In this document: positions 1-64,000 of the stretch, piece after piece
Layout: each line of letters opens with the position of its first letter
How positions within the stretch are numbered: the first letter of the stretch is position 1
Assembly: GCA_041746135.1 (NCBI GenBank)
Contig: JBGTHQ010000002.1
Span: forward strand, 44,823-108,822
Source: Sphingomonadaceae bacterium
GTDB taxonomy: Bacteria > Pseudomonadota > Alphaproteobacteria > Sphingomonadales > Sphingomonadaceae
Direction of reading: 5' to 3'
Length of the DNA: 64,000 nucleotides
Notes under the pieces: generated by a model
The model's input: only the letters and a program-made list of their open reading frames with translations
Told to the model about the DNA's origin: nothing
Databases searched by the model: none
Program-made: the position numbers and the translations under genes

Positions 1-220
1 GGCTAGGACCGAGGCAAACCTGTCCGATCTGCGTATCCATGACCTGCGGCACAGTGCGGCATCGTTCATGATCAACTCCGGCGTCAATCTGTTTGCCGTA
101 GGGAAGGTGCTGGGCCATGCCGATCATAAATCGACCATGCGATACAGCCACCTTTCCAATGATACGCTATTGGCAGCTGTCGAGGCAGGAGCTGCACATA
201 TGAAGGGAGCCACGCAATGA
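1..220 (+). CDS. int: Tyrosine recombinase (phage-type integrase), C-terminal fragment; the 5' part lies left of the window
   Basis: Frame 2 reads ARTEANLSDLRIHDLRHSAASFMINSGVNLFAVGKVLGHADHKSTMRYSHLSNDTLLAAVEAG... It has the HDLRH and LGH..(x)..Y catalytic-box pattern of tyrosine recombinases. Stop TGA is at 218-220. Confidence 0.85.
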   Translation, partial: ARTEANLSDLRIHDLRHSAASFMINSGVNLFAVGKVLGHADHKSTMRYSHLSNDTLLAAVEAGAAHMKGATQ

Positions 221-465
221 CTTTGGCCGACCTTCACAAAAACCTTGTCGCATCGGACTGTCACAAGAATGATAGGGTGATTGCGCTCATAACTGCTTGT
301 TTGGAATGCGGTATCAATACATCGGATGCAATAGTCGCTGAGCTAACTACGCTCGGGTATAATCAGCGGCATGTTCGTATCATGCTTGCGAAAAACAAGG
401 GGCATTTGACCAGTAACTACCCATGGCAGCGATCCCATGACGGTCAATATCAGCTGAACAGCTAA
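217..465 (+). CDS. Small hypothetical protein (82 aa) translationally coupled to the integrase
   Basis: Its ATG overlaps the integrase stop (ATGA at 217-220). The ORF is followed directly by a strong intrinsic terminator. No recognisable motif. Confidence 0.45.
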   Translation: MTLADLHKNLVASDCHKNDRVIALITACLECGINTSDAIVAELTTLGYNQRHVRIMLAKNKGHLTSNYPWQRSHDGQYQLNS

Positions 466-473
466 CCTACTCC

Positions 474-523
474 CTCCCCGGATTCACATGGCTAATGCCG
501 CGTGGATTCGGGGAGGTTTTTTA
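474..523 (+). terminator. Rho-independent terminator after the int-orf82 unit
   Basis: A 14-bp stem CTCCCCGGATTCAC / GTGGATTCGGGGAG (two G-U pairs) is followed by GTTTTTTATT. Confidence 0.7.
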
Positions 524-730
524 TTCTGTATTGTTTACGGCACCTTCAATTTTCTTTAAGCATGTATAATTTGCAAATTTTTGAAATTGCAATTCGGCAT
601 TGCCATCCGCAATTTGGTATCACAAATCGTAACTACATCAACTCTGTGGGCTTTATCTATAATTCAATATCGTGATCAAGGCAAAAGCGTACTTAAATAG
701 CTGTTTTTAATTTCAGAACCTGTTATTTGA

Positions 731-1444
731 TCAGGATAATTCTCCGGTCTTCTTTTGAAGCCTGGGAAGAGATATTGCATTACGTTCTTTCATTTTTAAA
801 TTAAATGCTTTCTGTAACTCCTGAATAGAGACCTGTTCGTTTGTTATATCAGCCAGAGATGCGCGAATTAGCTTCGTTCTATATTGTGTTATTTTTGAGT
901 TGAACACGATCCGCAGGGTTTGGCGATCATTTCTCCAACTTTCTGCAGGCAATTGCTCATTTATTTTTTTTCTGCTTTTCTCAAGGCATGAGAGCAACTT
1001 TAAGCAATATTCTTCCAGTTCGAACTTAGAAGATGCATAACAAATTCCCACATCCTCGAATTCCAGATTACCCTCATACCCAAAATAACAAACTACTATT
1101 TTTTTTTTGAACATTGAAGATAAATATCCATCGACGACGCTAAAATATCTTTCTTTTTCACAATATTCGACAAGCAGTGCGTCATCTGGAATTACTGAAT
1201 AAACTTCAGGAATCGATATTAGTGTACATTCAGCACTGTTTATAGTTGATTTTGCCTCTCTGTAATTGACCTGAGGTACTGTCATTTCAATTCTGTCCAG
1301 CCATAGCTTAGTTTGCTCTCCCGCTAAGACGAAATGAAAAAGCTTATTTGCAGTAAGCATGGATACCAGCTTTTTTAGCATATCTGCATCTGCGAGACAG
1401 ACGACTATCGAGTCGAAAAACCGGTCAAGCATTCTGGCCTCCAA
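731..1444 (-). CDS. Hypothetical protein (237 aa), last gene of the peptide/M50 unit
   Basis: Long ORF in an AT-rich island. It overlaps the upstream M50-like gene by 20 nt. I recognise no motif. Confidence 0.55.
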   Translation of the reverse strand: MEARMLDRFFDSIVVCLADADMLKKLVSMLTANKLFHFVLAGEQTKLWLDRIEMTVPQVNYREAKSTINSAECTLISIPEVYSVIPDDALLVEYCEKERYFSVVDGYLSSMFKKKIVVCYFGYEGNLEFEDVGICYASSKFELEEYCLKLLSCLEKSRKKINEQLPAESWRNDRQTLRIVFNSKITQYRTKLIRASLADITNEQVSIQELQKAFNLKMKERNAISLPRLQKKTGELS

Positions 1445-2498
1445 AAATCGATCGAATTTTATTAACTGAGCTCGTAGTAATCCACAGCAGAAAAACTATG
1501 ATTATGACAAGTTGTGCAAGTACAAGACTGTTACTGAGCGAGATGTCCCAATCCGCTTCCTTCAGATTATCTGATAGACGCAGAACCGTTATTGTCATTG
1601 TAGAGAATAAATAAACGTAGAATGAAACTAGCGCGACCGCATAAAGGAAGATTATCTTACCTATGCTTCCCTTCCATTCTCTATTTTTAAAACATAAAAC
1701 TACCGATTTGTGAAGATTAGGAATATTAAACAAATCGGAGATTATCCAATAGCCATCAAACTTGAATATAGGGTTCAACGTTCGCAAAAGTAGCCCAACG
1801 GTTACTACATTGAAGAACAGCAAATCCATTCCGAGAAACGCAAAATTTGTAGTATTTAATATTATTGAATAGGCACTTTGTAACCATATTCCTCCCGCGT
1901 CCACAATAACGCGTTGTTTGGGCGACAATGTCCATGTTTCCGTAACATCAGCAAAAAATGCCGGGAAAACAAAATATAACCCCACGCCGATACGGCCAGG
2001 ATTTTTTCCAAATTTTGACAATGCGGCTGTATGCCCGAACTCATGGATTAAAATTCCGATGAATATCAGCAAAATTGATATTGGGAAATTTCCAGGCACT
2101 CCGGCTGACGCGGGTGTTTGGTCAGCCATCTTGACAAAAGCCAGTATCGCGGCAAACGCGATCAGAGCAACGAACCACCACGAAAAACAAAATCTCAAAT
2201 ATTTAGAGATGCCTTGCACTATGCTAGGCGAAAGAAGGTTCAGCTGAAATTTGATATATGAGGGGCGCTGCTTTGCAGCAGCCTCAACCATTTGGGGATA
2301 TGTCTGCTCCAGAAAACGTCGTGCCTCGACTGTTGGAATATCAGGATGAGCAGATCTTAAATGGCTGTAATATTCTTGAGGAGAATTATCGGCTAAATCA
2401 ACCGCAGTAATAAGCGGAATATACCTGTCAGAAAGCCTCATAAAAGCCGTACCAATTTTCACGGTAATAAAGCCTTTATGCGCGGCGACTATCTCCAT
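1425..2498 (-). CDS. Polytopic membrane zinc metalloprotease, M50/site-2-protease-like, with ~100-aa soluble N-terminal domain
   Basis: HEFGH sits in a hydrophobic segment (ILIHEFGHTAALSKFG), with a second S2P-type motif LNPIFKFDGYW (NPxxxxDG) and several hydrophobic helices. A GAGG RBS precedes the ATG. Confidence 0.7.
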   Translation of the reverse strand: MEIVAAHKGFITVKIGTAFMRLSDRYIPLITAVDLADNSPQEYYSHLRSAHPDIPTVEARRFLEQTYPQMVEAAAKQRPSYIKFQLNLLSPSIVQGISKYLRFCFSWWFVALIAFAAILAFVKMADQTPASAGVPGNFPISILLIFIGILIHEFGHTAALSKFGKNPGRIGVGLYFVFPAFFADVTETWTLSPKQRVIVDAGGIWLQSAYSIILNTTNFAFLGMDLLFFNVVTVGLLLRTLNPIFKFDGYWIISDLFNIPNLHKSVVLCFKNREWKGSIGKIIFLYAVALVSFYVYLFSTMTITVLRLSDNLKEADWDISLSNSLVLAQLVIIIVFLLWITTSSVNKIRSIFGGQNA

Positions 2499-2511
2499 TG
2501 TTTACCTCGAT

Positions 2512-2550
2512 AAAAAAGGAACCGAATTTACTGAAAACTTCGGTTCCTTT
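2512..2550 (-). terminator. Intrinsic terminator/attenuator between the small peptide gene and the M50-like gene
   Basis: Perfect 12-bp stem AAAGGAACCGAA / TTCGGTTCCTTT with a 12-nt loop. On the minus-strand transcript it is followed by a U-run (A6 at 2512-2517 on the plus strand), and it abuts the RBS of the next gene. Confidence 0.6.
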
Positions 2551-2570
2551 AATTTAAGAATATACAGTAT

Positions 2571-2690
2571 TTAGTCTGGGGAACATTTAGACGTGCATTC
2601 GCAGTCCAAGGCTTCCGATGCTGTCACCCCATCACCAGCCATTACTTCCATCTCAAGACGCTCATCCAACATTTCAAATTCGTTCTGCAT
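2571..2690 (-). CDS. Unannotated 39-aa Cys-rich precursor-like peptide (MQNEFEMLDERLEMEVMAGDGVTASEALDCECTSKCSPD)
   Basis: Hand translation of the minus strand gives ATG at 2690 and TAA at 2573-2571, with GAGGG 8 nt upstream of the ATG. The N-terminal half is acidic and leader-like. The C-terminal half carries CxCx3C plus Ser/Thr. A terminator hairpin and a protease gene lie immediately downstream. Confidence 0.5.
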   Translation of the reverse strand: MQNEFEMLDERLEMEVMAGDGVTASEALDCECTSKCSPD

Positions 2691-3028
2691 GATTACTGCC
2701 CTCTAAATGAGTATTAACTATGTAGCAGCCCCCCTTGGACTGCATTGCTAGTAAACGCTCTAAATTAAAATATGTCAATACTGATTGCGCGTTCTGTGAA
2801 ATATTCTATAGGTAGAGTGTTCCTTTACAAAACAAAATGATAATATGTTTTCAGCGTCATTGCAATTATTACTACCAGTAATGTTGTATTTCCGCCATTT
2901 TCAAAATTAGAGATCTGCCTTGTTCTTTCCGTAAACGTAAATCGAAATAAGTGTCTGAAATAATAGAATCAGTCGGTTCTAAATGGCATCATTATTAAAC
3001 TTAAAATAACTTTTCATGGAGAATTTGC

Positions 3029-3844
3029 ATGCGACTCGGTAAATATACGTACTTCACTACTGTAACGAGCGTTGCCCTAACTGGGTGCACGGCCTCAATT
3101 TCACCATCACAATTTTTCTATAGGGATCCGCCAGAAAGGGCATCAACGAACACTTCGGATACTGATTTTGAATTTGCCGATTTCGAGTGCGGGAAATTAT
3201 CTTATACAGTATTGAATTCGGGAAATGGCACCGGCACATTAGTATATTATGGGGGTAATCAATTCAGGCTTTCCGAGGATCTATCCAATCTAAAAAAAGT
3301 ACTGCCGTTTTCGGGCATTAGAACAGCAGTTGCTTTCGATTATCCTGGACGAGGATTGACTACGGGCGATATCACCCCTGAATGTTTTGTCTCAGCATCC
3401 ATCGAAGCAGCCCGCATTGCTCAAAAACTACGCATGAAAAGCGAACCGCTTATTGGTCACGGATTCTCATTTGGTGGAATGATGGTTCCTCAGGTGGCAT
3501 CTAAAATTGTTTTTGATAATCTGATACTGGAGTCAACTGCAGCTTCTCCTGAAGACTGGCTTCGCGCTATGGCACCTCCTGGAATCAAAGTTAGGGTTGA
3601 TCCATCCTTAGACAAATTTCGCTCGATCGAAGCGCTTGAAAATTCAGATGCCAAAATTCTGGTCATTACTGGAACTGAAGATGCGAGTGCTGGGCCTAAG
3701 GTTGCACAGAAATTGTCCGACGCATTGGAAGCAAAAAATAAAACTGTACAACTTCTGATTGTTCCAGGGGCGAAGCATGGAGAGGTTTTTTTCAAGCCTA
3801 GTGCGATTGCCAAATTGCGTCAACTTGCAGTTGGCAAACAATAA
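3029..3844 (+). CDS. Alpha/beta-hydrolase-fold lipoprotein (serine hydrolase)
   Basis: Lipobox VALTGC near the N-terminus, nucleophile elbow GHGFSFGG (GxSxG), and distal GTEDAS and GAKHGE consistent with Asp/His of a triad. Confidence 0.75.
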   Translation: MRLGKYTYFTTVTSVALTGCTASISPSQFFYRDPPERASTNTSDTDFEFADFECGKLSYTVLNSGNGTGTLVYYGGNQFRLSEDLSNLKKVLPFSGIRTAVAFDYPGRGLTTGDITPECFVSASIEAARIAQKLRMKSEPLIGHGFSFGGMMVPQVASKIVFDNLILESTAASPEDWLRAMAPPGIKVRVDPSLDKFRSIEALENSDAKILVITGTEDASAGPKVAQKLSDALEAKNKTVQLLIVPGAKHGEVFFKPSAIAKLRQLAVGKQ

Positions 3845-3878
3845 ATATTGAATGGAATTTTGAGATCAGGAGGCGTCT

Positions 3879-4751
3879 ATGCTTTTGAATAAAATATTTG
3901 GAATGCTGGATATGCGCGGCAAGTTAATCCAAACTCAAATTGCGGATGCGTTAAAATTGAATATCTCGATTGAGGAAATTAATAGTTATCTCCTGTTTGA
4001 TACCATAACAAATTATGCTGCACTTCATATGCCCAAAATCTTCGTGAAAAAACTTGCTGCAGCGTCGATGGTTAATAGTACTCAATACCGGGCATCGCTT
4101 AACACAAATAATGGGGGAATAATTTTATCCGTGCCGCATTACGGTCCGTTTCTGTGGGCATGCATCGGGGCGGGAGAAATCATGCGCGAAGGTAGATCTC
4201 TACGCATTTTTTTCCAAGATCCAGAAGTAAATAAGGGCAACAAAATAATCAATGATACCCTTTCTCGCTTTTTTACGGAGGAAGAAATTTGTTTCGATGA
4301 CAGAAAAGGTTTGGCAAAAGCAGCACGGGCGCTTCAGCAAGGCGGATTGTGTATAATCATGCCAGACGCGTTAAGATCACACGAAAATAGTTTCTTAGTT
4401 CCGTTTCTGAACGGCGAATTTGAAGTTCAACCGGGTGTAGCCACACTCACAAGACTTACCAAAAGCAATATAGTTGCCGCTTATGTGACGAAAATAAGAG
4501 GTTGGAAATATAGCATAGAAACGGAAACTATTTTTCCAATCACCTCGGATGAGTTTTCTGCTTTAGAAAAGGATTACCTAGTTATGCAGGATATTCTCGG
4601 TGCGTTTTCCAATTATTTGCATAAGGAACCCATAGGGTGGAGATTCTGGATGACTTATCAGAGCCGCGTTCTATATAAGAATGAAACGCTCGAAAGCATA
4701 ACCGACAGTAATCTTCTGATGGAAATAAGAAAACTCATAAAGATTTGCTAA
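3879..4751 (+). CDS. LpxL/HtrB-like lipid acyltransferase family protein (tentative)
   Basis: The pattern GGLCIIMPDALRS...FLVPFLNGEFEVQPGVATLTRLTKSNIVAAYV resembles the lauroyl/myristoyl acyltransferase family core. However PHYGPFL lacks the acidic residue of the HX4D/E motif. Confidence 0.45.
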   Translation: MLLNKIFGMLDMRGKLIQTQIADALKLNISIEEINSYLLFDTITNYAALHMPKIFVKKLAAASMVNSTQYRASLNTNNGGIILSVPHYGPFLWACIGAGEIMREGRSLRIFFQDPEVNKGNKIINDTLSRFFTEEEICFDDRKGLAKAARALQQGGLCIIMPDALRSHENSFLVPFLNGEFEVQPGVATLTRLTKSNIVAAYVTKIRGWKYSIETETIFPITSDEFSALEKDYLVMQDILGAFSNYLHKEPIGWRFWMTYQSRVLYKNETLESITDSNLLMEIRKLIKIC

Positions 4752-4860
4752 CAGCATTTTATTAACAATAAACAAAGCAGCAAGATAGCATTGAAAATTC
4801 ATGGTAATTATGACAGACTGTGTAATTTGAAAAATTAGGGTACAAACTCATATTAAGGGC

Positions 4861-5874
4861 TTGATTTATTGCTGTGGGATTAATTCAACTTCCCTCGAAA
4901 AAAGCCATCTGCCCGCCAAGCAGACGCTGGACACGCTCGGCATCGCCCTGTCTACCTTCTACCGCTGGTATGATCTGTGCGAGCGCAGTTTCGGCGAAGA
5001 GGCACTGGAAGACCGGCGGCCGGGACCGCGCCGGGCATGGAACCGGATCCCGGAGGAGGTGCAAGACAATATCCTGGACATGGCGCTGGAACGCTGCGAG
5101 CTGAGCCCGCGAGAACTGGCGGTGACGTTCACCGATGAGCAGCGCTACTTTGTATCCGAAGCCAGCGTTTACAGGCTCTTGAAGCGCCATTACCTGATCA
5201 CCAGCCCCAACGTTATTGTAATGAAGGCAGCCAGCGAGTTCAAGGATAATACGACCGCGCCCAACCAGCTATGGCAGACCGACTTTACCTACTTTAAAAT
5301 CATTGGTTGGGGCTGATATAACCTGTCGACGATCCTCGACGATTACTCGCATTACATTATTAGCTGGAAGCTGTGCACGAAGATGCGGGCTGAGGATGTC
5401 ACCGATACGCTGGAGCTAGCGCTGGACGCCTCTGGCTGTGACCAAGCGCATGTGCTGCACAAACCACGCCTGCTATCGGACAATGGCCCCAGTTACATTG
5501 CTGGTGAGCTTGCCGACTATCTGGCCGACAAAAACATGCGCCATGTTCGCGGTGCATTCTTCCATCCGCAAACCCAAGGCAAGATCGAACGCTGGCATCA
5601 GACGCTTAAAAACCGCATCCTGCTGGAAAACTATTACCTGCCCGGCGATCTGGAGGCGCAGGTCGATGCGTTCGTCGAACATTATAATCACCAGCGCTAT
5701 CACGAGAGCTTGAAAAACATCACACCCGCCGATGCCTACTTCGGCAGGGCAGAAGCCACCATCAACAGGCGAGAAAGGATCAAACGTAAACCATCGAGCA
5801 TCGGCGCTTGCAATACCGCAAACAAGCCGCATAATATCAACCAACAGATGGAACCAAATACTCGCCTATTTTAA
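4861..5874 (+). pseudogene. DDE (rve) transposase pseudogene: N-terminally truncated and interrupted by one in-frame TGA (5314-5316)
   Basis: ORFs 4861-5316 and 5383-5874 are in the same frame. Read through the stop, the sequence is ...LWQTDFTYFKIIGWG*YNLSTILDDYSHYIISWKL...SDNGPSY...ERWHQTLK..., typical of an integrase core. Confidence 0.75.
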
Positions 5875-5915
5875 ATGACCGTGTGTCTCAAATTATCTGA
5901 CGACGGACACTCGAG
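4891..5915 (+). mobile_element. Decayed IS remnant (DDE/rve transposase type), 5'-truncated; boundaries approximate
   Basis: Base composition switches abruptly from AT-rich to GC-rich near 4891. It encodes an rve-type transposase. No matching left inverted repeat is visible. Confidence 0.65.
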
Positions 5916-5989
5916 CACCTCGCCGCAAGTATATTCCAGAGTGGAGACTGACCTGAGTGGTATGCTCTGATTGAGTATATTATTTAAGC

Positions 5990-6330
5990 TGTCTAGAATA
6001 AATCACTCTGTAATGGGTCTGCTGCAGGTCGAATTTCAAGATCCCATCCTACCAAAGCATTTTTAATAGGAAAACACCCTCACTAAAATTCTACGCACTT
6101 TGGGTATCGCGTGGGTCGAATGTCAATGATCGGTCGGAAACACTATTAATCTGCTGTATTATATAGCTTATATCTCCCCTTAGACTAGCCTTCGTAATGC
6201 GGGGGTCAGAGGTTCGAATCCTCTAAGCGGCACCATTATTTCACTAGGATAAATCGAGATTGGCTGGCGAAAGGCCGGAAACGTGGATGCGTGTGTGGGT
6301 ATGGCGTGGGTGGGAGTTTGACTTGGTAAA
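5990..6330 (+). repeat. att-like direct repeat, copy A: conserved left arm, 3' half of a tRNA-Thr(CGU)-like gene (6191-6235), conserved right arm (6236-6330)
   Basis: 6191-6235 reads TTCGTAA (anticodon loop, CGT), TGCGG, GGGTC (variable loop), AGAGG-TTCGAAT-CCTCT (T-arm), AAGCGGC-A-CCA. No matching 5' acceptor or D-arm lies upstream. Both arms align by eye with copy C, and the right arm aligns with copy B. Confidence 0.75.
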
Positions 6331-6432
6331 ATATTTCCCTTTGCACTAACTTGTGGCCGCTAATAAGCCCGTAGCGGACTGTCTCTTATGAAGCAGTAGG
6401 GCACCCTGACCGGACATTCGGCTTCGACCCAA

Positions 6433-6786
6433 TTGCGGACAGTCGTCGGATTGTGTAGAATGGCGAGCATGACCGGGAATATTGTCGTTATTTTCACAAT
6501 ACTGTCCTTTCTAGCAGTTCAGGGTGGGATAATCTTTGTTACCGCGTGTTTGCTGAGAAAGGCGATCAGAAGCAGACTAACTCTTTCCAAACCAAGAGCG
6601 ATCCTGTTGTCCTATTGTTTCTGGATAGTATTTATGCTGGCAAGTGTTCTTCTCGACGGTGAATTTGGCTTCTTTGACGGTGGAGGTACAGTGTTATTCG
6701 CATGCCTAACGGGACTGGCTAGCGCGACCATTTACCTCAGAGTATGGCAAAGGCACGAAATTCGATCCACGCGCAACATACTATGA
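6433..6786 (+). CDS. Small integral membrane protein, hypothetical
   Basis: 117-aa ORF with three or four hydrophobic helices. The start is uncertain (TTG, or a downstream ATG). Confidence 0.45.
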   Translation: MRTVVGLCRMASMTGNIVVIFTILSFLAVQGGIIFVTACLLRKAIRSRLTLSKPRAILLSYCFWIVFMLASVLLDGEFGFFDGGGTVLFACLTGLASATIYLRVWQRHEIRSTRNIL

Positions 6787-6932
6787 CTGCTTCCCACACA
6801 TAATCGGACATTCACACATTCCTTGCGTTTCGCCAAAAGCGGATTGGCAGCTAATCCCGCCTTTCAGATAAAACCTGCCTGTAAGCTAACGACCCACTTG
6901 CTGACATATCGATCATTGAGTAGCAACGACAA

Positions 6933-7415
6933 ATGAGCTCGGTTCCCAGCAGTATGATAAAGGTCTTTGAAGCCGCAGGGTGGATAGACGGTCGCCAAAT
7001 TAATTTAGCTTCAACCTTACCTGCAGGTCATCCTGCTCATGCCATTTTGACTGAATTGAGCGGAATCACTCTTACGAACCTCGCACCTAATTTATGCTCC
7101 GTTGTGTTTCGGCACGTGTCTGAAAGTGCGCCGGACTTACACACTTGGGAGGCGGCATTGGGTGCGGATATGGTCGGTATCGCCGAAGTGGATGATGGCC
7201 ATGCCACACTATATTTGAGCAGCCGTGGACACGTTATCGGGTGCAGCAACATCCACGATGCTTACTTTTTGGTCGGCCGGACTATTGGCGAGGCTATTGG
7301 AAGCGGTAGGCGCGCTAAGCCGATGCTGCTTCCTGGCGAGAGTGAAGTTATGCTTTATGGTAGTACCTTTTGTCAGGGCGACGTAGAGGTGATTGGACCG
7401 GACGAACTTACTTAA
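6933..7415 (+). CDS. SUKH-3-like immunity-type protein (tentative)
   Basis: The N-terminal pattern FEAAGWIDGRQI....AILTELSGITL resembles the SUKH-3 family signature as I remember it (L..AGW..GR ... L.E.GG.). Confidence 0.5.
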   Translation: MSSVPSSMIKVFEAAGWIDGRQINLASTLPAGHPAHAILTELSGITLTNLAPNLCSVVFRHVSESAPDLHTWEAALGADMVGIAEVDDGHATLYLSSRGHVIGCSNIHDAYFLVGRTIGEAIGSGRRAKPMLLPGESEVMLYGSTFCQGDVEVIGPDELT

Positions 7416-7568
7416 GCTCATATACAATTCCGATGTCCACGGACCAGCAGCTTTCACCAAATATCGTAAGTGCGCTGATCTGACGCTCATTGCCAAGAGC
7501 GGCCATTCAGCAGTGCCACGCACACGGTGGTCAGTCGCGTAAAATCGGGTATCTTATATGAAGTTCAG

Positions 7569-7802
7569 CTATTCCGATCGCGCTTCCAGCAACATTGATA
7601 GGTCAACACCAAGCGCAACTGCCAATCTACCCAACGCAGCCACGGATGGATTACGTAACCCGCGCTCAACCTCACTAACATAACCACGTTCCATGCTGGC
7701 CTTCACAGCCAATTGCTCTTGGGTCATGCCCTTTTGCAATCTGTAATGCCGAACATTCTTACCAAATAGACTGACCAAATTCATGATCTGATTTGGACGC
7801 AT
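7569..7802 (-). CDS. XRE-family helix-turn-helix transcriptional regulator (77 aa)
   Basis: LRLQKGMTQEQLAVKASMERGYVSEVERGLRNPSVAALGRLAVALGV is a canonical HTH_3 pattern. Confidence 0.85.
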   Translation of the reverse strand: MRPNQIMNLVSLFGKNVRHYRLQKGMTQEQLAVKASMERGYVSEVERGLRNPSVAALGRLAVALGVDLSMLLEARSE

Positions 7803-7894
7803 TCATGCGCTCAGGTCTGTGCGCCAAACGTTACTTTTTACTAGCATTGCCTCAAAACGGCGATAAACATCAACTCAACTGAAAGGAAAATATA

Positions 7895-8296
7895 ATGCTG
7901 AATGATGAAAGCCTCAAAAATATCGAGAGGCTACACGAAATGAAAAACAGCGGAATTTTGTCAGAGGCAGAGTTTGAAGAAGCCAAGCAAAAGCTTTTGA
8001 GCGGAGGGAATCCGCTCATTTCTTTCAAGCACGGCAGTCGATCGGCAAGCATGGTTCGAATCGTCGACGAGAGGCCCGACCTGCTGTTCAAAACCATTCT
8101 GCAAAAAGGAATGCGGTTCGAAGCCTTGCCAGATGAAGAAACTATTCCGCCCGATGAAGACACGGCTGAATTCAAGGTTGCCTATGAACGTGCGCAGCTG
8201 ACCAATGAAGCCTTTCTCGCAGAGACTGAAACATTAAGCGATGACGAAGCAGAGCCCAGCGCTGGGACACTGCAGAACAAACCCTGCGCGGTGTAG
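7895..8296 (+). CDS. SHOCT-domain protein
   Basis: The N-terminal LHEMKNSGILSEAEFEEAKQKLL matches the SHOCT short domain. The rest is acidic and low-complexity. Confidence 0.65.
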   Translation: MLNDESLKNIERLHEMKNSGILSEAEFEEAKQKLLSGGNPLISFKHGSRSASMVRIVDERPDLLFKTILQKGMRFEALPDEETIPPDEDTAEFKVAYERAQLTNEAFLAETETLSDDEAEPSAGTLQNKPCAV

Positions 8297-8358
8297 TGCG
8301 TGAGGAACTGGGGCTGCTTCCTGGATTGCTAGGCGCCGCGCCAATGGGTGGAAATCCT

Positions 8359-8935
8359 TCACCTCACGAACCTTACGATATAGATTCGCCAGAATGGTCC
8401 GGACGTGCACCGGCGCTGGTTAGGCTCGCAGACGCATCGCAGCACAGCGCCCTGATATAGCTCAAGATAATGCGTTTCGACTTGGCGGATGGCCTGCGCG
8501 CGATCATCGCTTAGCGTGATCGTGCCGTTTTCCGGAGTATATATGTTGCGGCGCATTTCTGTGACAAGCGAAGCTTTTTGTACTGCCTCTATTTGTGCCG
8601 GCGTCAATCCAGGCAATGTTCGCGATGTTTTGATAGCAAGTAGAGTTTCAGCTTCGCGGTGGAGCCAATCCGCACTCCAGTCAGGCGCGAGATAACTACC
8701 ATGTCCCCAAATCGAACCTTGCTCCATACCGCCAATGGATTGCCAGACATTTTGACCCGTTTCGATGTCATTGCGGGTATAAATAACCTTGCCGGAAGCC
8801 GATTTAACCGTCGCTGGTATAGGCGGTGCCATTTGGTAATTTCTGATCCCAAGAACAACAATATACCGAACATGACGATCATGCCTGCGATCAGGATAAT
8901 CCATAGTCGTTTAATGCTGAATGACTGTTTATAGG
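8359..8935 (-). pseudogene. Quinol-type nitric-oxide reductase (qNor/NorZ) N-terminal relic, frameshifted and truncated
   Basis: One frame gives ..KRLWIILIAGMIVMFGILLFLGSEI (TM helix). A second frame continues YQMAPPIPATV...GQNVWQSIGGMEQGSIWGHGSYLAPDWSADWLHREAE.., typical of the qNor N-terminal extension. Only ~180 of ~750 residues remain. Confidence 0.7.
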
Positions 8936-9046
8936 TATTAATAACCCCACTCCCTTGCGTGTCGACAAAGTTTGGCCTGCGCCAGTGCCACTGGCTTAAA
9001 ATATGTAGTTATTAATCTCTGAGGATGGCCAAACTAATTCTTTGCC

Positions 9047-9283
9047 TTACGGCCTGCGCACGGAATTCCCTCCGGCAATGATCTTATTGATCAGGGCGGC
9101 GACATCACGGTGCATGTCCGGGGCGCGGTCCAGGCTTGCCGCCTTTTCATGCGTAGCTGCTGCGTCCTCGAGCACCCCAACAATTTCACTTTCGGGCAGT
9201 AGCTTGTGATCGTTCAATGCAAGCAGGAGCGACTCACAAATCGAGAGTGCTGCAATCCCTGAGTAATCAATCCGAACCGTCAT
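9047..9283 (-). CDS. Hypothetical small protein (78 aa)
   Basis: ORF with plausible composition, divergent from the Crp/Fnr gene. No motif recognised. Confidence 0.45.
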   Translation of the reverse strand: MTVRIDYSGIAALSICESLLLALNDHKLLPESEIVGVLEDAAATHEKAASLDRAPDMHRDVAALINKIIAGGNSVRRP

Positions 9284-9408
9284 GCTGCAAAATCCTTTAG
9301 TAAAGGCATAATTCCAGTAGCACGGGAGTGTGCCTCGCGAATTTCTTCACACTTGCAGATAATGGAGTATGATGGACTGATCGAAAGCAGCCCCAGTTCC
9401 AGAGTTTT

Positions 9409-9423
9409 CGATAATTTTTATCG
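9409..9423. promoter_or_regulatory. Candidate operator palindrome CGATAATTTTTATCG just upstream of the Crp/Fnr-family gene
   Basis: Perfect 6+3+6 inverted repeat 16 nt before the predicted start. It loosely resembles a Crp/Fnr half-site arrangement but not the TTGAT-N4-ATCAA consensus. Confidence 0.2.
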
Positions 9424-9438
9424 GATCGGGAGTATATT

Positions 9439-10173
9439 TTGAGCGCAATCGTAAATACACCTCTCGCACGCAAACTTGGTGCTTTCGTCGCGCTGTCGGA
9501 GAGCGAGCTTGGACTAATAGAGCGGCTGCACCAACGCCGCAGGAAATTCGTCGCTGGGCGTGATCTGGTTTATCAGGGTCAGACCGACGGGGCCGCTTAT
9601 ATACTGGCGTCTGGCTGGGCAGCGTCATACAAAATCCTACCAGACGGATCACGGCAGATTGTAGACTTTCAGATTCCCGGCGATTTTCTGGGGCTGCGCA
9701 GCGTGCTGCTACACACTTCTGACCATTCCATCGAGCCGGTGACCGACATCGAAGTATCAGAAATTTTGGCGGCAGATCTTTTGAATGCGTTCTCGCAAAA
9801 CCTGCGATTGGCAACGGCCGTACTTTGGGCGGCATCGCGCGACGAGGCCATGGTGGTTGAGCATCTGGTCGACATCGGACGGCGTAGTGCACTTGAACGC
9901 ATAGCCCATTTCCTGCTTGAATTAGGGGCAAGGCTTAAACTGGTCGGTCTGGGCAACCAGGCAGGCTATGCTTGTCCATTAACGCAATATCATCTCGCCG
10001 ATGCGTCCGGATTGAGCGCGGTCCACGTCAACCGGGTGCTTCGGCAATTGCGCGAGGACGGGTTAGTTACGTTTCGTGACGGGTTTGTGGGCTTCGACAA
10101 TTATGAGAGTTTGGCCGAAATGGTTGAATTCGACCCGAGTTATCTGGAGCAGACCGGGCCTCTACTGAAGTAA
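9439..10173 (+). CDS. Crp/Fnr-family transcriptional regulator
   Basis: A cNMP-binding-like N-terminal barrel, plus the C-terminal HTH ERIAHFLLELGARL...PLTQYHLADASGLSAVHVNRVLRQLREDGLV. Confidence 0.85.
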   Translation: MSAIVNTPLARKLGAFVALSESELGLIERLHQRRRKFVAGRDLVYQGQTDGAAYILASGWAASYKILPDGSRQIVDFQIPGDFLGLRSVLLHTSDHSIEPVTDIEVSEILAADLLNAFSQNLRLATAVLWAASRDEAMVVEHLVDIGRRSALERIAHFLLELGARLKLVGLGNQAGYACPLTQYHLADASGLSAVHVNRVLRQLREDGLVTFRDGFVGFDNYESLAEMVEFDPSYLEQTGPLLK

Positions 10174-10212
10174 CCAATGTGAAGCAGATTATGGAACTAA
10201 TGGCTTGAAAAG

Positions 10213-10482
10213 TCACATGCCAGGCATTTCGTCATAGAAATGAATCTGCATCCGCATCGGACCGAGCGGTTCGACGAAATGGATTTGCTCCGGCAGAATG
10301 ACGCCAGTGTCGCCCGGCACCAGAATTTTGTCCAGGCTTGGATCAAGGAAGTGCAAATGCAGTCTGCCTTCGATGACACGGATCAAGCCCCAAGTGCCCG
10401 CCTTGGTACAATGCTCTTTTCGCAGGGCAGCAGGGAGTGTAGCTTCGTCAAATTCTGGTGTGGAACGATAAGGTTCGGCCAT
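10213..10482 (-). CDS. DUF1971 (YeaR/TehB C-terminal-like) protein
   Basis: TPEFDEATLPAALRKEHCTKAGTWGLIRVIEGRLHLHF...FHFVEP-type pattern as remembered for YeaR-like proteins. Confidence 0.65.
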   Translation of the reverse strand: MAEPYRSTPEFDEATLPAALRKEHCTKAGTWGLIRVIEGRLHLHFLDPSLDKILVPGDTGVILPEQIHFVEPLGPMRMQIHFYDEMPGM

Positions 10483-10483
10483 A

Positions 10484-11209
10484 CTATGCTTTCAATCGTA
10501 TATCGTCGGCGTGCTCGGGATACGGTGCCGTACTCCGCAGGCCAACAGGCAGGCCAGCGAGCTTGTCCGAAAAGCCGTGGTTCACATCGCGGTGATGGGC
10601 CTCGTCGGCACGCACAACCAGCACTACATCCCGCAAGGTCGCATCTGCAGGGAGCTTCCAGTAATGGCGTGCAATCTCCGGTGCCGGGACGTTGGGTGAC
10701 CGGCCTTCGTCGATTTCCTTGAGATAGAGAGTGTAGCTGATCACCGCCTCTTCCTCAAAATATCCGACGACGCGGTGTGCGGTGCGCGATGATATGAGGT
10801 AAAGAAAGAAGAACGCAATATAGAATACCCATTGGACAGAAAGAATCACCAACCGCTCGAACATATTGGGCTGGGCCACTTTAATGAACGTCATAAGGTG
10901 CATCCGCTCGTTCTCGGCTTCTTCCATCAAGGTTCGAATCCAGCCATCGTCGTCAATCATTTTGCGGAGGCATTTCAGGTGGGTGAGCGTGGCACCGACC
11001 ATACCGGGAACGGCCGCCACGGTTTCCAGCACAATCGCGCGATGGCCATAGCGTTTGGCAAAGAAGGTATCGGCGCAAAAGCGCAATAGCTTCGTAAAAC
11101 CTAGAGCGAAACGGTCTGAAAAGCCGTGCGGTTCGTGATGTATAACGGGTTCGGCGTCTCTTTCTTCTTGCAGTGCGCATTCGTCGGGTTGCAGAACTTT
11201 GTTGACCAT
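10484..11209 (-). CDS. aox: Alternative oxidase (di-iron ubiquinol oxidase)
   Basis: The AOX iron-binding motifs are present: [29 protein letters not shown] and [11 protein letters not shown]. Confidence 0.9.
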
Positions 11210-11212
11210 AAT

Positions 11213-11614
11213 CTATCCTTTTGGTGAGCTGAATTTTACTGGTGGGGCAGCGCCCGATTGCGACAGTTCCTGAAAATGCATCGCGCGGTGAACGAGGTCG
11301 GTCATATGATCGGCAGCCTGAACAGTCAGGGCATGCTGAATAAAACCGGGCCTTGGGGAAATCTGGGCAGCCATCTCTACCGCCAACTGACGCTGCCGGC
11401 CCGATCCTTCTGCCAGAACGGCAATCATCAGGTTTTCAAGCGCTATCACTCTAATGTGGAGTTGCACGAGTTCGGTGTTTGTTAGATCGGACCTTTGCGG
11501 GCTCATCTCATACGGAGACGACTCAACCGCGCCTCCTTCATTTTCCCATTTCGACACCGCTCTCTCTTGTGTGCTAAACGCGTTCGCGGCAAATTGGGAA
11601 TTAAACATCATCAT
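11213..11614 (-). CDS. Small conserved hypothetical protein, WENEGG / NxELVQLxxRxIAxEN family (paralogue 1)
   Basis: The start is moved to the MMM at 11614 (AAGGA RBS). Motifs are SKWENEGGA and NTELVQLHIRVIALENLMIAVL. Paralogous sequences lie at 17538-17822 and 29517-29762. Confidence 0.6.
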   Translation of the reverse strand: MMMFNSQFAANAFSTQERAVSKWENEGGAVESSPYEMSPQRSDLTNTELVQLHIRVIALENLMIAVLAEGSGRQRQLAVEMAAQISPRPGFIQHALTVQAADHMTDLVHRAMHFQELSQSGAAPPVKFSSPKG

Positions 11615-11819
11615 TTCCTTATGGCTGATCCTGTTGTCCCCGACTTTAAGCCTTACCCGCCGCGCATTGGTACCGTGCTGATTGATGTTAGCAGGCGAGA
11701 AGTCGCCAGACGGCCAAAAGGTGTAAATAGCTAACAAGCATCAGTGCGGACGATAATAATCTAAGGCAAAATGCGCGGAATAGTAATTTCACCCACCATA
11801 GCTGCCGGAGTCTTGACCA

Positions 11820-12794
11820 ATGCTTGGATATATTGCCGATATCGAGAAATTGTCCGAAGAAAACACCAATTTCAGACGCGTGTTATATACCGGACCAAAC
11901 CAGCAATTGGTGCTTATGTCGCTTCGTCCGGGCGAAGAGATCGGAGCCGAGGTGCACGAAAGCACGGATCAATTTTTCCGGATAGAAACTGGCAAGGGCC
12001 GCATCGAGATTGATGGCGTGGCACAAGAAGTTGAATCGGGTGCATGCGTTATCGTGCCTGCAGGCGCCCGGCATAACCTCATCTGTACAGGTAACCAGCG
12101 CATGCGGCTTTATACGATTTACAGCCCGCCGCACCACAAGGACCGATTGATACAAGCCACTAAGGCCGAGGCTGATTCATCGGATAAAAGCTTTGACGGT
12201 GCTTTGACTGAGCCACGTGGCCATGTGCAGGTTGAGCAAGTACGGGACCATTTAGACAGAAACGATGCTTTCACGGAACAGGCAGAAGCCGAATTTCTCA
12301 AAACGCGGACAGGCTTCCGGTTTCAAATTCGTTCGGCAGTTCCTGGTGACGATGACGCTTTAACAAAGTTTTTTAGTCACGTGACGCGTGACGATTTGCG
12401 CTTCCGGTTTCTTACCGGCATGAACAAGATCGGATCGCACCAGATTGAGATGCTTACACATCCCAATCACGACAATACCGAAAGCTTCATAGCGCTAACA
12501 GAAAACGGATCGACGATTGTCGCCAACGGCATGCTTGCCTGCGATAAAACTTTTGATCGTGGCGAGGTGGCAATCGTTATCCGTGAAGATCACAAACGAA
12601 AAGGGATTAGTTGGGAACTGCTTTCTTATATTGCACGCTTCGCTGAAACGAAGGGTGTGAAGACACTTGAATCGATCGAAAGCCGGAGTAATCACGAGGC
12701 TATCGAACTTGAGCGCGACATGGGGTTCGAGGTGAAAGAATATCCTGGAGATTCCACACTTGTTCTGGTCAGCCGATCGCTCGAACAGTGTTGA
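11820..12794 (+). CDS. Cupin domain / GNAT N-acetyltransferase fusion protein
   Basis: N-terminal cupin (GAEVHESTDQFFRIETGKGRIEIDG...VIVPAGARHNL) and C-terminal GNAT core (VAIVIREDHKRKGISWELLSYIARFAETKG). Confidence 0.75.
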   Translation: MLGYIADIEKLSEENTNFRRVLYTGPNQQLVLMSLRPGEEIGAEVHESTDQFFRIETGKGRIEIDGVAQEVESGACVIVPAGARHNLICTGNQRMRLYTIYSPPHHKDRLIQATKAEADSSDKSFDGALTEPRGHVQVEQVRDHLDRNDAFTEQAEAEFLKTRTGFRFQIRSAVPGDDDALTKFFSHVTRDDLRFRFLTGMNKIGSHQIEMLTHPNHDNTESFIALTENGSTIVANGMLACDKTFDRGEVAIVIREDHKRKGISWELLSYIARFAETKGVKTLESIESRSNHEAIELERDMGFEVKEYPGDSTLVLVSRSLEQC

Positions 12795-13771
12795 TGCGGG
12801 GCTTAAAGCAACGGCACTTCACGTTGGGCTTAGCGGCTTTACTAATGGCGAGTACAGCGGCTTCGGCGTTGGCTCAAAAACCGCCGGTTTCTATTGATGG
12901 GCCGATTGAGCAGTTAAAGCCCGGTGAATATTTCTGGGCCCCTGATATCGCGCCGGAAGGACCGGTAACACTGATCGTCAGTTTGAAAACGCAGCGCGCT
13001 TATGTTTACCGAAATGGCGTGCCGATCGGCGTATCGACCGCTTCAACGGGACGCCCCGGTTATGACACGCCTACCGGTATCTTTACTATCCTGCAAAAGG
13101 ATAAAGACCACAAATCGAACCTCTACGATGATGCGCCCATGCCGTTCATGCAGAGACTGACTTGGGGCGGTATAGCGCTACATGCCGGTAATTTGCCGGG
13201 TTATCCTGCTTCGCATGGCTGTATTCGTTTGCCGCTGGAATTTGCGAAATTGTTATACGGAGTCACAAAACTTGGGCTAACAGTCGTCATAACCGGCGAT
13301 CCGTCTGTTCCCGAAATATCGCCCGCGCCTGTAGCATTGGAACCGCCATTGGCGGACGAACACAAGGAGCCTACCGGATATAGATGGCATCCTGAAAAAT
13401 CCGCTTCAGGACCAATGTCTATAGTCGTGAGCGGCAGGGATAATCGGATCATTGTCCTGCGCAACGGTGTCGAAATCGGATCGGCGAAAATCGTCATTGA
13501 TGGTGCTGTGGATGCAACCGAAGCATTTACGTTAAAGGAAGTTGTGGACGGCGATATTCATTGGTTCAGGCTTCCGCTTCCGGGGCAAAAATTGAGTGAG
13601 GCACCCGAGATGAGTGCATCCGACCGAGCACGCTTACATATGCCCGAAGCATTTCGTCAAAAGCTGCTGGCTATTCTGGAGCCCGGTGCGACTTTGTTGG
13701 TTACACGCGATACTTTGCGCAGCAGCGGTACAGGCCAGACGCTAACGGTTATTGTGACGGATCCAGAATAA
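12788..13771 (+). CDS. L,D-transpeptidase (YkuD domain) with C-terminal extension
   Basis: Signal peptide, then GRPGYDTPTGIFTILQKD....GIALHAGNLPGYPASHGCIRLP (catalytic HxC motif). The true start may be the ATG at 12794. Confidence 0.85.
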   Translation: MLMRGLKQRHFTLGLAALLMASTAASALAQKPPVSIDGPIEQLKPGEYFWAPDIAPEGPVTLIVSLKTQRAYVYRNGVPIGVSTASTGRPGYDTPTGIFTILQKDKDHKSNLYDDAPMPFMQRLTWGGIALHAGNLPGYPASHGCIRLPLEFAKLLYGVTKLGLTVVITGDPSVPEISPAPVALEPPLADEHKEPTGYRWHPEKSASGPMSIVVSGRDNRIIVLRNGVEIGSAKIVIDGAVDATEAFTLKEVVDGDIHWFRLPLPGQKLSEAPEMSASDRARLHMPEAFRQKLLAILEPGATLLVTRDTLRSSGTGQTLTVIVTDPE

Positions 13772-13880
13772 AGGATGCAGGAATGATCTCGCTGTCACCG
13801 TGATCAGGGTTATTTTTTAAAATCATGACAGTATTTTCTCTGATACTATCAACATTCTACTGTTTTGAAGGAGCGACGTG

Positions 13881-14693
13881 ATGAAATCGATAGTGGTCCA
13901 TATAAGCAATGATGATTACATGGATGCCCGGCTACAAACTGCGCTGGACTTAACGCGCGCTAATAATGGACATCTCACGTGCCTGCACGTAACTCCGGTA
14001 AGTAGCTACGCAGCATTTGACGGCTTTGGCGGTGTTTTTGTGATGGAAGGTGTCGTTGCACAAATCAACGACTCCATCACCAAAACCAAAGCGTATATTG
14101 ATGAAATTATGCAGCATGAGGATGTCAGCTGGAATTACAGACATGTCGATGCAGAGTCGGCGAGCGGACTTGCCGGGTTTGCGGGCTTGCAGGACGTGAT
14201 TGTCGTCAGCCGACCCAGTGTCCGAAAAACAAGCTATAATCCAGCCATGCTATTTGGCGATATTTTATACAAGTCCGACACGCCGCTGCTTATCGCTCCT
14301 TCAAACAGCAAAGGATTTAATGTCAGTGCGCCGGCGGTTATTGCATGGAACGGCAGCCCGGAAGCGGCAAAAGCATTAAAGTCATCCGTGCCGATGTTAC
14401 AATTGGCAAGCGCGGTACATATTATCTGTATTGAAGAAGATAGCAGGTTTGATCTCCCGCCGGTCGATGCTTCCGAATATCTTTCCCGTCATGGTATTCA
14501 CACGGATATCCATCAAAAATCGACATCTAAATCCGAAATAGTTGGATTGTTGGTATCAAGCGCACAAGATCTCGGCGCATCATATATCGTAATGGGTGCC
14601 TACGGACATAGCCGCACTTACGAATCTATTTTTGGTGGTGTAACTAAAAGTTTGCTAAAACAATGTCCTATGCATTTGCTTATCGCTCGTTGA
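13881..14693 (+). CDS. Universal stress protein, tandem Usp domains
   Basis: C-terminal YIVMGAYGHSRTYESIFGGVTKSLLKQCPMHLLIAR. A GAAGGAG RBS lies 7 nt before the ATG at 13881. Confidence 0.85.
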   Translation: MKSIVVHISNDDYMDARLQTALDLTRANNGHLTCLHVTPVSSYAAFDGFGGVFVMEGVVAQINDSITKTKAYIDEIMQHEDVSWNYRHVDAESASGLAGFAGLQDVIVVSRPSVRKTSYNPAMLFGDILYKSDTPLLIAPSNSKGFNVSAPAVIAWNGSPEAAKALKSSVPMLQLASAVHIICIEEDSRFDLPPVDASEYLSRHGIHTDIHQKSTSKSEIVGLLVSSAQDLGASYIVMGAYGHSRTYESIFGGVTKSLLKQCPMHLLIAR

Positions 14694-14854
14694 TCAGTGG
14701 TTTTAAATTCTCATCAGCATAATTTTAAAAGCTCTGGCGGAGAGTTTGCAAGGCGCAATCAAATCTTTTGTGCGCTTGTCAAGGAGCGAAAGTCTTGCCA
14801 ACTAAAGATGCGCTTTGGAGCAGCTGTAATTCGGTCGATGCTGAACTGCACAGC

Positions 14855-15058
14855 ATGAATATGCTATTGGAAATAAACAGCAACGGAACTGGCTATGTCA
14901 ATTTATCCAAGGGAATCTGTATATCGGTACGCGACGGAAAGCCGTCACTCGCAGTTTCTGTGAGTTTGTCTGTTACGATTCCAAGGCGGAACGGTTCAAA
15001 CGCTTTTACCGCAATAACTTTATCGCAGATAAATCATTTTTCCACACCGGAAGGATGA
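14855..15058 (+). CDS. Possible small ORF (67 aa) coupled to the next small ORF
   Basis: ATG at 14855. Its stop overlaps the next ATG (ATGA at 15055-15058). No motif; the start is uncertain. Confidence 0.3.
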   Translation: MNMLLEINSNGTGYVNLSKGICISVRDGKPSLAVSVSLSVTIPRRNGSNAFTAITLSQINHFSTPEG

Positions 15059-15288
15059 ATAGTATAGATCATAGTGAAATGTTAAACGATGATTTGCACA
15101 GGATTGATTGGGTGCCTGATAGTGACATTAAGCTGAGGCCGGGCAAATCCGATGCAGAGAATGATGTATCAATATTAGACGTGTTAGAGAAACAATTAAG
15201 AATCCATGCCGCTAACAACTATCGTCCGCTTACGAACGACCCGATTATTCCGCCTTACTCTCCTGTTATGAACGGGGGTGCCGCATAA
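15055..15288 (+). CDS. Small hypothetical protein (77 aa) coupled to the Cu ATPase gene
   Basis: Its stop TAA overlaps the ATPase ATG (TAATG at 15286-15290). Acidic; no motif recognised. Confidence 0.4.
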
Positions 15289-17414
15289 TGCCGCAAGGCA
15301 CGATCTACACCTGTCCGATGCATCCGGAAATCCGTCAGGAAGGTCCCGGCAGTTGCCCGATTTGCGGCATGGCACTGGAACCTGAAACCTTCAGCCTCGA
15401 TGACGGCCCCGATCCCGAATATATCGATATGCGCAGACGCTTCTGGGTCAGTGCGGCATTTTCGCTCCCGCTCTTTATATATGCGATGGGCGACCTTATT
15501 CCCGGCCGTCCTCTGGATGGACTTATCCGCTCCGACTGGTCGCAATGGTTTCAGCTTCTTCTTGCCGCGCCGGTCGTTTTATGGGGGGCTTGGCCATTTT
15601 TCGTGCGGGCGGTACAATCATTCAAAACACGCAACCTCAATATGTTCACGCTGATCGGTATCGGTGTTGGCGTCGCTTTTGCATTTAGTGTCGTAGCGAC
15701 TTTCCTGCCGGGTATTTTTCCGCCCAGTTTTCGCGGGATGGATGGCAATATCGCGGTCTATTATGAAGCCGCTGCCGTAATCACGACACTTGTATTGCTA
15801 GGCCAGGTTCTGGAATTGCGGGCACGCGGCGCGACGTCCAGTGCGCTGCGCGCCCTGCTCGAACTGGCACCGCCGGTCGCCGTTCGTATAAGCGGTGATG
15901 GCAGCGAGCAGGAAATCTCTCTGGATGAGGTCCAGCAAGGCGACCGGTTGCGGGTCCGCCCGGGTGAGAAAGTGCCTGTGGACGGCACAATCGAAAATGG
16001 CTCCAGTACAATCGACCAATCCATGATTACCGGCGAACCGATCCCGGTCGCAAAATCCGTCGGCGACGATGTGACCGGCGGCACGGTGAACCAGACCGGC
16101 AGTTTCGTCATGACAGCCGACCGGATCGGCAAGGATACGCTGCTTGCAAAAATCGTACAGATGGTCGCTGACGCACAACGCAGCCGGGCGCCTATCCAGA
16201 AGCTTGCGGATACGGTCGCCGGCTATTTCGTGCCGATAGTCATCGCAATCTCGCTCGTCACATTTGCCGTCTGGTCTATCTGGGGTCCGGAACCGGCGCT
16301 TGCGTATGGTTTGGTCAATGCCGTCGCTGTGCTCATTATCGCCTGCCCCTGTGCGCTCGGTCTTGCCACGCCGATGTCGATCATGGTGGGTACGGGCAAG
16401 GGCGCGCAAAATGGCATATTGATCAAGAACGCCGAAGCGCTCGAAACTCTGGAGAAAATCGACACAATCGTCGTCGATAAAACCGGGACATTGACCGAGG
16501 GCAAGCCCAAGCTGGTTTCAGTCGAACCGGAGAAGGGTTTTGACGGCGACGAAATGCTCGCCCTTGTTGCCGCAATCGAAATGGCGAGTGAACACCCGCT
16601 GGCAGCCGCAATTGTAACCGGCGCGAAGGACAAGGGGCTTTCGTTTGAAGCAGCAACCGATTTCCAGTCGGTGACCGGAGAAGGTGTTGAAGCCAGCGCA
16701 GGCGATAAGCGCGTCGCTATAGGCAATGAAAAAATGATGGACCGGCTTGGTGCCACCAGCGCGGAGCTGATTGCCAAGGCGCAGGATGGCCGATCGCATG
16801 GGCAAACGGTGATGTTTGTCGCTGTCGATGGCAAGCCTGCTGGTCTTATCGGTGTCGCCGATCCGATCAAGCCGACCACGAAAGAGGCGATCAAAGCGCT
16901 GCATAAAGCCAATATCCGCGTGGTCATGCTGACTGGCGATGCCGAAGCTACCGCGCAATCTGTTGGCAAGATGATTGGCATTGATGAAATCCACGCCAAC
17001 GTCTCCCCCGAAGACAAGCACCGCGTCATCAGAGAGCTGCAAGCGGCGGGTAAAATGGTCGCAATGGCAGGAGACGGCATCAACGATGCTCCGGCCTTGG
17101 CAAAAGCCGATGTGGGCATCGCCATGGGAACGGGAACGGATGTCGCGATGGAAAGCGCCGGGATCACGCTGGTCGGCGGCGACTTGGCCGATATCGCCAA
17201 AGCGCGGCGGCTCAGCAAATTGACCATGGGTAATATCCGGCAAAACCTGTTCTTCGCTTTTATCTATAACGGGCTGGGCGTGCCGGTGGCTGCGGGCATC
17301 CTGTATCCATGGTCCGGTATATTACTAAGCCCGATGATTGCGGCGGCAGCGATGAGCTTTTCCTCAGTCTCTGTGATTGGCAACGCGCTAAGGCTCCGGT
17401 CGAAGCAGCTGTAA
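15288..17414 (+). CDS. copA: Copper(I)/silver-translocating P1B-type ATPase
   Basis: Motifs CPC (TM6), [15 protein letters not shown], and YN...P with MSFSS in the last helices (P1B-1 signature). The N-terminal metal site is the CPMHPE...CPICGM type rather than GMTCxxC. Confidence 0.93.
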
Positions 17415-17537
17415 CAGCACACGTCTCAAAGGAGCGGCAATTAACTTTATGAATGCGTTCATTTGGGAAATGCTGCCGATGACGACGAGCCTATTTAAAA
17501 GCATTTAATAATCTTGAACAGGAAGGAATGAAAAATA

Positions 17538-17822
17538 ATGGGTAAAAAACCTGCAAAATCGATTGGCGAACGCTTTTTCTCTCTGTCACGCTGGGAAAAT
17601 GAAGGCGGTGCGCAATCCAAAGAGAATGATCGATCACACCAAGACCCGGAAATGAACAACGCCGAACTGGTTCAGCTTGCGTGCGCGTTATTGCGCTGGA
17701 AAATATTGTGCTTGCGCTGCTTTCCGAAACTTCGGGCAAAACTCATGAAAAAGTGCGCGAAATGCGGAGCTGATTTCACCCCCGCGAAGATGCGAGGCAG
17801 CATCCTTTGACGACCGAAGCTG
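17538..17822 (+). pseudogene. WENEGG/ELVQL-family paralogue 2, frameshifted and cut off at att copy B
   Basis: Frame 0 gives LSRWENEGGAQ...NNAELVQL. The expected continuation VRVIALENIVLALLSETSGK is in another frame, and QHPLTTEAA in a third. Homology stops at the GCACCA of repeat B. Confidence 0.55.
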
Positions 17823-17923
17823 CACCATTCTTTCACTAGGATATATCAAGATTGACTGGCGAAAGGCAGGAAATGTGGATGCGTGTGTGGGTATGGCGTG
17901 GGTGATAGTTACGCTTGGTAAAT
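17811..17923 (+). repeat. att-like direct repeat, copy B (truncated: only AAGCTGCACCA of the tRNA part plus the right arm)
   Basis: The right arm TTCTTTCACTAGGATATATCAAGATTGACTGGCGAAAGGCAGGAAATGTGGATGCGTGTGTGGGTATGGCGTGGGTG aligns closely with 6236-6315. Confidence 0.7.
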
Positions 17924-18166
17924 GGCACTCTGCGTTGACAGCAACATAGCCAAATGGGGTACTCATACGGCTATAACTGCCAAATGTTAGGCAAAAACGG
18001 CAGCGTCAAGCTTGTGAGGCTATATTTTAGGTGTCCAAGCCCTAGCAAAATCAAGCGAGGAAATCTCCGCGATCAGCAAAGCAAATTACACCCAAAAATT
18101 TAAAGTAGAATTGACCCCGCCGAAGGTCGCGCATCGACGGGGCCAAAACGGCGAACCGCAATTTTC

Positions 18167-18733
18167 TTAGGCGTATGTGAGACGAGTCTTCACAGTCCGC
18201 TTACCATTTCGCACTGCGGCACCAATAAGACCAAAGCCCAAGATAAGCATGGCCCAGGTTGATGGTTCAGGAACAGCCGCCGCGATGGGCGAGGAAGTTG
18301 CATTCACAAAATTGGAAGAGCCGACCGTGCCAAATGTATTCACGCGATATTGCCTGGGTGTGCCCGAACTCTGCAAGAAGAAGCGAACGTCAAGTCCAGA
18401 TGCAGTAAAAAAGCGAGTTCCGCTGCCATCAAGGAAACCGGGACCAGTCGTGAAGTAATTGCCATAAGTACCGCCTGCTCCAAAACCTGCACCCATCAGA
18501 ACTGTAATAGCGGAGCCATTTACCATGCCTGTAATAGACAAGATAGAAAATGCTGTGTTTCCTGCAACGGTTTGGGCTGTATCAGAAGTTGTAAAGATAC
18601 CACTTCCGGAAACGGGTGGACCGAAAAGTGGCGCACTGGTGGTAAAGTCAAACATGAACTCTGCCGCCGATGCAGGTGACGCAGATAAAGCTAACGCGAG
18701 CGCAGTTGCAGCGCCTGTATATAAATTTTTCAT
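18167..18733 (-). CDS. PEPxxWA-CTERM (PEP-CTERM-type) sorting-domain secreted protein
   Basis: Signal peptide, an FMFDF (FxDxF-like) N-terminus, and the C-terminal VPEPSTWAMLILGFGLIGAAVRNGKR anchor motif. Confidence 0.8.
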   Translation of the reverse strand: MKNLYTGAATALALALSASPASAAEFMFDFTTSAPLFGPPVSGSGIFTTSDTAQTVAGNTAFSILSITGMVNGSAITVLMGAGFGAGGTYGNYFTTGPGFLDGSGTRFFTASGLDVRFFLQSSGTPRQYRVNTFGTVGSSNFVNATSSPIAAAVPEPSTWAMLILGFGLIGAAVRNGKRTVKTRLTYA

Positions 18734-18974
18734 TATGATGCTCCCCGTTTACAAGGTTTCGAACCGATAGCCTACCTGAATAAAACTACCTGAATAAAAA
18801 CTGCGCAGACCATTATAAATCTAAACGTAGGAGAGCGGACAAAGACGCATTAACTTTTTATTAAATGTTCGTGAGCGTGTCCCAAATTGGCACAGCTGGT
18901 TTTTTTAAGTGCGTTTCGTTGCTCAATTCTTTGGCAAAATGTTTTTTCATATTTGAGAGAAGAAGAAATCACCA

Positions 18975-19331
18975 CCAACTATCAATCACTTAATGTCCCG
19001 TGGCATCAAGTAGATGCACGCGTATGCCAATTCATGTCCGCTACAGATCAGGTTTATAAATCTGAACCCAAGAAAGCATTTTCAGTGGCAAAAATGCTCT
19101 CACCTAAATTCTACATAGTTTGTGTATCGCGTGGATCGCACACCAAAGAGCGGCTGGATCGCAATCTGATCAGCTGTCTTAAGATGACTTATATTTCACC
19201 CTAAACTGGCTTTCGTATGCGGGGGTCACAGGTTCGAAACCTCTAAGCGGCACCATTCTTTCAGCAGGGTAAATCAGGATTGGCTTGCAAAAGGCCGGAA
19301 GCGCGGATGCATGCGTTGGTATGGCGTGGGT
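18975..19331 (+). repeat. att-like direct repeat, copy C (degenerate tRNA 3' half at 19211-19255, both arms)
   Basis: TTTCGTATGCGGGGGTCACAGGTTCGAAACCTCTAAGCGGCACCA plus flanks align with copy A on both sides, with point changes and small indels. Confidence 0.7.
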
Positions 19332-19533
19332 CATACGTGAACATTTTTGACGATTAATGATAATCTGGCCGAGTTTCTGTTTAAAACAAAAGCTGTGCAT
19401 CGCAGGTTGCGATATAATTCTTCTCTTTGTCTGACATAAGCCAAGTTAAAGTATTTCACTTTTGTTTTTCAGGAGGAAAAGAAATTTCTGACGTCATCGC
19501 ATATTCGCTAACAGGGCATTTAGGCCGGTATTC

Positions 19534-20868
19534 CTAATTCCCCGATAGAAGCACCAGAGGTATCCGCAGGACCGTACGCAAGTCTGTTGCATCATCGGTA
19601 GCCCCAACTTCGATGGACCAATTCAGACTGGCCCGGTCTGTGACCCGGTAGGTAACACCGAATAAAAGCCGTCCGATCTGCAGGTCGCGCGTTGTGGATT
19701 CGATGGATCCCATGTTGCCCGGCGACGGATCGATCAGCCGCGTACGGGTGCGCGTGCCGAATGCCCAGCTGTGGGCATAACCTAGATTCAGCGTGGTCCG
19801 CTGGTTGAACGAGATGCCGATGCCAGCACTGGCAGAAATGGCATCGCCCGGATCGACATAGTCGATAATTACGGGCGGAATTGTAGTATTAACGCTTTTC
19901 CCCAGATTGAAAGTATAGCCAAGCGTCCCGAACAGGACAACGGGATCCGTTGGCAAAATAGCTGTTATGCTGGGCGCAATACCCCAAAACCCTGCCCCCG
20001 TAGCTGCTTCTTGCGCGCGGCCAAAATCATCGCGTTCTATGGAAAACGGGTCTGTTCCTGTTGGAATTACGCCCTGCAGATTGGCAATCACGTAAGGTGA
20101 ACCGTTGCCGCCATCGTTAAGCTGATAACGCGCGGTCAATTCGATATCGCCAATCCCGTTGCCCTTGACTGAATTATCGATGGTTGCCGCAGGATCATTG
20201 GGAGTGCTTCCGGCAACGGGCGCAATAATAGAGGTGTCCGAACGATATACATACGGCATACGGATACCCAGTTCGAGACGATCGGTAAGTCCGTATCGAA
20301 GAGCAGCGGATCCCGTTATCAGATCCTGGCGACTTTCGTTTATATCAAATACGCCGACCAAAACCGCCTCTACCAATTCAATACCGCGAAACACGGCGCG
20401 ATTGCGATCGGCACGGGCATATTCAATCTGCCACTCGCTTGTCAGCTGTCCCTTGCGGGTCACCACGCTTCCCTGACTGTCGAGGACGGCAAGCTGTATC
20501 TGCGCTTCATCTTCTTCAGGGGCCTGCCCAACCCGTTCAAGTTTTGGCAGCGGTGTCTGTAACACCCCAGAAGGATCGCCTGCTGGCCCCGGGGCAGCGG
20601 CCTGTGCAGCGACGACACCCGGAGCGGGCAGAGCTGCGGATGCCTGTGCATGAGCATTTAAATCACGGCTCGCGAGACGATTTTCCAGATCAGTCAGACG
20701 CGCGTCCTGTCGGTCCAGTCGTTCTTGTTGCGCCTGTATCAGGAGAAGCGCATCCTCAAGCTGTTCTTGCGTATTTTTGGTTTGCATTTCTTGTTCCGCT
20801 AGTGCGGGAACAGACGAAATAAAAGGAACGGAAATGCCTATTGCCAGAGCAGTACGGAAAGAATTCAT
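19534..20868 (-). CDS. Outer-membrane secretion pore, FapF-like architecture (signal peptide, coiled coil, Ala/Pro linker, beta-barrel)
   Basis: MNSFRTALAIGISVPFISSVPALA, then EQLEDALLLIQAQQERLDRQDARLTDLENRL (heptad-like), then an A/P-rich linker, then ~300 aa of alternating beta-strand-like sequence. A GGGGGA RBS is present. Confidence 0.7.
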   Translation of the reverse strand: MNSFRTALAIGISVPFISSVPALAEQEMQTKNTQEQLEDALLLIQAQQERLDRQDARLTDLENRLASRDLNAHAQASAALPAPGVVAAQAAAPGPAGDPSGVLQTPLPKLERVGQAPEEDEAQIQLAVLDSQGSVVTRKGQLTSEWQIEYARADRNRAVFRGIELVEAVLVGVFDINESRQDLITGSAALRYGLTDRLELGIRMPYVYRSDTSIIAPVAGSTPNDPAATIDNSVKGNGIGDIELTARYQLNDGGNGSPYVIANLQGVIPTGTDPFSIERDDFGRAQEAATGAGFWGIAPSITAILPTDPVVLFGTLGYTFNLGKSVNTTIPPVIIDYVDPGDAISASAGIGISFNQRTTLNLGYAHSWAFGTRTRTRLIDPSPGNMGSIESTTRDLQIGRLLFGVTYRVTDRASLNWSIEVGATDDATDLRTVLRIPLVLLSGN

Positions 20869-20881
20869 CCCTATTTCCCCC

Positions 20882-21640
20882 TTATTTACGAGTCAGTAAA
20901 CCATCGATTATCAAGCTGTCAATTCGAAGTGCCCCCGATCCCAACAAGGTCGCTTCTGCATTGCGAAGATCAATATTGATGGAGGTCTGCGTATCGATTA
21001 TCCGGTCGCTCCCCGCATTGGTTATGACGGATCCGAACGCATGCCCCGCCAGATGCCGGATGCTTATGTCGCTCGCTTGGAGTTGCGCGCTGGCCAAACC
21101 TTGCTGCGAGGACTGACTGATCGTGCCGTTGTCCGTTGCAATATCATGGCCGTTTGCAGACAATTCGGCAAACGCCGAATTCTCACCCGCTTCAGGAGGC
21201 GCAAAGGTGACACTGATTGACGGTGCATTTCGCGATTGCGTGATGTGAACGCCTGAACGACTGTCAAAACTGATAATCGGTGCTTCCGACGCGTTGCTCG
21301 TCGAAGTCGATGTTGCTCCGGAAGTCGGTGCGGCGACCGGTTCACCCGGTTTAGGTGCAAATACGGAAAACTGCGGAGATCCCTGATCCAAACGAAAAAC
21401 GGTCCTGAGAACAATAGCGCCGTCGATGGCCGTTTGTGATTGCACCGTGAGGGCCACATCGACCCCGTTCGGCAGTTTGAAGCCGCCTCGGTGCGCCGAA
21501 AGCTCAATTTCCGGGAGCGGCACATATTCGTCGGCAAACACGCGCTCTTGATCGGACTGAGGAGCATCAGAATAGGTCGTTTGCACGTCATCAGCCAGAG
21601 GGGCATATTCGAGCGCTGCTGCAAGGGCCAGTAAGATCAT
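20882..21640 (-). CDS. Hypothetical secreted protein in the FapE position (252 aa)
   Basis: Its start overlaps the C39 gene stop (TGATG at 21640). Ser/Thr/Ala-rich. Assignment rests on size and position only. Confidence 0.55.
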   Translation of the reverse strand: MILLALAAALEYAPLADDVQTTYSDAPQSDQERVFADEYVPLPEIELSAHRGGFKLPNGVDVALTVQSQTAIDGAIVLRTVFRLDQGSPQFSVFAPKPGEPVAAPTSGATSTSTSNASEAPIISFDSRSGVHITQSRNAPSISVTFAPPEAGENSAFAELSANGHDIATDNGTISQSSQQGLASAQLQASDISIRHLAGHAFGSVITNAGSDRIIDTQTSINIDLRNAEATLLGSGALRIDSLIIDGLLTRK

Positions 21641-22341
21641 CAGAAATCTCCGTAAAATGGGGCAGTTAGCGAGAGAGCCTGTTGACTGACAGGCTCGGTC
21701 ATCAGCGAACCTGCTGGCGCGCGATTATACGCGCTCCATTGCGCCGCCCGATTGAATTTGTTTTTGGCAAGCTGCTGTTCGTTGGCAATCACGAAATATA
21801 TGCCGTTCCATGCGGACTCAAAGTCTTTGCGATCCATGATCGTTAATCCTGTCGACGGATCGCCCAATAGGATTTCGGCACCGCTTACACCTTTGACGAC
21901 CACAAAATGGCGATAATTCTTTATGGAAATCAGCGCTATTCCCGGAACGCCGGTTTCGGCTATTTTATCCAGAGTGACTTCATACCCGTTGGCATTGAGC
22001 CCGTGGCTGGCCAGCCAGCGTTTCATATCCAGCAAGGAGAAACCGACCTGGCGGATTTTCTGGCGATCGCCCTTTGCCCACATGCCGCGAAATGCATCAT
22101 CTTCATCGACGGCAAAATCATAATGATAGCGTAATAAAGTCGCCAGAGCGGCCGAACCGCAGCTGAAATCGAATTGCTGTCGCGTCACACCTGAAAACCG
22201 CCTGTCAACAACGCTTTTCACATTGAGCGAATAATCCCCTACCGGCATAGCGGCCGCAATGAACTGCGGTGATGTCGTCGACGCCACCGTAGGGGCGCAC
22301 CCTGTCAACAGGGTGCTGAAAAATATGTAGATCAAGCGCAT
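21640..22341 (-). CDS. C39-family cysteine peptidase lipoprotein (FapD-like)
   Basis: Lipobox LLTGC. C39 core RQQFDFSCGSAALATLLRYHY ... GIALISIKNYRHFVVVKG ... LGDPS. Confidence 0.85.
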   Translation of the reverse strand: MRLIYIFFSTLLTGCAPTVASTTSPQFIAAAMPVGDYSLNVKSVVDRRFSGVTRQQFDFSCGSAALATLLRYHYDFAVDEDDAFRGMWAKGDRQKIRQVGFSLLDMKRWLASHGLNANGYEVTLDKIAETGVPGIALISIKNYRHFVVVKGVSGAEILLGDPSTGLTIMDRKDFESAWNGIYFVIANEQQLAKNKFNRAAQWSAYNRAPAGSLMTEPVSQQALSLTAPFYGDF

Positions 22342-22775
22342 TATTGCCCGGGACTGATCGATATGTTTACGTTCATGGACGCGTTTATGGCAACATTGTT
22401 GCCCGTATTGACATTCAGTATCGAAAGACCCGATAAATTCTGGAAAGCGTTGTCGGAGACTGTAGCGTTACCCGTGACAGAATTACTCCCCACGCTGTTG
22501 CGGGAAACCCCCGCCGTTTGCGTGGCGGTGGAAGTTTGGTTCACATCCTCCCTGCCGGCAATCGCACTCAGCATTTTATCATCAATTGCGCCAGCACCGA
22601 ACAGATTATCGGCTGTATTTACGGATTGAAATATAGAGTCGTCGATCGCCAAACTGGCTAGCGTTTCGCTCGCGATTTCAGCTCCGGGTTCGTTTGCAAA
22701 AGCATTGGTCGTGATCGTGCCGAAGAATACGCCGGACAGGCACAAGGAAACTCCCGTTTTTAAAAATTTGGACAT
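22341..22775 (-). CDS. Small secreted protein with one Fap-repeat-like C-terminal module
   Basis: The start is moved to MSKFLKTG at 22775 (GGGAGAA RBS). It has a signal peptide ending AFA. The C-terminus NAFQNLSGLSILNVNTGNNVAINASMNVNISI is shared with the 468-aa protein. Confidence 0.65.
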   Translation of the reverse strand: MSKFLKTGVSLCLSGVFFGTITTNAFANEPGAEIASETLASLAIDDSIFQSVNTADNLFGAGAIDDKMLSAIAGREDVNQTSTATQTAGVSRNSVGSNSVTGNATVSDNAFQNLSGLSILNVNTGNNVAINASMNVNISISPGQ

Positions 22776-22844
22776 GCCAATTCTCCCGTCAAAAAAAAGT
22801 GCCAGCGGCGACATATAAATCGCCGCTGGCCAAAAGTGCGTTTC

Positions 22845-24251
22845 TTAGAACGATACATCGCCTGTGGAAACCGCCACGCTGACATTCGCATTTTGCGTCG
22901 CGCCTACGCCAGTATTCTGGTTGAGCGCCTGCATTCCGGCGAAATTCTGGAACGCATTGCCATCGTTGCTGATGCTGTTATCGATCGGCGCTGCAGGGCC
23001 ATCACCGCTACCATATGTGACGGTAATACCCGTAACATAGCTGGAAAGCGTTGCACTTGCGACGATCGCACTATCGCCAAAGACATTATCGGATGTAGCT
23101 GTTCCGGTATCCGCAGAATTGTCATTGTAACTATCGCTAACGGAACTGTCGTTTCCGCTATCGGCAACCCGGATCGAGTTATCGGAATTGTCCGAATTGT
23201 CCGAATTGTCGTTCCCACTGTCGGCAACATCGATAGAATTATCGTTGAAGCTGTCATTGATGGAATTGTCATTTCCACTGTCGGCAACATCGATCGAGTT
23301 GTCATTGGTGGAATTGTCATTCCCACTATCGGCTACGGCGATGGAGTTGTCATTGCCGCTGTCGTTGGTGGAATTGTCGTTTCCGCTGTCGGCAACGTCG
23401 ATAGAGTTGTCGTTCCCGCTATCATTGGTGGAATTATCGCTGCTGTCGTTGACAGAGCTACCCCCGTTGGCAGCAAAACGACCGCCATTTGCCGACGTAT
23501 TTGTGGAGTTGTCATTGCCACTATCATTGGTGGAATTGTCATTGCCACTATCGGCCACCTGTATGGAATTGTCCGAATTGTCATTGCCGCTGTCGGCGAC
23601 ATCTATCGAATTGTCGTTTTGACTGTCGGTATTTCCGCTATCCGCGACATTGGTCGAGTTGTCGTTGAAGCTGTCATTGATAGAACTATCATTCCCGCTA
23701 TCTGCAACATCGATCGAGTTGTCATTCCCGCTGTCGGCGGTGTTGGTCGAATTGTCGTTTCCGCTGTCCGCGACGTCAATCGAATTGTCCGAATTGTCAT
23801 TACCGCTATCCGCAACATCTATCGAATTATCGGAATTGTCATTACCGCTATCGGCAACATTCGTGGAATTATTCGAATTGTCGTTTCCACTGTCGGCGAC
23901 ATCGATAGAGTTGTCATTCCCGCTATCGGCAGTGTTGGTCGAACTGTCGTTCCCACTGTCCGCAACATCGATCGAATTATCCGAACTGTCGTTTCCACTG
24001 TCCGCAACGTCGATCGAATTATCCGAACTGTCGTTTCCGCTGTCGGCAACATTCGTGGAATTATTCGAATTGTCGGTATTGGTCGAAGCAGACGATCCAT
24101 TATTAGCGCCATTCTGACCGGCATTTGCAGCGCTGTTGTCCGAACCGCTGGAATCCTGCGCGGCAGCAACTCCTGGAATCGCAACGAGCAGCGCCGCTGC
24201 CGATACAGACCGAACGAGCTGATTTTTTGTCAATTTTATCATGGTAAGCAT
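22845..24251 (-). CDS. Secreted hyper-repetitive Asp/Asn/Ser protein (468 aa), presumed cargo of the Fap-like system
   Basis: Signal peptide (..AIPGVAAAQ). I count about 18 copies of xVADSGNDNS in 14-residue units. The C-terminus is NAFQNFAGMQALNQNTGVGATQNANVSVAVSTGDVSF. The start may be the second ATG at 24242. Confidence 0.8.
   Translation of the reverse strand: MLTMIKLTKNQLVRSVSAAALLVAIPGVAAAQDSSGSDNSAANAGQNGANNGSSASTNTDNSNNSTNVADSGNDSSDNSIDVADSGNDSSDNSIDVADSGNDSSTNTADSGNDNSIDVADSGNDNSNNSTNVADSGNDNSDNSIDVADSGNDNSDNSIDVADSGNDNSTNTADSGNDNSIDVADSGNDSSINDSFNDNSTNVADSGNTDSQNDNSIDVADSGNDNSDNSIQVADSGNDNSTNDSGNDNSTNTSANGGRFAANGGSSVNDSSDNSTNDSGNDNSIDVADSGNDNSTNDSGNDNSIAVADSGNDNSTNDNSIDVADSGNDNSINDSFNDNSIDVADSGNDNSDNSDNSDNSIRVADSGNDSSVSDSYNDNSADTGTATSDNVFGDSAIVASATLSSYVTGITVTYGSGDGPAAPIDNSISNDGNAFQNFAGMQALNQNTGVGATQNANVSVAVSTGDVSF
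23100..24075 (-). repeat. Coding tandem repeat, ~42-nt unit (DNSIDVADSGNDNS)
   Basis: Periodic GTCGGCAAC(A/G)TCGAT(A/C)GA(A/G)TT(A/G)TC... units. The copies differ mostly at codon third positions by eye. Confidence 0.85.
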
Positions 24252-24419
24252 CCTTTTATATTAGCCTAAGGCGCAACGGTGAAATGAAAGACTCACTGTC
24301 GTCGCGGCGCTTTGAAAATAGCGCCCTGCATTACTAGGATGATCGGAAGCAAAACCTTCCCCTCGCTTGGGAATTAACTTTGCCCTAATCCGGTAGCTTT
24401 CTCTCCCCCCATATTGGGG

Positions 24420-25556
24420 TCAGAAGGGTTTGGAATGACAAGGCCAAGTTGTGCGAACAGAGCTTTTTAAAAGCAGACATACCAATTCCGCCTGCCTGTT
24501 TGTATCGGTTTTCAAAAATACTTGTTTGAGATAAGAGCGAGCAGTCTGTATTTTGACACGCAATTCTTTTGCAGCATCCTGCAATGTACAGCCATTAGCC
24601 AGCCGACAAGCCAGTCGCGACTCCACTGGAGACAAGGCGTAAAGTTCGCACACGGGCATAATAAGAAAATCGATATCCGATTGCGGATCTATAAGGTTGA
24701 TGACGGCAACCGTGCCTGCATTTTTTATGGTCGGAAAATTGCTGCCAGAAACCGTCGCGATAAGAGGTCGCTTTAGTTTGCGGTTAATTGTTACTACGGG
24801 ACTGCAATGATTGCCTTCGAACTGGGGCCGTTTGCCAATGGCAAAAACATGCTCGATTGCAGCCTGTATGCGTAGGGTTTCTGAAAAATTGGCGCAAGCG
24901 AGCCGGTTGTTACTAAGCCAAAGTCCATTGTCGGCAATGATTAATCTTTCCGCCGCATCATTCACAAGGATAATATGGCCATCGGCATCAACCAAAATAG
25001 TTCCAGTTTCGCTGTTATTGATAGCCGCCATAAAGGCTTCCTGGCGAACATGTTCGTTCATTTGAAGATCAAGAATTTTGAAAAACGCATCGGCCGTAGG
25101 CATGAGATGCACCGCCGCGGTATTCGCTCGTATACGATCATGCGACTGAATCCGCCAGAATAAAGCCGTAATTGTAACCAGGGTTTTGTGTGCGAAGAAT
25201 TTGATCGTCAGCAATTCTCGCGAAGTGCCTGTTTGTTCAGGGGCAACCCAGAACAGTTTCGTTTCGATGTTTTCAGCGGAAAGCGAAGCCTGCGCTGCAT
25301 CAAACATTTCCTGTTCAATGATGGGATTTTCAAAACAGCTTTTTGGTTCGTTTATAAATCGCGTTTTACGGTCAGGATAATGCAGCGCGATCAAGATTGC
25401 ATCCGCAGCCAGTTCTTTTAGTATTTCCTTGGCAAAATCGCCAAATGGTTCATGTATTTCATCCGCAAAGTCAAACTCTTCAAACTCCAAAGAAGAATGC
25501 ACAAGCATTTCTGGAGAAAAAGAATTCGCAATTGATTGAACCATTTCGACAGACAT
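24420..25556 (-). CDS. LuxR-family transcriptional regulator with PAS-like sensor domain
   Basis: C-terminal LSPVESRLACRLANGCTLQDAAKELRVKIQTARSYLKQVFLKTDTNRQAELV (HTH_LuxR). Central ETGTILVDADGHIILVNDAAERLI (PAS-like). The start is moved to the ATG at 25556 (GGAGAGG RBS). Confidence 0.85.
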   Translation of the reverse strand: MSVEMVQSIANSFSPEMLVHSSLEFEEFDFADEIHEPFGDFAKEILKELAADAILIALHYPDRKTRFINEPKSCFENPIIEQEMFDAAQASLSAENIETKLFWVAPEQTGTSRELLTIKFFAHKTLVTITALFWRIQSHDRIRANTAAVHLMPTADAFFKILDLQMNEHVRQEAFMAAINNSETGTILVDADGHIILVNDAAERLIIADNGLWLSNNRLACANFSETLRIQAAIEHVFAIGKRPQFEGNHCSPVVTINRKLKRPLIATVSGSNFPTIKNAGTVAVINLIDPQSDIDFLIMPVCELYALSPVESRLACRLANGCTLQDAAKELRVKIQTARSYLKQVFLKTDTNRQAELVCLLLKSSVRTTWPCHSKPF

Positions 25557-26183
25557 AAACCCTCTCCACGCATGCAAAGCCCCTCTATTGAGGGTACATT
25601 GCTGTTAAATTTACATGCGACCCAGCAAACTAAAACGTTGCTGAATTTTCGAATAGGGAAATTCCGCTGTCGTTTTGCAGGCTGGCAACCAAATATGCGA
25701 CTCGATAACCCACTTTATGTTTTTTTTGTTCTCCGGTAAAGCGAAAATACCTCGAAATCCTACTATTTGCAGCTAGTTCATATAGATTAGCAACATAGAT
25801 TGCATTTCACATTTTTTCCTTTTCGCATTATTCATTTAATATTCATTGTATGAAATCGTCACCAGGCCAATATATTTTTCAAGGGCGATATCGTGATTGC
25901 GTGCCAGCACGAAGAAGGCGCTGTTAGGGACGATCCTTGGTGGCTATTCGTGAGACTATCAGCCAACGCCTGAATGCGCTCTGTTTCCGTTTCTGAATAC
26001 ATCCGCCCTCAGGGTAAATTAAAGGATTTGCGCTCTAAAGAGTGATGCAAATTTGCCTATCCTTGCTCACAAACACTTAAATGAGGTGGTAAAAGGGGCG
26101 AGAACGCTCTTGGTGCGCTTGCTAGCTGATGCGGGAAATTCATAAAGTAAGGCTTTTTTGCTTTAGTACCTACTACCTCATCA

Positions 26184-26565
26184 TTAAAGCAATGCCGCAA
26201 TCATCTTTTGCTGGAACGCGCGCGCATTATTTTGGCCCAAACGCAATTCGTCCTCATGCAAATGCAGTGTGGAACGGCCACCTGCCATCACCATTCCGGC
26301 ATCGCAAGAACCGCACAGCGTGGTCAGGTCGTGAACAGCGGTGATGAGCGTCAGTCCTTCACTGACCATGTTTCTTAAGGCACTTCTCACATCGAATGCA
26401 GCCACAAGGATCGAGCCAATTAAACGGTTCGTCCAGTATCATAATCGGAGTAGGTTTGGCGAAGGCAGCCCACACATAATTCTTATGCTGATACCGAAAT
26501 AATTCTATCACTGACTTTGAGAGTAAACGATTTTTATCATAGGTCGTTAACGCAAAAACTCTCAT
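26184..26565 (-). pseudogene. ABC-transporter ATPase relic (C-terminal half, frameshifted)
   Basis: Two frames: ..PTPIMILDEPFNWLDP (Walker B/D-loop), then ..EGLTLITAVHDLTTLCGSCDAGMVMAGGRS (H-loop region). No Walker A lies upstream. Confidence 0.5.
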
Positions 26566-26580
26566 CCGCAGTATATTACA

Positions 26581-26973
26581 TTAATCGTGATGCTCCACCT
26601 CGCCGCCGACGATGCTTGCCCAAGGCCATTTGCGGCGCTCATAAACCGAATAAACCGGATCCGGCAGCTCAGCTTCTTCGAACGCTCCTATCGGGACGGC
26701 AACAACATCGGGGAAGCTGTCAATTTGGTATGCGATCGTCGATCCGCAGTTCGGACAAAACTGATAGCTAAGTGTGCTCCCGCTATCGGCCTTTCGTGTG
26801 AACATGCGAAATTTGCCTGAGACGCTGACGCTAGCGGCTGCAAAACGCGCCTGCGCGGAAAACGCGCTTCCGGTCCGGCGCTGGCACTCGAGGCAGTGGC
26901 AAACCGATACGCGCACCGGATCGTCGGCGCATTCGGCCCGCAACCGTCCGCAGCGACAGGTTGCTACGCGCAT
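26581..26973 (-). CDS. GFA-family (glutathione-dependent formaldehyde-activating / CENP-V-like) zinc protein
   Basis: CRCGRLRAE...VCHCLECQRRTGSAF...FCPNCGSTI is the Cys pattern of the GFA fold. Confidence 0.85.
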   Translation of the reverse strand: MRVATCRCGRLRAECADDPVRVSVCHCLECQRRTGSAFSAQARFAAASVSVSGKFRMFTRKADSGSTLSYQFCPNCGSTIAYQIDSFPDVVAVPIGAFEEAELPDPVYSVYERRKWPWASIVGGEVEHHD

Positions 26974-27497
26974 GATACTTCGCCTTTCTGGTTCATATCT
27001 GTGGAGAGAAGCTTGCGAATATATCCCCCGAAATCGTCAGGCCACCGATCAACAAGCGCATAGAAAATCTCTTCCTGTGCCGAATAGAGCGCACGCAGCG
27101 CATCTTCATAGCCCAGCATGTCACCGCATGCGGCCTGCATGAACCGATAGGCCTTGTCGCGGCGTTCGCGCTGCGTCAGCCCCTCGGCACGGGCATTGTC
27201 GACAAGTCGCCGCAGCGCCGACGACGCGCCACCCGATTGCCGCGACAGCCATTCCCAATGTCGCGGAAGAAGCGTCACCTCGCGCGCCTGGACGCCGAGT
27301 TTGGGCCGACCCGCACTGCGCGGTGCTATATTCCGGTAATCGAGATCAATGATCGCGCCCGACAGGTCATCGAATACCAGGACAGTACCATCCTGCTCTG
27401 AGAGTCGATCCTTGAGTATCCTCGTCACTGCGTCGCGGTCACCGAAAGCGATCTGCTTTCCGCACAGAAATGCTGTAACACTGGACCCCATGCTCAT
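26964..27497 (-). CDS. DUF2239-family protein
   Basis: GRPKLGVQAREVTLLPRHWEWLSRQSGGASSALRRLVDNAR matches my memory of DUF2239 proteins. Confidence 0.6.
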   Translation of the reverse strand: MSMGSSVTAFLCGKQIAFGDRDAVTRILKDRLSEQDGTVLVFDDLSGAIIDLDYRNIAPRSAGRPKLGVQAREVTLLPRHWEWLSRQSGGASSALRRLVDNARAEGLTQRERRDKAYRFMQAACGDMLGYEDALRALYSAQEEIFYALVDRWPDDFGGYIRKLLSTDMNQKGEVSCA

Positions 27498-27785
27498 GCT
27501 CCTATGGTTGAAGCAGTCATATTACATCCGGGTAAAATAATGTCAATATTGTCCGGGTAATATTTTGCAGTCTGCTTTTGCTGTGCGCAATAAGCATAAA
27601 TCTGGACAAAACCAAACCGAAGATATGGACAAGCTCCGGGTTATTAAAAATCTCTTATGGTAAAATTTCCTATCCGCTTTCAAAGGATTAAACAGATATA
27701 ACCGATTGCGAAGATTAATTACCGCTTTCCACACGATACTGGACATTGATTGATTGACTCGGTTTGGCAGGGATCACGTATTTAA

Positions 27786-29282
27786 CTAAAGCTCGCTGCT
27801 CACGTCACTGGTTGCAAAGCCCCAGATGAGCTTGGCCCAGTTGCTCCACATATGCGCTTCGTGCATAGTAAAGCTCAGCAGTTGATCCAGTCCGTTCTGA
27901 TCATATAGTCTGCCTCCAAGCAATACCGCCCGAATGCGTCTGGTATGGGCGATATCCGCAAGTGGATTCCCGTCAAGGAGGACAAGATCGGCTGCCTTCC
28001 CGACCTTCACCGATCCATATCTCGATTCAAGGTTGGCATAGCGCGCGGCCTCTATCGTCGCCGATCGCAAGACTTCGGCCGGAGTCATTCCCGCCTGCAC
28101 AAGATGTTGCAGCTCGTCGTGATAGCGAAAGCCGCCGATTGCAGTATCGGTACCTACGAGGATCTTTACACCGCCCCGATGCGCCTCCCCCGTTCGTCGC
28201 AGACCAAGATCGAAATATCCTTGCAGCGCTACCTCACCGCGTTTCCCCGGATAACGGGAAGAAGTGGCGGATAGATCGTCATTAAATGCGAAGCGCGAGA
28301 GCGGATCGAGATAGTCCAGCCGGGGGTCGGTTACGAACGCCGGGTCCGCCGCACGAGCGTCTTCCTCGCGTGTCACATGCGTCGGGACCAGCCAGACGTC
28401 CGTTTCGCGCAATGTTTCGATCGCTTTGGCGCACACGCGCGCGTCTTGCTGACGCAAGCTCTTCTCCATAGCAGAGGTCGGGTTCAATTTGTCAAGCCTA
28501 CCTTCTCGCCAGCCGCGCGCGTCTTGCATACAATGGCGGATCAATATGTGGCCATGTTCAAAGCTGCGCTGTCCGGCGCTGATGGCTTCATCAAGAGAGA
28601 TCGCTTTCGGCAAATGCCCGACCAGCGGCTTGCCACTTTCCTGCGCCTGATTCGCCAGTGCGAAATACGTTTCCCGCGATAGCCGGTCGTAGACCTTGAT
28701 CGCGTCGATCCCGCGTGCACCATAGATGGCTGCTGTATCGACTGCCGACCTCGCGCTCATTTTCGGATCGTTAAAATAAAAACTGGCGACATTGACGAAG
28801 CGTGGGCTTGCCATCTGGCCTGCCGCTGCCGCCCTGGTCCAGCGGCGCTTGTCGCCAACACATGCAATCAGTGCATCGCTAGGCGACGGACAGTCCATCA
28901 TATCGCGGACCCCGGTAACACCATTGGCAACGAATAACGGCAGGTGCAGCTGGGGGGAAAGCTGGAAACTGTGCATATGCATATCCCAGAATCCAGGTAG
29001 AATATACGCACCTTTACCGTAGAACACTGCCTCGCCGGGTTGCGCTATCAAACTTGAATCAATCTGCGCGATCGTACCATCCACAATACGCACGCGTGTC
29101 GTATTGCCGACCGTCCCGACTTCAACATCGATGACGCGAACATCGACCAACAGCCGGTCATCAGGCCCTGTGGGCAACGGCGCAGAGTGTGTTGGCCAAA
29201 ATACGGCAGCGAAGAACAGGGCCAACAATGCGACAACGCTAGCGAGGAACCCCAAGACAAACTTACGAACCATAGTCATCAA
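27786..29282 (-). CDS. Secreted/membrane-anchored amidohydrolase-superfamily metallohydrolase
   Basis: N-terminal anchor. GFWDMHMHS (HxH metal motif), GTD, and C-terminal GKAADLVLLDGNPLADI. Confidence 0.85.
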   Translation of the reverse strand: MMTMVRKFVLGFLASVVALLALFFAAVFWPTHSAPLPTGPDDRLLVDVRVIDVEVGTVGNTTRVRIVDGTIAQIDSSLIAQPGEAVFYGKGAYILPGFWDMHMHSFQLSPQLHLPLFVANGVTGVRDMMDCPSPSDALIACVGDKRRWTRAAAAGQMASPRFVNVASFYFNDPKMSARSAVDTAAIYGARGIDAIKVYDRLSRETYFALANQAQESGKPLVGHLPKAISLDEAISAGQRSFEHGHILIRHCMQDARGWREGRLDKLNPTSAMEKSLRQQDARVCAKAIETLRETDVWLVPTHVTREEDARAADPAFVTDPRLDYLDPLSRFAFNDDLSATSSRYPGKRGEVALQGYFDLGLRRTGEAHRGGVKILVGTDTAIGGFRYHDELQHLVQAGMTPAEVLRSATIEAARYANLESRYGSVKVGKAADLVLLDGNPLADIAHTRRIRAVLLGGRLYDQNGLDQLLSFTMHEAHMWSNWAKLIWGFATSDVSSEL

Positions 29283-29516
29283 CCTCCTGTCGCACCAAAT
29301 TCGAGCCGCGCTTCATAGGTACAGTTTCTTACCGGGACTGTCATATTGGATCGCATTAGCCAACATGTTTGCAAGGATTGCCTCGGCAATTTCCTTTGGT
29401 ACCGTATAAGTACGAGTGGACCAATGCGTTGATATTTGAGAGGATGATTCATTCCGATATTGCATGCGCGCTGTAAGTTTGCGCATACATAATTTACAAT
29501 TGAAAGGATAATTTCT

Positions 29517-29762
29517 ATGCTGAAAGATGGCCCGCCACTTGGAAATGCCGAACTGGTGCAACTTCGCACGCGTATGATTGCGATGGAAAATACGGTCATC
29601 GCGATGTTGGCAAGCCACTCGGAGGATGCCCGCGCGAACGTGTTGAATCTATCCGAAATTATTCTCCCCGATGCCGATGCAACCCAGCACCAACTGACAA
29701 TCGACGCGTCAAACCTAATGAAACATTACGTAGAGCGCGCCGCCAAGATCGGTCAGTCTTAA
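29517..29762 (+). CDS. ELVQL-family small protein (paralogue 3; lacks the WENEGG part)
   Basis: GNAELVQLRTRMIAMENTVIAMLAS...ATQHQLTIDASNLMKHY aligns with the 11213-11614 product. Confidence 0.55.
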   Translation: MLKDGPPLGNAELVQLRTRMIAMENTVIAMLASHSEDARANVLNLSEIILPDADATQHQLTIDASNLMKHYVERAAKIGQS

Positions 29763-29844
29763 CATCAGATTGACTTCCGCCCTTCGCAGACAGTATTTAT
29801 CTTCATGTTAGCAAGCCTTTCCGCTTTCGATAGCAGAGTTGCCC

Positions 29845-30210
29845 TCATTTCTTTCGGATAGCTTTCACCTCTCCCCCGCTCTTGGCAATCTCAACGTCGA
29901 ACGTGATATCATCCCCGGGCTCTATGTCAGCCAGTAAAGCTGCATCCGCATCAAAGGTCATGGTCATGGCAGGCCACCCGGCTTCGGGAATCGGGGCATG
30001 GGCTATGGTCACTTTACCCGCGGCTTGATCGATCTGGGTGACGCTGCCGTCGCTCGTCGCCATAACAGGATGTTGAGCGCTTGCCACTTTGGCTTGCGAA
30101 CGCGCGCTGTCGGTATTTTGATTGCGATCTCGCAGTTCTTCTGCGTTATTTCCGCAGGCCGATAGTGCGGCCAGCGCGATCGCGCTCGTCAGTCTTGGCA
30201 AAATATTCAT
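29845..30210 (-). CDS. cusF: Periplasmic copper/silver-binding protein CusF-like
   Basis: Lipoprotein-like signal (LSACG). [24 protein letters not shown] motif. The start overlaps the cusA stop (ATGA). Confidence 0.8.
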
Positions 30211-33200
30211 ATCGTTTCTCCTTCAAATTGGTTGTTGTCTTTCTTACGCAGTTCCCGTTGTCGAAGCAGCAGATAGGCCGCTGGTACAACGAACATGGAC
30301 AGAAGCGGAGCTGTAATCATCCCGCCCACCATCGGCGCCGCGATACGCCGCATGACTTCAGACCCGATGCCGGAACCGATCAATATCGGGAACAGACCCG
30401 CGAGAATGACCGCCACGGTCATGGCTTTGGGTCGGACCCGCAACAGCGCGCCTTCACGCACGGCTTGCATAATGTCGCCCGCAGTCGGTGCGTTCCCTTT
30501 TTCTTGCAAAGCCTGCTTCAGATAGATCAGCATGATGACACCGAATTCTGCCGAAACTCCCGCCAAGGCGGTAAAGCCGACGGCGGTCGCGATCGACTGG
30601 TTCACGCCCATAAAATAGAGCAGCCACAAACCACCTGTCAGGGCGAATGGCAATGTGGCCATAATGATGAGCGCTTCGTCAAACCGGCGAAATGTGAGAT
30701 AGAGGAGCAGGAATATGATCGCCAACGTTGCGGGAACGACGATCAAGAGCCGATCCTGCGCACGTTGCAGATATTCGAACTGCCCTGTAAAGGACACGCT
30801 GACGCCAGCTGGCAGGTCGACCTGTTCATCAATGGCGGTCTGCAAATCATCCACGACCGACACCAGATCACGGCCGCGAGAATCGATATATATCCATGTC
30901 GACGGACGACCGTTTTCAGACCGCAACATGGGCGGTCCGGCGCTGATGCCGATATCGGCTAGATCGCCTAGAGTAACCTGCTGCCCCGCCGGGGTCAGAA
31001 CCGGAAGCGTGCGAAGATCGCTCAAGCTATCCCTTATTTCTCGGGGGTAACGCACGTTGATCGGATAGCGCGCCAGTCCCTCCACCGTTTCGCCGATATT
31101 GCGGCCCCCAATGGCACTCGCGACGATCGACTGGACATCGGAAATATTCATGCCGTACCGCGCCGCCGCGAGGCGGTCGATGTCGACATCGATATACCGA
31201 CCGCCGGTCAGACGCTCGGCCAGCGCCGACGACACGCCCGGCACTTGCTTGGCCACCGCCTCCAGTTTCTGCGCCGTTGCATCAATGCTATCCAGGTCAT
31301 TGCCCGACACCTTGATTCCAATCGGGCTTTTGATGCCAGTGGCCAGCATTTCTATCCGGTTGCGGATCGGCGGTATCCAGAAATTGGTAATCCCCGGAAC
31401 CTGCACAGCCCTATCGAGTTCCTTCACCAGCTTGTCAGGCGTCATCCCGGCGCGCCATTCGCTGCGCGGCTTGAACTGGATGGTGGTTTCGAACATCGTC
31501 AGCGGCGCAGGATCGGTCGCGGTATCGGCCCGGCCTGCTTTGCCGAACACGGTTTCAACCTCGGGTACGGTTTTGATCATGCGGTTGGTTTGTTGCAATA
31601 GTTCCGAAGCCTTGGCGGGAGACAGTCCGGGCAATGTATTGGGCATATAAAGCAAGTCGCCCTCGTCCATTTGCGGCATGAATTCTCCGCCCAATTGGCT
31701 GACCGGCCAGGCGCTGGTCGCAAACACCAGCAACGCGATCACCAGAACTTTTTTCGGATATTTGAGCGACCAGTCCAAGGCGGGCTGGTAAATGCGGGTC
31801 AGAAAGCGGTTAACCGGATTGGCCTCTTCCGACGGTATTTTGCCGCGAATGAAATATCCCATCAAAACGGGGATCAAGGTCACCGATAATATCGCCGCCC
31901 CGGCCATCGCATAGGTTTTGGTAAAGGCAAGCGGAGCGAACAAGCGACCCTCCTGTCCTTCCAGCGTGAAAATCGGCAGGAACGAGAATGTGATGATCAG
32001 CAGGCTCAGGAATAACGCGGGCCCGACCTCGACGGACGAATCCACGATCAGTCGCCAATGTTCCTGCAGTGGTATCTTGTCGGCGTCGTGATCGCTTCGC
32101 CATCGCTCCAGATGCTTGTGCGCATTTTCGATCATAACGACCGCGGCGTCCACCATGGCGCCAATGGCAATGGCGATCCCGCCCAGCGACATGATGTTCG
32201 CGTTAATCCCCTGAAACCGCATGACCAGAAAAGCGAACAATATGCCGAGCGGTAATGTCAGCACCGCCACCAACGCTGATCTTATATGCCACAGGAAAAG
32301 CGCGCAGACGATGGCAACGACGATAAATTCTTCGATCAGTTTTTCTGTCAGGTTGTCGACCGCGCCGTCAATCAGTTCGGAGCGGTCATAGACCGTGACG
32401 ATTTCCACACCGGGCGGAAGGCTGGCCTTGAGCTCTGCCAGCCGGGTTTTGACCGCCGCTATCGTTTCGCGGGCATTTTTGCCCGAGCGCAGAATGATGA
32501 CCCCGCCCGCAACCTCGCCCTCCCCATTCAGTTCGGCTATACCGCGGCGTATTTCCGGGCCAAGCTGCACACGGGCAATATCGCCCAGCACCACGGGGAT
32601 ACCGCCCGCTTCGGTTTTGAGCGGAATAGACCGAAAATCGGACAGGTTTTGCAAATAGCCGCTCGCGCGAACGATATATTCGCGTTCAGCCAGTTCGACG
32701 ATCGACCCGCCGACTTCGGTATTGGCGGACTGAATCGCTTTAATGGCCGTGTCCTGATCGATCCCAAACGACACCATTCGGTCAGGATCAAGCACGATCT
32801 GATACTGTTTGACCATGCCGCCGATCGAGGCGACTTCGGCCACCCCCGGTACGGTTTGTAGCTCGTACCGCAAAAACCAGTCCTGAATACTGCGCAGATC
32901 GGATAAATCGTTCTGCCCCGTTCTATCGACCAGCGCATATTCATAGATCCAGCCCACCCCGGTCGCATCGGGTCCAAGTTCGGGCATTACGCCTTCGGGC
33001 AGATCCCCTTGAACGGAACTCAGATATTCGAGCACGCGCGAACGCGCCCAGTAGAGATCGGTGCCATCCTCGAACAATATATAGACATAGCTATCGCCGT
33101 TGAAAGAGTAGCCGCGCACGGCCCGGGCTCCGGGAACCGACAGCATGGTGGTCGCCAGCGGGTAGGTGACCTGATTCTCGACAATTTGCGGTGCCTGTCC

Positions 33201-33362
33201 AGGATAGGGTGTGCGGATGATCACCTGCACGTCGGACAGGTCGGGTAAGGCATCGACCGGTGTGGTGCGCACGGCCCATATGCCTGCCGCAAGCAAAGCG
33301 GCCATGATGAGCAGCACCAGTGCCCGCGCCTGAACGCTGGCGCGAATGACCTTACCGATCAT
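30207..33362 (-). CDS. cusA: Heavy-metal (Cu/Ag) efflux RND transporter, CusA/CzcA family
   Basis: 1051 aa with 12-TM RND layout and a typical HME-RND N-terminus [18 protein letters not shown]. It sits in an operon with CusB, CusC and CusF types. Confidence 0.93.
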
Positions 33363-34846
33363 TGCGCTACCTGTGTGCGCTTGATGCTGGTGACGGTGAC
33401 GACGGAGCCAGACTTTTCAAAGGTGAAATCGACTGGATCGCCTTTTTTGAAGCCGCGCATCATAGCCGGTTTGGCGAGTTCGAAACTCATTGTCATGGCT
33501 GGCCATTTGATAGCTGGTACAGGACCGTGCGATAATATCACGGCGTCGCCCTTGATCGCCTCGATCTTGCCCGAAGCTTTATAACCCCCTGCCTTTGCCG
33601 GTCTGGCGGGCAACTCTCCTTGCAAAGGCCGCACATCGATGCCTGAAAGGCTGGCTTCGGAATCGACCAGGAACTGTCCCGATATTATCACATCCTCGCC
33701 CGGTGACAAACCCTGGAGAATCTCGGTCTGGCCTCCGCCTTCACGGCCGATTTTGACCTCGGCGGGTCTGTACCGGCCTTTGCCGCTGGCGAGCATCACC
33801 AGCGTTCTTTCGCCCGTCTCTATGATCGCCTCGCTGGGCACCAGGATCGCGGGATTGGTATTGGTTACCAGATCGACCGTCGCAAACATTCCGGGGCGAA
33901 GCTGGCCGCGCGGATTGGGGAGTTCGATCAGCGCGGTGAGCGTTCGGCTTTCGGTCTGCGCGGCAGGCAATATCGCCCGGACCTTGCCTGTAAACGTCTT
34001 GCCGGGAAAACTGGAAAGCTCGGCGATGGCGGTTTGTCCGGGCCGTACGTCCGCCACGCGCGCCTCCGGTACAGCGCCATAGAGCCAGACCGTCCCGAGC
34101 CCGTTTATTTGAGCAAGCGATTGGCCGGACGATAATGTCATACCCGGTCTGACGCTCAGCGTATCGATGGCACCGCTGACGGGCGATCGCACGGTGTAGA
34201 CCGTTTGTTGCCTGCCGGTCCGGGCAACCTGCCGTATCAACCCCTCGGGCATACCCAGAAGGCGCAACCTCTCGCGTGCGGCATTGGCAAACGCACTGTT
34301 TCCGCTTTTTGCCAACGCAAGATATTCGGCCTGCGCGCCGCCCCAATCGGGCACCAGAATATCGGCGATCGGTGCGCCTGCGGATATCACATCACCGGGT
34401 GCACGGCGATATGTGCGCTCGACAAAGCCTCCGGCACGCGCCTGTACAATGGCTATATCGCGCTCGTTATATTCGATCGTCCCCGTGATGTTCAGGCTGT
34501 TTTCGAGTGTGCCAACCCTGGCCTTGGCGGTGCGTATGCCAAGATTCTGGGCGATGCGCGGGTTGATCGAAATGCCCGGCGCAGCTTTGGAATCGTTCGC
34601 TTCATCTGCATATTTCGGCACCAATTGCATATCCATAAACGGCGATTTTCCCGGCTTGTCGAATTTCTGATCGGGAAACATCGGATCGTAATAATACAGT
34701 ACTTCGCCCTGACCATCAGCCATCTCCAGGGTGTCTTTGTCACCCGATCCGGTTGTGCCAAGCCAGTATCCCCCACCGGCCGCCAGTACAGCGGCAAGAA
34801 TTGCAAATGCGCCCCATCGCGCCTTTTCCGTAGCGGGAATCTTCAT
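33359..34846 (-). CDS. cusB: Efflux RND periplasmic adaptor (CusB-like) with fused C-terminal CusF-like domain
   Basis: [28 protein letters not shown]-terminal motif, an HlyD-type barrel-sandwich, and C-terminal [31 protein letters not shown]. Confidence 0.9.
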
Positions 34847-36135
34847 GGCATATTCCTGTCATAAGTAAATTTGATGCGAATCGTGTCGCGCACGAGTGAT
34901 GCTTCCCGGTCGAGAAGATCGATTTCAGCTTCTGCAAGCGCAATCACGGCATTCAGAGCCGTGCCAAGATCGACGCGGCCCGCACCGTAGCTGACCCTTT
35001 CCAGTTCCGCCTGTGTCTTGGTCAACGGGACCAGAATGTCTTTCGATCGATCCCAGTTTTCGCGAAGTGCGCGGTTGCCCGCTAGGTCACCGGAAAGCTG
35101 CGCAATCAGCTGCCGCTCCACATCCTGGGCCTCCAGCCGTGCCGCATTGGCTTCGAGTATGCGTGCATTGATCAGCGGATCCTGCCTTTTCTTTGAAAAT
35201 AACGGAAGATCGATAGTCACGCCAAGCGAAACATAGCTGCCATATTCCGGCCGCCGCTGGGTAAAGCTGGCATTGACCCCGAAATCGGGTCGCTTGTTCG
35301 CGCGCGCAAGATCGATATCGGATTCGGCGCGCTGTATTCGTGCTTGCTCCACTTCCAATATAGGGAGGGCATCAATTCCGCTTCTCAGTTCGGATGCTTC
35401 AAGAGAGATAAGCGGCGGCCGGCCGGATATTTGTGGATTTTCAAGCCCTGTCCATCGCGACAGAACTGCTTGCGCCTTTTCCAGTTCGGCTTGGAGCAAG
35501 CTGCGCCGGTCGGCAAGCCGTGCCTTTAATCGCTCCGGTTCGAACGCTTGAGACGGCCGTGTGGCGCCCGATGTGAGCCTGGCGGCGGAGGTCGCGGACA
35601 GATCGTCCAGGCTTTTCTGTAGTAAAGTCAGGATATCCAAACGCTGTTTGACATAATAGACATCCACCCACGCGAGCGCGGAATATAACCCGATATCCTG
35701 TATTTCCGCGGACTTTGCCGCACGCGCTATACCAATATCGCTTCGCGCCTGATTTACGCGGGCGCGGCGTTTCGCGGCATTGGGAAATTCCTGCGACACG
35801 CCGATCCTGCCGCGCGGGAACCCGTCGCGTCCGGGACGAAGAGACGGCTCGAATGGGCCCGCGACTCTCTGATCCAATAAATCAATGCTGAGTTTCGGGT
35901 CAGGCAACTGGTTGGCAGGTAAAAGTTTGCTTTCGGCAGCCTCTACCTGAAGCGATCGCGCTTCGATTGTCGGGGCAGTTTCAAGCGCACGCTCGATAGC
36001 TTCCTCAAAATCGATCGGTTCTGCAACAGCGGGAAACGCTGCAATCCCGAAGACAAGAGTGTAGACACATACAGTGTGAAACCGGATGTGGGAGTTTTTC
36101 AATGTGCGTTTTATAATCATCTTAACCGCTCGCAT
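34843..36135 (-). CDS. cusC: Outer-membrane efflux protein (TolC/CusC family)
   Basis: Two OEP-type coiled repeats. 4-nt overlap with cusB. The start may be the MIIKRT at 36120. Confidence 0.85.
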   Translation of the reverse strand: MRAVKMIIKRTLKNSHIRFHTVCVYTLVFGIAAFPAVAEPIDFEEAIERALETAPTIEARSLQVEAAESKLLPANQLPDPKLSIDLLDQRVAGPFEPSLRPGRDGFPRGRIGVSQEFPNAAKRRARVNQARSDIGIARAAKSAEIQDIGLYSALAWVDVYYVKQRLDILTLLQKSLDDLSATSAARLTSGATRPSQAFEPERLKARLADRRSLLQAELEKAQAVLSRWTGLENPQISGRPPLISLEASELRSGIDALPILEVEQARIQRAESDIDLARANKRPDFGVNASFTQRRPEYGSYVSLGVTIDLPLFSKKRQDPLINARILEANAARLEAQDVERQLIAQLSGDLAGNRALRENWDRSKDILVPLTKTQAELERVSYGAGRVDLGTALNAVIALAEAEIDLLDREASLVRDTIRIKFTYDRNMP

Positions 36136-36277
36136 GGTTGCAAGTTACAGATCAGGATCGAGTAGACGGATTTCGCCTAGCTGCTCGATCGTTGAGCTTG
36201 AGTGGCACGAGACATTATCTGGCTGTGCAGATAAGACTATGCAGCAAAAGGAGGTCAGAGCGCGAGGCTCTGGCCTG

Positions 36278-36646
36278 CTATGCGATGGACGGTTTGGGGG
36301 GTTTTATTTCCGGAATGGCTTTATGCTCCATCGGAGCATATTGGTGTCCGAAGACGTGGTCAGGCGAAACCATGGCGATCCTGTCCACCATTTGGCTGCG
36401 GAAACCCGCCGTGGCTGGCGAATATGTACACTGAAGCATCAGAGCACAGTCATCATCGCCGCAAGGTGCTTCCTTCTTGTTTTCATCATCCGAGCCAGAG
36501 GCTTTCATATCAGGACAATCAGACATGGCCCTAAAATCTGGCGCATCCGCTGCAATCGGCTGGCACGGTGCATTGGCCAAAGCCTGGCCGGAAAATCCGA
36601 TCAGAGCCAATCCCAATAGAAGCATATGGAGTATATTTCTCACCAC
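36278..36646 (-). CDS. Small secreted Cys/Met/His-containing protein upstream of cusC, hypothetical
   Basis: Signal peptide (..SGQALA), five Cys, and an acidic patch SGSDDENKKEAPCGDDDC. Confidence 0.5.
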   Translation of the reverse strand: MVRNILHMLLLGLALIGFSGQALANAPCQPIAADAPDFRAMSDCPDMKASGSDDENKKEAPCGDDDCALMLQCTYSPATAGFRSQMVDRIAMVSPDHVFGHQYAPMEHKAIPEIKPPKPSIA

Positions 36647-36884
36647 CCCTTAAGTATTCGACTTTTCTGCTATACCGTCAAGGTATATTAGCGGTCATTA
36701 CCGAAACAGGATTGCGAATACGGTTGACACAAAGAACATGGTTTCGGGATCGCTCGTATAAAGGATCAGACGTCCGCCGTGCCATTATGATGTTAAATAA
36801 CGAACCAATACGAACCGTCAATCATGTTTTGTCTTAAGGCAGGGCATCAGGATCAGAATCTATAGTCTGAGAGATAACAGGAGT

Positions 36885-38375
36885 TTGAACTTGCCCGAAA
36901 CTACAACAAACAGTCTTGCAAATTCCGACAGCCTTGGGACCCCAGAGAGAGGATATAGAAGCCACAATTATCGAAAATACATATTGGGGATGCTCCTTAC
37001 GGTTTACATCTTCAATTTCATAGACCGCACGATAATCAATATCTTAACCGAACCCATTAAAGAATCATTCGGCGTCGAAGATTGGCAAATGGGGCTACTG
37101 GGTGGCCCCGCTTTTGCAATCCTCTACACGTTTGTCGGCATTCCTGTTGCCCGTTTTTCAGAGAGACACCACCGTGTGTGGATCATTGCCGCTTCGGTGG
37201 CACTGTGGAGCCTCATGACTGCTTTATGTGGGTTTGCGACTAGTTTTATTGCGCTTTTTATTTTCCGTATCGGTGTAAGCATCGGCGAAGCAGGGTGCTC
37301 GCCGCCCGCCAATTCCATCATTGCAGATTATTTCGTCCCTTCAGAACGTTCCACAGCGGTTTCGGTCTATGCGCTGGGGATTCCTCTTGGCGGTATGGTG
37401 GCCTATGTCTTTGGCGGTTTTATTGTCGGCAGTCTTGATGGTGCTTCAATCGGCGCGTTGCTGACCAGTTGGAATTGGACATGGGCTGCGAATACATTTG
37501 ATTGGCAGAATATAGAAGGCTGGCGCGTGGCCTTTGTCGTTGTCGGAATTCCCGGCATCATTGTCGCAATACTCGTAAAAATGACGATCAAGGAACCTCC
37601 CCGCGGCTATACAGATCCGCCAGAGTTACAGAATAAAGAGCAAGTTAGCTTTCGTGAAGTATTGCAGATATTGACTGCCAAACCGTCCTACTGGCACGTC
37701 ACAATCGGGGTAACTATCGCATCGTTTGTCAATTACGGCGTGGGTCAGTTTTTCGTTTCCTTCCTGATCCGCACACATGAAATGTCGCTCTTCGATGCGT
37801 CGGTAAAAGTCGCGATGGTATTGGCCGTGATGGCCTCCATCGGCACGTTCATGTCCGGCTATCTGGCGGATAAATATGGGGGGCGTTTTCCCAAGGCGCT
37901 CGCCTGGATTCCGATGATTGCGTTGCTGGGTTCTACGCCAATGTTTATAATCGGCTATTTACTGGAATCCTTATGGCTGGCCATTCCGATTTTGATGATC
38001 GGCCAGATGCTGCTTTATACTTATCTTTGCCCGCTATATGCCGTACCAAGCGGTGTTGTGGATAGCCGTATGCGTGCCACTTCCGTAGCAATAACATTAT
38101 TTATTGTTAACCTGTTTGGCTATGGCCTGGGGCCACCGCTGATCGGCGGGCTCTCGACAATATTAAATTCAACATTTCTGTCCGGCATAGACCCAGGCCT
38201 AACGTTGGAAGCCTGCAAAGCGACAAATCTGGCAGCGACTGTTCAGGCCGTTTGCGATACAGCCAATGCAAGGGGGCTGCAATGGTCCATGATTATTTTC
38301 AAATGCCTCTACTTATGGGCGGTTGTTCACTTCTATTTGGCCAGCCGCACCATTCAGCGCGACATGGGCCGGTGA
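36885..38375 (+). CDS. MFS transporter (Spinster-like subgroup)
   Basis: 12-TM pattern. N-terminal LLTVYIFNFIDRTIINIL is typical of this MFS subgroup. TTG start. Confidence 0.85.
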   Translation: MNLPETTTNSLANSDSLGTPERGYRSHNYRKYILGMLLTVYIFNFIDRTIINILTEPIKESFGVEDWQMGLLGGPAFAILYTFVGIPVARFSERHHRVWIIAASVALWSLMTALCGFATSFIALFIFRIGVSIGEAGCSPPANSIIADYFVPSERSTAVSVYALGIPLGGMVAYVFGGFIVGSLDGASIGALLTSWNWTWAANTFDWQNIEGWRVAFVVVGIPGIIVAILVKMTIKEPPRGYTDPPELQNKEQVSFREVLQILTAKPSYWHVTIGVTIASFVNYGVGQFFVSFLIRTHEMSLFDASVKVAMVLAVMASIGTFMSGYLADKYGGRFPKALAWIPMIALLGSTPMFIIGYLLESLWLAIPILMIGQMLLYTYLCPLYAVPSGVVDSRMRATSVAITLFIVNLFGYGLGPPLIGGLSTILNSTFLSGIDPGLTLEACKATNLAATVQAVCDTANARGLQWSMIIFKCLYLWAVVHFYLASRTIQRDMGR

Positions 38376-38616
38376 TCGCAATGGAGGGGGGATACAAATG
38401 TTTCTTCCCCCTCTGGTAGCAATTGCCGAGGAAAATGGTATCATCAACGGGTTTTTGGCCAATCCCCGGGCCCCCCTGCTCCGGCATAATGGCCTTTCTG
38501 TTGAACCGAATACTTCCAGTTTATGGCATAGCCACCTACGGCCATTTTCGTGCATTTTCCCATTTCCTTGAAAAAGGGATACATCCTATCGGCCATAGGC
38601 TTTCACTTGGTGACTC

Positions 38617-40644
38617 TTATCGCTCGAATTTCAATCCGATCCAGAATGTTTGCGGTGTTCCCAAATCGGTGGCGTCGCCGCTAATACGGGTGACGACTTT
38701 CTCGTCGAAAATATTTTCCGCGCGGCCAATGCCTGAAAAACCCGCTCCCAATGGAACCGACAGATAAGCATCCAGCGTCAGTGCGTCGGGTAGCTTCACG
38801 CTTTCGAGATCGTCTTCGAACTGGCTGCCAATATAGCGCAACGTGGCGGAAAAGCGCAGATCGTCCGAGGGTTGCCAGGCAAAAGTGGCGCTGCCCAGAT
38901 ATTCGGGCGACTGCGCGGGCCGCAAGCCGTCGAGCGCAGCAGACGTTCCCGATCCGCGCACCTTGCTGTCGCTATAGGCGCCCGATGCGCGCAGGCTGAA
39001 CGCATCTTTTTGCAGCTTAGCGGCGAGTTCGATTCCCTTGGCGAGAATGGAATCCACATTCTGCCGCTGACGCAAGTTCGGCCCCAAGGTTACATTAGCG
39101 ATCGCATCGTCCAGCCGGTTTATATAAACCGTGGCACTGAAATCCCAAAAAGCCGAAGGCGTATAGTCGAACCCGATTTCTGCCCCGCGCAGTTTTTCGA
39201 TATCCAGATTTTCGTTGGCCTGCGTCACGACCGGGAAAACGGCAAAGGGACGGTATAGTTCGTTGAGCGTCGGCAGGCGAAAGCCCGTATAGCCGGCGGC
39301 GCGCAGATAAAGTCCGCCTGGCGCATTGTATAAAAGCCCGCCGCGAAAGCTGCTCTGCCAATCGTAAGACCCGGCGAAATCCTGATCAACCGTGCGCACA
39401 CCTGCGGCCGTGGCCGAACGGAAAAAACCGTCGCGGATCGACCAGTGGTCGGCGCGCACGCCGCCGGTGAGGACAAGATTGCCCAGCGTCCAGTCGTCCT
39501 CGACAAAAAATCCGGTGGTGACATTGCGCCCGCCGGCATTACGGCGCGCGGTGACCGCACCGCTGAATGCGTTAAAGGCATCTTCGAACAACTCGCCATC
39601 GGATATGCGCGTATCCACCCCAAAACGCAGCACATGGTCGTCGCCCACGGGCGGCCGGATTTCCAGCTTTCCGCCAAGCCCCGTCGAGGGGGTCTTGCGC
39701 TGGTCGAGTACCTTGACGAACCGCGTCGAGCTGATCACGACATTGGAAAAATTGCGCGCCTGTACGTAAGCCAGCGCGTCGATCTGCCACGGTCCGCGCG
39801 AAAGGAACCTCAGGCTCGCATCCTGGCCTTCACTCTCGCTGTCGGCCCCGGCAAAACGCAGCGTGCGATCATCGCGGAAAACGAGCATGCGCGCTTGCAG
39901 TTCGCTATCGTCCGATAGCGGCGCGACGCCGCGAATGCCCGCCGACCAGTTTTCATAAGCGGCCCGCACATCGGTGCTGTCGCGCAAGTTTTCAGGAGTC
40001 GTGAAAAACCCGTCGCCGCTATCATAGCGGCCGGAAACCGTGACAAATCCGCTGCCGAGTGATTGTGCTGCGTTGGTACTGATTTCTGCGGCGTCGTTGC
40101 TGCCGTAAAAGCCTTGTGCGGAAAGGCCCGGCAGACTGTTGAGACCCGCGCTTTCGAGCTCGATAATGCCCGCCACTGCACCGGCGCCAAAAGCACCGGC
40201 CCCGCCGCCGCGCGTTACGCGGGCGCTCGCCAGGCGGTCGGGAGAAAGGGCGTTAAAAGGGATATAGCCAAAAAACGGGTCGGCCTGCGGCACGCCATCG
40301 AGCAGCACGAGTGTGCGGCTGGACGCATTGCCCCCCAACGAACGCAAGGTCGCGCCCTGCGCCGATGGATTGGCCGAGCGGCTGTCCGAACGCCGGAACT
40401 GCTGGAAACCGGCGACATCGGCCAGAATATTCTCCAGCCTGTTCGAGGCCTCGCTCGTCAATCGGTCCTGATTGATTAGGACCGAGCCGTAAGCGGGGGT
40501 TCCGGGCGGCTGGGGCAGTGCAGTGCCGGTAACGACGATAACCGTATCGTTCTCGCCCTCTTCCGCGCGCGCGTTGCGTTCTTTGCATTCCGCAGATTCG
40601 CATTGCATGGACATGAGCAACAGTAAGGGCACGGTAACGGACAT
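38617..40644 (-). CDS. TonB-dependent receptor (substrate unknown)
   Basis: A plug domain (DTVIVVTGTAL..., LRSLGGNASSRTLVLLDGVPQ) and a long beta-barrel. Confidence 0.9.
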   Translation of the reverse strand: MSVTVPLLLLMSMQCESAECKERNARAEEGENDTVIVVTGTALPQPPGTPAYGSVLINQDRLTSEASNRLENILADVAGFQQFRRSDSRSANPSAQGATLRSLGGNASSRTLVLLDGVPQADPFFGYIPFNALSPDRLASARVTRGGGAGAFGAGAVAGIIELESAGLNSLPGLSAQGFYGSNDAAEISTNAAQSLGSGFVTVSGRYDSGDGFFTTPENLRDSTDVRAAYENWSAGIRGVAPLSDDSELQARMLVFRDDRTLRFAGADSESEGQDASLRFLSRGPWQIDALAYVQARNFSNVVISSTRFVKVLDQRKTPSTGLGGKLEIRPPVGDDHVLRFGVDTRISDGELFEDAFNAFSGAVTARRNAGGRNVTTGFFVEDDWTLGNLVLTGGVRADHWSIRDGFFRSATAAGVRTVDQDFAGSYDWQSSFRGGLLYNAPGGLYLRAAGYTGFRLPTLNELYRPFAVFPVVTQANENLDIEKLRGAEIGFDYTPSAFWDFSATVYINRLDDAIANVTLGPNLRQRQNVDSILAKGIELAAKLQKDAFSLRASGAYSDSKVRGSGTSAALDGLRPAQSPEYLGSATFAWQPSDDLRFSATLRYIGSQFEDDLESVKLPDALTLDAYLSVPLGAGFSGIGRAENIFDEKVVTRISGDATDLGTPQTFWIGLKFER

Positions 40645-40696
40645 TCATTGGTTCCTTCAGAAAAGGTAGGTTTCCATAATAGAGGCGTGCCTTAGA

Positions 40697-40714
40697 CAAC
40701 AATAGTGATTGTTG
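40697..40714. promoter_or_regulatory. Candidate operator: perfect inverted repeat CAACAAT-AGTG-ATTGTTG between divergent TBDR genes
   Basis: 7+4+7 palindrome in the shared 327-bp intergenic region. It only loosely resembles a Fur box. Confidence 0.2.
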
Positions 40715-40971
40715 GACTAGGAATGAAATATATGCGCCTGCGCTTATTTCGCCGACACAGTGCAAATTCTGTGTGTTGTACGTAGCTAAGCCTTTACATC
40801 GCCATCAATTTTATATGGTAGGCGGATCAGTGAAGATATGTCTGCACTCTCGTCGCGGCAGACGGCAATGCCATGCGTAGATGCTCCCAAAACGCAAAAT
40901 ATAATATGGCTTGCAGCTCGCCAAGTTCCTGCTAATGACTTGCAATAACGACAGCCCCAAGGAAAGATCAG

Positions 40972-43158
40972 ATGTACATTCGCGCCTTCAGGACCGCAGC
41001 TCTATGTTCGGCATTGTCCACACTCACGTCAGCCGTCCCGCTTTATGCTCAGCAAAATGCGGACAAAGAAGGCCGTTCGCAAACCTTGCAGACGACCCGC
41101 GCCGGGGATACAATCATCGTTACGGCAAAGGCATATGTTCCGGACGAAAACCTTTCGGTCAATAAAACCGACATTCCCCTTATCCAGTCGCCGCAGTCTG
41201 TTTCGGTCATATCACGGGACCAGATCGATTTGCTCAACTTCATCGATGTGCAGCAAGCCGTGCGATATTCGGCCGGTGTGACAGGCGAAAATTATGGCCC
41301 TGATCTGCGCTATGATTTTCTCACAGTGCGCGGATTTATTCCCAAACAATATATTGATGGACTGGTTGCACCCTCCACGACCACGATTGCTTCAACCGGT
41401 GTCGACCTGTACGCGTTTGAATCGGTCGAAATCCTGAAGGGCCCGGTATCCGCGCTTTATGGCAGCACACCCCCCGGCGGAATTTACAATGAGACATCGC
41501 GCCGCGCCAGCCCCGTATTGGGCGGAGAAATTCGCGCAAAAGTCGGGACGGACGATTATTACGAGCTGGCCGGGACCATCACCGGCCCCGTTACACAGCG
41601 TATATCCGCGCGGTTGACGGGTCTCTATCTCAACCGGGGCGCGGAACGTGACTTTGTCGACGCGGAACGCATTTTGGTCGCGCCGACAGTTTCCATCGAC
41701 ATGGGTTCCGCGACAGAATTGACCGTCAGTGGATACTATCAAAAAGACACGGTCAACGGAGATACGAACGGTTTCCTGCCAGTCGAAGGAACACTATTGC
41801 CCAATCCCAATGGTCCGCTGCCGCGCAGTGTCAATTTGGGCGATCCCGGCAATCGCTACGAGCGCGATCAATATGCGGTCGGCGCATCTTTCTCTCACCG
41901 TTTCTCCCCCTATGTCTCTGTCGTTTCGTCCATCCGCTATAATGATTATGAGGAGCAAACGCCGCAAAATATATACGGTGGCGGCGGGTTCACCAATCGC
42001 ACCGATCCGGGACGGCCTGATTTTTTTCGCACGGTCGGACGGTTCAACTTTACTTATGCGGAAGAGGTCGAAAGCCTGTCCTCCGATACGCGCATCGATG
42101 CGGAATTTGAAACGGGCGCGTTCACGCATAAAATAATTGCAGGCGTTGACTATCGCCGCGTTGTGAATGATGCGGCATTTGGCTTCTTTTTCGATCCAGC
42201 GCCGATCGATGCGTTCGATCCGGTCTATACACTTATCAACACGCCAGCCGATCTGTACCCGACACCGTTTAACGACCAGAGGCTGCGCCAGACAGGCATA
42301 TATGCCCAGGATCACATTGGGATTGGCAATCTGTTCCTGACATTGGGCGCGCGCCACGATTGGGTGAATATAGAAAACGGCACCACGGATACGGAGACGG
42401 ATCAAAGGGCGTTTACATGGCGGGCTGGCCTTAATTATGTTACCGACAGCGGCATTGCGCCCTATCTGAGCTATGCACGTTCGTTTGAACCGGTTCTGGG
42501 CATTGACGGGGTTACCAATCAGCCTTTCGAGGAAAGCCGGGGCGAGCAGTTTGAAGGCGGCATCAAATATGATGGTCGCAGGCTGAGCGGTAATATTGAT
42601 CTATTTGCAACGGCGGCTATTTTCCATATTCGTCAGACAAATGTCGTGAGCACGGCCCCCTCCACGATACCGGTTTTCGGGACGCAGTCGGGCGAAGTCG
42701 AGGCAACGGGGGTCGAACTGGAATTCGTCGCTCGTATCAACGATCAGGTCGCGTTGAATGGCTCTTACAGTTTTACGGACAGCGAAGTGACCGCCAACGC
42801 CAATGTACCTGTAGAGATCGGCGAACCATTGCCTGTTACGCCGCGCCATCGCTTCGCCCTGTTCGGCAATTACACAGTGCAACAGGGTTCCCTGGGCGGC
42901 TTGGGAGTTGGCGCAGGGGTTCGTTACAGCAGCAAGAGCGCAGGCAGTTTACCCGGTCCATTCAATCCGGTCGTGTTTGCGGGCGATGCCTCGCTGCTGT
43001 TCGACGCCATTGTCAGTTATGATACGCCCGATTGGCGCTTTGCCCTGAATGGATCGAACATATTCGATCAGCGTTACGTTGGCCGCTGTGCCAGTGCGAC
43101 CGGCTGCAATTTCGGAGCGGGACGGCAGGTTATCGCAACCGCCACATATAAATTTTAA
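40972..43158 (+). CDS. TonB-dependent siderophore receptor (FhuA/FhuE-like)
   Basis: Plug (IIVTA..., SPQSVSVISRDQI, ILKGPVSALYGSTPPGG), a 22-strand-size barrel, and a terminal ATATYKF. Confidence 0.9.
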   Translation: MYIRAFRTAALCSALSTLTSAVPLYAQQNADKEGRSQTLQTTRAGDTIIVTAKAYVPDENLSVNKTDIPLIQSPQSVSVISRDQIDLLNFIDVQQAVRYSAGVTGENYGPDLRYDFLTVRGFIPKQYIDGLVAPSTTTIASTGVDLYAFESVEILKGPVSALYGSTPPGGIYNETSRRASPVLGGEIRAKVGTDDYYELAGTITGPVTQRISARLTGLYLNRGAERDFVDAERILVAPTVSIDMGSATELTVSGYYQKDTVNGDTNGFLPVEGTLLPNPNGPLPRSVNLGDPGNRYERDQYAVGASFSHRFSPYVSVVSSIRYNDYEEQTPQNIYGGGGFTNRTDPGRPDFFRTVGRFNFTYAEEVESLSSDTRIDAEFETGAFTHKIIAGVDYRRVVNDAAFGFFFDPAPIDAFDPVYTLINTPADLYPTPFNDQRLRQTGIYAQDHIGIGNLFLTLGARHDWVNIENGTTDTETDQRAFTWRAGLNYVTDSGIAPYLSYARSFEPVLGIDGVTNQPFEESRGEQFEGGIKYDGRRLSGNIDLFATAAIFHIRQTNVVSTAPSTIPVFGTQSGEVEATGVELEFVARINDQVALNGSYSFTDSEVTANANVPVEIGEPLPVTPRHRFALFGNYTVQQGSLGGLGVGAGVRYSSKSAGSLPGPFNPVVFAGDASLLFDAIVSYDTPDWRFALNGSNIFDQRYVGRCASATGCNFGAGRQVIATATYKF

Positions 43159-43197
43159 TCGATGGCAGCTCCTGTGGACCGGATACAATAAAGCGCA

Positions 43198-44331
43198 ATG
43201 AAGACTAACACACTTCGCGGGTGGATTTTCATCCACAAATGGAGCAGTCTGATCTGCACGCTGTTTCTGTTCATGCTATGTGTGACAGGGCTGCCGCTTG
43301 TATTTCATGAGGAAATCGACAGCGTCTTTTCAGGGGAACCGGAAGCGATGGCTGCCCCTGCGATTGTTTTAGGTGAAGCAAGCATGCTGTCTCTGGATGC
43401 CGTGCTGGACACAACATTGGCACAGAGTGCCGGCGACGTGCCGCTGTATATGAGTTTCGATACTGATCGACCCGTTGCCAATGTCACTACCGGGCGTTGG
43501 CCCTCGGTAGCGGACGGCGATATGAGTTTTTTCCCCATCGATCGTCGTAGCGGAGATATTATCGCACCGGAGGTGGCCGGGGAGCAAGGCGTGATGGACT
43601 TCATCCTTCGCTTGCACACCGACATGCTTATGGGGCTTCCGGGAATGCTTTTTCTGGGCCTTATGGGATTACTGTTTGTCATCGCGCTCATTTCCGGCGT
43701 GTTTCTATACGCTCCTTTTATGGCGCGTTTGCGCTTTGGAGAAATTAGGCGAAAACGCAATTCACGGGCCACATGGACCGATGCGCACAACCTGATTGGC
43801 ATTGTAACAATCACGTGGGCGCTTGTGGTCGGCATGACGGGTATCATCAATACGCTGACCGATCCTCTCACCGAAATATGGCAGGCTAGCGAACTCGATA
43901 TAGGCACGGGTGCCAATAACGGCCGCGCCTATACCGGCAAACTTGCGTCGATCGATACCGCGCTTGCAACTGCGCGTGAAGCATCGCCGGGCAAGGCCAT
44001 CCAGTTCATAGCCTTTCCAGGCGTCGCCTATAGCAATGACCGGGATATAGCCATTTTCATGCAGGGTGAAACCGAACTCACCAAGAGCATGTTGACGGTC
44101 GTACTTGTCAATGCCGCAACCGGCAAGCTTGAGGCGGTGCAGGACATGCCCTGGTATATGAAGACGCTACTCTACTCGCAGCCACTACATTTTGGCGATT
44201 ATGGCGGTTTGCCGATGAAGATAATATGGGCAGTGTTCGATCTTGCCCTGATCTTTCTGCTGGGAACAGGTCTATATTTGTGGAAACGCAAATGGACACG
44301 GCGTGCTATCGATCTGGCCGTTACGGATTAG
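43198..44331 (+). CDS. PepSY-associated TM-helix protein (PiuB-like)
   Basis: IHKWSSLICTLFLFMLCVTGLPLVFHEEID N-terminus, four TM helices, and a position downstream of a siderophore receptor. Confidence 0.8.
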   Translation: MKTNTLRGWIFIHKWSSLICTLFLFMLCVTGLPLVFHEEIDSVFSGEPEAMAAPAIVLGEASMLSLDAVLDTTLAQSAGDVPLYMSFDTDRPVANVTTGRWPSVADGDMSFFPIDRRSGDIIAPEVAGEQGVMDFILRLHTDMLMGLPGMLFLGLMGLLFVIALISGVFLYAPFMARLRFGEIRRKRNSRATWTDAHNLIGIVTITWALVVGMTGIINTLTDPLTEIWQASELDIGTGANNGRAYTGKLASIDTALATAREASPGKAIQFIAFPGVAYSNDRDIAIFMQGETELTKSMLTVVLVNAATGKLEAVQDMPWYMKTLLYSQPLHFGDYGGLPMKIIWAVFDLALIFLLGTGLYLWKRKWTRRAIDLAVTD

Positions 44332-44334
44332 ATT

Positions 44335-44523
44335 ATGGCAGAACGGCGCTCACGAAACTCCCCACGCCAAATATGGACGATGCCGGTTGTCCTTGCAGTG
44401 CTGACAGGCTCAGGTTTGTTCTTTGCCCTTACGGGCGATCGATACATTGATAATACCGCAAATGCGGCTTTAGCGGTTCCCGCTATCGTGGCCGCTTTGG
44501 CGATTATCGGCACGCGATCGTGA
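44335..44523 (+). CDS. Possible small membrane protein (62 aa)
   Basis: It starts 4 nt after the PepSY gene stop and has two hydrophobic helices. Confidence 0.35.
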   Translation: MAERRSRNSPRQIWTMPVVLAVLTGSGLFFALTGDRYIDNTANAALAVPAIVAALAIIGTRS

Positions 44524-44707
44524 AGCAGGTTAGCCGGTTCTGGAATATGCAGCATTAGCCGATCGCCAAGCAGCATGCAGGTTGGTTGTAGATATTATCA
44601 CTGCATAGAAAAATCACATAGATTTGCATGCATTTCTTCTGCCTTTCCACGCCTGTAGCCAACTTGTCAGTGAAGCCTTTCGCCAACAAGACGTGCCGCA
44701 GATCGCC

Positions 44708-46111
44708 TCAATCTTTTGCAGTATCCGAGAGAAGCCGGAAGCCCCAGGCGGGCAGAGTGACGGTGTCACGTGCCTTGACCGTCACTGCATTACCGGTCTG
44801 AAATTCGGTATAGTCGCCGACGGGTAGCGCATCGGTCAGCTGGGCTTTGACCGGTCGTCCCGAAAGATTGAAAAGACCCAGAACCTTATTACCCTTTTCC
44901 TGACGTACCCAAGAGAATAGCTGCTGCGGCTGGTCATTCTCGACTTTCTGCATACGCGCCCCCCATTGGCCGTTTTCCAAGGCAGGATTTGCCTTGCGAA
45001 AAGCAATCAGATCCTTGAGCAGGCGGCCATAGGCACAGTTTCTGCCCTGGCTCCAATCTATCGGGTCTTTCTCGAAAAACTCCAGACGCTTGGCGTTGCA
45101 GGCTTCCTGACCGTTATGGATCATCGGAATCCCCTCGCCAACAAAACTGAGCGCAGTCATTGCTTCCAGCGCAGGACCAAAATTCTCGCGCATCGTACCT
45201 TCCCACGCATTGCTGTCATGGTTTTCGATATAAGGCATGCGCATCGCCTCGACCGGCCATGCGCTCTCGTTTTCGGCATAATATCCGTAGAACGCGGTCG
45301 CATCCGCTTTCCCCTGCGCGATATTTTTGGCGGTCACATGCCATTCCCAGGCATATACACCGTCAAACGCACGGCGAATCATTTCCGACGACTTCCACTC
45401 CGCCAGCATGAATACCGGCTTGATTGCATCCAGTTTGGCGCGCTCCATCTCCCAGAAATCGAGCGGGACGTAGCCCGCGACATCGGCGCGGTAACCATCC
45501 ACATCGAATTCGCGGACCCAATATTCCATCGCCTCGCCTATATGTTTGCGCACACCGGGTTGCGACCATTCAAGATCGATCACGTCGGACCAGTCCCACC
45601 ATGGGGTGGGGCGAAAATCACCCTTCCAATCTTTCTCGTACCAGTCGGGATGATCGTAGCGCAACTGGTTGTCCCAAGAGGTATGGTTGGCGACCAGATC
45701 CAGTATGACGCGGAAATCCTGACCGTGCGCCGTATCGATGAAATGACGCAGATCTTCTTCAGTCCCGAACTCCGGGTTCACAGCATAATAATCCTTTACC
45801 GAATAGGGGCTGCCAAGCGTGCCCTTGCGGTTCTCCTCCCCAATGGGGTGAATCGGCATGAGCCACAGGATATCGACGCCCAGCTCCTTCAGCCGGGGCA
45901 GTTCGCGTTCCGCAGCACGAAAAGTGCCTTCCTTGGTGAATTGGCGCGTGTTGATCTGGTAGAGCACGGCATCGCGCGACCAGGACGGATGCGTTATCTC
46001 GACATAGGGTTGCGGCGCATAGGCCGAAACCGTCGCCATATCCTGGGCAGCGGTCTGGACGCAGCCGACAAGCGCCAGCGCCGCAAGAGAAGACAGGAAA
46101 ATTCGCATCAT
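44708..46111 (-). CDS. GH13 alpha-amylase-family lipoprotein
   Basis: The start is reset to MMRIFLSSLAALALVGC (ATGA overlap with the MFS gene stop at 46108-46111). GH13 motifs are DLVANH, GYRADVA, MLAEW and YIENHD. Confidence 0.9.
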   Translation of the reverse strand: MMRIFLSSLAALALVGCVQTAAQDMATVSAYAPQPYVEITHPSWSRDAVLYQINTRQFTKEGTFRAAERELPRLKELGVDILWLMPIHPIGEENRKGTLGSPYSVKDYYAVNPEFGTEEDLRHFIDTAHGQDFRVILDLVANHTSWDNQLRYDHPDWYEKDWKGDFRPTPWWDWSDVIDLEWSQPGVRKHIGEAMEYWVREFDVDGYRADVAGYVPLDFWEMERAKLDAIKPVFMLAEWKSSEMIRRAFDGVYAWEWHVTAKNIAQGKADATAFYGYYAENESAWPVEAMRMPYIENHDSNAWEGTMRENFGPALEAMTALSFVGEGIPMIHNGQEACNAKRLEFFEKDPIDWSQGRNCAYGRLLKDLIAFRKANPALENGQWGARMQKVENDQPQQLFSWVRQEKGNKVLGLFNLSGRPVKAQLTDALPVGDYTEFQTGNAVTVKARDTVTLPAWGFRLLSDTAKD

Positions 46112-47622
46112 AGTCGCTCCATCGTTATTGATTTGCCAGGTATCTGAACGCGCAACATGGCAAGCGCGGCAATCACCAGCGTTCCTGCAGCAAAGGCCAT
46201 GGTCCATATGGGCTGGGTCGGGAAAAACGTTTTCATGATTGTGCCCATCACCGTCGCGACCAGCAGCTGAGGCACGACGATGAAGACATTGAACAGTCCC
46301 ATGTAAATGCCTAGCTTCGATTGCGGCAGGCTGCTCGCAAGGATCGCATAAGGCATGGCGAGGATCGATGCCCAGGCAATTCCGATCAGCACCTCGGACA
46401 CCAGCAACAGCATGGGATCGCGGATCACGAAAAAGCTGGCGAAACCGGCCGCGCCGCACAACAGCCCAAACACATGCGTTTTCGCCTTTCCGATGTGCCG
46501 GGCAAGCAGTGGCAACAGGGTCAGCGCAGCAACCGCCGCCACGCCATTATAAGTGGCGAACAGCCATCCCACCCAGTTCGCACCCTCGTTATAAGCTGCG
46601 CTCGCCGTGTTGGTGCTGCCATAGACATATTGCGTCACGACGGGCGTGGTGTGAATCCACATTATGAATAGTGCGGACCACGTGAAAAACTGTACCAAGG
46701 CAAGCTTTTTCATGATGTCCGGCATTCCGGAGAAATCGCCCACGATCGAAGTGAGCATCCCCGAAGTATTGCCGTTTTTTGCCATCGAAATCGCTATCGC
46801 GCTCAACACGCCATAGGCGATCAGCAATCCGCCGAGCAGCAAAACTTCCTTTTCAAAATCGAATGCGGACACACCCAGAATAACGGCTAAGCCCGCCACC
46901 ATCCAGATGCCGCAATGCAGATAGCTTTTCGAGGCCAAGGCCCGCACCGGCTGTCTTGTCTCAATACCGGCCTCGCTTTGGGCGAAGCGCGCCATTTCTT
47001 CCGGACTGTATTCCCGTGTTCTAATAACCGTCCATAAGACGGTGGCCAGTATAGCGATGCCGCCGATCCAGAAGCTCAACCTCACCGTATCAGGAATACC
47101 GCCATCTGCCGCGATGTTGGATATCCCCATTTGCGCCATGAACCAGGGGATGACCGAGCCTACTACTGCGCCGACGCCGATAAATGCGGTCTGCACCGCA
47201 TAGCCAACCGTATGCTGATCCTTTCTCAACATATCGCCGACAAATGCACGGAATGGCTCCATCGAGATATTGAGGCTTGCGTCGAGCACCCATAGCAGCA
47301 CCGCAGCCATCAGCAGCACTTCGGACAGTGGCATAAGAAACAGCGACAGCCCCGCGAGAACGGCCCCGATCAAAAAATAGGGACGACGACGACCAAGTCT
47401 ACCGAGCCAGGTCTTGTCCGACAAATGACCGATCACAGGTTGCACAAGGAGCCCGGTTAGCGGAGCGGCAACCCATAAAGCGGGCAAATCGTCGATCGAG
47501 CTGCCCAGCGATTGAAAAACCCGGCTCATGTTGGCATTTTGTAACGCAAAACCCATCTGAATACCGAAATATCCGATATTAATATGCCATAAACCCCAAA
47601 ACCCTTGGCGCGGTTTTTCCAT
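46108..47622 (-). CDS. MFS sugar (maltose/maltodextrin-type, GPH/SLC45-like) transporter
   Basis: 12 TM. The start is moved to MEKPRQGFWGLW (AAGGAAG RBS). Motif GRLGRRRPY. Confidence 0.85.
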   Translation of the reverse strand: MEKPRQGFWGLWHINIGYFGIQMGFALQNANMSRVFQSLGSSIDDLPALWVAAPLTGLLVQPVIGHLSDKTWLGRLGRRRPYFLIGAVLAGLSLFLMPLSEVLLMAAVLLWVLDASLNISMEPFRAFVGDMLRKDQHTVGYAVQTAFIGVGAVVGSVIPWFMAQMGISNIAADGGIPDTVRLSFWIGGIAILATVLWTVIRTREYSPEEMARFAQSEAGIETRQPVRALASKSYLHCGIWMVAGLAVILGVSAFDFEKEVLLLGGLLIAYGVLSAIAISMAKNGNTSGMLTSIVGDFSGMPDIMKKLALVQFFTWSALFIMWIHTTPVVTQYVYGSTNTASAAYNEGANWVGWLFATYNGVAAVAALTLLPLLARHIGKAKTHVFGLLCGAAGFASFFVIRDPMLLLVSEVLIGIAWASILAMPYAILASSLPQSKLGIYMGLFNVFIVVPQLLVATVMGTIMKTFFPTQPIWTMAFAAGTLVIAALAMLRVQIPGKSITMERL

Positions 47623-47736
47623 CCGACTTCCTTTCCCATGCCCGGGCGGACTTGTGCCACCTTCGAACCTCTGGGTGACTGACATGAAAATAATCGGCCG
47701 ACAACACGTATACGAATGTGTTGCGGGCCTATAGCG

Positions 47737-48774
47737 TTAACCGAGAAAAGAACTTTTGCGGACGATCAATTGGGTCGGCAAGCGGCTATCCGGTCTTTCC
47801 TTACCCTGAATTTCGGCCAACAACGTACTGACGAGCCGTTCTCCCGCGCCCTTGATATCCTGCATGATGGTGGTGAGAGGGGGTGTGGTAAGACTGGCGG
47901 CGGGGATGTCGTCAAATCCGACCACCGCCACATCATTCGGTATCCTGAGTCCGGCAGCGGACAAGGCCCGCATCGCGCCCATAGCGATCAAATCGCTGCC
48001 GGCGAAGATGCCATCGAACGGTTTGCCTGACGCAAGCAGGCTGCAGGCAGCATCGTATCCTGCCTCTTCGGTCGTGATCGCATCATGTTGCAAAGTTTCG
48101 CCCGGTTCCATTCCCGCTTCACGTAACGCGGCACACAGTCCGCGATATCGATGGGCAAATTCAGGATAATGATCATCCGCATGTCCTAGGAAAGCGATCT
48201 GTGTGCACCCGGCTTCCAGCAGATGCCGTCCGACCAAGCGGCCGGCGTCCAGATTGTCTGACCCGATGGTGGAGCCGCTGCCGTCGCTGCTGACCGATCC
48301 CCAACGCGCAAAGTGCGTCCCTTGTTTCTGTAATTGTTCTAGCCGATCTTCGTATACGCGGTAATCGCCATAGCCGAGCAGGATGAGCCCGTCGGCGCGG
48401 TGGCTGTCCTGATATTGTACGTGCCAGTCATCCTCCATTTTCTGAAATGAGATCAACAGGTCCAATCCGTGGTTGGCGCAGGCACGGGTGATCGAACCGA
48501 GCATGGCCAAAAAAAACGGATTGATCATGCTTTCGTCAGGCGTGGGGTCCTCGAAAAAAAGCAGGGCAAAGGTGTTGGACCGCTGCGAGCGCAGCGAGGA
48601 GGCGTTCTTGTCTACTGTGTAATTCAGTTTGCGTGCGATCTTTTCGATTTTTGCGCGTGTTATTGCGCTGACCGATTTGTCGCCGCGTAGGGCGCGGCTA
48701 ACGGTGGGTTGGGAGACACCGGCTGCATAGGCAATATCGAAACTGGTCGATTTCCCGGTCGGTTTGCGGCCCAT
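47737..48774 (-). CDS. LacI-family transcriptional regulator
   Basis: N-terminal HTH FDIAYAAGVSQPTVSRALRG plus a periplasmic-binding-fold core. Confidence 0.9.
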   Translation of the reverse strand: MGRKPTGKSTSFDIAYAAGVSQPTVSRALRGDKSVSAITRAKIEKIARKLNYTVDKNASSLRSQRSNTFALLFFEDPTPDESMINPFFLAMLGSITRACANHGLDLLISFQKMEDDWHVQYQDSHRADGLILLGYGDYRVYEDRLEQLQKQGTHFARWGSVSSDGSGSTIGSDNLDAGRLVGRHLLEAGCTQIAFLGHADDHYPEFAHRYRGLCAALREAGMEPGETLQHDAITTEEAGYDAACSLLASGKPFDGIFAGSDLIAMGAMRALSAAGLRIPNDVAVVGFDDIPAASLTTPPLTTIMQDIKGAGERLVSTLLAEIQGKERPDSRLPTQLIVRKSSFLG

Positions 48775-48886
48775 TAATATCCTCCACCCGTTTGCTCTTT
48801 AGGCTTATGTCCAGATAGGACAAACCCGTCGCCAACGCAATCAAGTGCTTTGCAAATGCCGTGCCGCCAATTAAGCATTCCCGACT

Positions 48887-49579
48887 ATGTCGAATCCACT
48901 ATCGCTGTCACAAATATCTTGCGCCACTTGGACATCGTTCGGTAGCGAATGCCAGCCGTTGCTAACAGTCGGTAATGCGCTGTCCGACCCCGGTTTGGTG
49001 GTCAGCATCGCGCAGCAACACGAATACCGGCCCATCGGTCCCTTTTATCCCGGAATTCGCGCACCTGTATCGGCCGAAATTGCCATGCCGCTTGTTGCCC
49101 CCATTCTTTCAGAACTGCAAACGCGTTTCGCGCTTTGTCATCTTCCAATCTATCACGAATGTTATTTGAGTGTCGTGACGTGTAACAGCAGGGATCTCAC
49201 GCCCATCCAGCGGGTGCCGCATTTCGATGGCGTCGAAAACGATCGGCTGGCCATACTCTTGTATCTCGACCGGGCCGAACAGGGCGGAACGGCATTTTTC
49301 CGGCAGCGCTCCACCGGATTCGAAAGCGTCGATGCCGATCGTTTCGGCCCTTATCGCGAAACACTGGAGCGCGAGACGGCGCAATATGGCCTGCCTGGTG
49401 GTTATATCGCTGGCGATACGGATATGTTTGAACAAACGCACCGGATCGCGGGAGTTTTCAATCGCATGATCGCCTATCGCGGAAATACGCTGCACTGTGC
49501 AGCTCTTCCTGCCGGTTTTTCACCGACGGCCGATATCGCGAGAGGACGGCTGACTCTCAATCTATTCCTCCGGACATGA
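48887..49579 (+). CDS. Hypothetical protein, possibly cupin/2OG-oxygenase-like, first gene of the TBDR carbohydrate operon
   Basis: ORF with ...VPHFDGVENDRLAILLYL...GGTAFF... (HxD-like). Function is not assignable. Confidence 0.5.
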   Translation: MSNPLSLSQISCATWTSFGSECQPLLTVGNALSDPGLVVSIAQQHEYRPIGPFYPGIRAPVSAEIAMPLVAPILSELQTRFALCHLPIYHECYLSVVTCNSRDLTPIQRVPHFDGVENDRLAILLYLDRAEQGGTAFFRQRSTGFESVDADRFGPYRETLERETAQYGLPGGYIAGDTDMFEQTHRIAGVFNRMIAYRGNTLHCAALPAGFSPTADIARGRLTLNLFLRT

Positions 49580-49800
49580 GGGGCAATCGCCAAGTTTTGT
49601 CGCATGGCATCTTCGTTCACACGGTTTAGGCAAAAGTGCAGTGGTGCGCCGGATCGCCGTTTTGCGTATACGTATGCCTTCTTTCCATATCTCTCCGTCT
49701 GGCCCAGACATACCGTAAGCAAAGCCGTCTGATCGACGCTTGCACCAGACTAGAGCGGGTATAAGCCGAACGGCATCCCGGACAACAGGAGAGGAAAATC

Positions 49801-52617
49801 ATGATATTTCGGAACAAGCTTTCCGCCGGCATAAGCGCCACCGCATTGACAGTGGCGATGTCAGCGCTGTTAACAGCGGCACCCATTTCGGCACAGGAAG
49901 CATCCGTTGAACCGGGTGACGAAAATGTTTCGGAAAAGGATAATGGCGCTGAAGATAACGTCATTGTCGTTACCGGCTATCGTCAGGCTCTGGAAAACGC
50001 GATCAACCTGAAACGGGAAAGCCCCGTGATTGCCGAAGCTTTCTCCTCCGAAGATATCGGCAAGCTTCCTGACGTATCGATTGCCGAAACGCTTGGCCGT
50101 CTGCCGGGTCTGGCCGTACAACGCATCGATGGCCGCGCACAGAGCCTGTCCATCCGCGGTCTCGGTCCGGACTATTCGACATCCTTGCTGAACGGCCGCG
50201 AACTGGTTTCGTCGGGTGACAACCGCGCGGTAGAATACGATCAATACCCCTCCGAACTGATCGATCAGGGCGTGGTTTACAAGACACCATATGCGGGGCT
50301 GATCGGGCAGGGACTGGCCGGCACGGTCGATCTGCGCACGATCCGTCCCTTGTCCAAGGGAGAGCGAATTGTTTCGCTCGGCGCGCGTGCCGAATTCAAT
50401 GAGGACGGTTCGCTCAATCCCGATATCGACGGTTGGGGCTATCGCGCGACCGGCACCTATGTCGACCAGTTTGCCGATGATACGGTCGGCGTCGCTTTGG
50501 GTGCGGCTTACCAGTCCTCCCCCAGTCAGGTGAAGAAGTTCAATGCCTGGGGTTATCCCGACGATGCGGGTTTTGCTGTGCTTGGAGGAATGAAGCCCTT
50601 TGCCAAGTCGGTCGATCTGGACCGTCTGGGCGTATTCGGCACGATAGAGTGGCAGCCTACACTGGAATGGAATTCGACCATCGACCTGTTCTACGCCGAT
50701 TATCGTGAGCGCATTCCGCAGCGCGGGATCGAATTTCCGTTTAACCCCGGCTGGGGTGCGGGCACGACCATCACCGGCAATAGCGGCGGCGATTTTCCCG
50801 ACCAGGTAAGTTTCGCAAATGTCCAGCCGGTCGTTCGCAACGATTATGACCGCAAGGACACCGAAACGTTCGCTGCGGGCTGGAATACGAAATACGAAAA
50901 TGACGATGTCATCCTCAACCTGGATGTCTCTTACTCAAAGGCTGATCGGCGTCTGCAGCTGATTGAATCCTATTCGGGCCTTACTTACGCCGCCAATCCT
51001 GCTGGTCCATCAGACACTGTCACCTATACCCGCAATTCGAATGGCTTCCCCTTCAGCTTTTCCAATGCCATCGATTATTCCAACACCAACCTGATCCAGC
51101 TTACTGATCCGCGCGGCTGGGGGGCAGGCGGTATCGTGCAGGCAGGTTTCATCAACGACACAGCAACAAACGATGAATTGTGGTCGGGCCGCGCTGAAGT
51201 GGTCGGCAAGGTCGAGCACGGCCTGATCGAACATCTGGTCGCGGGCATTGCCTATGCCGATCGCACAAAATCGCGCGATATTACGCAGAATTTCCTGAGC
51301 CTGGCGGGCGGGCCTTCGGTTTTTGCGGGTCAAGGTGCGGTGACGCGGCTACCCATTCCATCCGACGCATTGCTCAATCCGACAGCGGCCCTATCGTTTC
51401 TCGGCTTTGGACCGCAAGTTACATATGATCCGTTTGTCCTGCTGAATAACGGCACCTATGTGCTGACCGACGTCCAAAGTTCCGACCTGCCCTTCCCGGG
51501 CGACTGGACGGTCAGCGAGAAAGTCTATACTGGATATGTCCGCGCCGATCTGGACACACAGATTGGCAGCTTGCCGATGACCGGAAATGTCGGCGTACAA
51601 CTTGTCTTCACCGACCAGAATTCACGCGGGTTCAGTTCGAATGGCGGCATCGGTGCGCAGCAGATTCCGACCAGCGGCGGCGACAATTACGCCCATGTTC
51701 TGCCCAGCATGTCTCTCAATTTCGAACTTTCGCCGGATATGAAGCTGCGCTTTGGCGCCGCCCGCACACTCGCGCGGCCGCGGATGGATCAGCTCAACGC
51801 TTCGTCCAATGCCTCGATTGCCAACCAGCCCCAGGCTCCTTTGGGTTCAATCTTCAGCGGCGGCGGCGGCAATCCGCAGCTTCGTCCCTATGTCGCCAAT
51901 GGCGTCGATGTTTCCTATGAATGGTATTTCGGCGGCGGTGTCGGATATCTCGCACTCGCCGGCTATTATAAATGGCTCGAGGATTTTGTGAATCCCAACG
52001 CTTCGGTCGTGAGCGATTTTTCCTATCTCGTGCCGACGCTTTCCGGTGCACAGCTTGCGGCTTTCAACCAGAGCGGCGGCCAGACGCTGGGCCTGACCAG
52101 CGGACCGGATAACGGCGCGGAAGGGTATATCAGAGGTTTCGAAGCCAGCCTGTCGCTTCCATTTGAAATATTCAGCCAGAGCCTGAGCGGTTTCGGTTTC
52201 CAGACAAGTGCATCTTTTACCGATAGCGAACTGACCGTTTCGCCCCCGGGCAGCGATCCATTCGATGTGGATGTCCCTGGACTGTCCAAATGGGTCGTGA
52301 ATTCAACTGCCTATTTCGAAAACTCGGGCTTTGAGGCGCGCCTAAGCCATCGTTATCGCAGCAAGTTCCTTGCCGAGTTTATTGGTATTTCGGCAAGCCG
52401 GTCGTTCCGCGAGACCTATCCGGAATCCATTTTCGATGCGCAAATCGGTTACCGGTTCCAAGATGGCTCTGCATTGGAAGGATTGTCGATCACGCTTCAG
52501 GCACTGAACCTTACAAACGAACCGTTCGTTAATTATCAGGCTGGCGACCGCCAGCAGATTATCGACTATGAAGAATATGGCCGGACTTATCTGATCGGCG
52601 CGTCCTACAGGTTCTGA
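49801..52617 (+). CDS. TonB-dependent receptor, carbohydrate (maltodextrin-type) class
   Basis: 938 aa. Signal peptide, a plug (NVIVVTGYRQALENAINLKRESPVIAEAFSSEDIGKLPD) typical of sugar-type TBDRs, and a terminal SYRF. Confidence 0.9.
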   Translation: MIFRNKLSAGISATALTVAMSALLTAAPISAQEASVEPGDENVSEKDNGAEDNVIVVTGYRQALENAINLKRESPVIAEAFSSEDIGKLPDVSIAETLGRLPGLAVQRIDGRAQSLSIRGLGPDYSTSLLNGRELVSSGDNRAVEYDQYPSELIDQGVVYKTPYAGLIGQGLAGTVDLRTIRPLSKGERIVSLGARAEFNEDGSLNPDIDGWGYRATGTYVDQFADDTVGVALGAAYQSSPSQVKKFNAWGYPDDAGFAVLGGMKPFAKSVDLDRLGVFGTIEWQPTLEWNSTIDLFYADYRERIPQRGIEFPFNPGWGAGTTITGNSGGDFPDQVSFANVQPVVRNDYDRKDTETFAAGWNTKYENDDVILNLDVSYSKADRRLQLIESYSGLTYAANPAGPSDTVTYTRNSNGFPFSFSNAIDYSNTNLIQLTDPRGWGAGGIVQAGFINDTATNDELWSGRAEVVGKVEHGLIEHLVAGIAYADRTKSRDITQNFLSLAGGPSVFAGQGAVTRLPIPSDALLNPTAALSFLGFGPQVTYDPFVLLNNGTYVLTDVQSSDLPFPGDWTVSEKVYTGYVRADLDTQIGSLPMTGNVGVQLVFTDQNSRGFSSNGGIGAQQIPTSGGDNYAHVLPSMSLNFELSPDMKLRFGAARTLARPRMDQLNASSNASIANQPQAPLGSIFSGGGGNPQLRPYVANGVDVSYEWYFGGGVGYLALAGYYKWLEDFVNPNASVVSDFSYLVPTLSGAQLAAFNQSGGQTLGLTSGPDNGAEGYIRGFEASLSLPFEIFSQSLSGFGFQTSASFTDSELTVSPPGSDPFDVDVPGLSKWVVNSTAYFENSGFEARLSHRYRSKFLAEFIGISASRSFRETYPESIFDAQIGYRFQDGSALEGLSITLQALNLTNEPFVNYQAGDRQQIIDYEEYGRTYLIGASYRF

Positions 52618-52722
52618 TCTGTTGCGGAAAGGGCAGGCTATACAATTTATGTCCCTTCAAGCTTTAGATCGTGCGTGTATGAGCGGGTTGCTCTTGGTGC
52701 GCAAAGACTGGATAATGAAGCG

Positions 52723-54240
52723 ATGTCTGACGCAGAACATGTTCAAATCCTGATTGTTGGCGGCGGGACTGCGGGATGGATGACGGCCGCAGCGCTTGCG
52801 AGATTTGCGCCTTCCGGGTCGAAACTGGGCTTGGTGGAAAGCGATGCCATCGGCACGGTGGGTGTCGGAGAAGCGACGATACCGCAAATCCATCTGTTCA
52901 ATGGCGCGCTCGGTCTAGACGAAGCGGAATTTGTCCGCGAGACCAAAGCCAGTTTCAAGCTAGGGATAGAATTTGACGGCTGGCAGCGCGAAGGCGCCAG
53001 TTATATGCATGCATTTGGCAATATCGGCCGCGGCGCAGGGATGCTGCCGTTCCAGCATTACTGGCTGAGGGCTCGACAACTCGGCTTCGCCAAACCGCTA
53101 CAACGCTATTCGTTAAACGAACTGGCCGCACGCACCATGCGCATGCAGCATGGTCGGCGCACAGAAAAGTCTCCGGAGCTGCCCTATGCCTATCATTTCG
53201 ATGCCGCGCTCTATGCCGCCTATTTGCGTCGCTATGCAGAGCAGCGCGGGGTCACGCGATACGAAGGAAAGGTGGCCAGCGTGGAGCGTAACGCAGAGAG
53301 CGGCGACATTGCTTGCGTTACGCTCGATAATGGCCGTTTAATGGCAGCAGATTTCTTCATCGACTGTACCGGCTTTCGCGGCCTGTTGATCGAAGGCGCT
53401 TTGCAGACCGGGTTCGAGGACTGGTCACATTACTTGCCATGCGACCGTGCACTGGCCGTCCCATGCGCGAGCGGCGGCGATTTCAATCCCTATACGCGCT
53501 CCATCGCGCGCAAGGCAGGGTGGCAGTGGCGCATACCTCTTCAACACCGGATCGGTAACGGGCTGGTCTATTCTTCTGCCCATATGTCGGATGACGAAGC
53601 CGCCGAAACGTTGCTCGGCAATCTGGACGGGGATGCGCGGGGCAATCCACGACCGATCCGTTTCACCACAGGCAAGCGGCGGCGGCACTGGAATCACAAT
53701 TGTCTCGCCATCGGCCTATCCGCCGGATTTATGGAGCCACTCGAATCGACCAGCATCCACTTGATACAAAGTGCGATTTCGCGATTTCTATCTGTCCTGC
53801 CCACTGGAAGATGCGACCCGGCGATCGTGAATTATTTCAATGCCCAGTCCGATTTCGAATGGGAGCGCATCCGGGATTTTCTGGTGCTGCACTACCATGC
53901 CAACGAACGCCGCGGCGAACCTTTTTGGGACGATATGCGCGACATGGAATTGCCCGGCACACTAACTGCAAAGCTTGACCAGTGGCGCGCCACCGGTTTC
54001 ATTCACCGTGAGCATGAGGAACTGTTCACCGAAGTCGCCTGGTTGCAGGTTCTGGCTGGCCAGAATGTCGAGGCCCGAGCCTATAATCCTATTGCCGACA
54101 CCCTGTCCGAACATGATCTGCGCACGCTTTTGGACAACACCGAAGCTGCATTGGTCGAAGAAGTGCGCCACATGCCGCGCCATCTCGATGTTGTACAGCA
54201 GATGGTCTCCGGCAAAACTCTCAGAGAAGTTTCCGCATGA
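52723..54240 (+). CDS. Flavin-dependent tryptophan-halogenase-family protein (copy 1)
   Basis: The start is reset to MSDAEHVQILIVGGGTAGW (GxGxxG). WxWxIP motif GWQWRIPL. Conserved Lys context FKLGIEFDGW. Confidence 0.85.
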   Translation: MSDAEHVQILIVGGGTAGWMTAAALARFAPSGSKLGLVESDAIGTVGVGEATIPQIHLFNGALGLDEAEFVRETKASFKLGIEFDGWQREGASYMHAFGNIGRGAGMLPFQHYWLRARQLGFAKPLQRYSLNELAARTMRMQHGRRTEKSPELPYAYHFDAALYAAYLRRYAEQRGVTRYEGKVASVERNAESGDIACVTLDNGRLMAADFFIDCTGFRGLLIEGALQTGFEDWSHYLPCDRALAVPCASGGDFNPYTRSIARKAGWQWRIPLQHRIGNGLVYSSAHMSDDEAAETLLGNLDGDARGNPRPIRFTTGKRRRHWNHNCLAIGLSAGFMEPLESTSIHLIQSAISRFLSVLPTGRCDPAIVNYFNAQSDFEWERIRDFLVLHYHANERRGEPFWDDMRDMELPGTLTAKLDQWRATGFIHREHEELFTEVAWLQVLAGQNVEARAYNPIADTLSEHDLRTLLDNTEAALVEEVRHMPRHLDVVQQMVSGKTLREVSA

Positions 54241-56093
54241 AACCAGTTCGCATCCTTGCGTTCGCCCTCGCTATCAGCTTGTCAGCCTGCGCCGCTGCCC
54301 AGACGCCGCAGATAGATGGTGCTGCCGCGTTGCCCCCGGCTTCCGACACCGACCGCAACTTTCGCAGTCGCGTGCCGTCCGAAGAAATTGTTTATTTCGT
54401 CCTTCCCGACCGGTTCGAAAATGGTGATCCCGCCAACGATCTGGGCGGACTGCCGACCGAACGGTTGCAAAGCGGTTTCGATCCGTCGGACAAGGGCTTC
54501 TATCATGGCGGCGATCTGAAAGGCCTGACGCAGCGGCTCGATTATCTACAAGATATGGGGATCACCGCGATCTGGTTTGCACCCATATTTCAAAACAAAG
54601 CGGTACAAGGCCCGCCCGGTGATGAAAGCGCCGGATACCACGGCTATTGGGTCACCGATTTTACCCGTCCCGACGCGCATTTTGGCAGCAACGCTGATTT
54701 CAAGACTTTCGTCGACGCCGCCCATGGCCGCGGCATGAAAGTCTATATGGATATCATCACTAACCATAGTGCGGATGTGATCCAATATACGGACGGCGAT
54801 TACACTTATCGCAGCAAGGGAGATTATCCCTATTCCACCCGCGGCGGGCCGGAAGGACCGCCGATCAACCCGGGTTTCATGGGCGATGCCGACAGCTCGC
54901 CCGAAAACTTCGCGAAACTGGTCGATCCCGCCTATGCTTATGTGCCGATCGTACCGGACTCCGAACGCGATGTGAAAGTTCCCGCATGGCTGAACGACCC
55001 GATATATTATCATAATCGCGGCAATTCCTCCTTTACCGGGGAGGACAGCCGCTTTGGCGACTTTGCCGGTCTAGACGATCTGTTTACCGAACATCCGCGC
55101 GTGCGAGAGGGTATGATCGATATCTTCGGTAGCTGGATCGACCGGTTCGGTATTGACGGTTTTCGCATCGATACCGCGCGGCACGTCGATCCCGGTTTCT
55201 GGCAGGAATTCGTGCCCACGATGAAGGCGCGCGCCGAAGCGGCCGGAATTCCCAATTTCCACATGTTCGGCGAGGTTTACAAGGATGTGCCCGAAAGCGG
55301 CTATATCGCGGAATATACCCGGCGCGACAAATTACCCGCGGTGCTGGATTTCGCCTTTCAGGCGGCCATGCGCGATATGCTGGGGCGCGGCAAGGGGACT
55401 GTCGTACTGGCGCATATGTTCGATGGCGACGTGCTTTACGAAGGGGGCGAAGCGACGGCTATGGGCCTGCCGACCTTCCTGGGCAATCACGACATGGGAC
55501 GTTTCTCCACATTGGTGAAACAGGATATGCCCGGTATCTCGCAGCCCGAATTGCTGCAACGGACCATGCTCGGCCATGCGATGATGCTGACTCTGCGCGG
55601 GTCGCCTGTGATCTATTATGGTGACGAACAGGGATTCGTCGGTGACGGCAACGACCAGCTGGCGCGCGAGGATATGTTTCCCAGCCAGACCGGCGTTTAC
55701 AACGACAACAATCTGATCGGGACAGAAGCGACCACGGCAGACGCCAATTTCGACACCTCACATCCGATTTACCGCCTGATCCGCGAATTTTCCGCCATCC
55801 GCCGCGCGCACCCTGCTCTGTCGCGCGGGATGCAGATTGTGCGGCATTATGAGCAGGAACCGGGACTGTTCGCCGTATCCCGCTTCGATCCGGAAGATGG
55901 CACGGAATATCTGCTGGCTTTCAATACCACCGCGCAACCGGTCGTGCGCAATGTCGCGGTCGGATATGACGCGGGCAAGTTTATACCCTTGGCCGGATCA
56001 TGCCCTGCTCAAGTGAGCGCCCCGGGCAGCGTGAGGATTGCCCTGCCCGCATTCGGCTGGGCGGCTTGCCGGATGAACAGGCGCGCGCCATGA
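54237..56093 (+). CDS. GH13 alpha-amylase-family lipoprotein
   Basis: Lipobox LSAC. Motifs DIITNH, GFRIDTARH, FGEV and LGNHD. ATGA overlap with the upstream gene. Confidence 0.9.
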   Translation: MKPVRILAFALAISLSACAAAQTPQIDGAAALPPASDTDRNFRSRVPSEEIVYFVLPDRFENGDPANDLGGLPTERLQSGFDPSDKGFYHGGDLKGLTQRLDYLQDMGITAIWFAPIFQNKAVQGPPGDESAGYHGYWVTDFTRPDAHFGSNADFKTFVDAAHGRGMKVYMDIITNHSADVIQYTDGDYTYRSKGDYPYSTRGGPEGPPINPGFMGDADSSPENFAKLVDPAYAYVPIVPDSERDVKVPAWLNDPIYYHNRGNSSFTGEDSRFGDFAGLDDLFTEHPRVREGMIDIFGSWIDRFGIDGFRIDTARHVDPGFWQEFVPTMKARAEAAGIPNFHMFGEVYKDVPESGYIAEYTRRDKLPAVLDFAFQAAMRDMLGRGKGTVVLAHMFDGDVLYEGGEATAMGLPTFLGNHDMGRFSTLVKQDMPGISQPELLQRTMLGHAMMLTLRGSPVIYYGDEQGFVGDGNDQLAREDMFPSQTGVYNDNNLIGTEATTADANFDTSHPIYRLIREFSAIRRAHPALSRGMQIVRHYEQEPGLFAVSRFDPEDGTEYLLAFNTTAQPVVRNVAVGYDAGKFIPLAGSCPAQVSAPGSVRIALPAFGWAACRMNRRAP

Positions 56094-57733
56094 ATGAGAT
56101 GCTGCAGACTGCAAAAATGCCGGTAAGGCTCGGCAATGAGCCACACGATAAATGGTGGCGTGGCGCGACGATATACCAAATCTATCCGCGCAGCTTCATG
56201 GATACCAATGGAGACGGCATAGGCGATTTGCCCGGCATAACTCAGCGGCTGGATCATGTAGCATCGCTGGGCGTGGACGCTATTTGGGTTTCCCCTTTCT
56301 TCAAGTCTCCCATGAAAGATTTTGGTTATGACGTGGCCGATTATTGCGATGTCGATCCGATATTCGGCACGCTGGCCGATTTCGATGCCCTTATCGAAAA
56401 ATCTCACAGCCTCGGTTTGAAAGTTCTCATCGACCAGGTCTATTCGCATACTTCGGACGAGCATCCTTGGTTCGCCGAAAGCCGGTCGAGCAGAGATAAT
56501 AACAAGGCCGATTGGTATGTTTGGGCCGATGCCAAACCCGACGGTTCGCCGCCATCGAACTGGCAATCGGTATTCGGCGGTCCAGCCTGGACTTGGGACG
56601 CACGCCGACGGCAATATTATCTGCACAATTTCTTGAGCAGCCAGCCACAGGTGAACGGACATAATCCGGAAGTGCAGGACGCGTTGCTGGCTGTCGCGCG
56701 TTTCTGGCTGGATCGCGGTGTCGACGGATTTCGTATCGATGCGCTGAATTTCCTGATGCACGATCCCGAATTGCGCGACAACCCAGCCGCCCCGGCAACG
56801 AACAGACCGCGCACCCGGCCATTCGATTTCCAGCTACGCCAGCATAACCAGTCGCACCCGCACATTCCACTATTTATCGAGCGAATCCGCGAAACGACCG
56901 ACCGCTACGATGCGATTTTCACGGTTGCCGAAGTCGGCGGCGAGGATGCGCAATCCGAAATGAAGGCTTTTACCGCCGGCGAAAACCATCTCAATTCGGC
57001 ATATGGCTTCAACTTCCTGTATGCCGACCGGCTGACCCCAGAGCTGGTCTGCACCGCGCTTGCCGACTGGCCGGACCAGGATGGTCTGGGATGGCCCAGT
57101 TGGGCGTTCGAAAATCATGATGCGCCGCGCGCGCTGTCGCGCTGGTGCGCGCCGGAAGACCGCACTGCCTTTGCCCGGATGAAAATGCTGTTGCTGGTGT
57201 CGCTGCGCGGCAATGCGATCATCTATTTCGGCGAGGAACTGGGGTTGACGCAGGTCGATATTCCGTTCGAGCAGTTGCACGATCCCGAAGCAATCGCCAA
57301 CTGGCCGCTTACCCTTTCACGCGACGGCGCCCGCACTCCGATGCCTTGGCAAGCAGATGCGGAAAAAGTGGGTTTTGGCACTTGCGAACCGTGGCTGCCC
57401 GTCGGTGACGAGAACCGCCGAATTGCCGTTGACTTGCAGGAAGAAGACGGCGCGTCGTTACTCCATTATACGCGCGCCGTGTTGCAATTACGCAATACCC
57501 AACCAGCTCTTAAATATGGGTGTGTATTTCGATGCAATGCGGCGGGCGATCTGCTCGAAATTGTACGCGAAGCAGAATGTCAACGCCTGCTCTGCCTGTT
57601 CAATTTGGGTGTAGACACACTCGACACAGGTATGACAGATATGAACAAGATATTGTTTGCGACACCCGGGTCCAAGCCATCCCGCCTCGCCCCTTACGGC
57701 GCGGTTATTATCGAGGAGACACCATGCGCCTGA
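56090..57733 (+). CDS. GH13 alpha-glucosidase (oligo-1,6-glucosidase/trehalose-6-P hydrolase-like)
   Basis: WWRGATIYQIYPRSFMDTNGDGIGDLPGI, DQVYSHTS, GFRIDALN and ENHD. ATGA overlap upstream. Confidence 0.9.
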   Translation: MNEMLQTAKMPVRLGNEPHDKWWRGATIYQIYPRSFMDTNGDGIGDLPGITQRLDHVASLGVDAIWVSPFFKSPMKDFGYDVADYCDVDPIFGTLADFDALIEKSHSLGLKVLIDQVYSHTSDEHPWFAESRSSRDNNKADWYVWADAKPDGSPPSNWQSVFGGPAWTWDARRRQYYLHNFLSSQPQVNGHNPEVQDALLAVARFWLDRGVDGFRIDALNFLMHDPELRDNPAAPATNRPRTRPFDFQLRQHNQSHPHIPLFIERIRETTDRYDAIFTVAEVGGEDAQSEMKAFTAGENHLNSAYGFNFLYADRLTPELVCTALADWPDQDGLGWPSWAFENHDAPRALSRWCAPEDRTAFARMKMLLLVSLRGNAIIYFGEELGLTQVDIPFEQLHDPEAIANWPLTLSRDGARTPMPWQADAEKVGFGTCEPWLPVGDENRRIAVDLQEEDGASLLHYTRAVLQLRNTQPALKYGCVFRCNAAGDLLEIVREAECQRLLCLFNLGVDTLDTGMTDMNKILFATPGSKPSRLAPYGAVIIEETPCA

Positions 57734-59766
57734 TCATCCTGCTCGCCAGTGCAGCCACCTGCGCCCTTTCTGCCCAAGCTTACGCGGGTACTGTCACATC
57801 GCCCGACGGCCGGATTACTGTGACACTCGATGCGGATGGCGAGGGCATTCCTTTCTATTCGCTCGAGCGCGACGGCAAGGCAGTGATCGCCAAGTCCAAT
57901 CTGGGTTTTAATTTTACCGATCAGGCTCCGCTCCGCCGCGGCCTCGCCAATATTGGGGAAACCACAGATTCAGCGAACCTGCGTTGGGAGCAACCGTGGG
58001 GAGAGCGGCAATTCGTCACCGATCGCCATAACGAACTGGCCGTCACTTTTACGGAACGGAACGAAACGCCACGGCAAATTACCGTGCGCGTGCGGGTATT
58101 CGATAACGGGATCGGATTTCGCTACGAATTTCCGGCCAACCCGGACAGGCCGGTCACCCGGATTGCGGAGGAGTTGACCGAATTCAACATCGCTTCCGAA
58201 GGCACAGCGTGGTGGATACCGGCCGGCGACTGGAACCGGTACGAGTATCTCTATTCAAAAACTCCAATCCGCGAAATTTCGGTCGCGCATACGCCGATGA
58301 CACTCAAGCTTGCCGACGGCACGCATCTGGCATTTCATGAGGCGGCACTGGTTGACTATTCGGGAATGTGGCTGCGGCGTATGGACGGATTGCGTTTTCG
58401 CGCGTCGCTGGCACCTTCCTCGCGCGGTGCCAAGGTGGTCCGCAAAGGCGCGTTCACGACACCCTGGCGCTCCATCCGAATCGCCGATAATGCCGCCGGG
58501 CTTGTTGAGAACGATCTTGAGCTCAATCTCAACGAACCCAACAAGCTGGGCGACGTCAGCTATTTCGAACCCAGCAAATATATCGGCATCTGGTGGGGCA
58601 TGATTCGCGGCGACTGGAGCTGGGCGCAGGGACCCAGGCACGGCGCGACTACCGAGCGGGCCAAGCAATATATCGATTTTGCTGCCGCCAACGGATTTCG
58701 CGGTGTCCTGATCGAGGGATGGAATATCGGCTGGGACGGCAACTGGTTCGGTAATGGCCGCGACTATAGCTTCACGCGGGCCTATCCGGATTTCGATATC
58801 GAAGAGGTAACGCGTTATGCCGCAGCGAAAGGCGTGCACCTGGTGGGGCATCACGAAACCGGCGGCAATATCGAGGTGTACGAACGCCAGCTGGAAGATG
58901 CGATGGCGATGAACGAGCGGCTGGGCATCGACGTGGTCAAGAGCGGCTATGTCGCGGATGCGGGCGGGATTATTTCATGCAATGCCGACATCGCCGATAC
59001 ATGCGGCGAAGAAATATTCGAATGGCACGATGGCCAGCGCATGGTGCAGCACCATCTCAAAGTCGTGGAAACGGCCGCCAAGCACAAGATCGCGATCAAT
59101 CCGCACGAGCCGGTCAAGGATACCGGACTGCGGCGCACCTATCCCAACTGGGTCGCCCGTGAAGGAGCGCGCGGACAGGAATATAACGCCTGGGGTGCTT
59201 TTAACAACGGGCCGGACCATGAACCCACACTGGTCTACACACGGATGCTGTCGGGACCGATGGACTATACGCCGGGCGTGCTGGGCTTGATTGGCGACAA
59301 GGGGGTACCGATAGCCTCCACGCTTGCAAAACAGCTAGGACTTTACCTCGCAATCTATTCGCCGATTCAGATGGCAGCGGATTTCGTCGAAAGTCTTGCG
59401 GCGCATCCGCGCGAGCTGGCATTCATCCGCGCTGTACCGGCCAACTGGGCGGAAAGTCGCCTTATTGCTGGCGAAATAGGCGATTACGCTATTTTCGCGC
59501 GCAAGGACCGGAACAGTCAGGACTGGTATGTCGGCGGAATCAACGACGCGACAGAGCGGACACTGAATCTCGATTTCGACTTTTTGGAACCCGGCACCGA
59601 ATACCGGGCCACAATCTGGAAGGATGGCGAAGGCGCAACTTATCTGACAGAAGCCCGGCACAAGATTGCCTATGATTCCCGGACCGTAAGGCGCGGCGAC
59701 AGCATGAAGCTGTGGCTTGCGCCCGGCGGGGGCGCGGCAATACGGCTGGAGCCTGTAGCCAAATGA
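57724..59766 (+). CDS. GH97 glycoside hydrolase (SusB-like alpha-glucosidase)
   Basis: The start is reset to MRLIILLASAATCALSAQA. Motifs GFRGVLIEGWNIGWDG, GHHETGG and PHEPVKDTGLRRTYPNW. Confidence 0.85.
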   Translation: MRLIILLASAATCALSAQAYAGTVTSPDGRITVTLDADGEGIPFYSLERDGKAVIAKSNLGFNFTDQAPLRRGLANIGETTDSANLRWEQPWGERQFVTDRHNELAVTFTERNETPRQITVRVRVFDNGIGFRYEFPANPDRPVTRIAEELTEFNIASEGTAWWIPAGDWNRYEYLYSKTPIREISVAHTPMTLKLADGTHLAFHEAALVDYSGMWLRRMDGLRFRASLAPSSRGAKVVRKGAFTTPWRSIRIADNAAGLVENDLELNLNEPNKLGDVSYFEPSKYIGIWWGMIRGDWSWAQGPRHGATTERAKQYIDFAAANGFRGVLIEGWNIGWDGNWFGNGRDYSFTRAYPDFDIEEVTRYAAAKGVHLVGHHETGGNIEVYERQLEDAMAMNERLGIDVVKSGYVADAGGIISCNADIADTCGEEIFEWHDGQRMVQHHLKVVETAAKHKIAINPHEPVKDTGLRRTYPNWVAREGARGQEYNAWGAFNNGPDHEPTLVYTRMLSGPMDYTPGVLGLIGDKGVPIASTLAKQLGLYLAIYSPIQMAADFVESLAAHPRELAFIRAVPANWAESRLIAGEIGDYAIFARKDRNSQDWYVGGINDATERTLNLDFDFLEPGTEYRATIWKDGEGATYLTEARHKIAYDSRTVRRGDSMKLWLAPGGGAAIRLEPVAK

Positions 59767-61247
59767 ACGCAACGCCGCCGCGGGTCGTCGTTCTGGGCGG
59801 CGGCAGCGCGGGGTGGATTACCGCCTGCCTGGTTCACAGGGAGTGGGCCGCGAAAGGCGGAACCGTTACCGTAATCGAAAGCCCGGAAATCGGGATCATC
59901 GGTGTGGGAGAAGGGTCAACTCCACAGCTAAAAGCTTTTTTCGAGCATATCGGGGTAGACGAGGCGGAGTGGATGCCAGCGTGCGACGCGACCTACAAGC
60001 TGGGGATCCGTTTTACGGGATGGAGCGAACGAACCGGTTTTGGCAGCTATTTCCACCCCTTCCCTGGCCCCGTGGATCTTCATACCGAACCCGCTTTCAT
60101 CCATAATTGCACGCTGGCGCGGCGCGGCTTCGACGTTTTCGCGCATCCCGACGGATTTTTTCTGGCCGCCATACTTGCGCAAGACGGCAAGGGTCCGCAT
60201 CCCGGTTCCGGCTTTCCTTTCGCTCCCAGCTATGGCTATCATTTCGATGCGCACAAGCTGGGCGCCTTTCTGCGCGGCCATGCAGTCGCCAAGGGCGTCG
60301 AGCACCGCCAGGCCAAGGTCGAACAGGTGCAGCGACACGAGAATGGCGAGGTTTCGGCGCTGGTGTGTGAGGACGGAACCCGCGTGGAGGGCGATTTTTT
60401 CATCGACTGTTCGGGATTTCGTAGTGTGATAGCGCAGCAAGCGCTGGGCGAACGGTTTATCGGCTTTGGCGACAATCTCTTCAACGATCGCGCGGTCGTC
60501 ATGCCGACCGGTCATGTTGCCCCCTATCGCCCCCAAACCGACGCCGTAGCCATGAAAGCCGGGTGGCGCTGGTCCATTCCGCTGACCAGCCGCATCGGCA
60601 ACGGATATGTCTACAGTTCGGCACATACTTCCGATGAGGATGCCGAAGCCGAACTCCGCCAAGCCTTGGGCATTCAAAATGAGAATACCACCGCCCGTAT
60701 CATTCCCATGAAAGTCGGCCGGGTCGAAAACAGCTGGACCCACAATTGCCTGGCCGCAGGGCTGGCACAGGGCTTTATCGAACCGCTCGAAGCTACAGCC
60801 CTGCATATTGTAATCGCGACGGCGTTGGAATTTCTTCAAGCATTTGAGGATGGCGAATTTTCCGCCCTCCACCGCGATGCGTTCAACGCTCGGGCCGCGG
60901 TGCGGTACGAGGGGATACGTGATTATATCGTCGCGCATTATCGCCTCAACCAGCGTAGTGATACCGAATATTGGCAGGCAAATGCATCAAACCAGCATCT
61001 CTCCAGCGGGTTGAAGGCCATGATAACAGCATGGTTCACCCAGAACGACCTGCGCGTTGCCAATCAATCGACCTACAATGAGCCCCATTATTCAAGTGCC
61101 AGTTGGCACTGCCTTTTTGCCGGATACGGCACATTTCCTCCGTCTAAGAAGATAAAGCCCCTTGCCGCGGAATATGCCGCCATAGATATTGCTTCGATCA
61201 ATCATGTTTTGAATTCGAGCGCCAGCAATTTTGAGAATATCATTTGA
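59763..61247 (+). CDS. Flavin-dependent tryptophan-halogenase-family protein (copy 2)
   Basis: The start is reset to MNATPPRVVVLGGGSAGW. Motifs GWRWSIPL and YKLGIRFTGW. ATGA overlap with the GH97 stop. Confidence 0.85.
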   Translation: MNATPPRVVVLGGGSAGWITACLVHREWAAKGGTVTVIESPEIGIIGVGEGSTPQLKAFFEHIGVDEAEWMPACDATYKLGIRFTGWSERTGFGSYFHPFPGPVDLHTEPAFIHNCTLARRGFDVFAHPDGFFLAAILAQDGKGPHPGSGFPFAPSYGYHFDAHKLGAFLRGHAVAKGVEHRQAKVEQVQRHENGEVSALVCEDGTRVEGDFFIDCSGFRSVIAQQALGERFIGFGDNLFNDRAVVMPTGHVAPYRPQTDAVAMKAGWRWSIPLTSRIGNGYVYSSAHTSDEDAEAELRQALGIQNENTTARIIPMKVGRVENSWTHNCLAAGLAQGFIEPLEATALHIVIATALEFLQAFEDGEFSALHRDAFNARAAVRYEGIRDYIVAHYRLNQRSDTEYWQANASNQHLSSGLKAMITAWFTQNDLRVANQSTYNEPHYSSASWHCLFAGYGTFPPSKKIKPLAAEYAAIDIASINHVLNSSASNFENII

Positions 61248-61720
61248 AACGGCCAGACAGCCTGATTGCAACGGGTAGCATTTTATAGATGGTCATATGA
61301 TAGGGTGCTGCCAAACGCCCAGTAATGTTTTGGCTGGAAATACAATGGCGATCAGCCCGGTTCGAAAAATGGCTGCGCTTTATGGAGTATGCGGCCTTTT
61401 CGAAGTTGAATGCTTGAACGCACTCTGAGACTGGCTTTCCGATTTCTCCAGTTCATTATCGCGGGTTTCGAGAACCATATAAGCCACCAAAATACCGAGA
61501 TCAGCGCATTTAGGGTATAGATGCTGTCTTACTTGGCAAGCCTGAACTGGCGGAGAGATACGGTAGCAATATTAAGAGTTTGATAGTAACTATGCGCTTC
61601 GATCACTTTGCCTGGATGCCGCGCATAGGTGAATTTACAAGATATAACTCTGCTAATGCAACTATTTGATATTGAGTGTGTTAAATAAATACACCTTTTA
61701 TCGCCGATGGAACTTTTAAT

Positions 61721-62989
61721 ATGCGAGATAAATTCTTTTTTAAAAACCTACCCAACAGTCATTTTACACAGCGCGTGAGGAACCGTTTGGTAAAATCCTA
61801 TCGCCGCGGTCCCCGGCATCTCGCTCTAATCGGCAACCATCTCCCCAGAAGATGCGGTATTGCAACGTTTACCGCTGATACGCGGGAAGCCCTGATCGAG
61901 GGTTATCCTGATATGCAGGTGGATACATATGTCATGGACGATCGGGGCAACCTGCAATATCCAGATGCAATTACCGGAATTATTCGTCAAAATATACGCG
62001 AAGAATATCGTGAATGTGCCGCCACGATCAACGCCAGCGGCGCTGATCTCGTTTGGCTTCAGCACGAGTTCGGTATTTTCGGCGGAACCGACGGAAATTT
62101 CATTCTGGAATTGCTGGACCATCTTGAGGTACCGCTTGCAGTCACCTTGCACACGGTTCTGGAAAATCCGAGTCCTGGCCAAAAGGTAGTCATGCAGGCC
62201 TTGCTGAAAAAAGCGTCGTGCGTGATCGTGATGGCGCAAAAAGCGCGTGAAATATTATTGCGATGTTATCATGTGGGAGATGCCCGGATCGAGGTCATTC
62301 TACATGGCATTCCGGACGTAACTTACGTCGAACCCAATACAATGAAATCGAAGTTCGGCCTAGAAGGAAAGAAAGTTGCCCTGACTTTCGGACTCCTGTC
62401 GCACGATAAAGGTATTGGCAGCATGATTGATGCGATGGCAGAAGTCGTCCAACGCGTTCCAGAGGCCGTCTATATCATCTTGGGCGCTACTCATCCGCAT
62501 TTGCTTGCTACCGAAGGCGAAGCGCTACGAGACGGTTTGATGAAAAAAGCCGAGAAACTGGGCATCGCAGAGCATATCCGATGGGTGAATTCGTTTGTCG
62601 ATGTGGATCTGCTGACTCAATATCTCCAGGCCGCCGATGTCTACGTGACGCCCTACCTAAATCCTTTGCAAATCACGTCAGGAACGCTTTCCTATGCGGT
62701 TGGTCTGGGCAAGCCGGTAATATCTACTCCGTATATTCATGCTAAAGAACTACTCGATGACGGCACCGGCATCATCGTACCGATTGGTGATTGCAAGAAA
62801 ATGGCGGATGCGGTCGGCGACTTGCTAACTCACGATACATACAGAGCGCTATTGGCGGAACGAGCATATCTGGTCGGTCGCACGATGACATGGGACTGTT
62901 ATGCCAGAAATGCGGTAGCCCTATTCGATGAAGTTCTTTCCGAAATCGCAAATCCTTCCCTGCCGGTTGAGTTGAGCATCGCGAGTTGA
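61721..62989 (+). CDS. GT4-family (group 1) glycosyltransferase
   Basis: GGTDGNF...; C-terminal ADVYVTPYLNPLQITSGTLSYAVGLGKPVISTP (EX7E-like region). Confidence 0.85.
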   Translation: MRDKFFFKNLPNSHFTQRVRNRLVKSYRRGPRHLALIGNHLPRRCGIATFTADTREALIEGYPDMQVDTYVMDDRGNLQYPDAITGIIRQNIREEYRECAATINASGADLVWLQHEFGIFGGTDGNFILELLDHLEVPLAVTLHTVLENPSPGQKVVMQALLKKASCVIVMAQKAREILLRCYHVGDARIEVILHGIPDVTYVEPNTMKSKFGLEGKKVALTFGLLSHDKGIGSMIDAMAEVVQRVPEAVYIILGATHPHLLATEGEALRDGLMKKAEKLGIAEHIRWVNSFVDVDLLTQYLQAADVYVTPYLNPLQITSGTLSYAVGLGKPVISTPYIHAKELLDDGTGIIVPIGDCKKMADAVGDLLTHDTYRALLAERAYLVGRTMTWDCYARNAVALFDEVLSEIANPSLPVELSIAS

Positions 62990-63003
62990 CCGGTTTTTCA
63001 GCC

Positions 63004-64000
63004 ATGGTGCGCATGACGGATGATACCGGCATGTTGCAGCATAGTATTTTCAATATTCCCGACCGGCATCACGGGTATTCCATCGATGACAATGTCCGCG
63101 CTCTTATTCTGATGAGCACGGCCGAAGACTTGGCTTGCTCAGACCGTACCGCATTCGGAGCGGTTTACGCGGCCTTTATCCAGTCAGCATGGAATGATGA
63201 AACGGCGAGCTTCAGAAATTTCATGGGCTTCGATCGGCACTGGCTGGAGGAATCTGGGTCACCCGACAGCAATGGTCGCACCTTTTGGGCGTTATCCATT
63301 GCCGAACGCCAACATTCCGATCCCCAGATACGGCGGTGGGCCGCGACCTTGATAGACCGAACGATCGGACATTTTTGCGATGTTCGATCGCCCAGAGCGA
63401 TGGCTTTTATATTGCTCGGAGGGCTGAATTTATGCCAGTCGCGCGCCGACCCTGGCAAGGCGCGATATCTGGTCGACCATTATTCCGATCAGTTGCTTTT
63501 CCGGTATAACGAGAGTGCCACGGACACATGGAAATGGTTTGAAACGGTATTGTCATACGATAACTGCCGTATCGCAGAGGCTTTGGTCTATGCCGGCATC
63601 TATCGCGATTCAGACAGGTTGAAACAGACGGCTTCTAATGCGTTATACTGGATTATGGAGCTTCAGCTGTCCCCTGACGGAATGTTCTGTCCAGTCGGGA
63701 CGCAGGGTTTCGGCAAGCAATTCGAAACACCGCACCGATACGACCAGCAACCGTTGGAGGCCCTAGCGGCGATCGAGGGGTGTATCGCCGGGTACACGTT
63801 AAGAACTGATAATTTTTGGCTCAATGCGGGCGAAGCCGCTTTTGCGTGGTTCCAAGGCAAAAACGATCATGGCATTGCCGTAAGCGATCCCAAAAGTGGT
63901 GAGTGCTACGACGGCATTAATCCCGAAGGTGTGAATCTCAACCAAGGCGCCGAATCGGTATTGGCATGGCAAATGGCCACGCGCAAAATACGCACGCTCA
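63004..64000 (+). CDS. Open-ended ORF (332 codons, runs off the window), hypothetical, possibly alpha/alpha-toroid glycosidase-like
   Basis: Hand translation from the ATG at 63004 gives MVRMTDDTGMLQHSIFNIPDRHHGYSIDDNVRALILM... with no stop up to 64000. It is absent from the ORF track because no stop lies inside the window. Confidence 0.6.
   Translation, partial: MVRMTDDTGMLQHSIFNIPDRHHGYSIDDNVRALILMSTAEDLACSDRTAFGAVYAAFIQSAWNDETASFRNFMGFDRHWLEESGSPDSNGRTFWALSIAERQHSDPQIRRWAATLIDRTIGHFCDVRSPRAMAFILLGGLNLCQSRADPGKARYLVDHYSDQLLFRYNESATDTWKWFETVLSYDNCRIAEALVYAGIYRDSDRLKQTASNALYWIMELQLSPDGMFCPVGTQGFGKQFETPHRYDQQPLEALAAIEGCIAGYTLRTDNFWLNAGEAAFAWFQGKNDHGIAVSDPKSGECYDGINPEGVNLNQGAESVLAWQMATRKIRTL

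Follow-up and report, generated by a model that had tools for sequence, protein, structure and literature searches.

A candidate RiPP cluster pairing an LpxL/LpxM-type acyltransferase and its His-less paralogue with a site-2-type protease in a Sphingomonadaceae island

Analysis of the 64,000-nucleotide stretch of Sphingomonadaceae DNA considered here (the window) revealed five genes in two divergent units at positions 731 to 4751. This region of about 4 kb, which lies between the 3′ end of an integrase gene and an IS3 element, probably constitutes one cluster for a ribosomally made Cys peptide, in which leader-guided acylation of the core would be followed by intramembrane removal of the leader. 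The product of such a pathway is likely a small lipidated Cys peptide that acts as an antimicrobial or a signal.

Identification of a conserved precursor peptide gene

A 39-codon open reading frame (ORF) on the minus strand (2690 to 2571), preceded by GAGGG 8 nt 5′ of its ATG, had been picked out in an earlier reading of the sequence alone; both are present, and the ORF translates to MQNEFEMLDERLEMEVMAGDGVTASEALDCECTSKCSPD. The same ORF was picked by gene callers in two Logan assemblies. Searches of Pfam and NCBIfam with the 39-aa peptide gave no match. The leader comprises approximately residues 1 to 16 (ending in FEMLDERLEMEV), and the core ends in DCECTSKCSPD.

A related leader, Φ-x-Φ-E-x-L-E-[AS]-R-[FL]-E-M-E, was found in 40 peptides from 33 other loci. 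The leader motif is kept in all 40 precursors adjoining homologous proteases, with L, R, and E invariant. The recognition motif across homologous precursors reads L-[ED]-x-R-[LF]-E-M-E, and its version in the window is L-D-E-R-L-E-M-E. The window leader is the shortest of the family and has no aromatic residue at position −8. Every one of the 40 precursors has a short core containing one or more Cys, and 31 of them carry CxC. The window core, CECTSKCSPD, is nearly identical in Dokdonella, Wenzhouxiangella, and Oxalobacteraceae (loci with near-identical cores, L026, L038, and L014). Many cores pair CxC with Thr/Ser (CTCT and CECTSTCSP), and several have no Ser/Thr near the Cys (e.g., PIECWCDNK and FYCRCGWEQ). 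The last Cys lies mostly 2 to 5 residues from the C terminus, with a full range of 1 to 10. Many loci contain two or three paralogous precursor copies.

The earlier reading had proposed a leader/core layout and had named amino acid conservation of the small ORF, as well as linkage of protease homologues to small ORFs, among the observations on which that proposal would stand or fall. The conservation of leader and Cys core in the 40 homologous precursors bears out the layout, and small ORFs containing Cys accompany the homologues of the protease. By comparison with its sequence relatives, the 39-codon ORF is a genuine RiPP precursor gene.

A hairpin separates the precursor gene from the protease gene

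A terminator/attenuator-like hairpin with a perfect 12-bp stem, a 12-nt loop, and a U tract is located between the two genes on the minus strand (2511 to 2550). Its 5′ arm spans 2550 to 2539 and its 3′ arm 2526 to 2515, and the stem runs into UUUUUUA. Directly 3′ of the hairpin follow the ribosome binding site (RBS) GAGG and the ATG of the protease gene (2498), in agreement with the earlier description of a 12-bp hairpin and U tract abutting the next RBS. The 81-nt stretch from 2575 to 2495, which includes the hairpin, gave −18.9 kcal/mol (z = −3.0 versus dinucleotide shuffles). A simple terminator scan limited to loops of ≤8 nt missed this hairpin because its loop is longer than 8 nt. In 15 of the 30 loci tested, the window included, a shuffle-significant hairpin occurs no more than 70 nt from the precursor stop.

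The membrane protease carries a putative leader recognition domain

The protease gene (1425 to 2498, minus strand) encodes a site-2-type HExxH intramembrane metalloprotease of 357 aa with a putative PqqD-like domain at residues ~1 to 80 (nt 2498 to 2259). The motifs HEFGH (residues 152 to 156; nt 2045 to 2031) and NPIFKFDG (residues 242 to 249; nt 1775 to 1752), which correspond to the site-2 protease (S2P)/MEROPS M50 motifs, are invariant in an alignment of 21 sequences and are located in helices predicted by AF2. They uphold the earlier identification of the product as a membrane metalloprotease of the M50/S2P type whose N-terminal domain is soluble, and the AF2 model suggests an S2P fold. 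The best NCBIfam match was daptide_HExxH (E 3e-30; 105.6 bits, cutoff 300), and YydH/LiaK (NF058609) was also matched (E 8e-19; 68.3 bits, cutoff 225). PF02163, carried by many homologues, gave no match to the window protease at E ≤ 0.1.

The AF2 model (pLDDT 78.8) shows a βββ-ααα N-terminal domain composed of strands 2 to 7, 10 to 15, and 18 to 23 and helices 24 to 38, 40 to 50, and 56 to 76. The best Foldseek match of the whole model was SpoIVFB (8vjm; probability 0.99, marginal E 0.023, TM 0.29 to 0.35), and there was no clean match to a RiPP recognition element (RRE); the marginal S2P match and the missing RRE match are attributed to the global nature of the search. The best PDB match of a family profile of the N-terminal domain was PqqD (5sxy), a weak one (E 0.077). 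Pfam PqqD matches 5 of 15 relatives (best E 1e-4) and does not match the window's own domain. On the model topology and the weak profile matches of its relatives, the N-terminal domain of the window protein looks like a PqqD-like RRE. In daptides, a documented RRE-S2P fusion recognizes a leader containing ELExMEAP (PMC10036551).

The U protein resembles an acyltransferase without the catalytic His

The gene following the protease gene (731 to 1432, minus strand) encodes a protein designated U, an LpxL/LpxM-fold paralogue without the catalytic His that is translationally coupled to the protease. The sequence-only reading had given it 237 aa and a 20-nt overlap with the protease gene. This version starts from a TTG at 1444; gene callers and the RBS favor the ATG at 1432, which yields 233 aa and an 8-nt overlap (ATGCTTGA). 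Searches with the 237-aa protein found no match in Pfam or NCBIfam and only the protein itself in a word-indexed search. An exhaustive phmmer search of 1.84e9 representatives recovered a single homologue, P0088, which is also encoded directly behind a protease homologue.

Comparison by hhalign placed window U with the positional U family (93.6%, E 2e-7), and profile-profile comparison of that family with the cluster acyltransferases gave 94.7% (E 5.6e-8). The earlier view of a protein without a recognizable motif was revised on the strength of these comparisons. The PHYG block of the acyltransferases falls in a gap of U, and U proteins have P-S-T or P-F-x instead. The AF2 model of U, built from a nine-sequence alignment, was poor (pLDDT 49), and the U-family profile gave no meaningful match against PDB sequences. 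At the level of profile comparison, U is a catalytically degenerate, divergent paralogue of the cluster acyltransferase. Translational coupling of U to the RRE-protease recurs in almost every locus of the type A family described below.

The divergent unit encodes a predicted exported hydrolase and an LpxL/LpxM-type acyltransferase

On the plus strand, the first gene (3029 to 3844) encodes a 271-aa S9/DLH-like α/β-hydrolase that matches Pfam Peptidase_S9 (E 7e-9). It carries a lipoprotein signal (ending in VALTGC), with the lipobox read from the sequence, and is therefore predicted to be exported. By blastp it matches the hydrolases of all nine genome loci that carry an α/β-hydrolase (E 4e-14 to 7e-26).

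The second gene (3879 to 4751, plus strand) encodes a 290-aa LpxL/LpxM-type acyltransferase (LPLAT, PF03279) in which His87 (PHYG) and Asp163 (MPD) are kept. Known substrates of LPLAT enzymes are lipid A precursors, PIMs, and lysophospholipids; we know of no member of this family that acylates a peptide. The window protein scores 20.7 bits against PF03279, just below the gathering score of 22.3 bits, and its NCBIfam match is also weak; one cluster homologue matches PF03279 at E 3e-18. In blastp, the window protein had matches in 35 acyltransferases of homologous clusters (E as low as 2e-20), and the profile of this family matches LpxM 5KNK over its full length (E 7e-11) and PatA (E 7e-6). P86, H87, Y88, and G89, with the catalytic His of the LPLAT HX4(D/E) block, and D163, in the PD block further on, are invariant in the cluster acyltransferases. 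Five relatives encode a dedicated acyl carrier protein (ACP) and ketosynthase, whose genes immediately follow that of the acyltransferase in L015, L023, L037, and L039 and are adjacent in L085; the window encodes neither.

The cluster belongs to a widespread family and lies on a mobile island

The family, here called type A, is defined by a precursor, an RRE-S2P, U, an LPLAT, and optionally an α/β-hydrolase, by the leader L-E-x-R-[LF]-E-M-E, and by a core with at least one Cys. All of these components are present and homologous in the window, which differs in gene order only: the hydrolase and acyltransferase genes are divergent and not downstream of U. The order protease-U-(α/β-hydrolase)-acyltransferase is shared by 34 of the 80 homologous genome loci and by 3 loci from metagenomes. 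Type A clusters were recovered in Xanthomonadales, Oxalobacteraceae, Colwellia, Shewanella, and others. They contain no conserved exporter. Some relatives contain CPBP/Abi-type membrane proteins, which are often bacteriocin immunity factors, and in some Xanthomonadales relatives TraB/PrgY/GumN genes adjoin the precursors. The same leader and protease also occur in radical-SAM/SPASM clusters of other phyla, which identifies this combination as a module for leader removal in RiPP pathways. We found no published account or NCBIfam model of a type A cluster and no literature linking an LPLAT/LpxL-type enzyme with a RiPP; type A is a widespread proteobacterial RiPP cluster family that is apparently undescribed.

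In the window, the cluster is bounded on one side by the 3′ end of a tyrosine integrase gene (1 to 220, plus strand), which marks the island boundary outside the biosynthetic unit; the full-length version in locus L002 has 385 aa with Arm-DNA-bind_3 and Phage_integrase domains. The other flank is an IS3-family element (4861 to 5874, plus strand; context only), which is ~82% identical to IS3 copies from plasmids of alphaproteobacteria; plasmid matches were confined to this element, and E. coli genomes gave no match. The G+C content of the module is 41%, compared to 50 to 58% across most of the window, which confirms the low-GC unit next to an integrase noted before. No tRNA genes were found in the window, L001, or L002, and PADLOC reported no defense-system match. 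All five cluster ORFs are intact; nevertheless, the position between an integrase and an IS element could mean that the cluster is a decaying copy.

The AT-rich region between the divergent units (2691 to 3028) contains hexamers resembling promoters on both strands (minus strand, 2865 to 2837 and 2830 to 2803; plus strand, 2942 to 2969), which are consensus matches only, at a frequency not above that in shuffles. Both transcription units are probably controlled from this region.

Proposed pathway and alternative explanations

From the observed homology, synteny, and conservation of leader, core, and catalytic motifs, we infer the following chemistry, order of steps, and biological role. Two divergent units, precursor-hairpin-protease-U (minus) and α/β-hydrolase-acyltransferase (plus), would be transcribed from 2691 to 3028, and the hairpin with its U tract would yield a precursor transcript that is short and abundant, with transcription also reading through into the enzyme genes. 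The leader L-D-E-R-L-E-M-E may bind the PqqD-like domain of the protease, by analogy with daptide MpaP/MpaB. The acyltransferase, with U as a noncatalytic partner, would use acyl-ACP to attach a fatty acyl group to the core, the most likely site being the universally conserved Cys or a position close to it. Lipidation would carry the short hydrophilic core to the membrane, where the HExxH protease would remove the leader shortly after EME[AV]. In the envelope, the lipoprotein α/β-hydrolase may then act on either the product or the attached acyl group.

A different division of labor, in which the peptide is only cleaved and perhaps oxidized or metal loaded at CxC while the acyltransferase, U, and the hydrolase remodel envelope lipids (lipid A or lysophospholipids) for immunity or adaptation, is unlikely. 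Characterized LPLAT/LpxL-family enzymes all act on lipids and the cluster profile matches LpxM and PatA; the hydrolase, as a lipoprotein, works in the envelope; CPBP/Abi-type proteins accompany some relatives; and both an exporter and the classical RiPP tailoring enzymes are missing. Against lipid remodeling stand the translational coupling of U to the RRE-protease, a His-less paralogue of the kind typical of a substrate-presenting partner, and the ACP and ketosynthase of five loci, which fit a specific acyl group better. In addition, short hydrophilic cores are poor substrates for an intramembrane protease unless they are anchored. More improbable still is a reaction of the LPLAT pair that leaves no stable lipid, such as transient O- or S-acylation that activates Ser/Thr for elimination, or else the C terminus, so that the conserved Cys would close a ring as a thioether or thiolactone. 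The combination of CxC with Thr/Ser in many cores speaks for it, and the usual position of the last Cys recalls AgrD-type peptides, which are thiolactones. However, Ser/Thr is missing around the Cys in several cores, and the variable distance of 1 to 10 residues from Cys to C terminus led us to reject an AgrD-like thiolactone of fixed size. We know of no precedent for ring-forming chemistry by an LPLAT pair, and the ACP and ketosynthase genes of relatives suggest that a genuine fatty acyl group is involved.

The sequence-only reading itself, an orphan module of two or three genes (peptide, protease, and unknown protein) that lacks tailoring enzymes and has a leader of the double-glycine type, is very improbable. 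Within 731 to 2760 no tailoring enzyme is recognizable by motif, and MAG-DG superficially resembles a GG site. Synteny contradicts the "orphan" label, as the divergent genes at 3029 to 3844 and 3879 to 4751 are members of the same conserved cluster, and the 237-aa protein is acyltransferase-like. The double-glycine assignment was abandoned, and with it a double-glycine-leader bacteriocin: no C39 peptidase or ABC gene is present, the G-D-G stretch is not conserved in the 40 relatives, and the residues after EME vary among them, leaving no conserved cleavage site. That the small ORF arose by chance, or is a nonfunctional upstream ORF or attenuation leader regulating the protease operon, would agree with its length of only 39 codons and with the terminator-like hairpin behind it. 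Both are practically excluded because leader and core are conserved at the amino acid level in dozens of homologous loci, across bacterial classes; the paralogous copies and the conserved Cys core likewise speak against a chance or regulatory ORF.

The acylation pathway set out above is the reading we prefer. Whether it also defines a new class of ribosomal lipopeptides, in which an LpxL/LpxM-fold enzyme guided by a dead paralogue and the protease recognition domain acylates a Cys core and lipidation delivers the peptide to an S2P, is a more tentative matter, to which we give somewhat less than an even chance. If true, it would give the lipid A late-acyltransferase family its first peptide substrate and would reveal a new way in which substrates enter S2P proteases, explaining how a short hydrophilic substrate reaches an intramembrane protease. 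It would also bring a new fold to RiPP lipidation, reported so far for GNATs and the Lgt/Lnt lipoprotein pathway. The leader motif, the RRE-S2P, and the active/inactive acyltransferase pair would provide a handle for mining small Cys peptides in soil and marine Proteobacteria, and the window copy (~4 kb and five genes on a mobile island) suits heterologous expression.

Comparison with known systems

The unit had been said to fit no known RiPP class by eye, and this held for daptides, epipeptides, lanthipeptides, and GNAT lipo-RiPPs. In daptides (mpa, MpaP; Ren et al. 2023, PMC10036551), an RRE of the PqqD type is fused to the N terminus of an HExxH intramembrane protease, an arrangement that the window protein may share. 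Common to both are an acidic/hydrophobic leader with a conserved ELE..ME near the cleavage site and the frequent presence of multiple precursor genes. Unlike daptide clusters, the window has no MpaB/C oxidoreductase pair, aminotransferase, or methyltransferase within or beside positions 1 to 8000, and there is no ABC transporter. The daptide core is hydrophobic and helical and ends in an invariant Thr, whereas the window core is short, hydrophilic, and Cys containing and ends in CSPD; the hosts here are Proteobacteria rather than Actinomycetota or Bacillota. Epipeptides (YydF/YydG/YydH) likewise have a related HExxH membrane protease (LiaK family, NF058609) and a small processed precursor, but their leader and core are unrelated, and the window lacks the radical-SAM epimerase YydG and the YydIJ ABC transporter. 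Searches of the cluster proteins against Pfam and NCBIfam revealed no lanthipeptide enzymes of classes I to V (LanB/LanC, LanM, LanKC/LanL, and LxmK/X/Y), and lanthionine as a class-defining modification was rejected on account of the several cores without Ser/Thr.

The GNAT-acylated RiPPs (selidamides, lipolanthines, goadvionins, lipoavitides, and aphotorhaptins; PMC8784127, PMC13647313, 10.1101/2023.10.25.564083) are ribosomal peptides with a fatty acyl group, as is proposed for the product here. Goadvionin and lipoavitide clusters include FAS/PKS parts, and some type A relatives include an ACP and a ketosynthase. No cluster protein matched a GNAT-fold N-acyltransferase in Pfam or NCBIfam; an LpxL/LpxM (PF03279) fold with a His-less paralogue is found here instead, and lanthionine, avionin, and arginase machinery is absent. 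Judged in outline, TMcin (PMC13252029) and DAG-RiPPs (PMC13056109) were set aside as different systems. The radical-SAM/SPASM loci, here called type B, share the leader ELExRLE[ML], a homologous RRE-S2P protease, and Cys-rich cores. They differ in having a radical-SAM/SPASM protein, a squalene-cyclase/prenyltransferase-like protein, and FtsX-type ABC export but no acyltransferase pair. The type B radical-SAM protein is weakly similar to CefB/PapB-type maturases, and the hosts are Chloroflexota, Bacteroidota, and Myxococcota.

In the enterococcal pheromone systems (Eep, with self-protection by PrgY/TraB), a site-2-type protease also frees a short peptide. However, Eep cuts lipoprotein signal peptides and works without an RRE, dedicated precursor genes, or acyltransferases; no TraB homologue was found in the window. 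Finally, LpxL, LpxM, and PatA (PDB 5KNK and 5F2T) have the PD block and the catalytic His of PH(Y/F)G in common with the cluster acyltransferases. The cluster proteins score far below the equivalog cutoffs of these enzymes, and their active/inactive pair is embedded in a peptide/protease cluster and not in the lipid A or PIM pathways.

Conserved leader and core of the precursor peptide

The small open reading frame (ORF) at 2690 to 2571 on the minus strand encodes MQNEFEMLDERLEMEVMAGDGVTASEALDCECTSKCSPD and has GAGGG 8 nt 5' of its ATG. The features described in the sequence-only reading were all present where that reading had placed them. Homologous loci were compared in a set of 80 genome loci with protease homologues and several metagenome contigs. 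Ahead of the gene for P0004, the closest protease homologue (38% identity), stands an ORF for MNNNELNLETLEARLEMEIVAPVTNGGPGGPIGTTPICVCLN, which has L-E-x-R-L-E-M-E and a CxC near the C terminus in common with the window peptide. Small ORFs with this leader were found upstream of the protease throughout the fetched loci. Alignment of 40 precursor peptides from proteobacterial loci, anchored on the Arg, revealed the leader consensus Φ-x-Φ-E-x-L-E-[AS]-R-[FL]-E-M-E-[AVS], with L(-3), R(0), and E(+2) invariant in 40/40; in the window peptide these residues are L8, R11, and E13. The stretch after EME comprises 14 to 38 residues and contains at least one Cys in every precursor; CxC occurs in 31 of the 40, the last Cys lies mostly 2 to 5 residues from the C terminus, and Cys is nearly absent from the leaders. 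The window leader is the shortest among the family members found. Cores almost identical to that of the window peptide, ..DCECTSKCSPD (Cys at residues 30, 32, and 36), occur in three other taxa: ..GSCECTSTCSPE in Dokdonella (L026), ..GCECTSTCRPE in Wenzhouxiangella (L038), and ..KCSCTSTCSPS in an Oxalobacteraceae metagenome-assembled genome (L014). The assignment of the ORF as a precursor gene, which the sequence-only reading had tied to amino acid conservation in related islands, thus held. Its likening of ..MAG-DG to a double-glycine leader did not, as this stretch lies where the precursor alignment is least conserved. In Xanthomonadales-type relatives, the precursors are paired and carry two core types, ..TTPVCICHF and ..LPIECWCxx.

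Between the precursor and protease genes lies a perfect 12-bp hairpin on the minus strand (stem 2550 to 2539 / 2526 to 2515) with a 12-nt loop, which runs into a U tract ending 12 nt before the protease ATG. The 81-nt stretch containing it (2575 to 2495) has a folding energy of -18.9 kcal/mol (z = -3.0). Of 30 loci tested, 15, the window's among them, had a significant hairpin no more than 70 nt from the precursor stop, against about 1.5 expected by chance. Such a hairpin would set a high ratio of precursor to enzyme transcript. The Xanthomonadales group has a precursor-protease spacer too short to hold a hairpin; there, the 5' part of the protease coding sequence contains a conserved palindrome rich in GC, GGGCGATGT..ACATCGCCC, 60 to 95 nt past the last precursor stop (L003, ~8040 to 8065; also L006, L059, L085, and L086).

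A site-2-type protease with a predicted recognition domain

The protease gene (2498 to 1425, minus strand) encodes 357 aa with HEFGH at residues 152 to 156 and NPIFKFDG at residues 242 to 249. The nearest NCBIfam models were the daptide intramembrane metalloprotease (E 3e-30, 105.6 bits; cutoff 300) and the YydH/LiaK epipeptide protease (E 8e-19, 68.3 bits; cutoff 225). The scores lie below both cutoffs, and the window protease is therefore related to both families and a member of neither. Its identity to any other member of its own family is at most 41%. In the AF2 model (pLDDT 78.8), an N-terminal βββ-ααα domain (residues 2 to 76) precedes a membrane core made of helices, in which a β-hairpin follows the HExxH helix, and the best PDB match of the model is SpoIVFB. 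A profile of the family N-terminal domains matched PqqD best in the PDB (E 0.077), and Pfam PqqD matched 5 of 15 family members (best E 1e-4); the window protease's own N-terminal domain gave no PqqD match. The soluble N-terminal domain of ~100 aa noted from the sequence alone is, from its topology and the family profiles, best read as a putative RiPP recognition element (RRE) that would bind the leader. The protein is read as a RiPP leader peptidase with a probable recognition domain. On the contig of the closest relative (L003, 8891 to 9069), the protease is apparently truncated at 296 aa and followed by a different sequence; the related locus L013 has a complete protease-U-acyltransferase cluster, U being the protein encoded directly behind the protease.

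The hydrolase, the acyltransferase, and the U protein

All-against-all clustering of the ORFs of the loci revealed two architectures. Type A comprises 34 of the 80 genome loci, 3 metagenome loci, and the window with its two Logan copies; among its taxa are Xanthomonadales, Oxalobacteraceae, Colwellia, Shewanella, and Halieaceae. Its genes run in the order precursor(s), protease, U (250 to 320 aa, no Pfam match, mostly overlapping the protease stop), an optional α/β-hydrolase, and an LpxL/LpxM-type acyltransferase (PF03279), with DUF2987, a CPBP protease, or a small PDZ-like protein (by eye) as occasional extras. In the window the set is complete and its order rearranged. The α/β-hydrolase (3029 to 3844, plus strand) matched all 9 other cluster hydrolases by blastp (E 4e-14 to 7e-26), and the acyltransferase (3879 to 4751, plus strand) gave 35 cluster acyltransferase matches (E down to 2e-20). 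These specific matches to type A enzymes contradict the earlier description of an orphan module. The acyltransferase family retains the catalytic His of PHYG and an MPD block (H87 and D163 in the window), and its profile aligned over the full length with LpxM 5KNK (E 7e-11) and PatA (E 7e-6). The window hydrolase has a lipoprotein signal (..LTGC) and should therefore act in the envelope.

In seven Oxalobacteraceae clusters (L005, L012, L021, L022, L024, L027, and L029), the acyltransferase gene is succeeded by genes for DUF2987 and a CPBP/Rce1-like intramembrane protease, with possible roles in immunity or further processing. Directly 5' of the precursor genes, a TraB/PrgY/GumN-family gene is present in the Xanthomonadales-type relatives L006 (4022 to 5209), L007 (3720 to 4811), L085 (427 to 1554), and L086 (2131 to 3228), and no homologue was found in the window.

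For the window U, ATG 1432 (233 aa, 8-nt overlap with the protease) is a likelier start than TTG 1444. A word-indexed search with the 237-aa form found no relatives, and an exhaustive search of 1.84 billion representatives found a single one, P0088 (29% identity, E 1.7e-11), encoded on a short contig and again immediately behind a protease homologue. This pair matched the positional U family (93.6% probability, E 2e-7), and the U family including the window protein matched the cluster acyltransferases (94.7% probability, E 5.6e-8, 178 columns); the sequence-only reading had recognized no motif in this protein. The U family retains the SFP[DE] and FS..E.LL blocks and has a gap at the PHYG block, with P-S-T or P-F-x instead. 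From this alignment and the replaced PHYG, U is assigned as an LPLAT-fold paralogue that evolves fast and no longer has the catalytic His. The AF2 model of the window U was too poor to use. A 5117-aa protein (P0089) matched window U residues 34 to 63 in five repeated stretches (E 3e-4), probably a spurious match or a short repeat motif.

A FabF/B-like ketosynthase gene lies 3' of the acyltransferase gene on the same strand in L015 from Colwellia (3209 to 4730) and in the Steroidobacteraceae loci L023 (~9598 to 11087), L037 (~5125 to 6614), and L039 (9844 to 11103). An acyl carrier protein (ACP) gene with a DSL motif stands between the two in L015, L023, and L037, and none was identified in L039; in L085 (5782 to 7292), ketosynthase and ACP genes are adjacent in convergent orientation. 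These neighbors suggest a pathway-specific acyl donor in the type A relatives. The window has no ACP or ketosynthase gene, and its enzyme would therefore need housekeeping acyl-ACP.

Genomic setting of the window cluster

The cluster region has 41% G+C, compared with 50 to 58% in most of the window, and is flanked by the 3' end of a tyrosine integrase gene on one side and an IS3 element on the other. All five ORFs are intact. The window copy is nevertheless the most divergent member found and is carried by a mobile island, so that it is not necessarily active. The IS3-family element (4861 to 5874, two ORFs) directly follows the acyltransferase gene, shows ~82% identity over ~100 nt to IS3 copies of alphaproteobacterial plasmids, and may have displaced downstream cluster genes. 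The same lower-GC region contains a SUKH-3 immunity-like protein gene (Pfam E 2.5e-6) and an adjoining small ORF resembling an XRE-type HTH regulator (by eye), at 6933 to 7415 and 7569 to 7802. An 82-aa ORF without a family match (217 to 465) overlaps the integrase stop by 4 nt; both Logan copies (L001 and L002) have an 82-aa gene at the equivalent position.

Proposed pathway and alternatives

The clusters share homology and synteny, and their leader, core, and catalytic motifs are conserved. In the proposed pathway, the leader would dock on the protease RRE as a β-strand whose faces alternate between L/F-M-A/V and E-E. The acyltransferase, partnered by a non-catalytic U, would then acylate the conserved Cys of the core or a position close to it, and the lipid would carry the short hydrophilic core to the membrane. 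There, the HExxH site would cut off the leader shortly past EME[AV], and the lipoprotein hydrolase may trim or deacylate the product in the envelope. Gene content of the relatives offers two hints at the biological role: CPBP/Abi-type genes, present in some, would fit a bacteriocin, and TraB/PrgY-type genes, present in others, a pheromone.

Other functions can be proposed for the same genes. The acyltransferase pair might remodel envelope lipids for immunity and leave the peptide unmodified, which we consider unlikely. Less probable still is a transient acylation by the pair that leads to a ring. The comparative data contradict the remaining two explanations. An orphan module with a double-glycine leader, as originally put forward, is very improbable. 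That the small ORF arose by chance or acts as a regulatory upstream ORF is hardly credible, because conservation of leader and core at the amino acid level rules out a chance ORF.

Comparison with known systems

The type B loci (~1 to 10 kb around the protease; L019, L020, L025, L043, L047, L052, L076, L078, L081, and L083), from Chloroflexota, Bacteroidota, Myxococcota, and others, share the leader, here ELExRLE[ML], and a homologous RRE-site-2 protease. They combine these with a radical-SAM/SPASM maturase, a squalene-cyclase/prenyltransferase-like toroid protein, and FtsX-type ABC transporter genes, and encode up to five Cys-rich precursors per locus (L076).

By the defining features tested, the window cluster does not qualify as a daptide, epipeptide, lanthipeptide, double-glycine bacteriocin, or GNAT lipo-RiPP cluster. 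Neither NCBIfam (June 2026) nor Pfam contains a model for the precursor or U, and no published description of this cluster family was found in full-text, open-access papers and preprints, in which the fold of the tailoring enzyme likewise had no precedent among RiPPs. The fatty-acylated RiPPs listed in an October 2026 paper are all GNAT modified (PMC13647313), and DAG-RiPPs use the lipoprotein pathway (PMC13056109). Daptide clusters are reported to have been found via intramembrane site-2 proteases that carry a fused RRE at the N terminus, and their leader motif, ELExMEAP, ends at the cleavage site (PMC10036551). The window cluster is rated as a RiPP cluster on a daptide-type RRE-site-2 protease chassis with a putative acylation chemistry.

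Follow-up and report, generated by a model that had tools for sequence, protein, structure and literature searches.

Does a minus-strand gene cluster of a Sphingomonadaceae bacterium encode a version of the Fap system, which serves as a model of how amyloid export is controlled, as a target in biofilms and as a scaffold for nanomaterials, and if so, what would it export? The cluster consists of five closely spaced genes (19534-24251) in the window, the whole 64,000-nucleotide stretch of DNA that was analyzed, and constitutes one conserved six-gene module together with an upstream PAS/LuxR-type regulator gene. We consider it likely that this module is an alphaproteobacterial, divergent form of the Fap secretion and assembly system, which supports the central claim of the original prediction, a Fap-like operon in an alphaproteobacterial host.

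Organization and conservation of the module

All five predicted reading frames were found on the minus strand where they had been placed, the overlaps TAATG at 22341 and TGATG at 21640 are real and comprise one base each, and the quoted motifs could be located (QQFDFSCGSAALATLL, HFVVV, the coiled-coil stretch and the C-terminal NAFQN..G...LN.NTG common to the cargo and the small protein). The order regulator, cargo, small protein and FapD-, FapE- and FapF-like proteins is kept in 32 of the 34 complete loci, down to 43% FapF identity, and a rearranged version is present in Brevundimonas; the hosts belong to the Sphingomonadales and Caulobacterales. In the survey across the Sphingomonadales that had been suggested, the module turned out to be common, yet unannotated. 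In RefSeq, the genes of the Croceicoccus copy go by no more specific names than hypothetical, "C39 family peptidase" and "transporter". As predicted, the module contains no FapA-like gene, but the weight put on this absence was misplaced, since it is the commonest variant among canonical fap operons (PMC3792158). An 'island junction' proposed at about 19.5 kb found no support, with neither a tRNA nor an Rfam match. The sole trace of a mobile element is an IS3-like transposase at 4861-5874, 14 kb away.

The regulator gene (24420-25577, minus strand) encodes a PAS-like, LuxR(GerE)-type transcriptional regulator of 385 aa when counted from the longest, putative TTG start. Its PAS matches are sub-threshold (7.8e-4), residues 180-370 match the NCBIfam BagY/FevT LuxR model (7.4e-6), and GerE scored only 0.22 in the window regulator but 9.6e-6, above the cut-off, in the homolog L129. 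The gene lies directly upstream of the cargo gene and in the same orientation in all 34 loci with at least 4.3 kb of upstream sequence. A dedicated PAS/LuxR-type regulator is, as predicted, part of the conserved module. From its position, the 168 bp intergenic region 5' of the cargo gene (24252-24419, minus strand) is presumed to be the operon promoter and the target of the regulator; it contains no match to a sigma-70-like consensus on the minus strand.

Homologs of FapD, FapE and FapF

The D-E-F gene order that had been proposed is that of Pseudomonas fapABCDEF (5O65/5O67/5O68; PMC3792158, PMC5557850), and homologs of all three proteins are encoded in that order. The FapF-like outer-membrane transporter (444 aa; 19534-20868, minus strand) is composed of a signal peptide, a heptad helix (~33-72), in which Leu or Ile can be read from the sequence at every seventh position (37, 44, 51, 58, 65), an Ala/Pro-rich linker (~75-133) and a beta-barrel (~142-443). 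It matches NCBIfam FapF with 4.6e-35 (121.2 bits) over model positions 19-417 of 420, FapF is the only PDB match by sequence (5O67, E 7e-28), and the identity to FapF is 25% over 419 aa, coiled coil included. The AF2 model of the protein comprises a helix over residues 33-72, disorder over 75-133, and a barrel, and the top 18 Foldseek matches are all FapF (target-normalised TM 0.76-0.81, E 1.7e-17). Profile, PDB, AF2 and Foldseek results all agree with the predicted layout of coiled coil, linker and barrel. The transporter of Fap systems pairs an outer-membrane barrel with a periplasmic N-terminal coiled coil, linker and plug, and the 444-aa protein fits this description. On homology grounds, it is a FapF-type barrel in the outer membrane, putatively gated and with its coiled coil in the periplasm.

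The 233-aa protein (21640-22341, minus strand), described in the original prediction as a C39 lipoprotein, is indeed FapD-like, with 2.8e-44 and 151 bits against NCBIfam FapD, 3e-19 against Pfam C39 and 41% identity to Pseudomonas FapD. It is a standalone C39 peptidase, and its catalytic Cys61 and His145 are invariant (46/46 sequences). Homology identifies it as a C39 cysteine peptidase of the FapD type whose Cys/His pair is intact and which is predicted to be lipid-anchored here; the lipobox Cys15 is found in 34 of the 46 sequences, whereas Pseudomonas FapD has a Pro at that position.

Every curated Fap equivalog cut-off is missed in this locus, in contrast to Pseudomonas, which counts against the Fap reading. 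The FapD cut-off of 330 bits is reached by the Pseudomonas protein (421 bits) but not by the window protein (151 bits), and the same applies to FapF (cut-off 700 bits, 768 bits in Pseudomonas, 121.2 bits here). As a positive control, the NCBIfam FapA, B, C and E models score the canonical proteins above their cut-offs. The identities of 41% (FapD) and 25% (FapF) to the Pseudomonas proteins are near the reported averages of 39% and 32%, respectively, for accepted non-Pseudomonadales Fap systems.

A FapE-like gene had been expected between those for D and F, and this was borne out at the profile level. The 252-aa window protein (20882-21640, minus strand) alone has no direct family match in Pfam or NCBIfam, and it is Ser/Thr/Ala-rich as described, though only moderately. 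When its family profile was compared with Pseudomonas FapE, hhalign gave 89.6% (E 1.9e-6), and a second comparison gave 93.1% (E 3.3e-7) over 191 co-linear columns. NCBIfam FapE was matched by 23 of the 105 family relatives at E<=0.01, and the family HMM (A3) matches FapE alone in Pseudomonas loci. In Brevundimonas, a 220-aa protein matches both the Sphingomonad E profile (1e-14) and the Pseudomonas FapE profile (1.4e-4), and a 138-aa protein scores 1e-16 on the Sphingomonad side and 0.002 against the FapB profile; these two proteins bridge the Sphingomonad and Pseudomonas systems. By homology, a putative FapE-type accessory protein, remote from that of Pseudomonas, is encoded in the module. 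Its signal peptide is atypical, without a positive n-region, which is a point against the Fap reading.

Two secreted substrates and their proposed assembly

The cargo, the presumed major subunit (468 aa; 22845-24251, minus strand), has a Sec signal peptide. Some 325 aa are taken up by short, variable repeats that are rich in D/N/S and share an ADSGN core, and the C-terminal domain of about 80 aa is conserved and ends in one Fap-type repeat. The gene contains tandem repeats of 33, 42 and 60 nt. The predicted dominance of acidic repeats holds, but a fixed 14-residue unit does not, as the 21 DSGN cores are spaced by 11 or 14 residues (six times each) as well as by 9, 16 and 20. D, N, S, G and T make up 75% of the composition, and in the mature protein 80 residues are acidic and 2 basic, a net charge of -78 compared with -2 for Pseudomonas FapC. 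Amyloid subunits are not usually so strongly negative, and the charge counts against a Fap-type reading, as does the AF2 model, which with a thin alignment shows no confident fold (pLDDT 41.7). No match was found in Pfam, NCBIfam or the PDB. The homologs have variable arrays and a conserved C-terminus, with lengths of about 200-930 aa that are upper bounds from longest-ORF calls.

A terminator-like or attenuator hairpin (22791-22830, minus strand), which had been overlooked in the original prediction, separates the cargo gene from the downstream genes. It has a 12-bp stem with 9 G-C pairs followed by T8, and its RNA fold (-26.5 kcal/mol, z -5.5) was matched in stability by none of 200 shuffled sequences. 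Nearly all related loci have a GC-rich hairpin 3' of the cargo stop codon, with differing sequences.

The small secreted FapB-like protein (22341-22775, minus strand) is gene-called at the predicted 144 aa, most likely starting from the ATG at 22775; the longer reading of 157 aa (22341-22814) runs over the terminator-like hairpin at 22801-22830. The protein carries an IDDxxLS...GRED motif in addition to its signal peptide, and there is one Fap-type repeat at the C-terminus. Among the 120 listed of its 344 homologs, all source-given names are 'hypothetical protein' and no Pfam domain was present. The C-termini of the cargo and the small protein share 47% identity over 32 aa (BLASTP, E 2e-5), and the motif is kept in both substrate families, with a single repeat-like motif per protein.

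The original prediction had likened this motif to the FapB/FapC repeats. The similarity is real and FapB-specific, but weak. In hhalign, the small-protein profile aligned to repeat 2 of Pseudomonas FapB (E 0.0034, 41% identity over 39 columns). A motif HMM run against 8,564 ORFs of Pseudomonas fap loci found FapB alone (best E 0.002), matching 38 of 79 FapB proteins at E<1 with a best non-FapB value of 2.7, and the reversed profile and 20 shuffled profiles gave no FapB match at E<1 (best E 61). The likeness covers only a short stretch and has little statistical weight (hhalign probability 9-28%), another point against the Fap reading. NCBIfam FapB and FapC did not match the cargo or the small protein even at E 10, and the Pseudomonas FapB/C repeat HMM found nothing in these loci. 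FapB and FapC have three imperfect repeats of ~38-39 residues, a number described as almost universal in Fap (PMC12392863, PMC12822426), and each substrate here has one. These results, like the missing direct match of the 252-aa protein to FapE, count against the Fap reading, and the cargo is non-canonical, as predicted; by homology, the module encodes two putative Sec-dependent substrates with one common C-terminal FapB-like repeat.

We infer that the cargo and the small protein form an amyloid product, in a mechanism that gives FapD, FapE and FapF the parts described for them in PMC5557850 and PMC6173800. The PAS/LuxR regulator would turn on the promoter 5' of the cargo gene, and the hairpin would pass only part of transcription on to the accessory genes, so that the cargo would be made in excess as the major subunit. 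In the periplasm, a net charge of about -78 could keep the cargo unfolded and soluble, so that no FapA-type chaperone would be needed. Processing of the FapE-like and/or the FapF-like protein may fall to the C39 lipoprotein, as proposed for Pseudomonas, and the FapF-like trimer would export the FapE-like protein along with the cargo and the 144-aa protein. Once outside, the cargo and the small protein would stack intermolecularly through their single C-terminal repeats into a cross-beta core that is nucleated by the small FapB-like protein and tethered to the cell by the FapE-like protein, while the long acidic repeat arrays would point outward as a hydrated, probably cation-binding coat.

Fap-type export might instead yield a non-amyloid product, a soluble or loosely attached, intrinsically disordered polyanionic surface protein that would, for example, bind cations, provide hydration or protect against desiccation, or counter adhesion, with the C-terminal motif acting as a targeting or anchoring signal for the FapF- and FapE-like proteins instead of a cross-beta building block. 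The charge, composition and missing fold of the cargo fit this scenario, as do the single repeat per protein and the arrays, which vary greatly in length and sequence next to a fixed C-terminus, typical for a passenger plus signal. However, what the motif is similar to is the very repeat with which FapB forms amyloid rather than an unrelated signal, the separate small protein with the same motif fits a nucleator/subunit pair like FapB and FapC, and the kept homolog of FapE, which is fibre-associated in Pseudomonas (PMC5557850), suggests assembly over release. We regard a non-amyloid product as less likely.

Relation to known systems and significance

It is highly improbable that the 444-aa protein is a COG4313 or 'MetA-pathway of phenol degradation' uptake channel for hydrophobic compounds with functionally unrelated neighbors. 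It does match Pfam PF13557 (Phenol_MetA_deg) above the gathering cut-off (5.7e-8; 33.5 vs. 22), the COG4313 structure 4RL8 is its next-best fold match (E 8e-11) and its database name is 'transporter'. However, FapF fits far better in sequence and structure (1.7e-17 vs. 8e-11) and, unlike in the barrel-only architecture of such channels, there is an N-terminal coiled coil and linker, which align to those of FapF; the PF13557 match points to superfamily-level relatedness rather than the same function. Moreover, strict synteny links the gene to the two substrate genes and to those for the homologs of FapD and FapE in 34 of 34 loci, and no C39 peptidase has been reported beside a COG4313 channel (PMC6173800). 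The generic channel that would have spoken against the original prediction, lacking a coiled coil and with no similarity to FapF or FapE, is not what was found.

Least probable of all is an Acinetobacter-type 'Fil' putative pilus system or a double-glycine bacteriocin/peptide exporter: FilABCDEF also combines a standalone C39 peptidase and a FapF-superfamily barrel with secreted structural proteins, and NCBIfam FilB (NF050078, 4e-31) and FilC (NF050079, 8.4e-15) match, but below their cut-offs (108 and 55 vs. 475 and 630 bits) and outscored by FapD (151 bits) and FapF (121 bits), canonical Pseudomonas FapD and FapF cross-match them equally well, so that these matches reflect a shared superfamily only, and the FapE homology is Fap-specific, while matches to the C39 domains found in ABC exporters of bacteriocins reach no better than 1e-7, but the module is without an ABC transporter and its substrates bear Sec signal peptides, not double-glycine leaders. 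Curli (CsgA/CsgB/CsgG), with their nucleation-precipitation pathway, likewise have a major subunit and a minor nucleator with a common repeat and unfolded export across the outer membrane, but the proteins and the channel are unrelated and the analogy is purely conceptual.

With Pseudomonas Fap, the Sphingomonad system shares the FapF-type barrel with its N-terminal coiled coil and disordered linker, the C39 peptidase with catalytic Cys and His, the D-E-F order with tight coupling, and a large and a small Sec substrate with a common motif type (G-psi-x-x-psi-N-Q-x-a-G...N); IDDxxLS and D.EL..RGGF motifs are also common to both. It differs in having one repeat per substrate instead of three, a cargo made mostly of variable, extremely acidic ADSGN-type short repeats, a FapD-like protein predicted to be a lipoprotein, and the large substrate gene before the small one, followed by the hairpin attenuator. 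The lack of FapA is shared with a common canonical fap variant. A dedicated PAS/LuxR regulator is added, whereas the fap operon is said to encode none (PMC6173800).

That study (Fig. S1) also notes homologs of fapD and fapF that are co-localised in taxa beyond the canonical Fap hosts, the two genes lying no more than 5 kb apart and FapB/C repeats being undetectable. Under its HMMs, the window module would fall among these pairs. The study just lists the orders in which the pairs occur, with neither a cargo nor a FapE homolog or regulator described, and the accessible portion of its supplementary table has no Sphingomonas entry. More recent genome-wide surveys anchor on FapB/C repeat matches and conclude that three repeats are near-universal and Fap is evolutionarily fixed (PMC12392863, PMC12822426). 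As D-E-F here goes together with substrates of one repeat and with a large passenger that varies, surveys that require such matches would probably overlook the module and probably undercount the Fap family.

A more far-reaching reading, less likely than not, is that the Fap-type machinery would be a broader outer-membrane secretion and assembly platform and not an evolutionarily 'fixed' three-repeat amyloid system. In Alphaproteobacteria it would build fibres of one-repeat subunits, each contributing one cross-beta layer and stacked intermolecularly, with nucleation by a one-repeat FapB-like protein and a display of long, hypervariable polyanionic arrays, a stoichiometry set by its own attenuator and a PAS/LuxR switch of its own: a modular 'amyloid stalk plus passenger' surface polymer. 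As a divergent Fap version, the module would extend the system to Alphaproteobacteria, namely common soil, plant-surface and marine Sphingomonadales and Brevundimonas. It constitutes a natural experiment on the minimal repeat unit for FapF-dependent export and nucleation and on what FapD and FapE recognise, and its single-repeat tag with a variable passenger suggests a possible natural display scaffold.

Homologs of the Fap export machinery

All of the minus-strand ORFs of the original prediction were found in the window, and the two one-base stop/start overlaps noted there, TAATG and TGATG, are both real. In the direction of transcription the ORFs encode a 385-aa regulator (24420-25577), a 468-aa acidic secreted protein that we call the cargo (22845-24251), a small protein of 157 aa in its longest reading (22341-22814), and three proteins of 233 aa (21640-22341), 252 aa (20882-21640) and 444 aa (19534-20868), the genes for the last two being separated by 13 nt. 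The likeness of the 444-aa protein to FapF, the barrel of the Pseudomonas functional amyloid export system Fap, was borne out by sequence and structure searches. The protein aligned end to end with the NCBIfam FapF model (E 4.6e-35; positions 19-417 of the 420 in the model), its sole matches among PDB sequences were the FapF crystal structures (E 7e-28), and BLASTP against Pseudomonas FapF yielded 25% identity over 419 aligned residues, including the coiled-coil region. Direct reading of the sequence places Leu or Ile at each seventh position from 37 to 65. The AlphaFold2 model, for which the alignment contained 30 relatives (pLDDT 70.6), has the anticipated N-terminal helix and barrel, with a signal peptide, a long helix (residues 33-72), a disordered stretch (75-133) and the barrel (142-443). 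When this model was compared with the PDB by Foldseek, FapF chains filled the top 18 places (E 1.7e-17, target-normalised TM 0.76-0.81), ahead of the outer-membrane channel 4RL8 of the COG4313 family (8e-11) and then of autotransporter barrels. A FapF-like gene is also present beside a LuxR-type gene on an Indioceanicola profundi plasmid (locus L167, 6581-7933; phmmer 2.3e-53 against the window protein). None of its neighbours is a C39 or FapE-like gene or carries the motif; lacking the C39 neighbour, it was rejected as a copy of the same system, and the barrel family is here put to another use.

The 233-aa protein proved to be FapD-like as predicted (NCBIfam FapD 2.8e-44; Pfam C39 3e-19), with 41% identity to Pseudomonas FapD. 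No variation was seen in the catalytic Cys and His across 46 sequences, comprising 44 relatives, the window protein and Pseudomonas FapD. A lipobox cysteine occurs in 34 of the 46 and lies within LLTGC in the window protein, whereas Pseudomonas FapD has Pro at this position. For the 252-aa protein, the proposed likeness to FapE emerged from profile comparison but not from direct or pairwise searches: the protein alone had no direct family match in the libraries, and BLASTP against FapE was not significant. A profile built on 56 relatives in related loci aligned co-linearly with the Pseudomonas FapE profile (hhalign 89.6%, E 1.9e-6), and a more diverse alignment of 105 members, for which 1.84 billion representative proteins were searched exhaustively, reached 93.1% (E 3.3e-7, 191 columns). 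Individually, 23 of these 105 relatives match the NCBIfam FapE model (best E 6e-8), and the family HMM, run against 8,564 six-frame ORFs from 80 Pseudomonas fap loci, retrieved FapE only. The family comprises 218 clusters at 50% identity, and its profile had no match among PDB sequences. As a control, NCBIfam holds models for FapA, B, C and E, whose cut-offs the canonical proteins exceed. We conclude that the three genes very probably encode homologs of the Fap machinery.

The cargo, the small protein and their common motif

Imperfect tandem DNA repeats, of periods 33, 42 and 60 nt, are present in the cargo gene, and acidic residues outnumber basic ones by 80 to 2 in the mature protein (net charge -78). 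The repeat is acidic as described, but not a fixed 14-residue unit, since the spacing of its 21 DSGN cores varies, 11 and 14 residues being commonest and 9, 16 and 20 also occurring. Relatives range from about 200 to 930 aa (longest-ORF calls, hence upper bounds) and differ in their arrays while keeping a C-terminal domain of ~80 aa. A word-indexed homolog search with the cargo returned only 13 matches because the repeats of the query swamped it; AlphaFold2 on a thin alignment of 14 sequences gave an uninformative result with no fold (pLDDT 41.7), and there was no match among PDB sequences. On the opposite strand, a 477-aa ORF (22836-24269, +) with an I/V/R/G-rich translation runs antisense to the cargo gene and was rejected as a gene, being a mirror artefact of the repeat array. 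Two non-repeat islands, AANAGQNGANNGSS and GGRFAANGGSSV, interrupt the array at residues of about 40-55 and 255-266 and recur among homologs as G-R-x-AANNG-S/G-T-V. In one metagenomic locus (L149, 3534-6247), three genes carry the C-terminal motif, two for cargo paralogs and one for the small protein, which suggests duplication of the cargo.

Directly 3′ of the cargo stop codon (22801-22830, or 22791-22830 with the T run) lies a 12-bp GC-rich hairpin followed by T8, with a folding energy of -26.5 kcal/mol (z -5.5). A strong hairpin of differing sequence occupies the equivalent place in nearly all related loci, as would be expected if a major structural subunit is transcribed above its assembly genes. 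This hairpin led us to begin the small gene at ATG 22775, as the gene callers also did, giving a protein of 144 aa. In the regulator, PAS and GerE signals both stayed below threshold; the GerE cut-off is exceeded by a homolog, and in NCBIfam the family falls near the BagY/FevT LuxR regulators.

The predicted C-terminal motif common to cargo and small protein was recovered by BLASTP (47% identity over 32 aa, E 2e-5). Across both substrate families (75 sequences) the last ~35 residues are highly conserved, roughly as AFQN-x-x-G-x-x-x-x-N-x-N-T-G-x-x-x-x-x-N-A-x-x-N/S-V, and each protein has one such repeat, as against three in canonical Fap substrates. Searched against all ORFs of Pseudomonas fap loci, the motif HMM matched 38 of the 79 FapB proteins at E<1, 19 of them at E<0.1 (best E 0.002), on repeats 2 and 3, with the best non-FapB ORF at E 2.7; the reversed profile and 20 column-shuffled profiles found no FapB at E<1 (best E 61). 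By hhalign, the small-protein family aligned with FapB repeat 2 at 41% identity over 39 columns (E 0.0034; 6e-4 with trimmed profiles). The probability was low (9-28%), so this relation is suggestive and not proven. The motif also fits the published consensus of FapB repeat 3, G-psi-psi-Q-psi-N-Q-x-a-G-g-N-x-N (PMC12392863). In the other direction, an HMM of FapB and FapC repeats together, drawn from 80 Pseudomonas loci, had no match in either the window or the Sphingomonad-type loci, even when filters were removed, and neither curated model, FapB or FapC, matched the substrates. We therefore regard the relation of the motif to FapB as specific but weak; the likeness to FapC that had also been proposed did not appear. 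Outside the repeats, the small-protein segment AIDDKMLSAIAGRED (residues about 64-78; gene at 22341-22775, -) resembles SIDDSVLSQQ of FapB, and EIELSAHRGGFKLPNG in the FapE-like protein (residues 43-59) resembles NDAELAELRGRFVMPG of FapE. The small-protein motif was linked to the FapE N-terminus by hhalign (E 0.0013), and FapD or FapF might recognise such short shared motifs.

Conservation and genomic surroundings

The survey of the module covered 79 metagenomic loci, with FapF-like proteins at 43-80% identity to that of the window. Regulator, small protein and FapD-, FapE- and FapF-like genes follow one another in one orientation in all 34 loci with enough upstream DNA, 32 of which have a phmmer-detectable cargo. 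Named relatives belong to Sphingomonas, Novosphingobium, Croceicoccus, Aurantiacibacter, Qipengyuania and Polymorphobacter; judged by its nearest relatives alone, at 75% identity or less, the window would come from Sphingomonadales. In RefSeq, four proteins of the copy on the Croceicoccus marinus megaplasmid are labelled hypothetical, one a 'C39 family peptidase' and one a 'transporter'. A rearranged module is found in Brevundimonas sp. (Caulobacterales; L162 8001-12840, CP195593.1), in which the FapF-like gene, together with a Crp-family regulator, lies on the strand opposite to the cargo, small-protein, C39 and FapE-like genes. Its FapE-like and small proteins match both Sphingomonad and Pseudomonas profiles and therefore bridge the two systems.

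The region around the operon looks accessory, with no boundary found in the window, and the island junction postulated beside the operon was not recovered, as tRNA, Rfam and neighbouring Pfam domain searches showed no sign of it at the border. The only mobile-element trace found is an IS3-like transposase 14 kb from the operon, split over two frames (4861-5316 and 5383-5874, +; HTH and rve-like parts, by eye), bordering a low-GC stretch (1-5000; 0.38-0.44 vs about 0.55 elsewhere in the window). Positions 9439-17414 hold a stress and metal mix with a Crp-family regulator, an alternative oxidase (2.9e-85), a cupin-GNAT protein, an L,D-transpeptidase, a universal stress protein and a 708-aa ORF (15288-17414) that by eye looks like a heavy-metal P-type ATPase. 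On the other side lies a generic RND pump (30207-33362), the sole match in megablast against plasmids, with two adjoining ORFs (33359-36135). About 800 bp downstream of the operon, a 188-aa exosortase-sorted PEPxxWA-CTERM protein is encoded (18167-18733, -; NCBIfam 2.5e-13). If two near-identical Logan contigs of the same sequence are set aside, only two related loci have a similar protein after the module, and the protein is therefore probably not part of it.

Relation to known Fap systems and a model of assembly

Fap was earlier reported as confined to Beta-, Gamma- and Deltaproteobacteria (PMC3792158) and later in further genera, 25 according to a 2018 review (PMC6173800). GTDB-based screens, which demand FapBC_repeat matches, add a few further phyla; by their conclusion Fap is evolutionarily fixed, with three repeats almost universal (PMC12392863, PMC12822426). 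FapD and FapF HMMs match many proteins outside fap operons (PMC3792158), and co-localised fapD-fapF pairs in other taxa are mentioned without analysis in the review (PMC6173800). In the literature searched, the incomplete coverage of which does not prove absence, we found no report tying Fap to Alphaproteobacteria or Sphingomonas. In contrast to canonical Fap, the module lacks the three repeats of FapB/C and stays below all equivalog cut-offs, and we therefore do not class it as a canonical Fap operon; the lack of FapA, first thought distinctive, is not unusual.

From the anatomy of the module and knowledge of Pseudomonas (PMC5557850, PMC6173800), a sequence of steps can be proposed. Transcription would depend on the regulator and be attenuated downstream of the cargo gene. 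The extreme charge of the cargo may keep it soluble in the periplasm, making FapA unnecessary; the lipid-anchored C39 peptidase would carry out processing, and export would proceed via a gated trimer. Outside the cell, the single C-terminal repeats would stack, with the small protein as nucleator and the FapE-like protein as holder, and the acidic arrays would point outward. The main rival explanation keeps the Fap machinery and denies the amyloid: the passenger would be polyanionic and disordered, and the motif its tag for secretion or anchoring. We consider this rival rather unlikely. The full model as a secretion and assembly system is probable in our judgement, and true cross-beta fibre formation is a tentative proposal with somewhat less than an even chance. 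Homology shows the module to encode a predicted outer-membrane export apparatus of the FapD/FapE/FapF type, with two putative Sec-dependent substrates that have a FapB-like repeat in common.

Follow-up and report, generated by a model that had tools for sequence, protein, structure and literature searches.

The window analysed here is a 64,000-nucleotide stretch of sphingomonad DNA, with a G+C content of 52.6%, which is below expectation for Sphingomonas. On its minus strand lies a 468-aa ORF (22845..24251, -), whose likely start, judging from the position of an AAGGA sequence, is the second ATG, at 24242 (MIKLTKNQ..., 465 aa). The first 31 residues of the ORF (24159..24251, -; ...AIPGVAAA|QD) read as a Sec signal peptide, and the N-termini of orthologues align with this region. 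Ser (93 residues), Asn (90) and Asp (80) make up 56% of the product, from which Cys, Trp, His and Glu are absent. Net charge, pI and GRAVY of the mature protein are -78, 4.05 and -1.01, respectively, and by its charge and hydropathy it falls on the natively unfolded side of the Uversky boundary. The original description of a 468-aa protein whose repeat part is free of Cys and whose C-terminus ends in ...VSTGDVSF is borne out, and its reading as a secreted protein is supported. By eye, N-glycosylation sequons (D/E-x-N-x-S/T) formed no convincing conserved pattern in the protein. Neither the exact 468-aa nor the exact 465-aa product has a record in the gene collection. Two independent short-read contigs from different SRA runs (L005 and L006) match the window with 100% identity as far as position 23880, where both stop, within a 192-nt duplication. 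This gives independent support to the C-terminal 345 codons; the repeat copy number in the first 124 codons falls outside it. We conclude that the gene is real.

The Asp/Asn/Ser repeat region occupies aa 60-375 (23127..24074, -), has a net charge of about -68, and comprises 18 [VT]ADSGN units (16 VADSGN and two TADSGN); 21 DSGN and five NDSGND/NDSFND-type variants were also counted in the protein. The ca. 18 copies and the NDSGNDNSTN-type variants proposed originally were thus recovered, but a strict 14-mer was not, the successive unit spacings being 14, 14, 11, 11, 14, 14, 14, 11, 11, 20, 16, 14, 54, 20, 16, 20 and 20 aa. When the 18 units were aligned over 12 codons, per-site pairwise differences at codon positions 1, 2 and 3 were 0.09, 0.12 and 0.51, respectively, and differences between codon pairs were synonymous in 790 cases and non-synonymous in 289. 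In the largest duplication, a 64-aa block (aa 64-127 versus aa 128-191), 33 of 192 nucleotides differ, 28 of them at third positions, which amounts to 27 synonymous and five non-synonymous codons. Since the copies differ almost only at third positions, the repeats are old and selected at the peptide level, as had been argued, rather than products of recent slippage. We conclude that the repeat is under purifying selection.

A comparison of copy number among relatives, also suggested at the outset, revealed that the motif DS[GFLY][ND]DNS is kept across genera in roughly 3 to 28 copies per protein, while the spacers vary among orthologues. Strict conservation of a motif, and not just of composition, would be unusual for a mere disordered spacer and hints at a structural or binding role. 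The ANGGRFAANGGSS element (aa 254-266; 23454..23492, -) is present in the middle of the protein as described, but it is not a non-repeat insert. Elements of its type recur as SAGRFAANG, GTSAANNGGTA or GNLAANNGST in P0001, L007, L009, L013 and L014, and SAxxAANNGG(S/T) is present several times in orthologues, which marks it as a second, conserved type of motif in the family.

The repeat region is followed by a conserved C-terminal domain (aa 387-468, DNVFG..AIVAS.TLSSYVTG..NAFQNFAGMQALNQNTG..QNANVSVAVSTGDVSF; 22848..23093, -). Downstream of it, a smaller gene (22341..22775, -), whose ATG is preceded by a GGGAGA Shine-Dalgarno sequence, encodes a 144-aa protein (beginning MSKFLK...) whose C-terminal core, IAGRED...NAFQNLSGLSILNVNTGNNVAINA.MNVNISI, is highly conserved. 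The protein P0020 is identical to this product, which has 480 homologues, with identities of roughly 57-81% among the matches listed; a sub-threshold match to IglC was dismissed. The C-terminal ca. 85 aa of the large protein can be aligned to the small one, and DNxFG...AFQNxxGxxxxNxNTG...N(V)xV is common to both. Paired motifs were observed in 18 loci, and their variants track by lineage, being AFQN in both proteins in Sphingomonadales and AFAG in both in Brevundimonas. We conclude that the two proteins, hereafter the large and the small subunit, are paralogous via the C-terminal domain. A profile of this domain did not match either of the FapC chains in the PDB searched (9nqd and 9u4u) and retrieved only chance-level matches to pilus proteins (E about 0.6). 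An hhalign comparison with FapC repeats R1-R3 gave a probability of 0.7%, a weak negative, as the FapC side consisted of only three sequences taken from the PDB. Neither subunit had an NCBIfam or Pfam match to FapB/FapC-type repeats.

Between the two subunit genes lies an intrinsic-terminator-like hairpin (22791..22830, -; 12 bp, nine of them GC, followed by T8). An equivalent GC-rich hairpin was found 3' of the stop codon of the large-subunit gene in all 15 other loci examined; a terminator after a major fimbrial subunit gene is a common arrangement. Directly upstream of the repeat gene, a LuxR-family regulator with a PAS-like region (24420..25577, -) shows weak PAS matches in Pfam and a match to LuxR-type BagY/FevT in NCBIfam. 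In S. aliaeris (37% identity, E=7e-72) and Novosphingobium (36%, E=4e-45), orthologues of this regulator are found at the corresponding place.

Three further genes lie downstream of the small subunit. The first (21640..22341, -) encodes a FapD-like C39 double-glycine peptidase (Pfam Peptidase_C39, 3e-19; NCBIfam FapD, 2.8e-44), whose Cys, His and Asp residues align with those of active double-glycine peptidases (PDB 6mpz and 3k8u) and whose LTGC lipobox implies a periplasmic location. The second (20882..21640, -) encodes a 252-aa protein in the FapE position, with no Pfam or NCBIfam match and with homologues that are unnamed sphingomonad proteins. It carries the sequence ...EIELSAHRGG|F, the GG being aa 52-53 (about 21482-21487 of the window), and a [VL]PDxELAxxRGG|F motif is present in 31 of 32 homologues, the Brevundimonas form being LSDEELSGLRGG|F. 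The third (19534..20868, -) encodes a FapF-like outer-membrane transporter with a signal peptide, a heptad-rich, coiled-coil-like N-terminal segment readable in the sequence, an Ala/Pro-rich linker and a beta-barrel, residues 125-438 of which match FapF in the PDB (5o67, E=7e-28); the NCBIfam FapF model also matches (4.6e-35). The FapD model score was 151 bits, versus an equivalog cutoff of 330, and the FapF model score was 121 bits, versus 700. The barrel and the peptidase are homologous to FapF and FapD, but are not equivalogs. As both scores are far below the cutoffs, the system is paralogous, and Fap biology may not transfer to it.

Content and order of the operon are kept in the window, in Brevundimonas, in three Sphingomonadales genomes and in one metagenome contig, and the same layout is seen in Sphingomonas, Novosphingobium and Brevundimonas, the FapF-like gene of Brevundimonas being on the opposite strand. 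In more than 15 genomes, an orthologue of the large subunit is found at the equivalent place in the operon, and the large/small pair recurs in 15 further genome loci; in Croceicoccus, Erythrobacter and Hephaestia, conservation was established at the level of the pair only. We conclude that the repeat gene comes first among the structural genes of a conserved FapD/FapF-type secretion operon, and that this context explains more than the repeat alone.

In database searches the large subunit matched no Pfam (E<=0.1) or NCBIfam family, RTX and curlin models included, and no PDB sequence, in agreement with the first reading, which did not recognise it as any named repeat. When 1.84 billion representatives were searched exhaustively with phmmer, just 61 matches were returned, among them many truncated fragments and several unrelated low-complexity proteins (e.g., P0150 and P0174). 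Literature searches found no DSxNDNS-type motif strings and nothing specific on a Fap-like system in sphingomonads. The tandem motif DS[GF]NDNSDNS does occur in P0018 and in the actinobacterial IniB-family proteins P0013 and P0017 (PF27122 IniB N-terminal domain), the latter two adjoining dynamin-like iniA/iniC-type genes. Unlike the large subunit, these three proteins are devoid of the C-terminal AFQNFAG...NTG domain, and the motif may be shared through either common descent or convergence.

The known system that the locus most resembles is the Fap system of Pseudomonas, whose product is an amyloid (cross-beta, ThT-positive, resistant to SDS and formic acid) and whose FapF is a 12-stranded barrel with a plug and an N-terminal coiled coil. 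In Pseudomonas, FapF exports unfolded FapB, FapC and FapE, and secretion requires the catalytic Cys of FapD; the FapD target has been described as unclear (PMC5557850). Both systems combine a FapF-type barrel bearing an N-terminal coiled-coil-like segment and a linker with a periplasmic C39 peptidase whose catalytic residues are intact; in both, the gene order is subunits, peptidase, E-position protein and barrel, and the secreted subunits are two paralogues, a small one and a large, variable one, with Asn/Gln/Gly-rich hairpin-like motifs. To our knowledge, the characterisation of Fap-type secretion has been confined to Pseudomonas and its relatives. The differences are also considerable. FapB and FapC contain three imperfect repeats of the type GNxGxNxAAGxxNQQxN, while the subunits described here have no detectable FapB/C homology, do not contain such repeats and have one C-terminal domain each. 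The large subunit contains a hyper-acidic DSxNDNS region; FapA is absent from the locus; the large subunit precedes the small one and is separated from it by a terminator; a near-canonical double-glycine motif is found in the E-position protein; and a dedicated LuxR regulator adjoins the operon. Reports of Fap have been confined to Beta-, Gamma- and Deltaproteobacteria (PMC3792158), whereas the host here belongs to the Alphaproteobacteria. A partial likeness also exists to the Fil fimbriae of Acinetobacter sp. Tol 5 (PMC3498257), which likewise combine a C39 peptidase with a FapF-related barrel. The FilB and FilC models match the products of the locus (4e-31 and 8.4e-15, respectively), but at 108 bits versus a cutoff of 475 and at 55 bits versus a cutoff of 630. 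We know of no D/N/S repeat in FilA. Homologues of fapD and fapF within 5 kb of each other have been noted in five additional phyla (Rouse et al. 2018, PMC6173800); the locus is a pairing of this type, and it defines a putative substrate family (the large and small subunits plus the E-position protein), substrates having gone undescribed in that review.

Taken with its genomic context, the sequence of the large subunit suggests that this is the principal exported component of a Fap relative in sphingomonad bacteria that had not been described before. With moderate confidence, we favour the view that a Fap-like extracellular fibre or matrix system of Sphingomonadales and some other Alphaproteobacteria exports the 468-aa protein as its large subunit, which is probably also the one made most abundantly. 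By analogy with Fap biology, Sec would take the large subunit to the periplasm, where it would stay unfolded. The lipoprotein C39 peptidase would process the FapE-position protein at the conserved RGG|F and may also cut the small subunit after the conserved IAG, and the FapF-like barrel would export the substrates. Outside the cell, the ca. 85-aa C-terminal domain of the large subunit, which would mediate both export and co-assembly, may co-assemble with the small subunit in the manner of CsgA with CsgB or FapC with FapB. The N-terminal 320-aa DSxNDNS region would then be displayed as a disordered, strongly hydrated polyanion brush carrying about -70 charges, which, on the cell surface or within the matrix, may bind metal cations such as Ca2+ or Mg2+. 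The route of export, the sites of cleavage, the co-assembly and the role in cation binding or as a brush are all parts that we infer.

A more far-reaching form of this view, which we put forward tentatively and think unlikely to hold in full, is that, alongside Fap amyloid and Fil fimbriae, the locus represents a third, undescribed class of extracellular fibre dependent on FapD/FapF, in which the C39 peptidase acts on the near-canonical double-glycine leader of the FapE-position protein and the major subunit displays a new, widespread cation-binding module, DS[GFLY][ND]DNS. The locus defines a putative substrate family for one fapD/fapF pair of the Alphaproteobacteria, a group widespread in soil, in water, on plant surfaces and in biofilms, and ELAxxRGG|F provides a concrete candidate cleavage site for a periplasmic C39 peptidase. 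The DSxNDNS motif is conserved and selected, yet matched by neither Pfam nor NCBIfam; should it prove to bind Ca2+ or metals, it would matter for the cohesion of biofilms, tolerance of desiccation, sequestration of metals or nucleation of minerals.

Cation binding by the repeat is plausible from its composition. Four units (ND[NS]SDNSIDVAD) fit a relaxed EF-hand/dockerin loop pattern, with Asn rather than Asp at position 1 of the 12-residue loop (D-x-[DNS]-x-[DNS]-G-x-[ILV]-[DNSTE]-x-x-[DE]); the strict EF-hand pattern fails at positions 1 and 13. The Ca2+-binding families of Pfam found no match in the large subunit. The relaxed fit counts in favour of the main competitor of the brush, in which the repeat is itself structural: upon export, Ca2+ binding or polymerisation, the DSxNDNS units would stack into a beta-solenoid or cross-beta fibre, with one Val/Ile per unit buried and ladders of Asp/Asn/Ser coordinating cations. 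Such stacking would account for the conservation of a motif across genera under purifying selection and for the single hydrophobic residue per unit. It would also suit P0018, whose DSGNDNSDNS repeats adjoin type I secretion genes (ABC and HlyD-type); substrates of type I secretion typically fold on Ca2+ binding, as established for RTX proteins. The regular beta-solenoid of the original prediction was, however, not supported, because no structure was predicted and the spacing is irregular. AlphaFold2 returned a mean pLDDT of 42.6, a pTM of 0.21 and no secondary structure (no strands in DSSP) for the mature large subunit, although with an alignment of 17 sequences this is not a strong negative; regular solenoids are usually modelled by AlphaFold2. 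In addition, about 70 uncompensated negative charges would oppose in-register stacking, and orthologues differ in repeat number (from ~3 to 28) and in spacers. The small-subunit monomer, with 76 sequences, was likewise modelled at low confidence and without a fold. Amyloid subunits can be disordered as monomers, as described for FapC (PMC12459412), and low-confidence monomer models neither favour nor rule out intermolecular cross-beta assembly of either subunit. On balance, we consider a stacked repeat rather improbable, but well ahead of the explanations that follow.

The large subunit could, alternatively, be an adhesin or S-layer-like surface protein that leaves the cell by another route, its FapD/FapF-like neighbours being incidental. 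Passage through the FapF-like barrel is deduced, a terminator separates the gene from those downstream, and DSxNDNS repeats occur in proteins tied to other secretion contexts. Against this, adjacency and gene order are kept from Sphingomonadales to Brevundimonas and metagenome contigs, and every locus shows paralogy between the C-terminal domain and the small protein that its operon encodes. The large subunit showed no features of autotransporters, LPXTG proteins or type I secretion, Pfam and NCBIfam giving no match. RTX and other type I proteins carry a C-terminal type I secretion signal and no Sec signal peptide, whereas the large subunit has a predicted one at its N-terminus; the RTX nonapeptide GGxGxDxUx was not matched (Pfam, E<=0.1), and type I secretion genes are absent from the operon. 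Curli use the CsgG/E/F apparatus, while the operon encodes a FapF-type barrel, and Pfam detected no curlin repeats in either subunit. Staphylococcal Sdr/Clf proteins and the DSS repeats of dentin phosphophoryn share with the large subunit long, acidic, Ser/Asp-rich low-complexity regions. These Ser-Asp and DSS regions are extended or disordered, and phosphophoryn binds Ca2+. The large subunit differs from both in its repeat unit, shows no homology to them, is Asn-rich with a conserved motif of 7-8 residues, has no LPXTG anchor and belongs to a Gram-negative, Fap-type context. An unrelated export route is, in our judgement, very unlikely.

That the ORF arose through misassembly, or is a low-complexity frame without function, is the least credible explanation, with hardly any weight left to it: short-read contigs break within the repeat, the exact protein is missing from the gene collection and an antisense ORF crosses the same region, but divergence among copies is dominated by third positions, two independent contigs are identical over the C-terminal 345 codons, orthologues of the same architecture are found in many genomes, and Shine-Dalgarno sequence, signal peptide and terminator are in place. 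The antisense ORF (477 aa; 22836-24269, +) has a hydrophobic, Arg-rich nonsense composition and was set aside as a by-product of the repeat.

The large subunit gene (22845-24251, minus strand), encoding the 468-aa Asp/Asn/Ser repeat protein, is the first gene of a minus-strand operon. Directly 3' of its stop codon lies a terminator hairpin with a 12-bp GC-rich stem and a run of eight T residues (22791-22830, minus strand). The small subunit is encoded next; its 157-aa ORF call begins too early, as the hairpin position shows, and counted from the likely start, an ATG at 22775, the protein is 144 aa long. The C-terminal ~85 residues of this protein and the large subunit C-terminus are paralogous, with the common motif DNxFG...NAFQNxxGxxxLNxNTG...NxNVS. 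The operon also encodes a C39 peptidase (Pfam C39, 3e-19; NCBIfam FapD model, 2.8e-44, below cutoff), which has an LTGC lipobox and Cys, His, and Asp residues aligned with those of active double-glycine peptidases; a 252-aa protein in the FapE position (20882-21640, minus strand), which matched no family; and an outer-membrane protein of 444 aa, coiled-coil-like at its N-terminus and with a linker rich in Ala and Pro, that shows homology to the FapF crystal structure (E = 7e-28). We read the feature as a Fap-type secretion operon whose substrates form a new family. A LuxR/PAS regulator is encoded upstream of the large subunit gene, a position kept in S. aliaeris and Novosphingobium. A 188-aa protein with a PEPxxWA-CTERM/PEP-CTERM sorting domain (18167-18733, minus strand), encoded some 0.8 kb downstream from the FapF-like gene, is predicted to be another surface-sorted product; it is also found on the short-read contig L005, and is not evidently an operon member in other genomes.

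In Pseudomonas, FapF exports FapB, FapC, and FapE, all unfolded; secretion needs the catalytic Cys of FapD, a periplasmic C39 peptidase whose target is still undescribed, and the N-terminus of FapE is lost (PMC5557850). Fap operons were reported from Beta-, Gamma-, and Deltaproteobacteria only (PMC3792158). For the co-localised fapD and fapF homologues noted in other phyla, no substrates were described (PMC6173800). The operon in the window has a FapF-type transporter and a FapD-type peptidase in common with Fap, but both score well under the NCBIfam equivalog cutoffs. No homology between the subunits and FapC was detected: neither subunit had an NCBIfam match, a search of a PDB copy with a profile of the C-terminal domain did not recover the FapC chains contained there, and hhalign of that domain against FapC gave a probability of 0.7%. 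We therefore class the operon as Fap-like (FapD/FapF-type) and not as Fap itself. On visual inspection, the hairpin motif SG(L/N)xxxN(V)xxGxxN looks like the Fap repeat SGNxGVNxAAGxxNQQ, a mere lead.

A matching gene set and order was observed in Brevundimonas, Sphingomonas sp. MMS24-JH45, S. aliaeris, Novosphingobium, and one metagenome contig. A scan for the small subunit, with one genome per species, revealed 15 loci in Sphingomonas, Croceicoccus, Altererythrobacter, Erythrobacter, and Hephaestia. The upstream gene was readable in 14 of them (L022 is truncated), and in all 14 its product, 172 to 621 aa long, has a signal peptide, a low-complexity region rich in D/N/S/T/G, and the conserved C-terminal domain. 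VADSGNDNS-type units are present in eight of these loci, and DNSDNS, DSFDDNSD, or SANNGGTS units in others. The small subunit is far more conserved (480 homologues, ~57-81% identity among the matches listed) than the large one, for which 61 representatives at E<=0.001, many truncated, were found among 1.84 billion proteins; this rarity and truncation agree with assemblies breaking in the repeat. In the Sphingomonas sp. MMS24-JH45 orthologue (P0002; L004 7001-7849), stretches such as RRRSRTPATTIRTARPTRRSRTRV look like the D/N/S repeat read in another frame; genes nearby are likewise fragmented, which suggests that the assembly contains frameshift errors and that the stretches are not genuine sequence. 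The FapF-like gene of Brevundimonas (L001 9708-11057) lies on the other strand from the genes for the subunits, the C39 peptidase, and the E-position protein, and is followed by a Crp-family regulator in place of a LuxR one; the arrangement and control of the operon thus vary from order to order.

In the large subunit, the repeats follow a signal-peptide-like N-terminus. Over half of the residues (56%) are Ser, Asn, or Asp; the sequence contains no Cys, Trp, His, or Glu, and the mature protein has a net charge of ~-78, a pI of 4.05, and a GRAVY of -1.01. The original prediction described a 14-mer, with about 18 copies of xVADSGNDNS. The number agrees with the 18 [VT]ADSGN units counted (alongside 21 DSGN and five NDSGND/NDSFND variants), but a strict 14-mer does not hold, the units being spaced by 11, 14, 16, and 20 residues; Tandem Repeats Finder reported overlapping DNA periods of 33, 42, 48, 60, 108, and 192 nt. 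Across 18 aligned units, per-site differences were 0.09 at first, 0.12 at second, and 0.51 at third codon positions. Copies of a 64-aa super-repeat differ at 33 of 192 nt, 28 of these at third positions (27 codons synonymous, five non-synonymous). Because differences concentrate at third positions, the copies are judged to be old and kept by selection on the peptide, as had been proposed. The C-terminal 345 codons are identical in the window and two independent short-read contigs; both contigs end at 23880, within the 192-nt duplication, so the N-terminal copy number rests on the window assembly. A 477-aa antisense ORF (22836-24269, plus strand), open over the whole repeat gene and annotated by one gene caller on L005, is most likely a by-product of repeat codon composition and not a gene.

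For the large subunit, AlphaFold2 returned neither a fold nor any secondary structure (pLDDT 42.6), and the calculated mean net charge (~0.18) and normalised hydropathy (~0.39) of the protein place it among natively unfolded proteins by the Uversky boundary. These values and the irregular spacing speak against the regular beta-solenoid suggested earlier; they would fit a substrate exported in unfolded form, with a repeat region that remains a hydrated polyanion. The small subunit is also nearly without predicted structure (pLDDT 58.8), except for one short helix just before a conserved IAG/RED (slash, putative cut site). The repeat matched no named family, as anticipated. Tandem DS[GF]NDNSDNS motifs occur in P0018 (L025 6001-7257), encoded beside type I secretion ABC and HlyD-type genes, and in actinobacterial IniB-family (PF27122) proteins such as P0013 (L026 4704-5756), beside two dynamin-like genes; the motif is thus reused in unrelated secretion and envelope contexts. 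These occurrences and motif-level conservation across genera suggest a specific role, for which multivalent cation binding would be the most economical guess. Four units match a relaxed EF-hand-like loop pattern.

A GC-rich hairpin follows the large-gene stop codon in every locus examined (L001, L007-L014, L016, L019-L021, L023, and L024), often next to a T-run, which suggests a terminator or attenuator that may set subunit stoichiometry. Motif variants of the two subunits are matched by lineage (large/small: AFQN/AFQN in Sphingomonadales, AFAG/AFAG in Brevundimonas). The conserved terminator and the matched variants suggest that the large subunit would be made in excess and would co-assemble with the small one via the shared C-terminal domain, possibly as CsgA does with CsgB in curli and FapC with FapB in Fap.

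In 31 of 32 homologues of the FapE-position protein (P0198-P0229), we found the motif [VL]PDxELAxxRGG/F (GG at ~21482-21487 in the window), which in its longer form reads [VL]PDxELAxxRGG/F(x)LPNG. It is placed ~30-50 residues into the protein, behind a short hydrophobic stretch that lacks basic residues; the Brevundimonas counterpart (L001 9008-9670) is LSDEELSGLRGG/F. The motif fits the classical bacteriocin double-glycine leader consensus at -12, -8, -7, -2, and -1. RGG/F is a concrete candidate for the site at which the periplasmic C39 peptidase encoded next to it would cut. In the small subunit, ~45 variable N-terminal residues precede a conserved LxxIAG-RED junction (DDKMLSAIAG/RED in the window; 22344-22694, minus strand). 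Its LSAIAG looks like the LSAHRGG of the FapE-position protein, so the C39 peptidase may, speculatively, also process the small subunit at IAG/RED.
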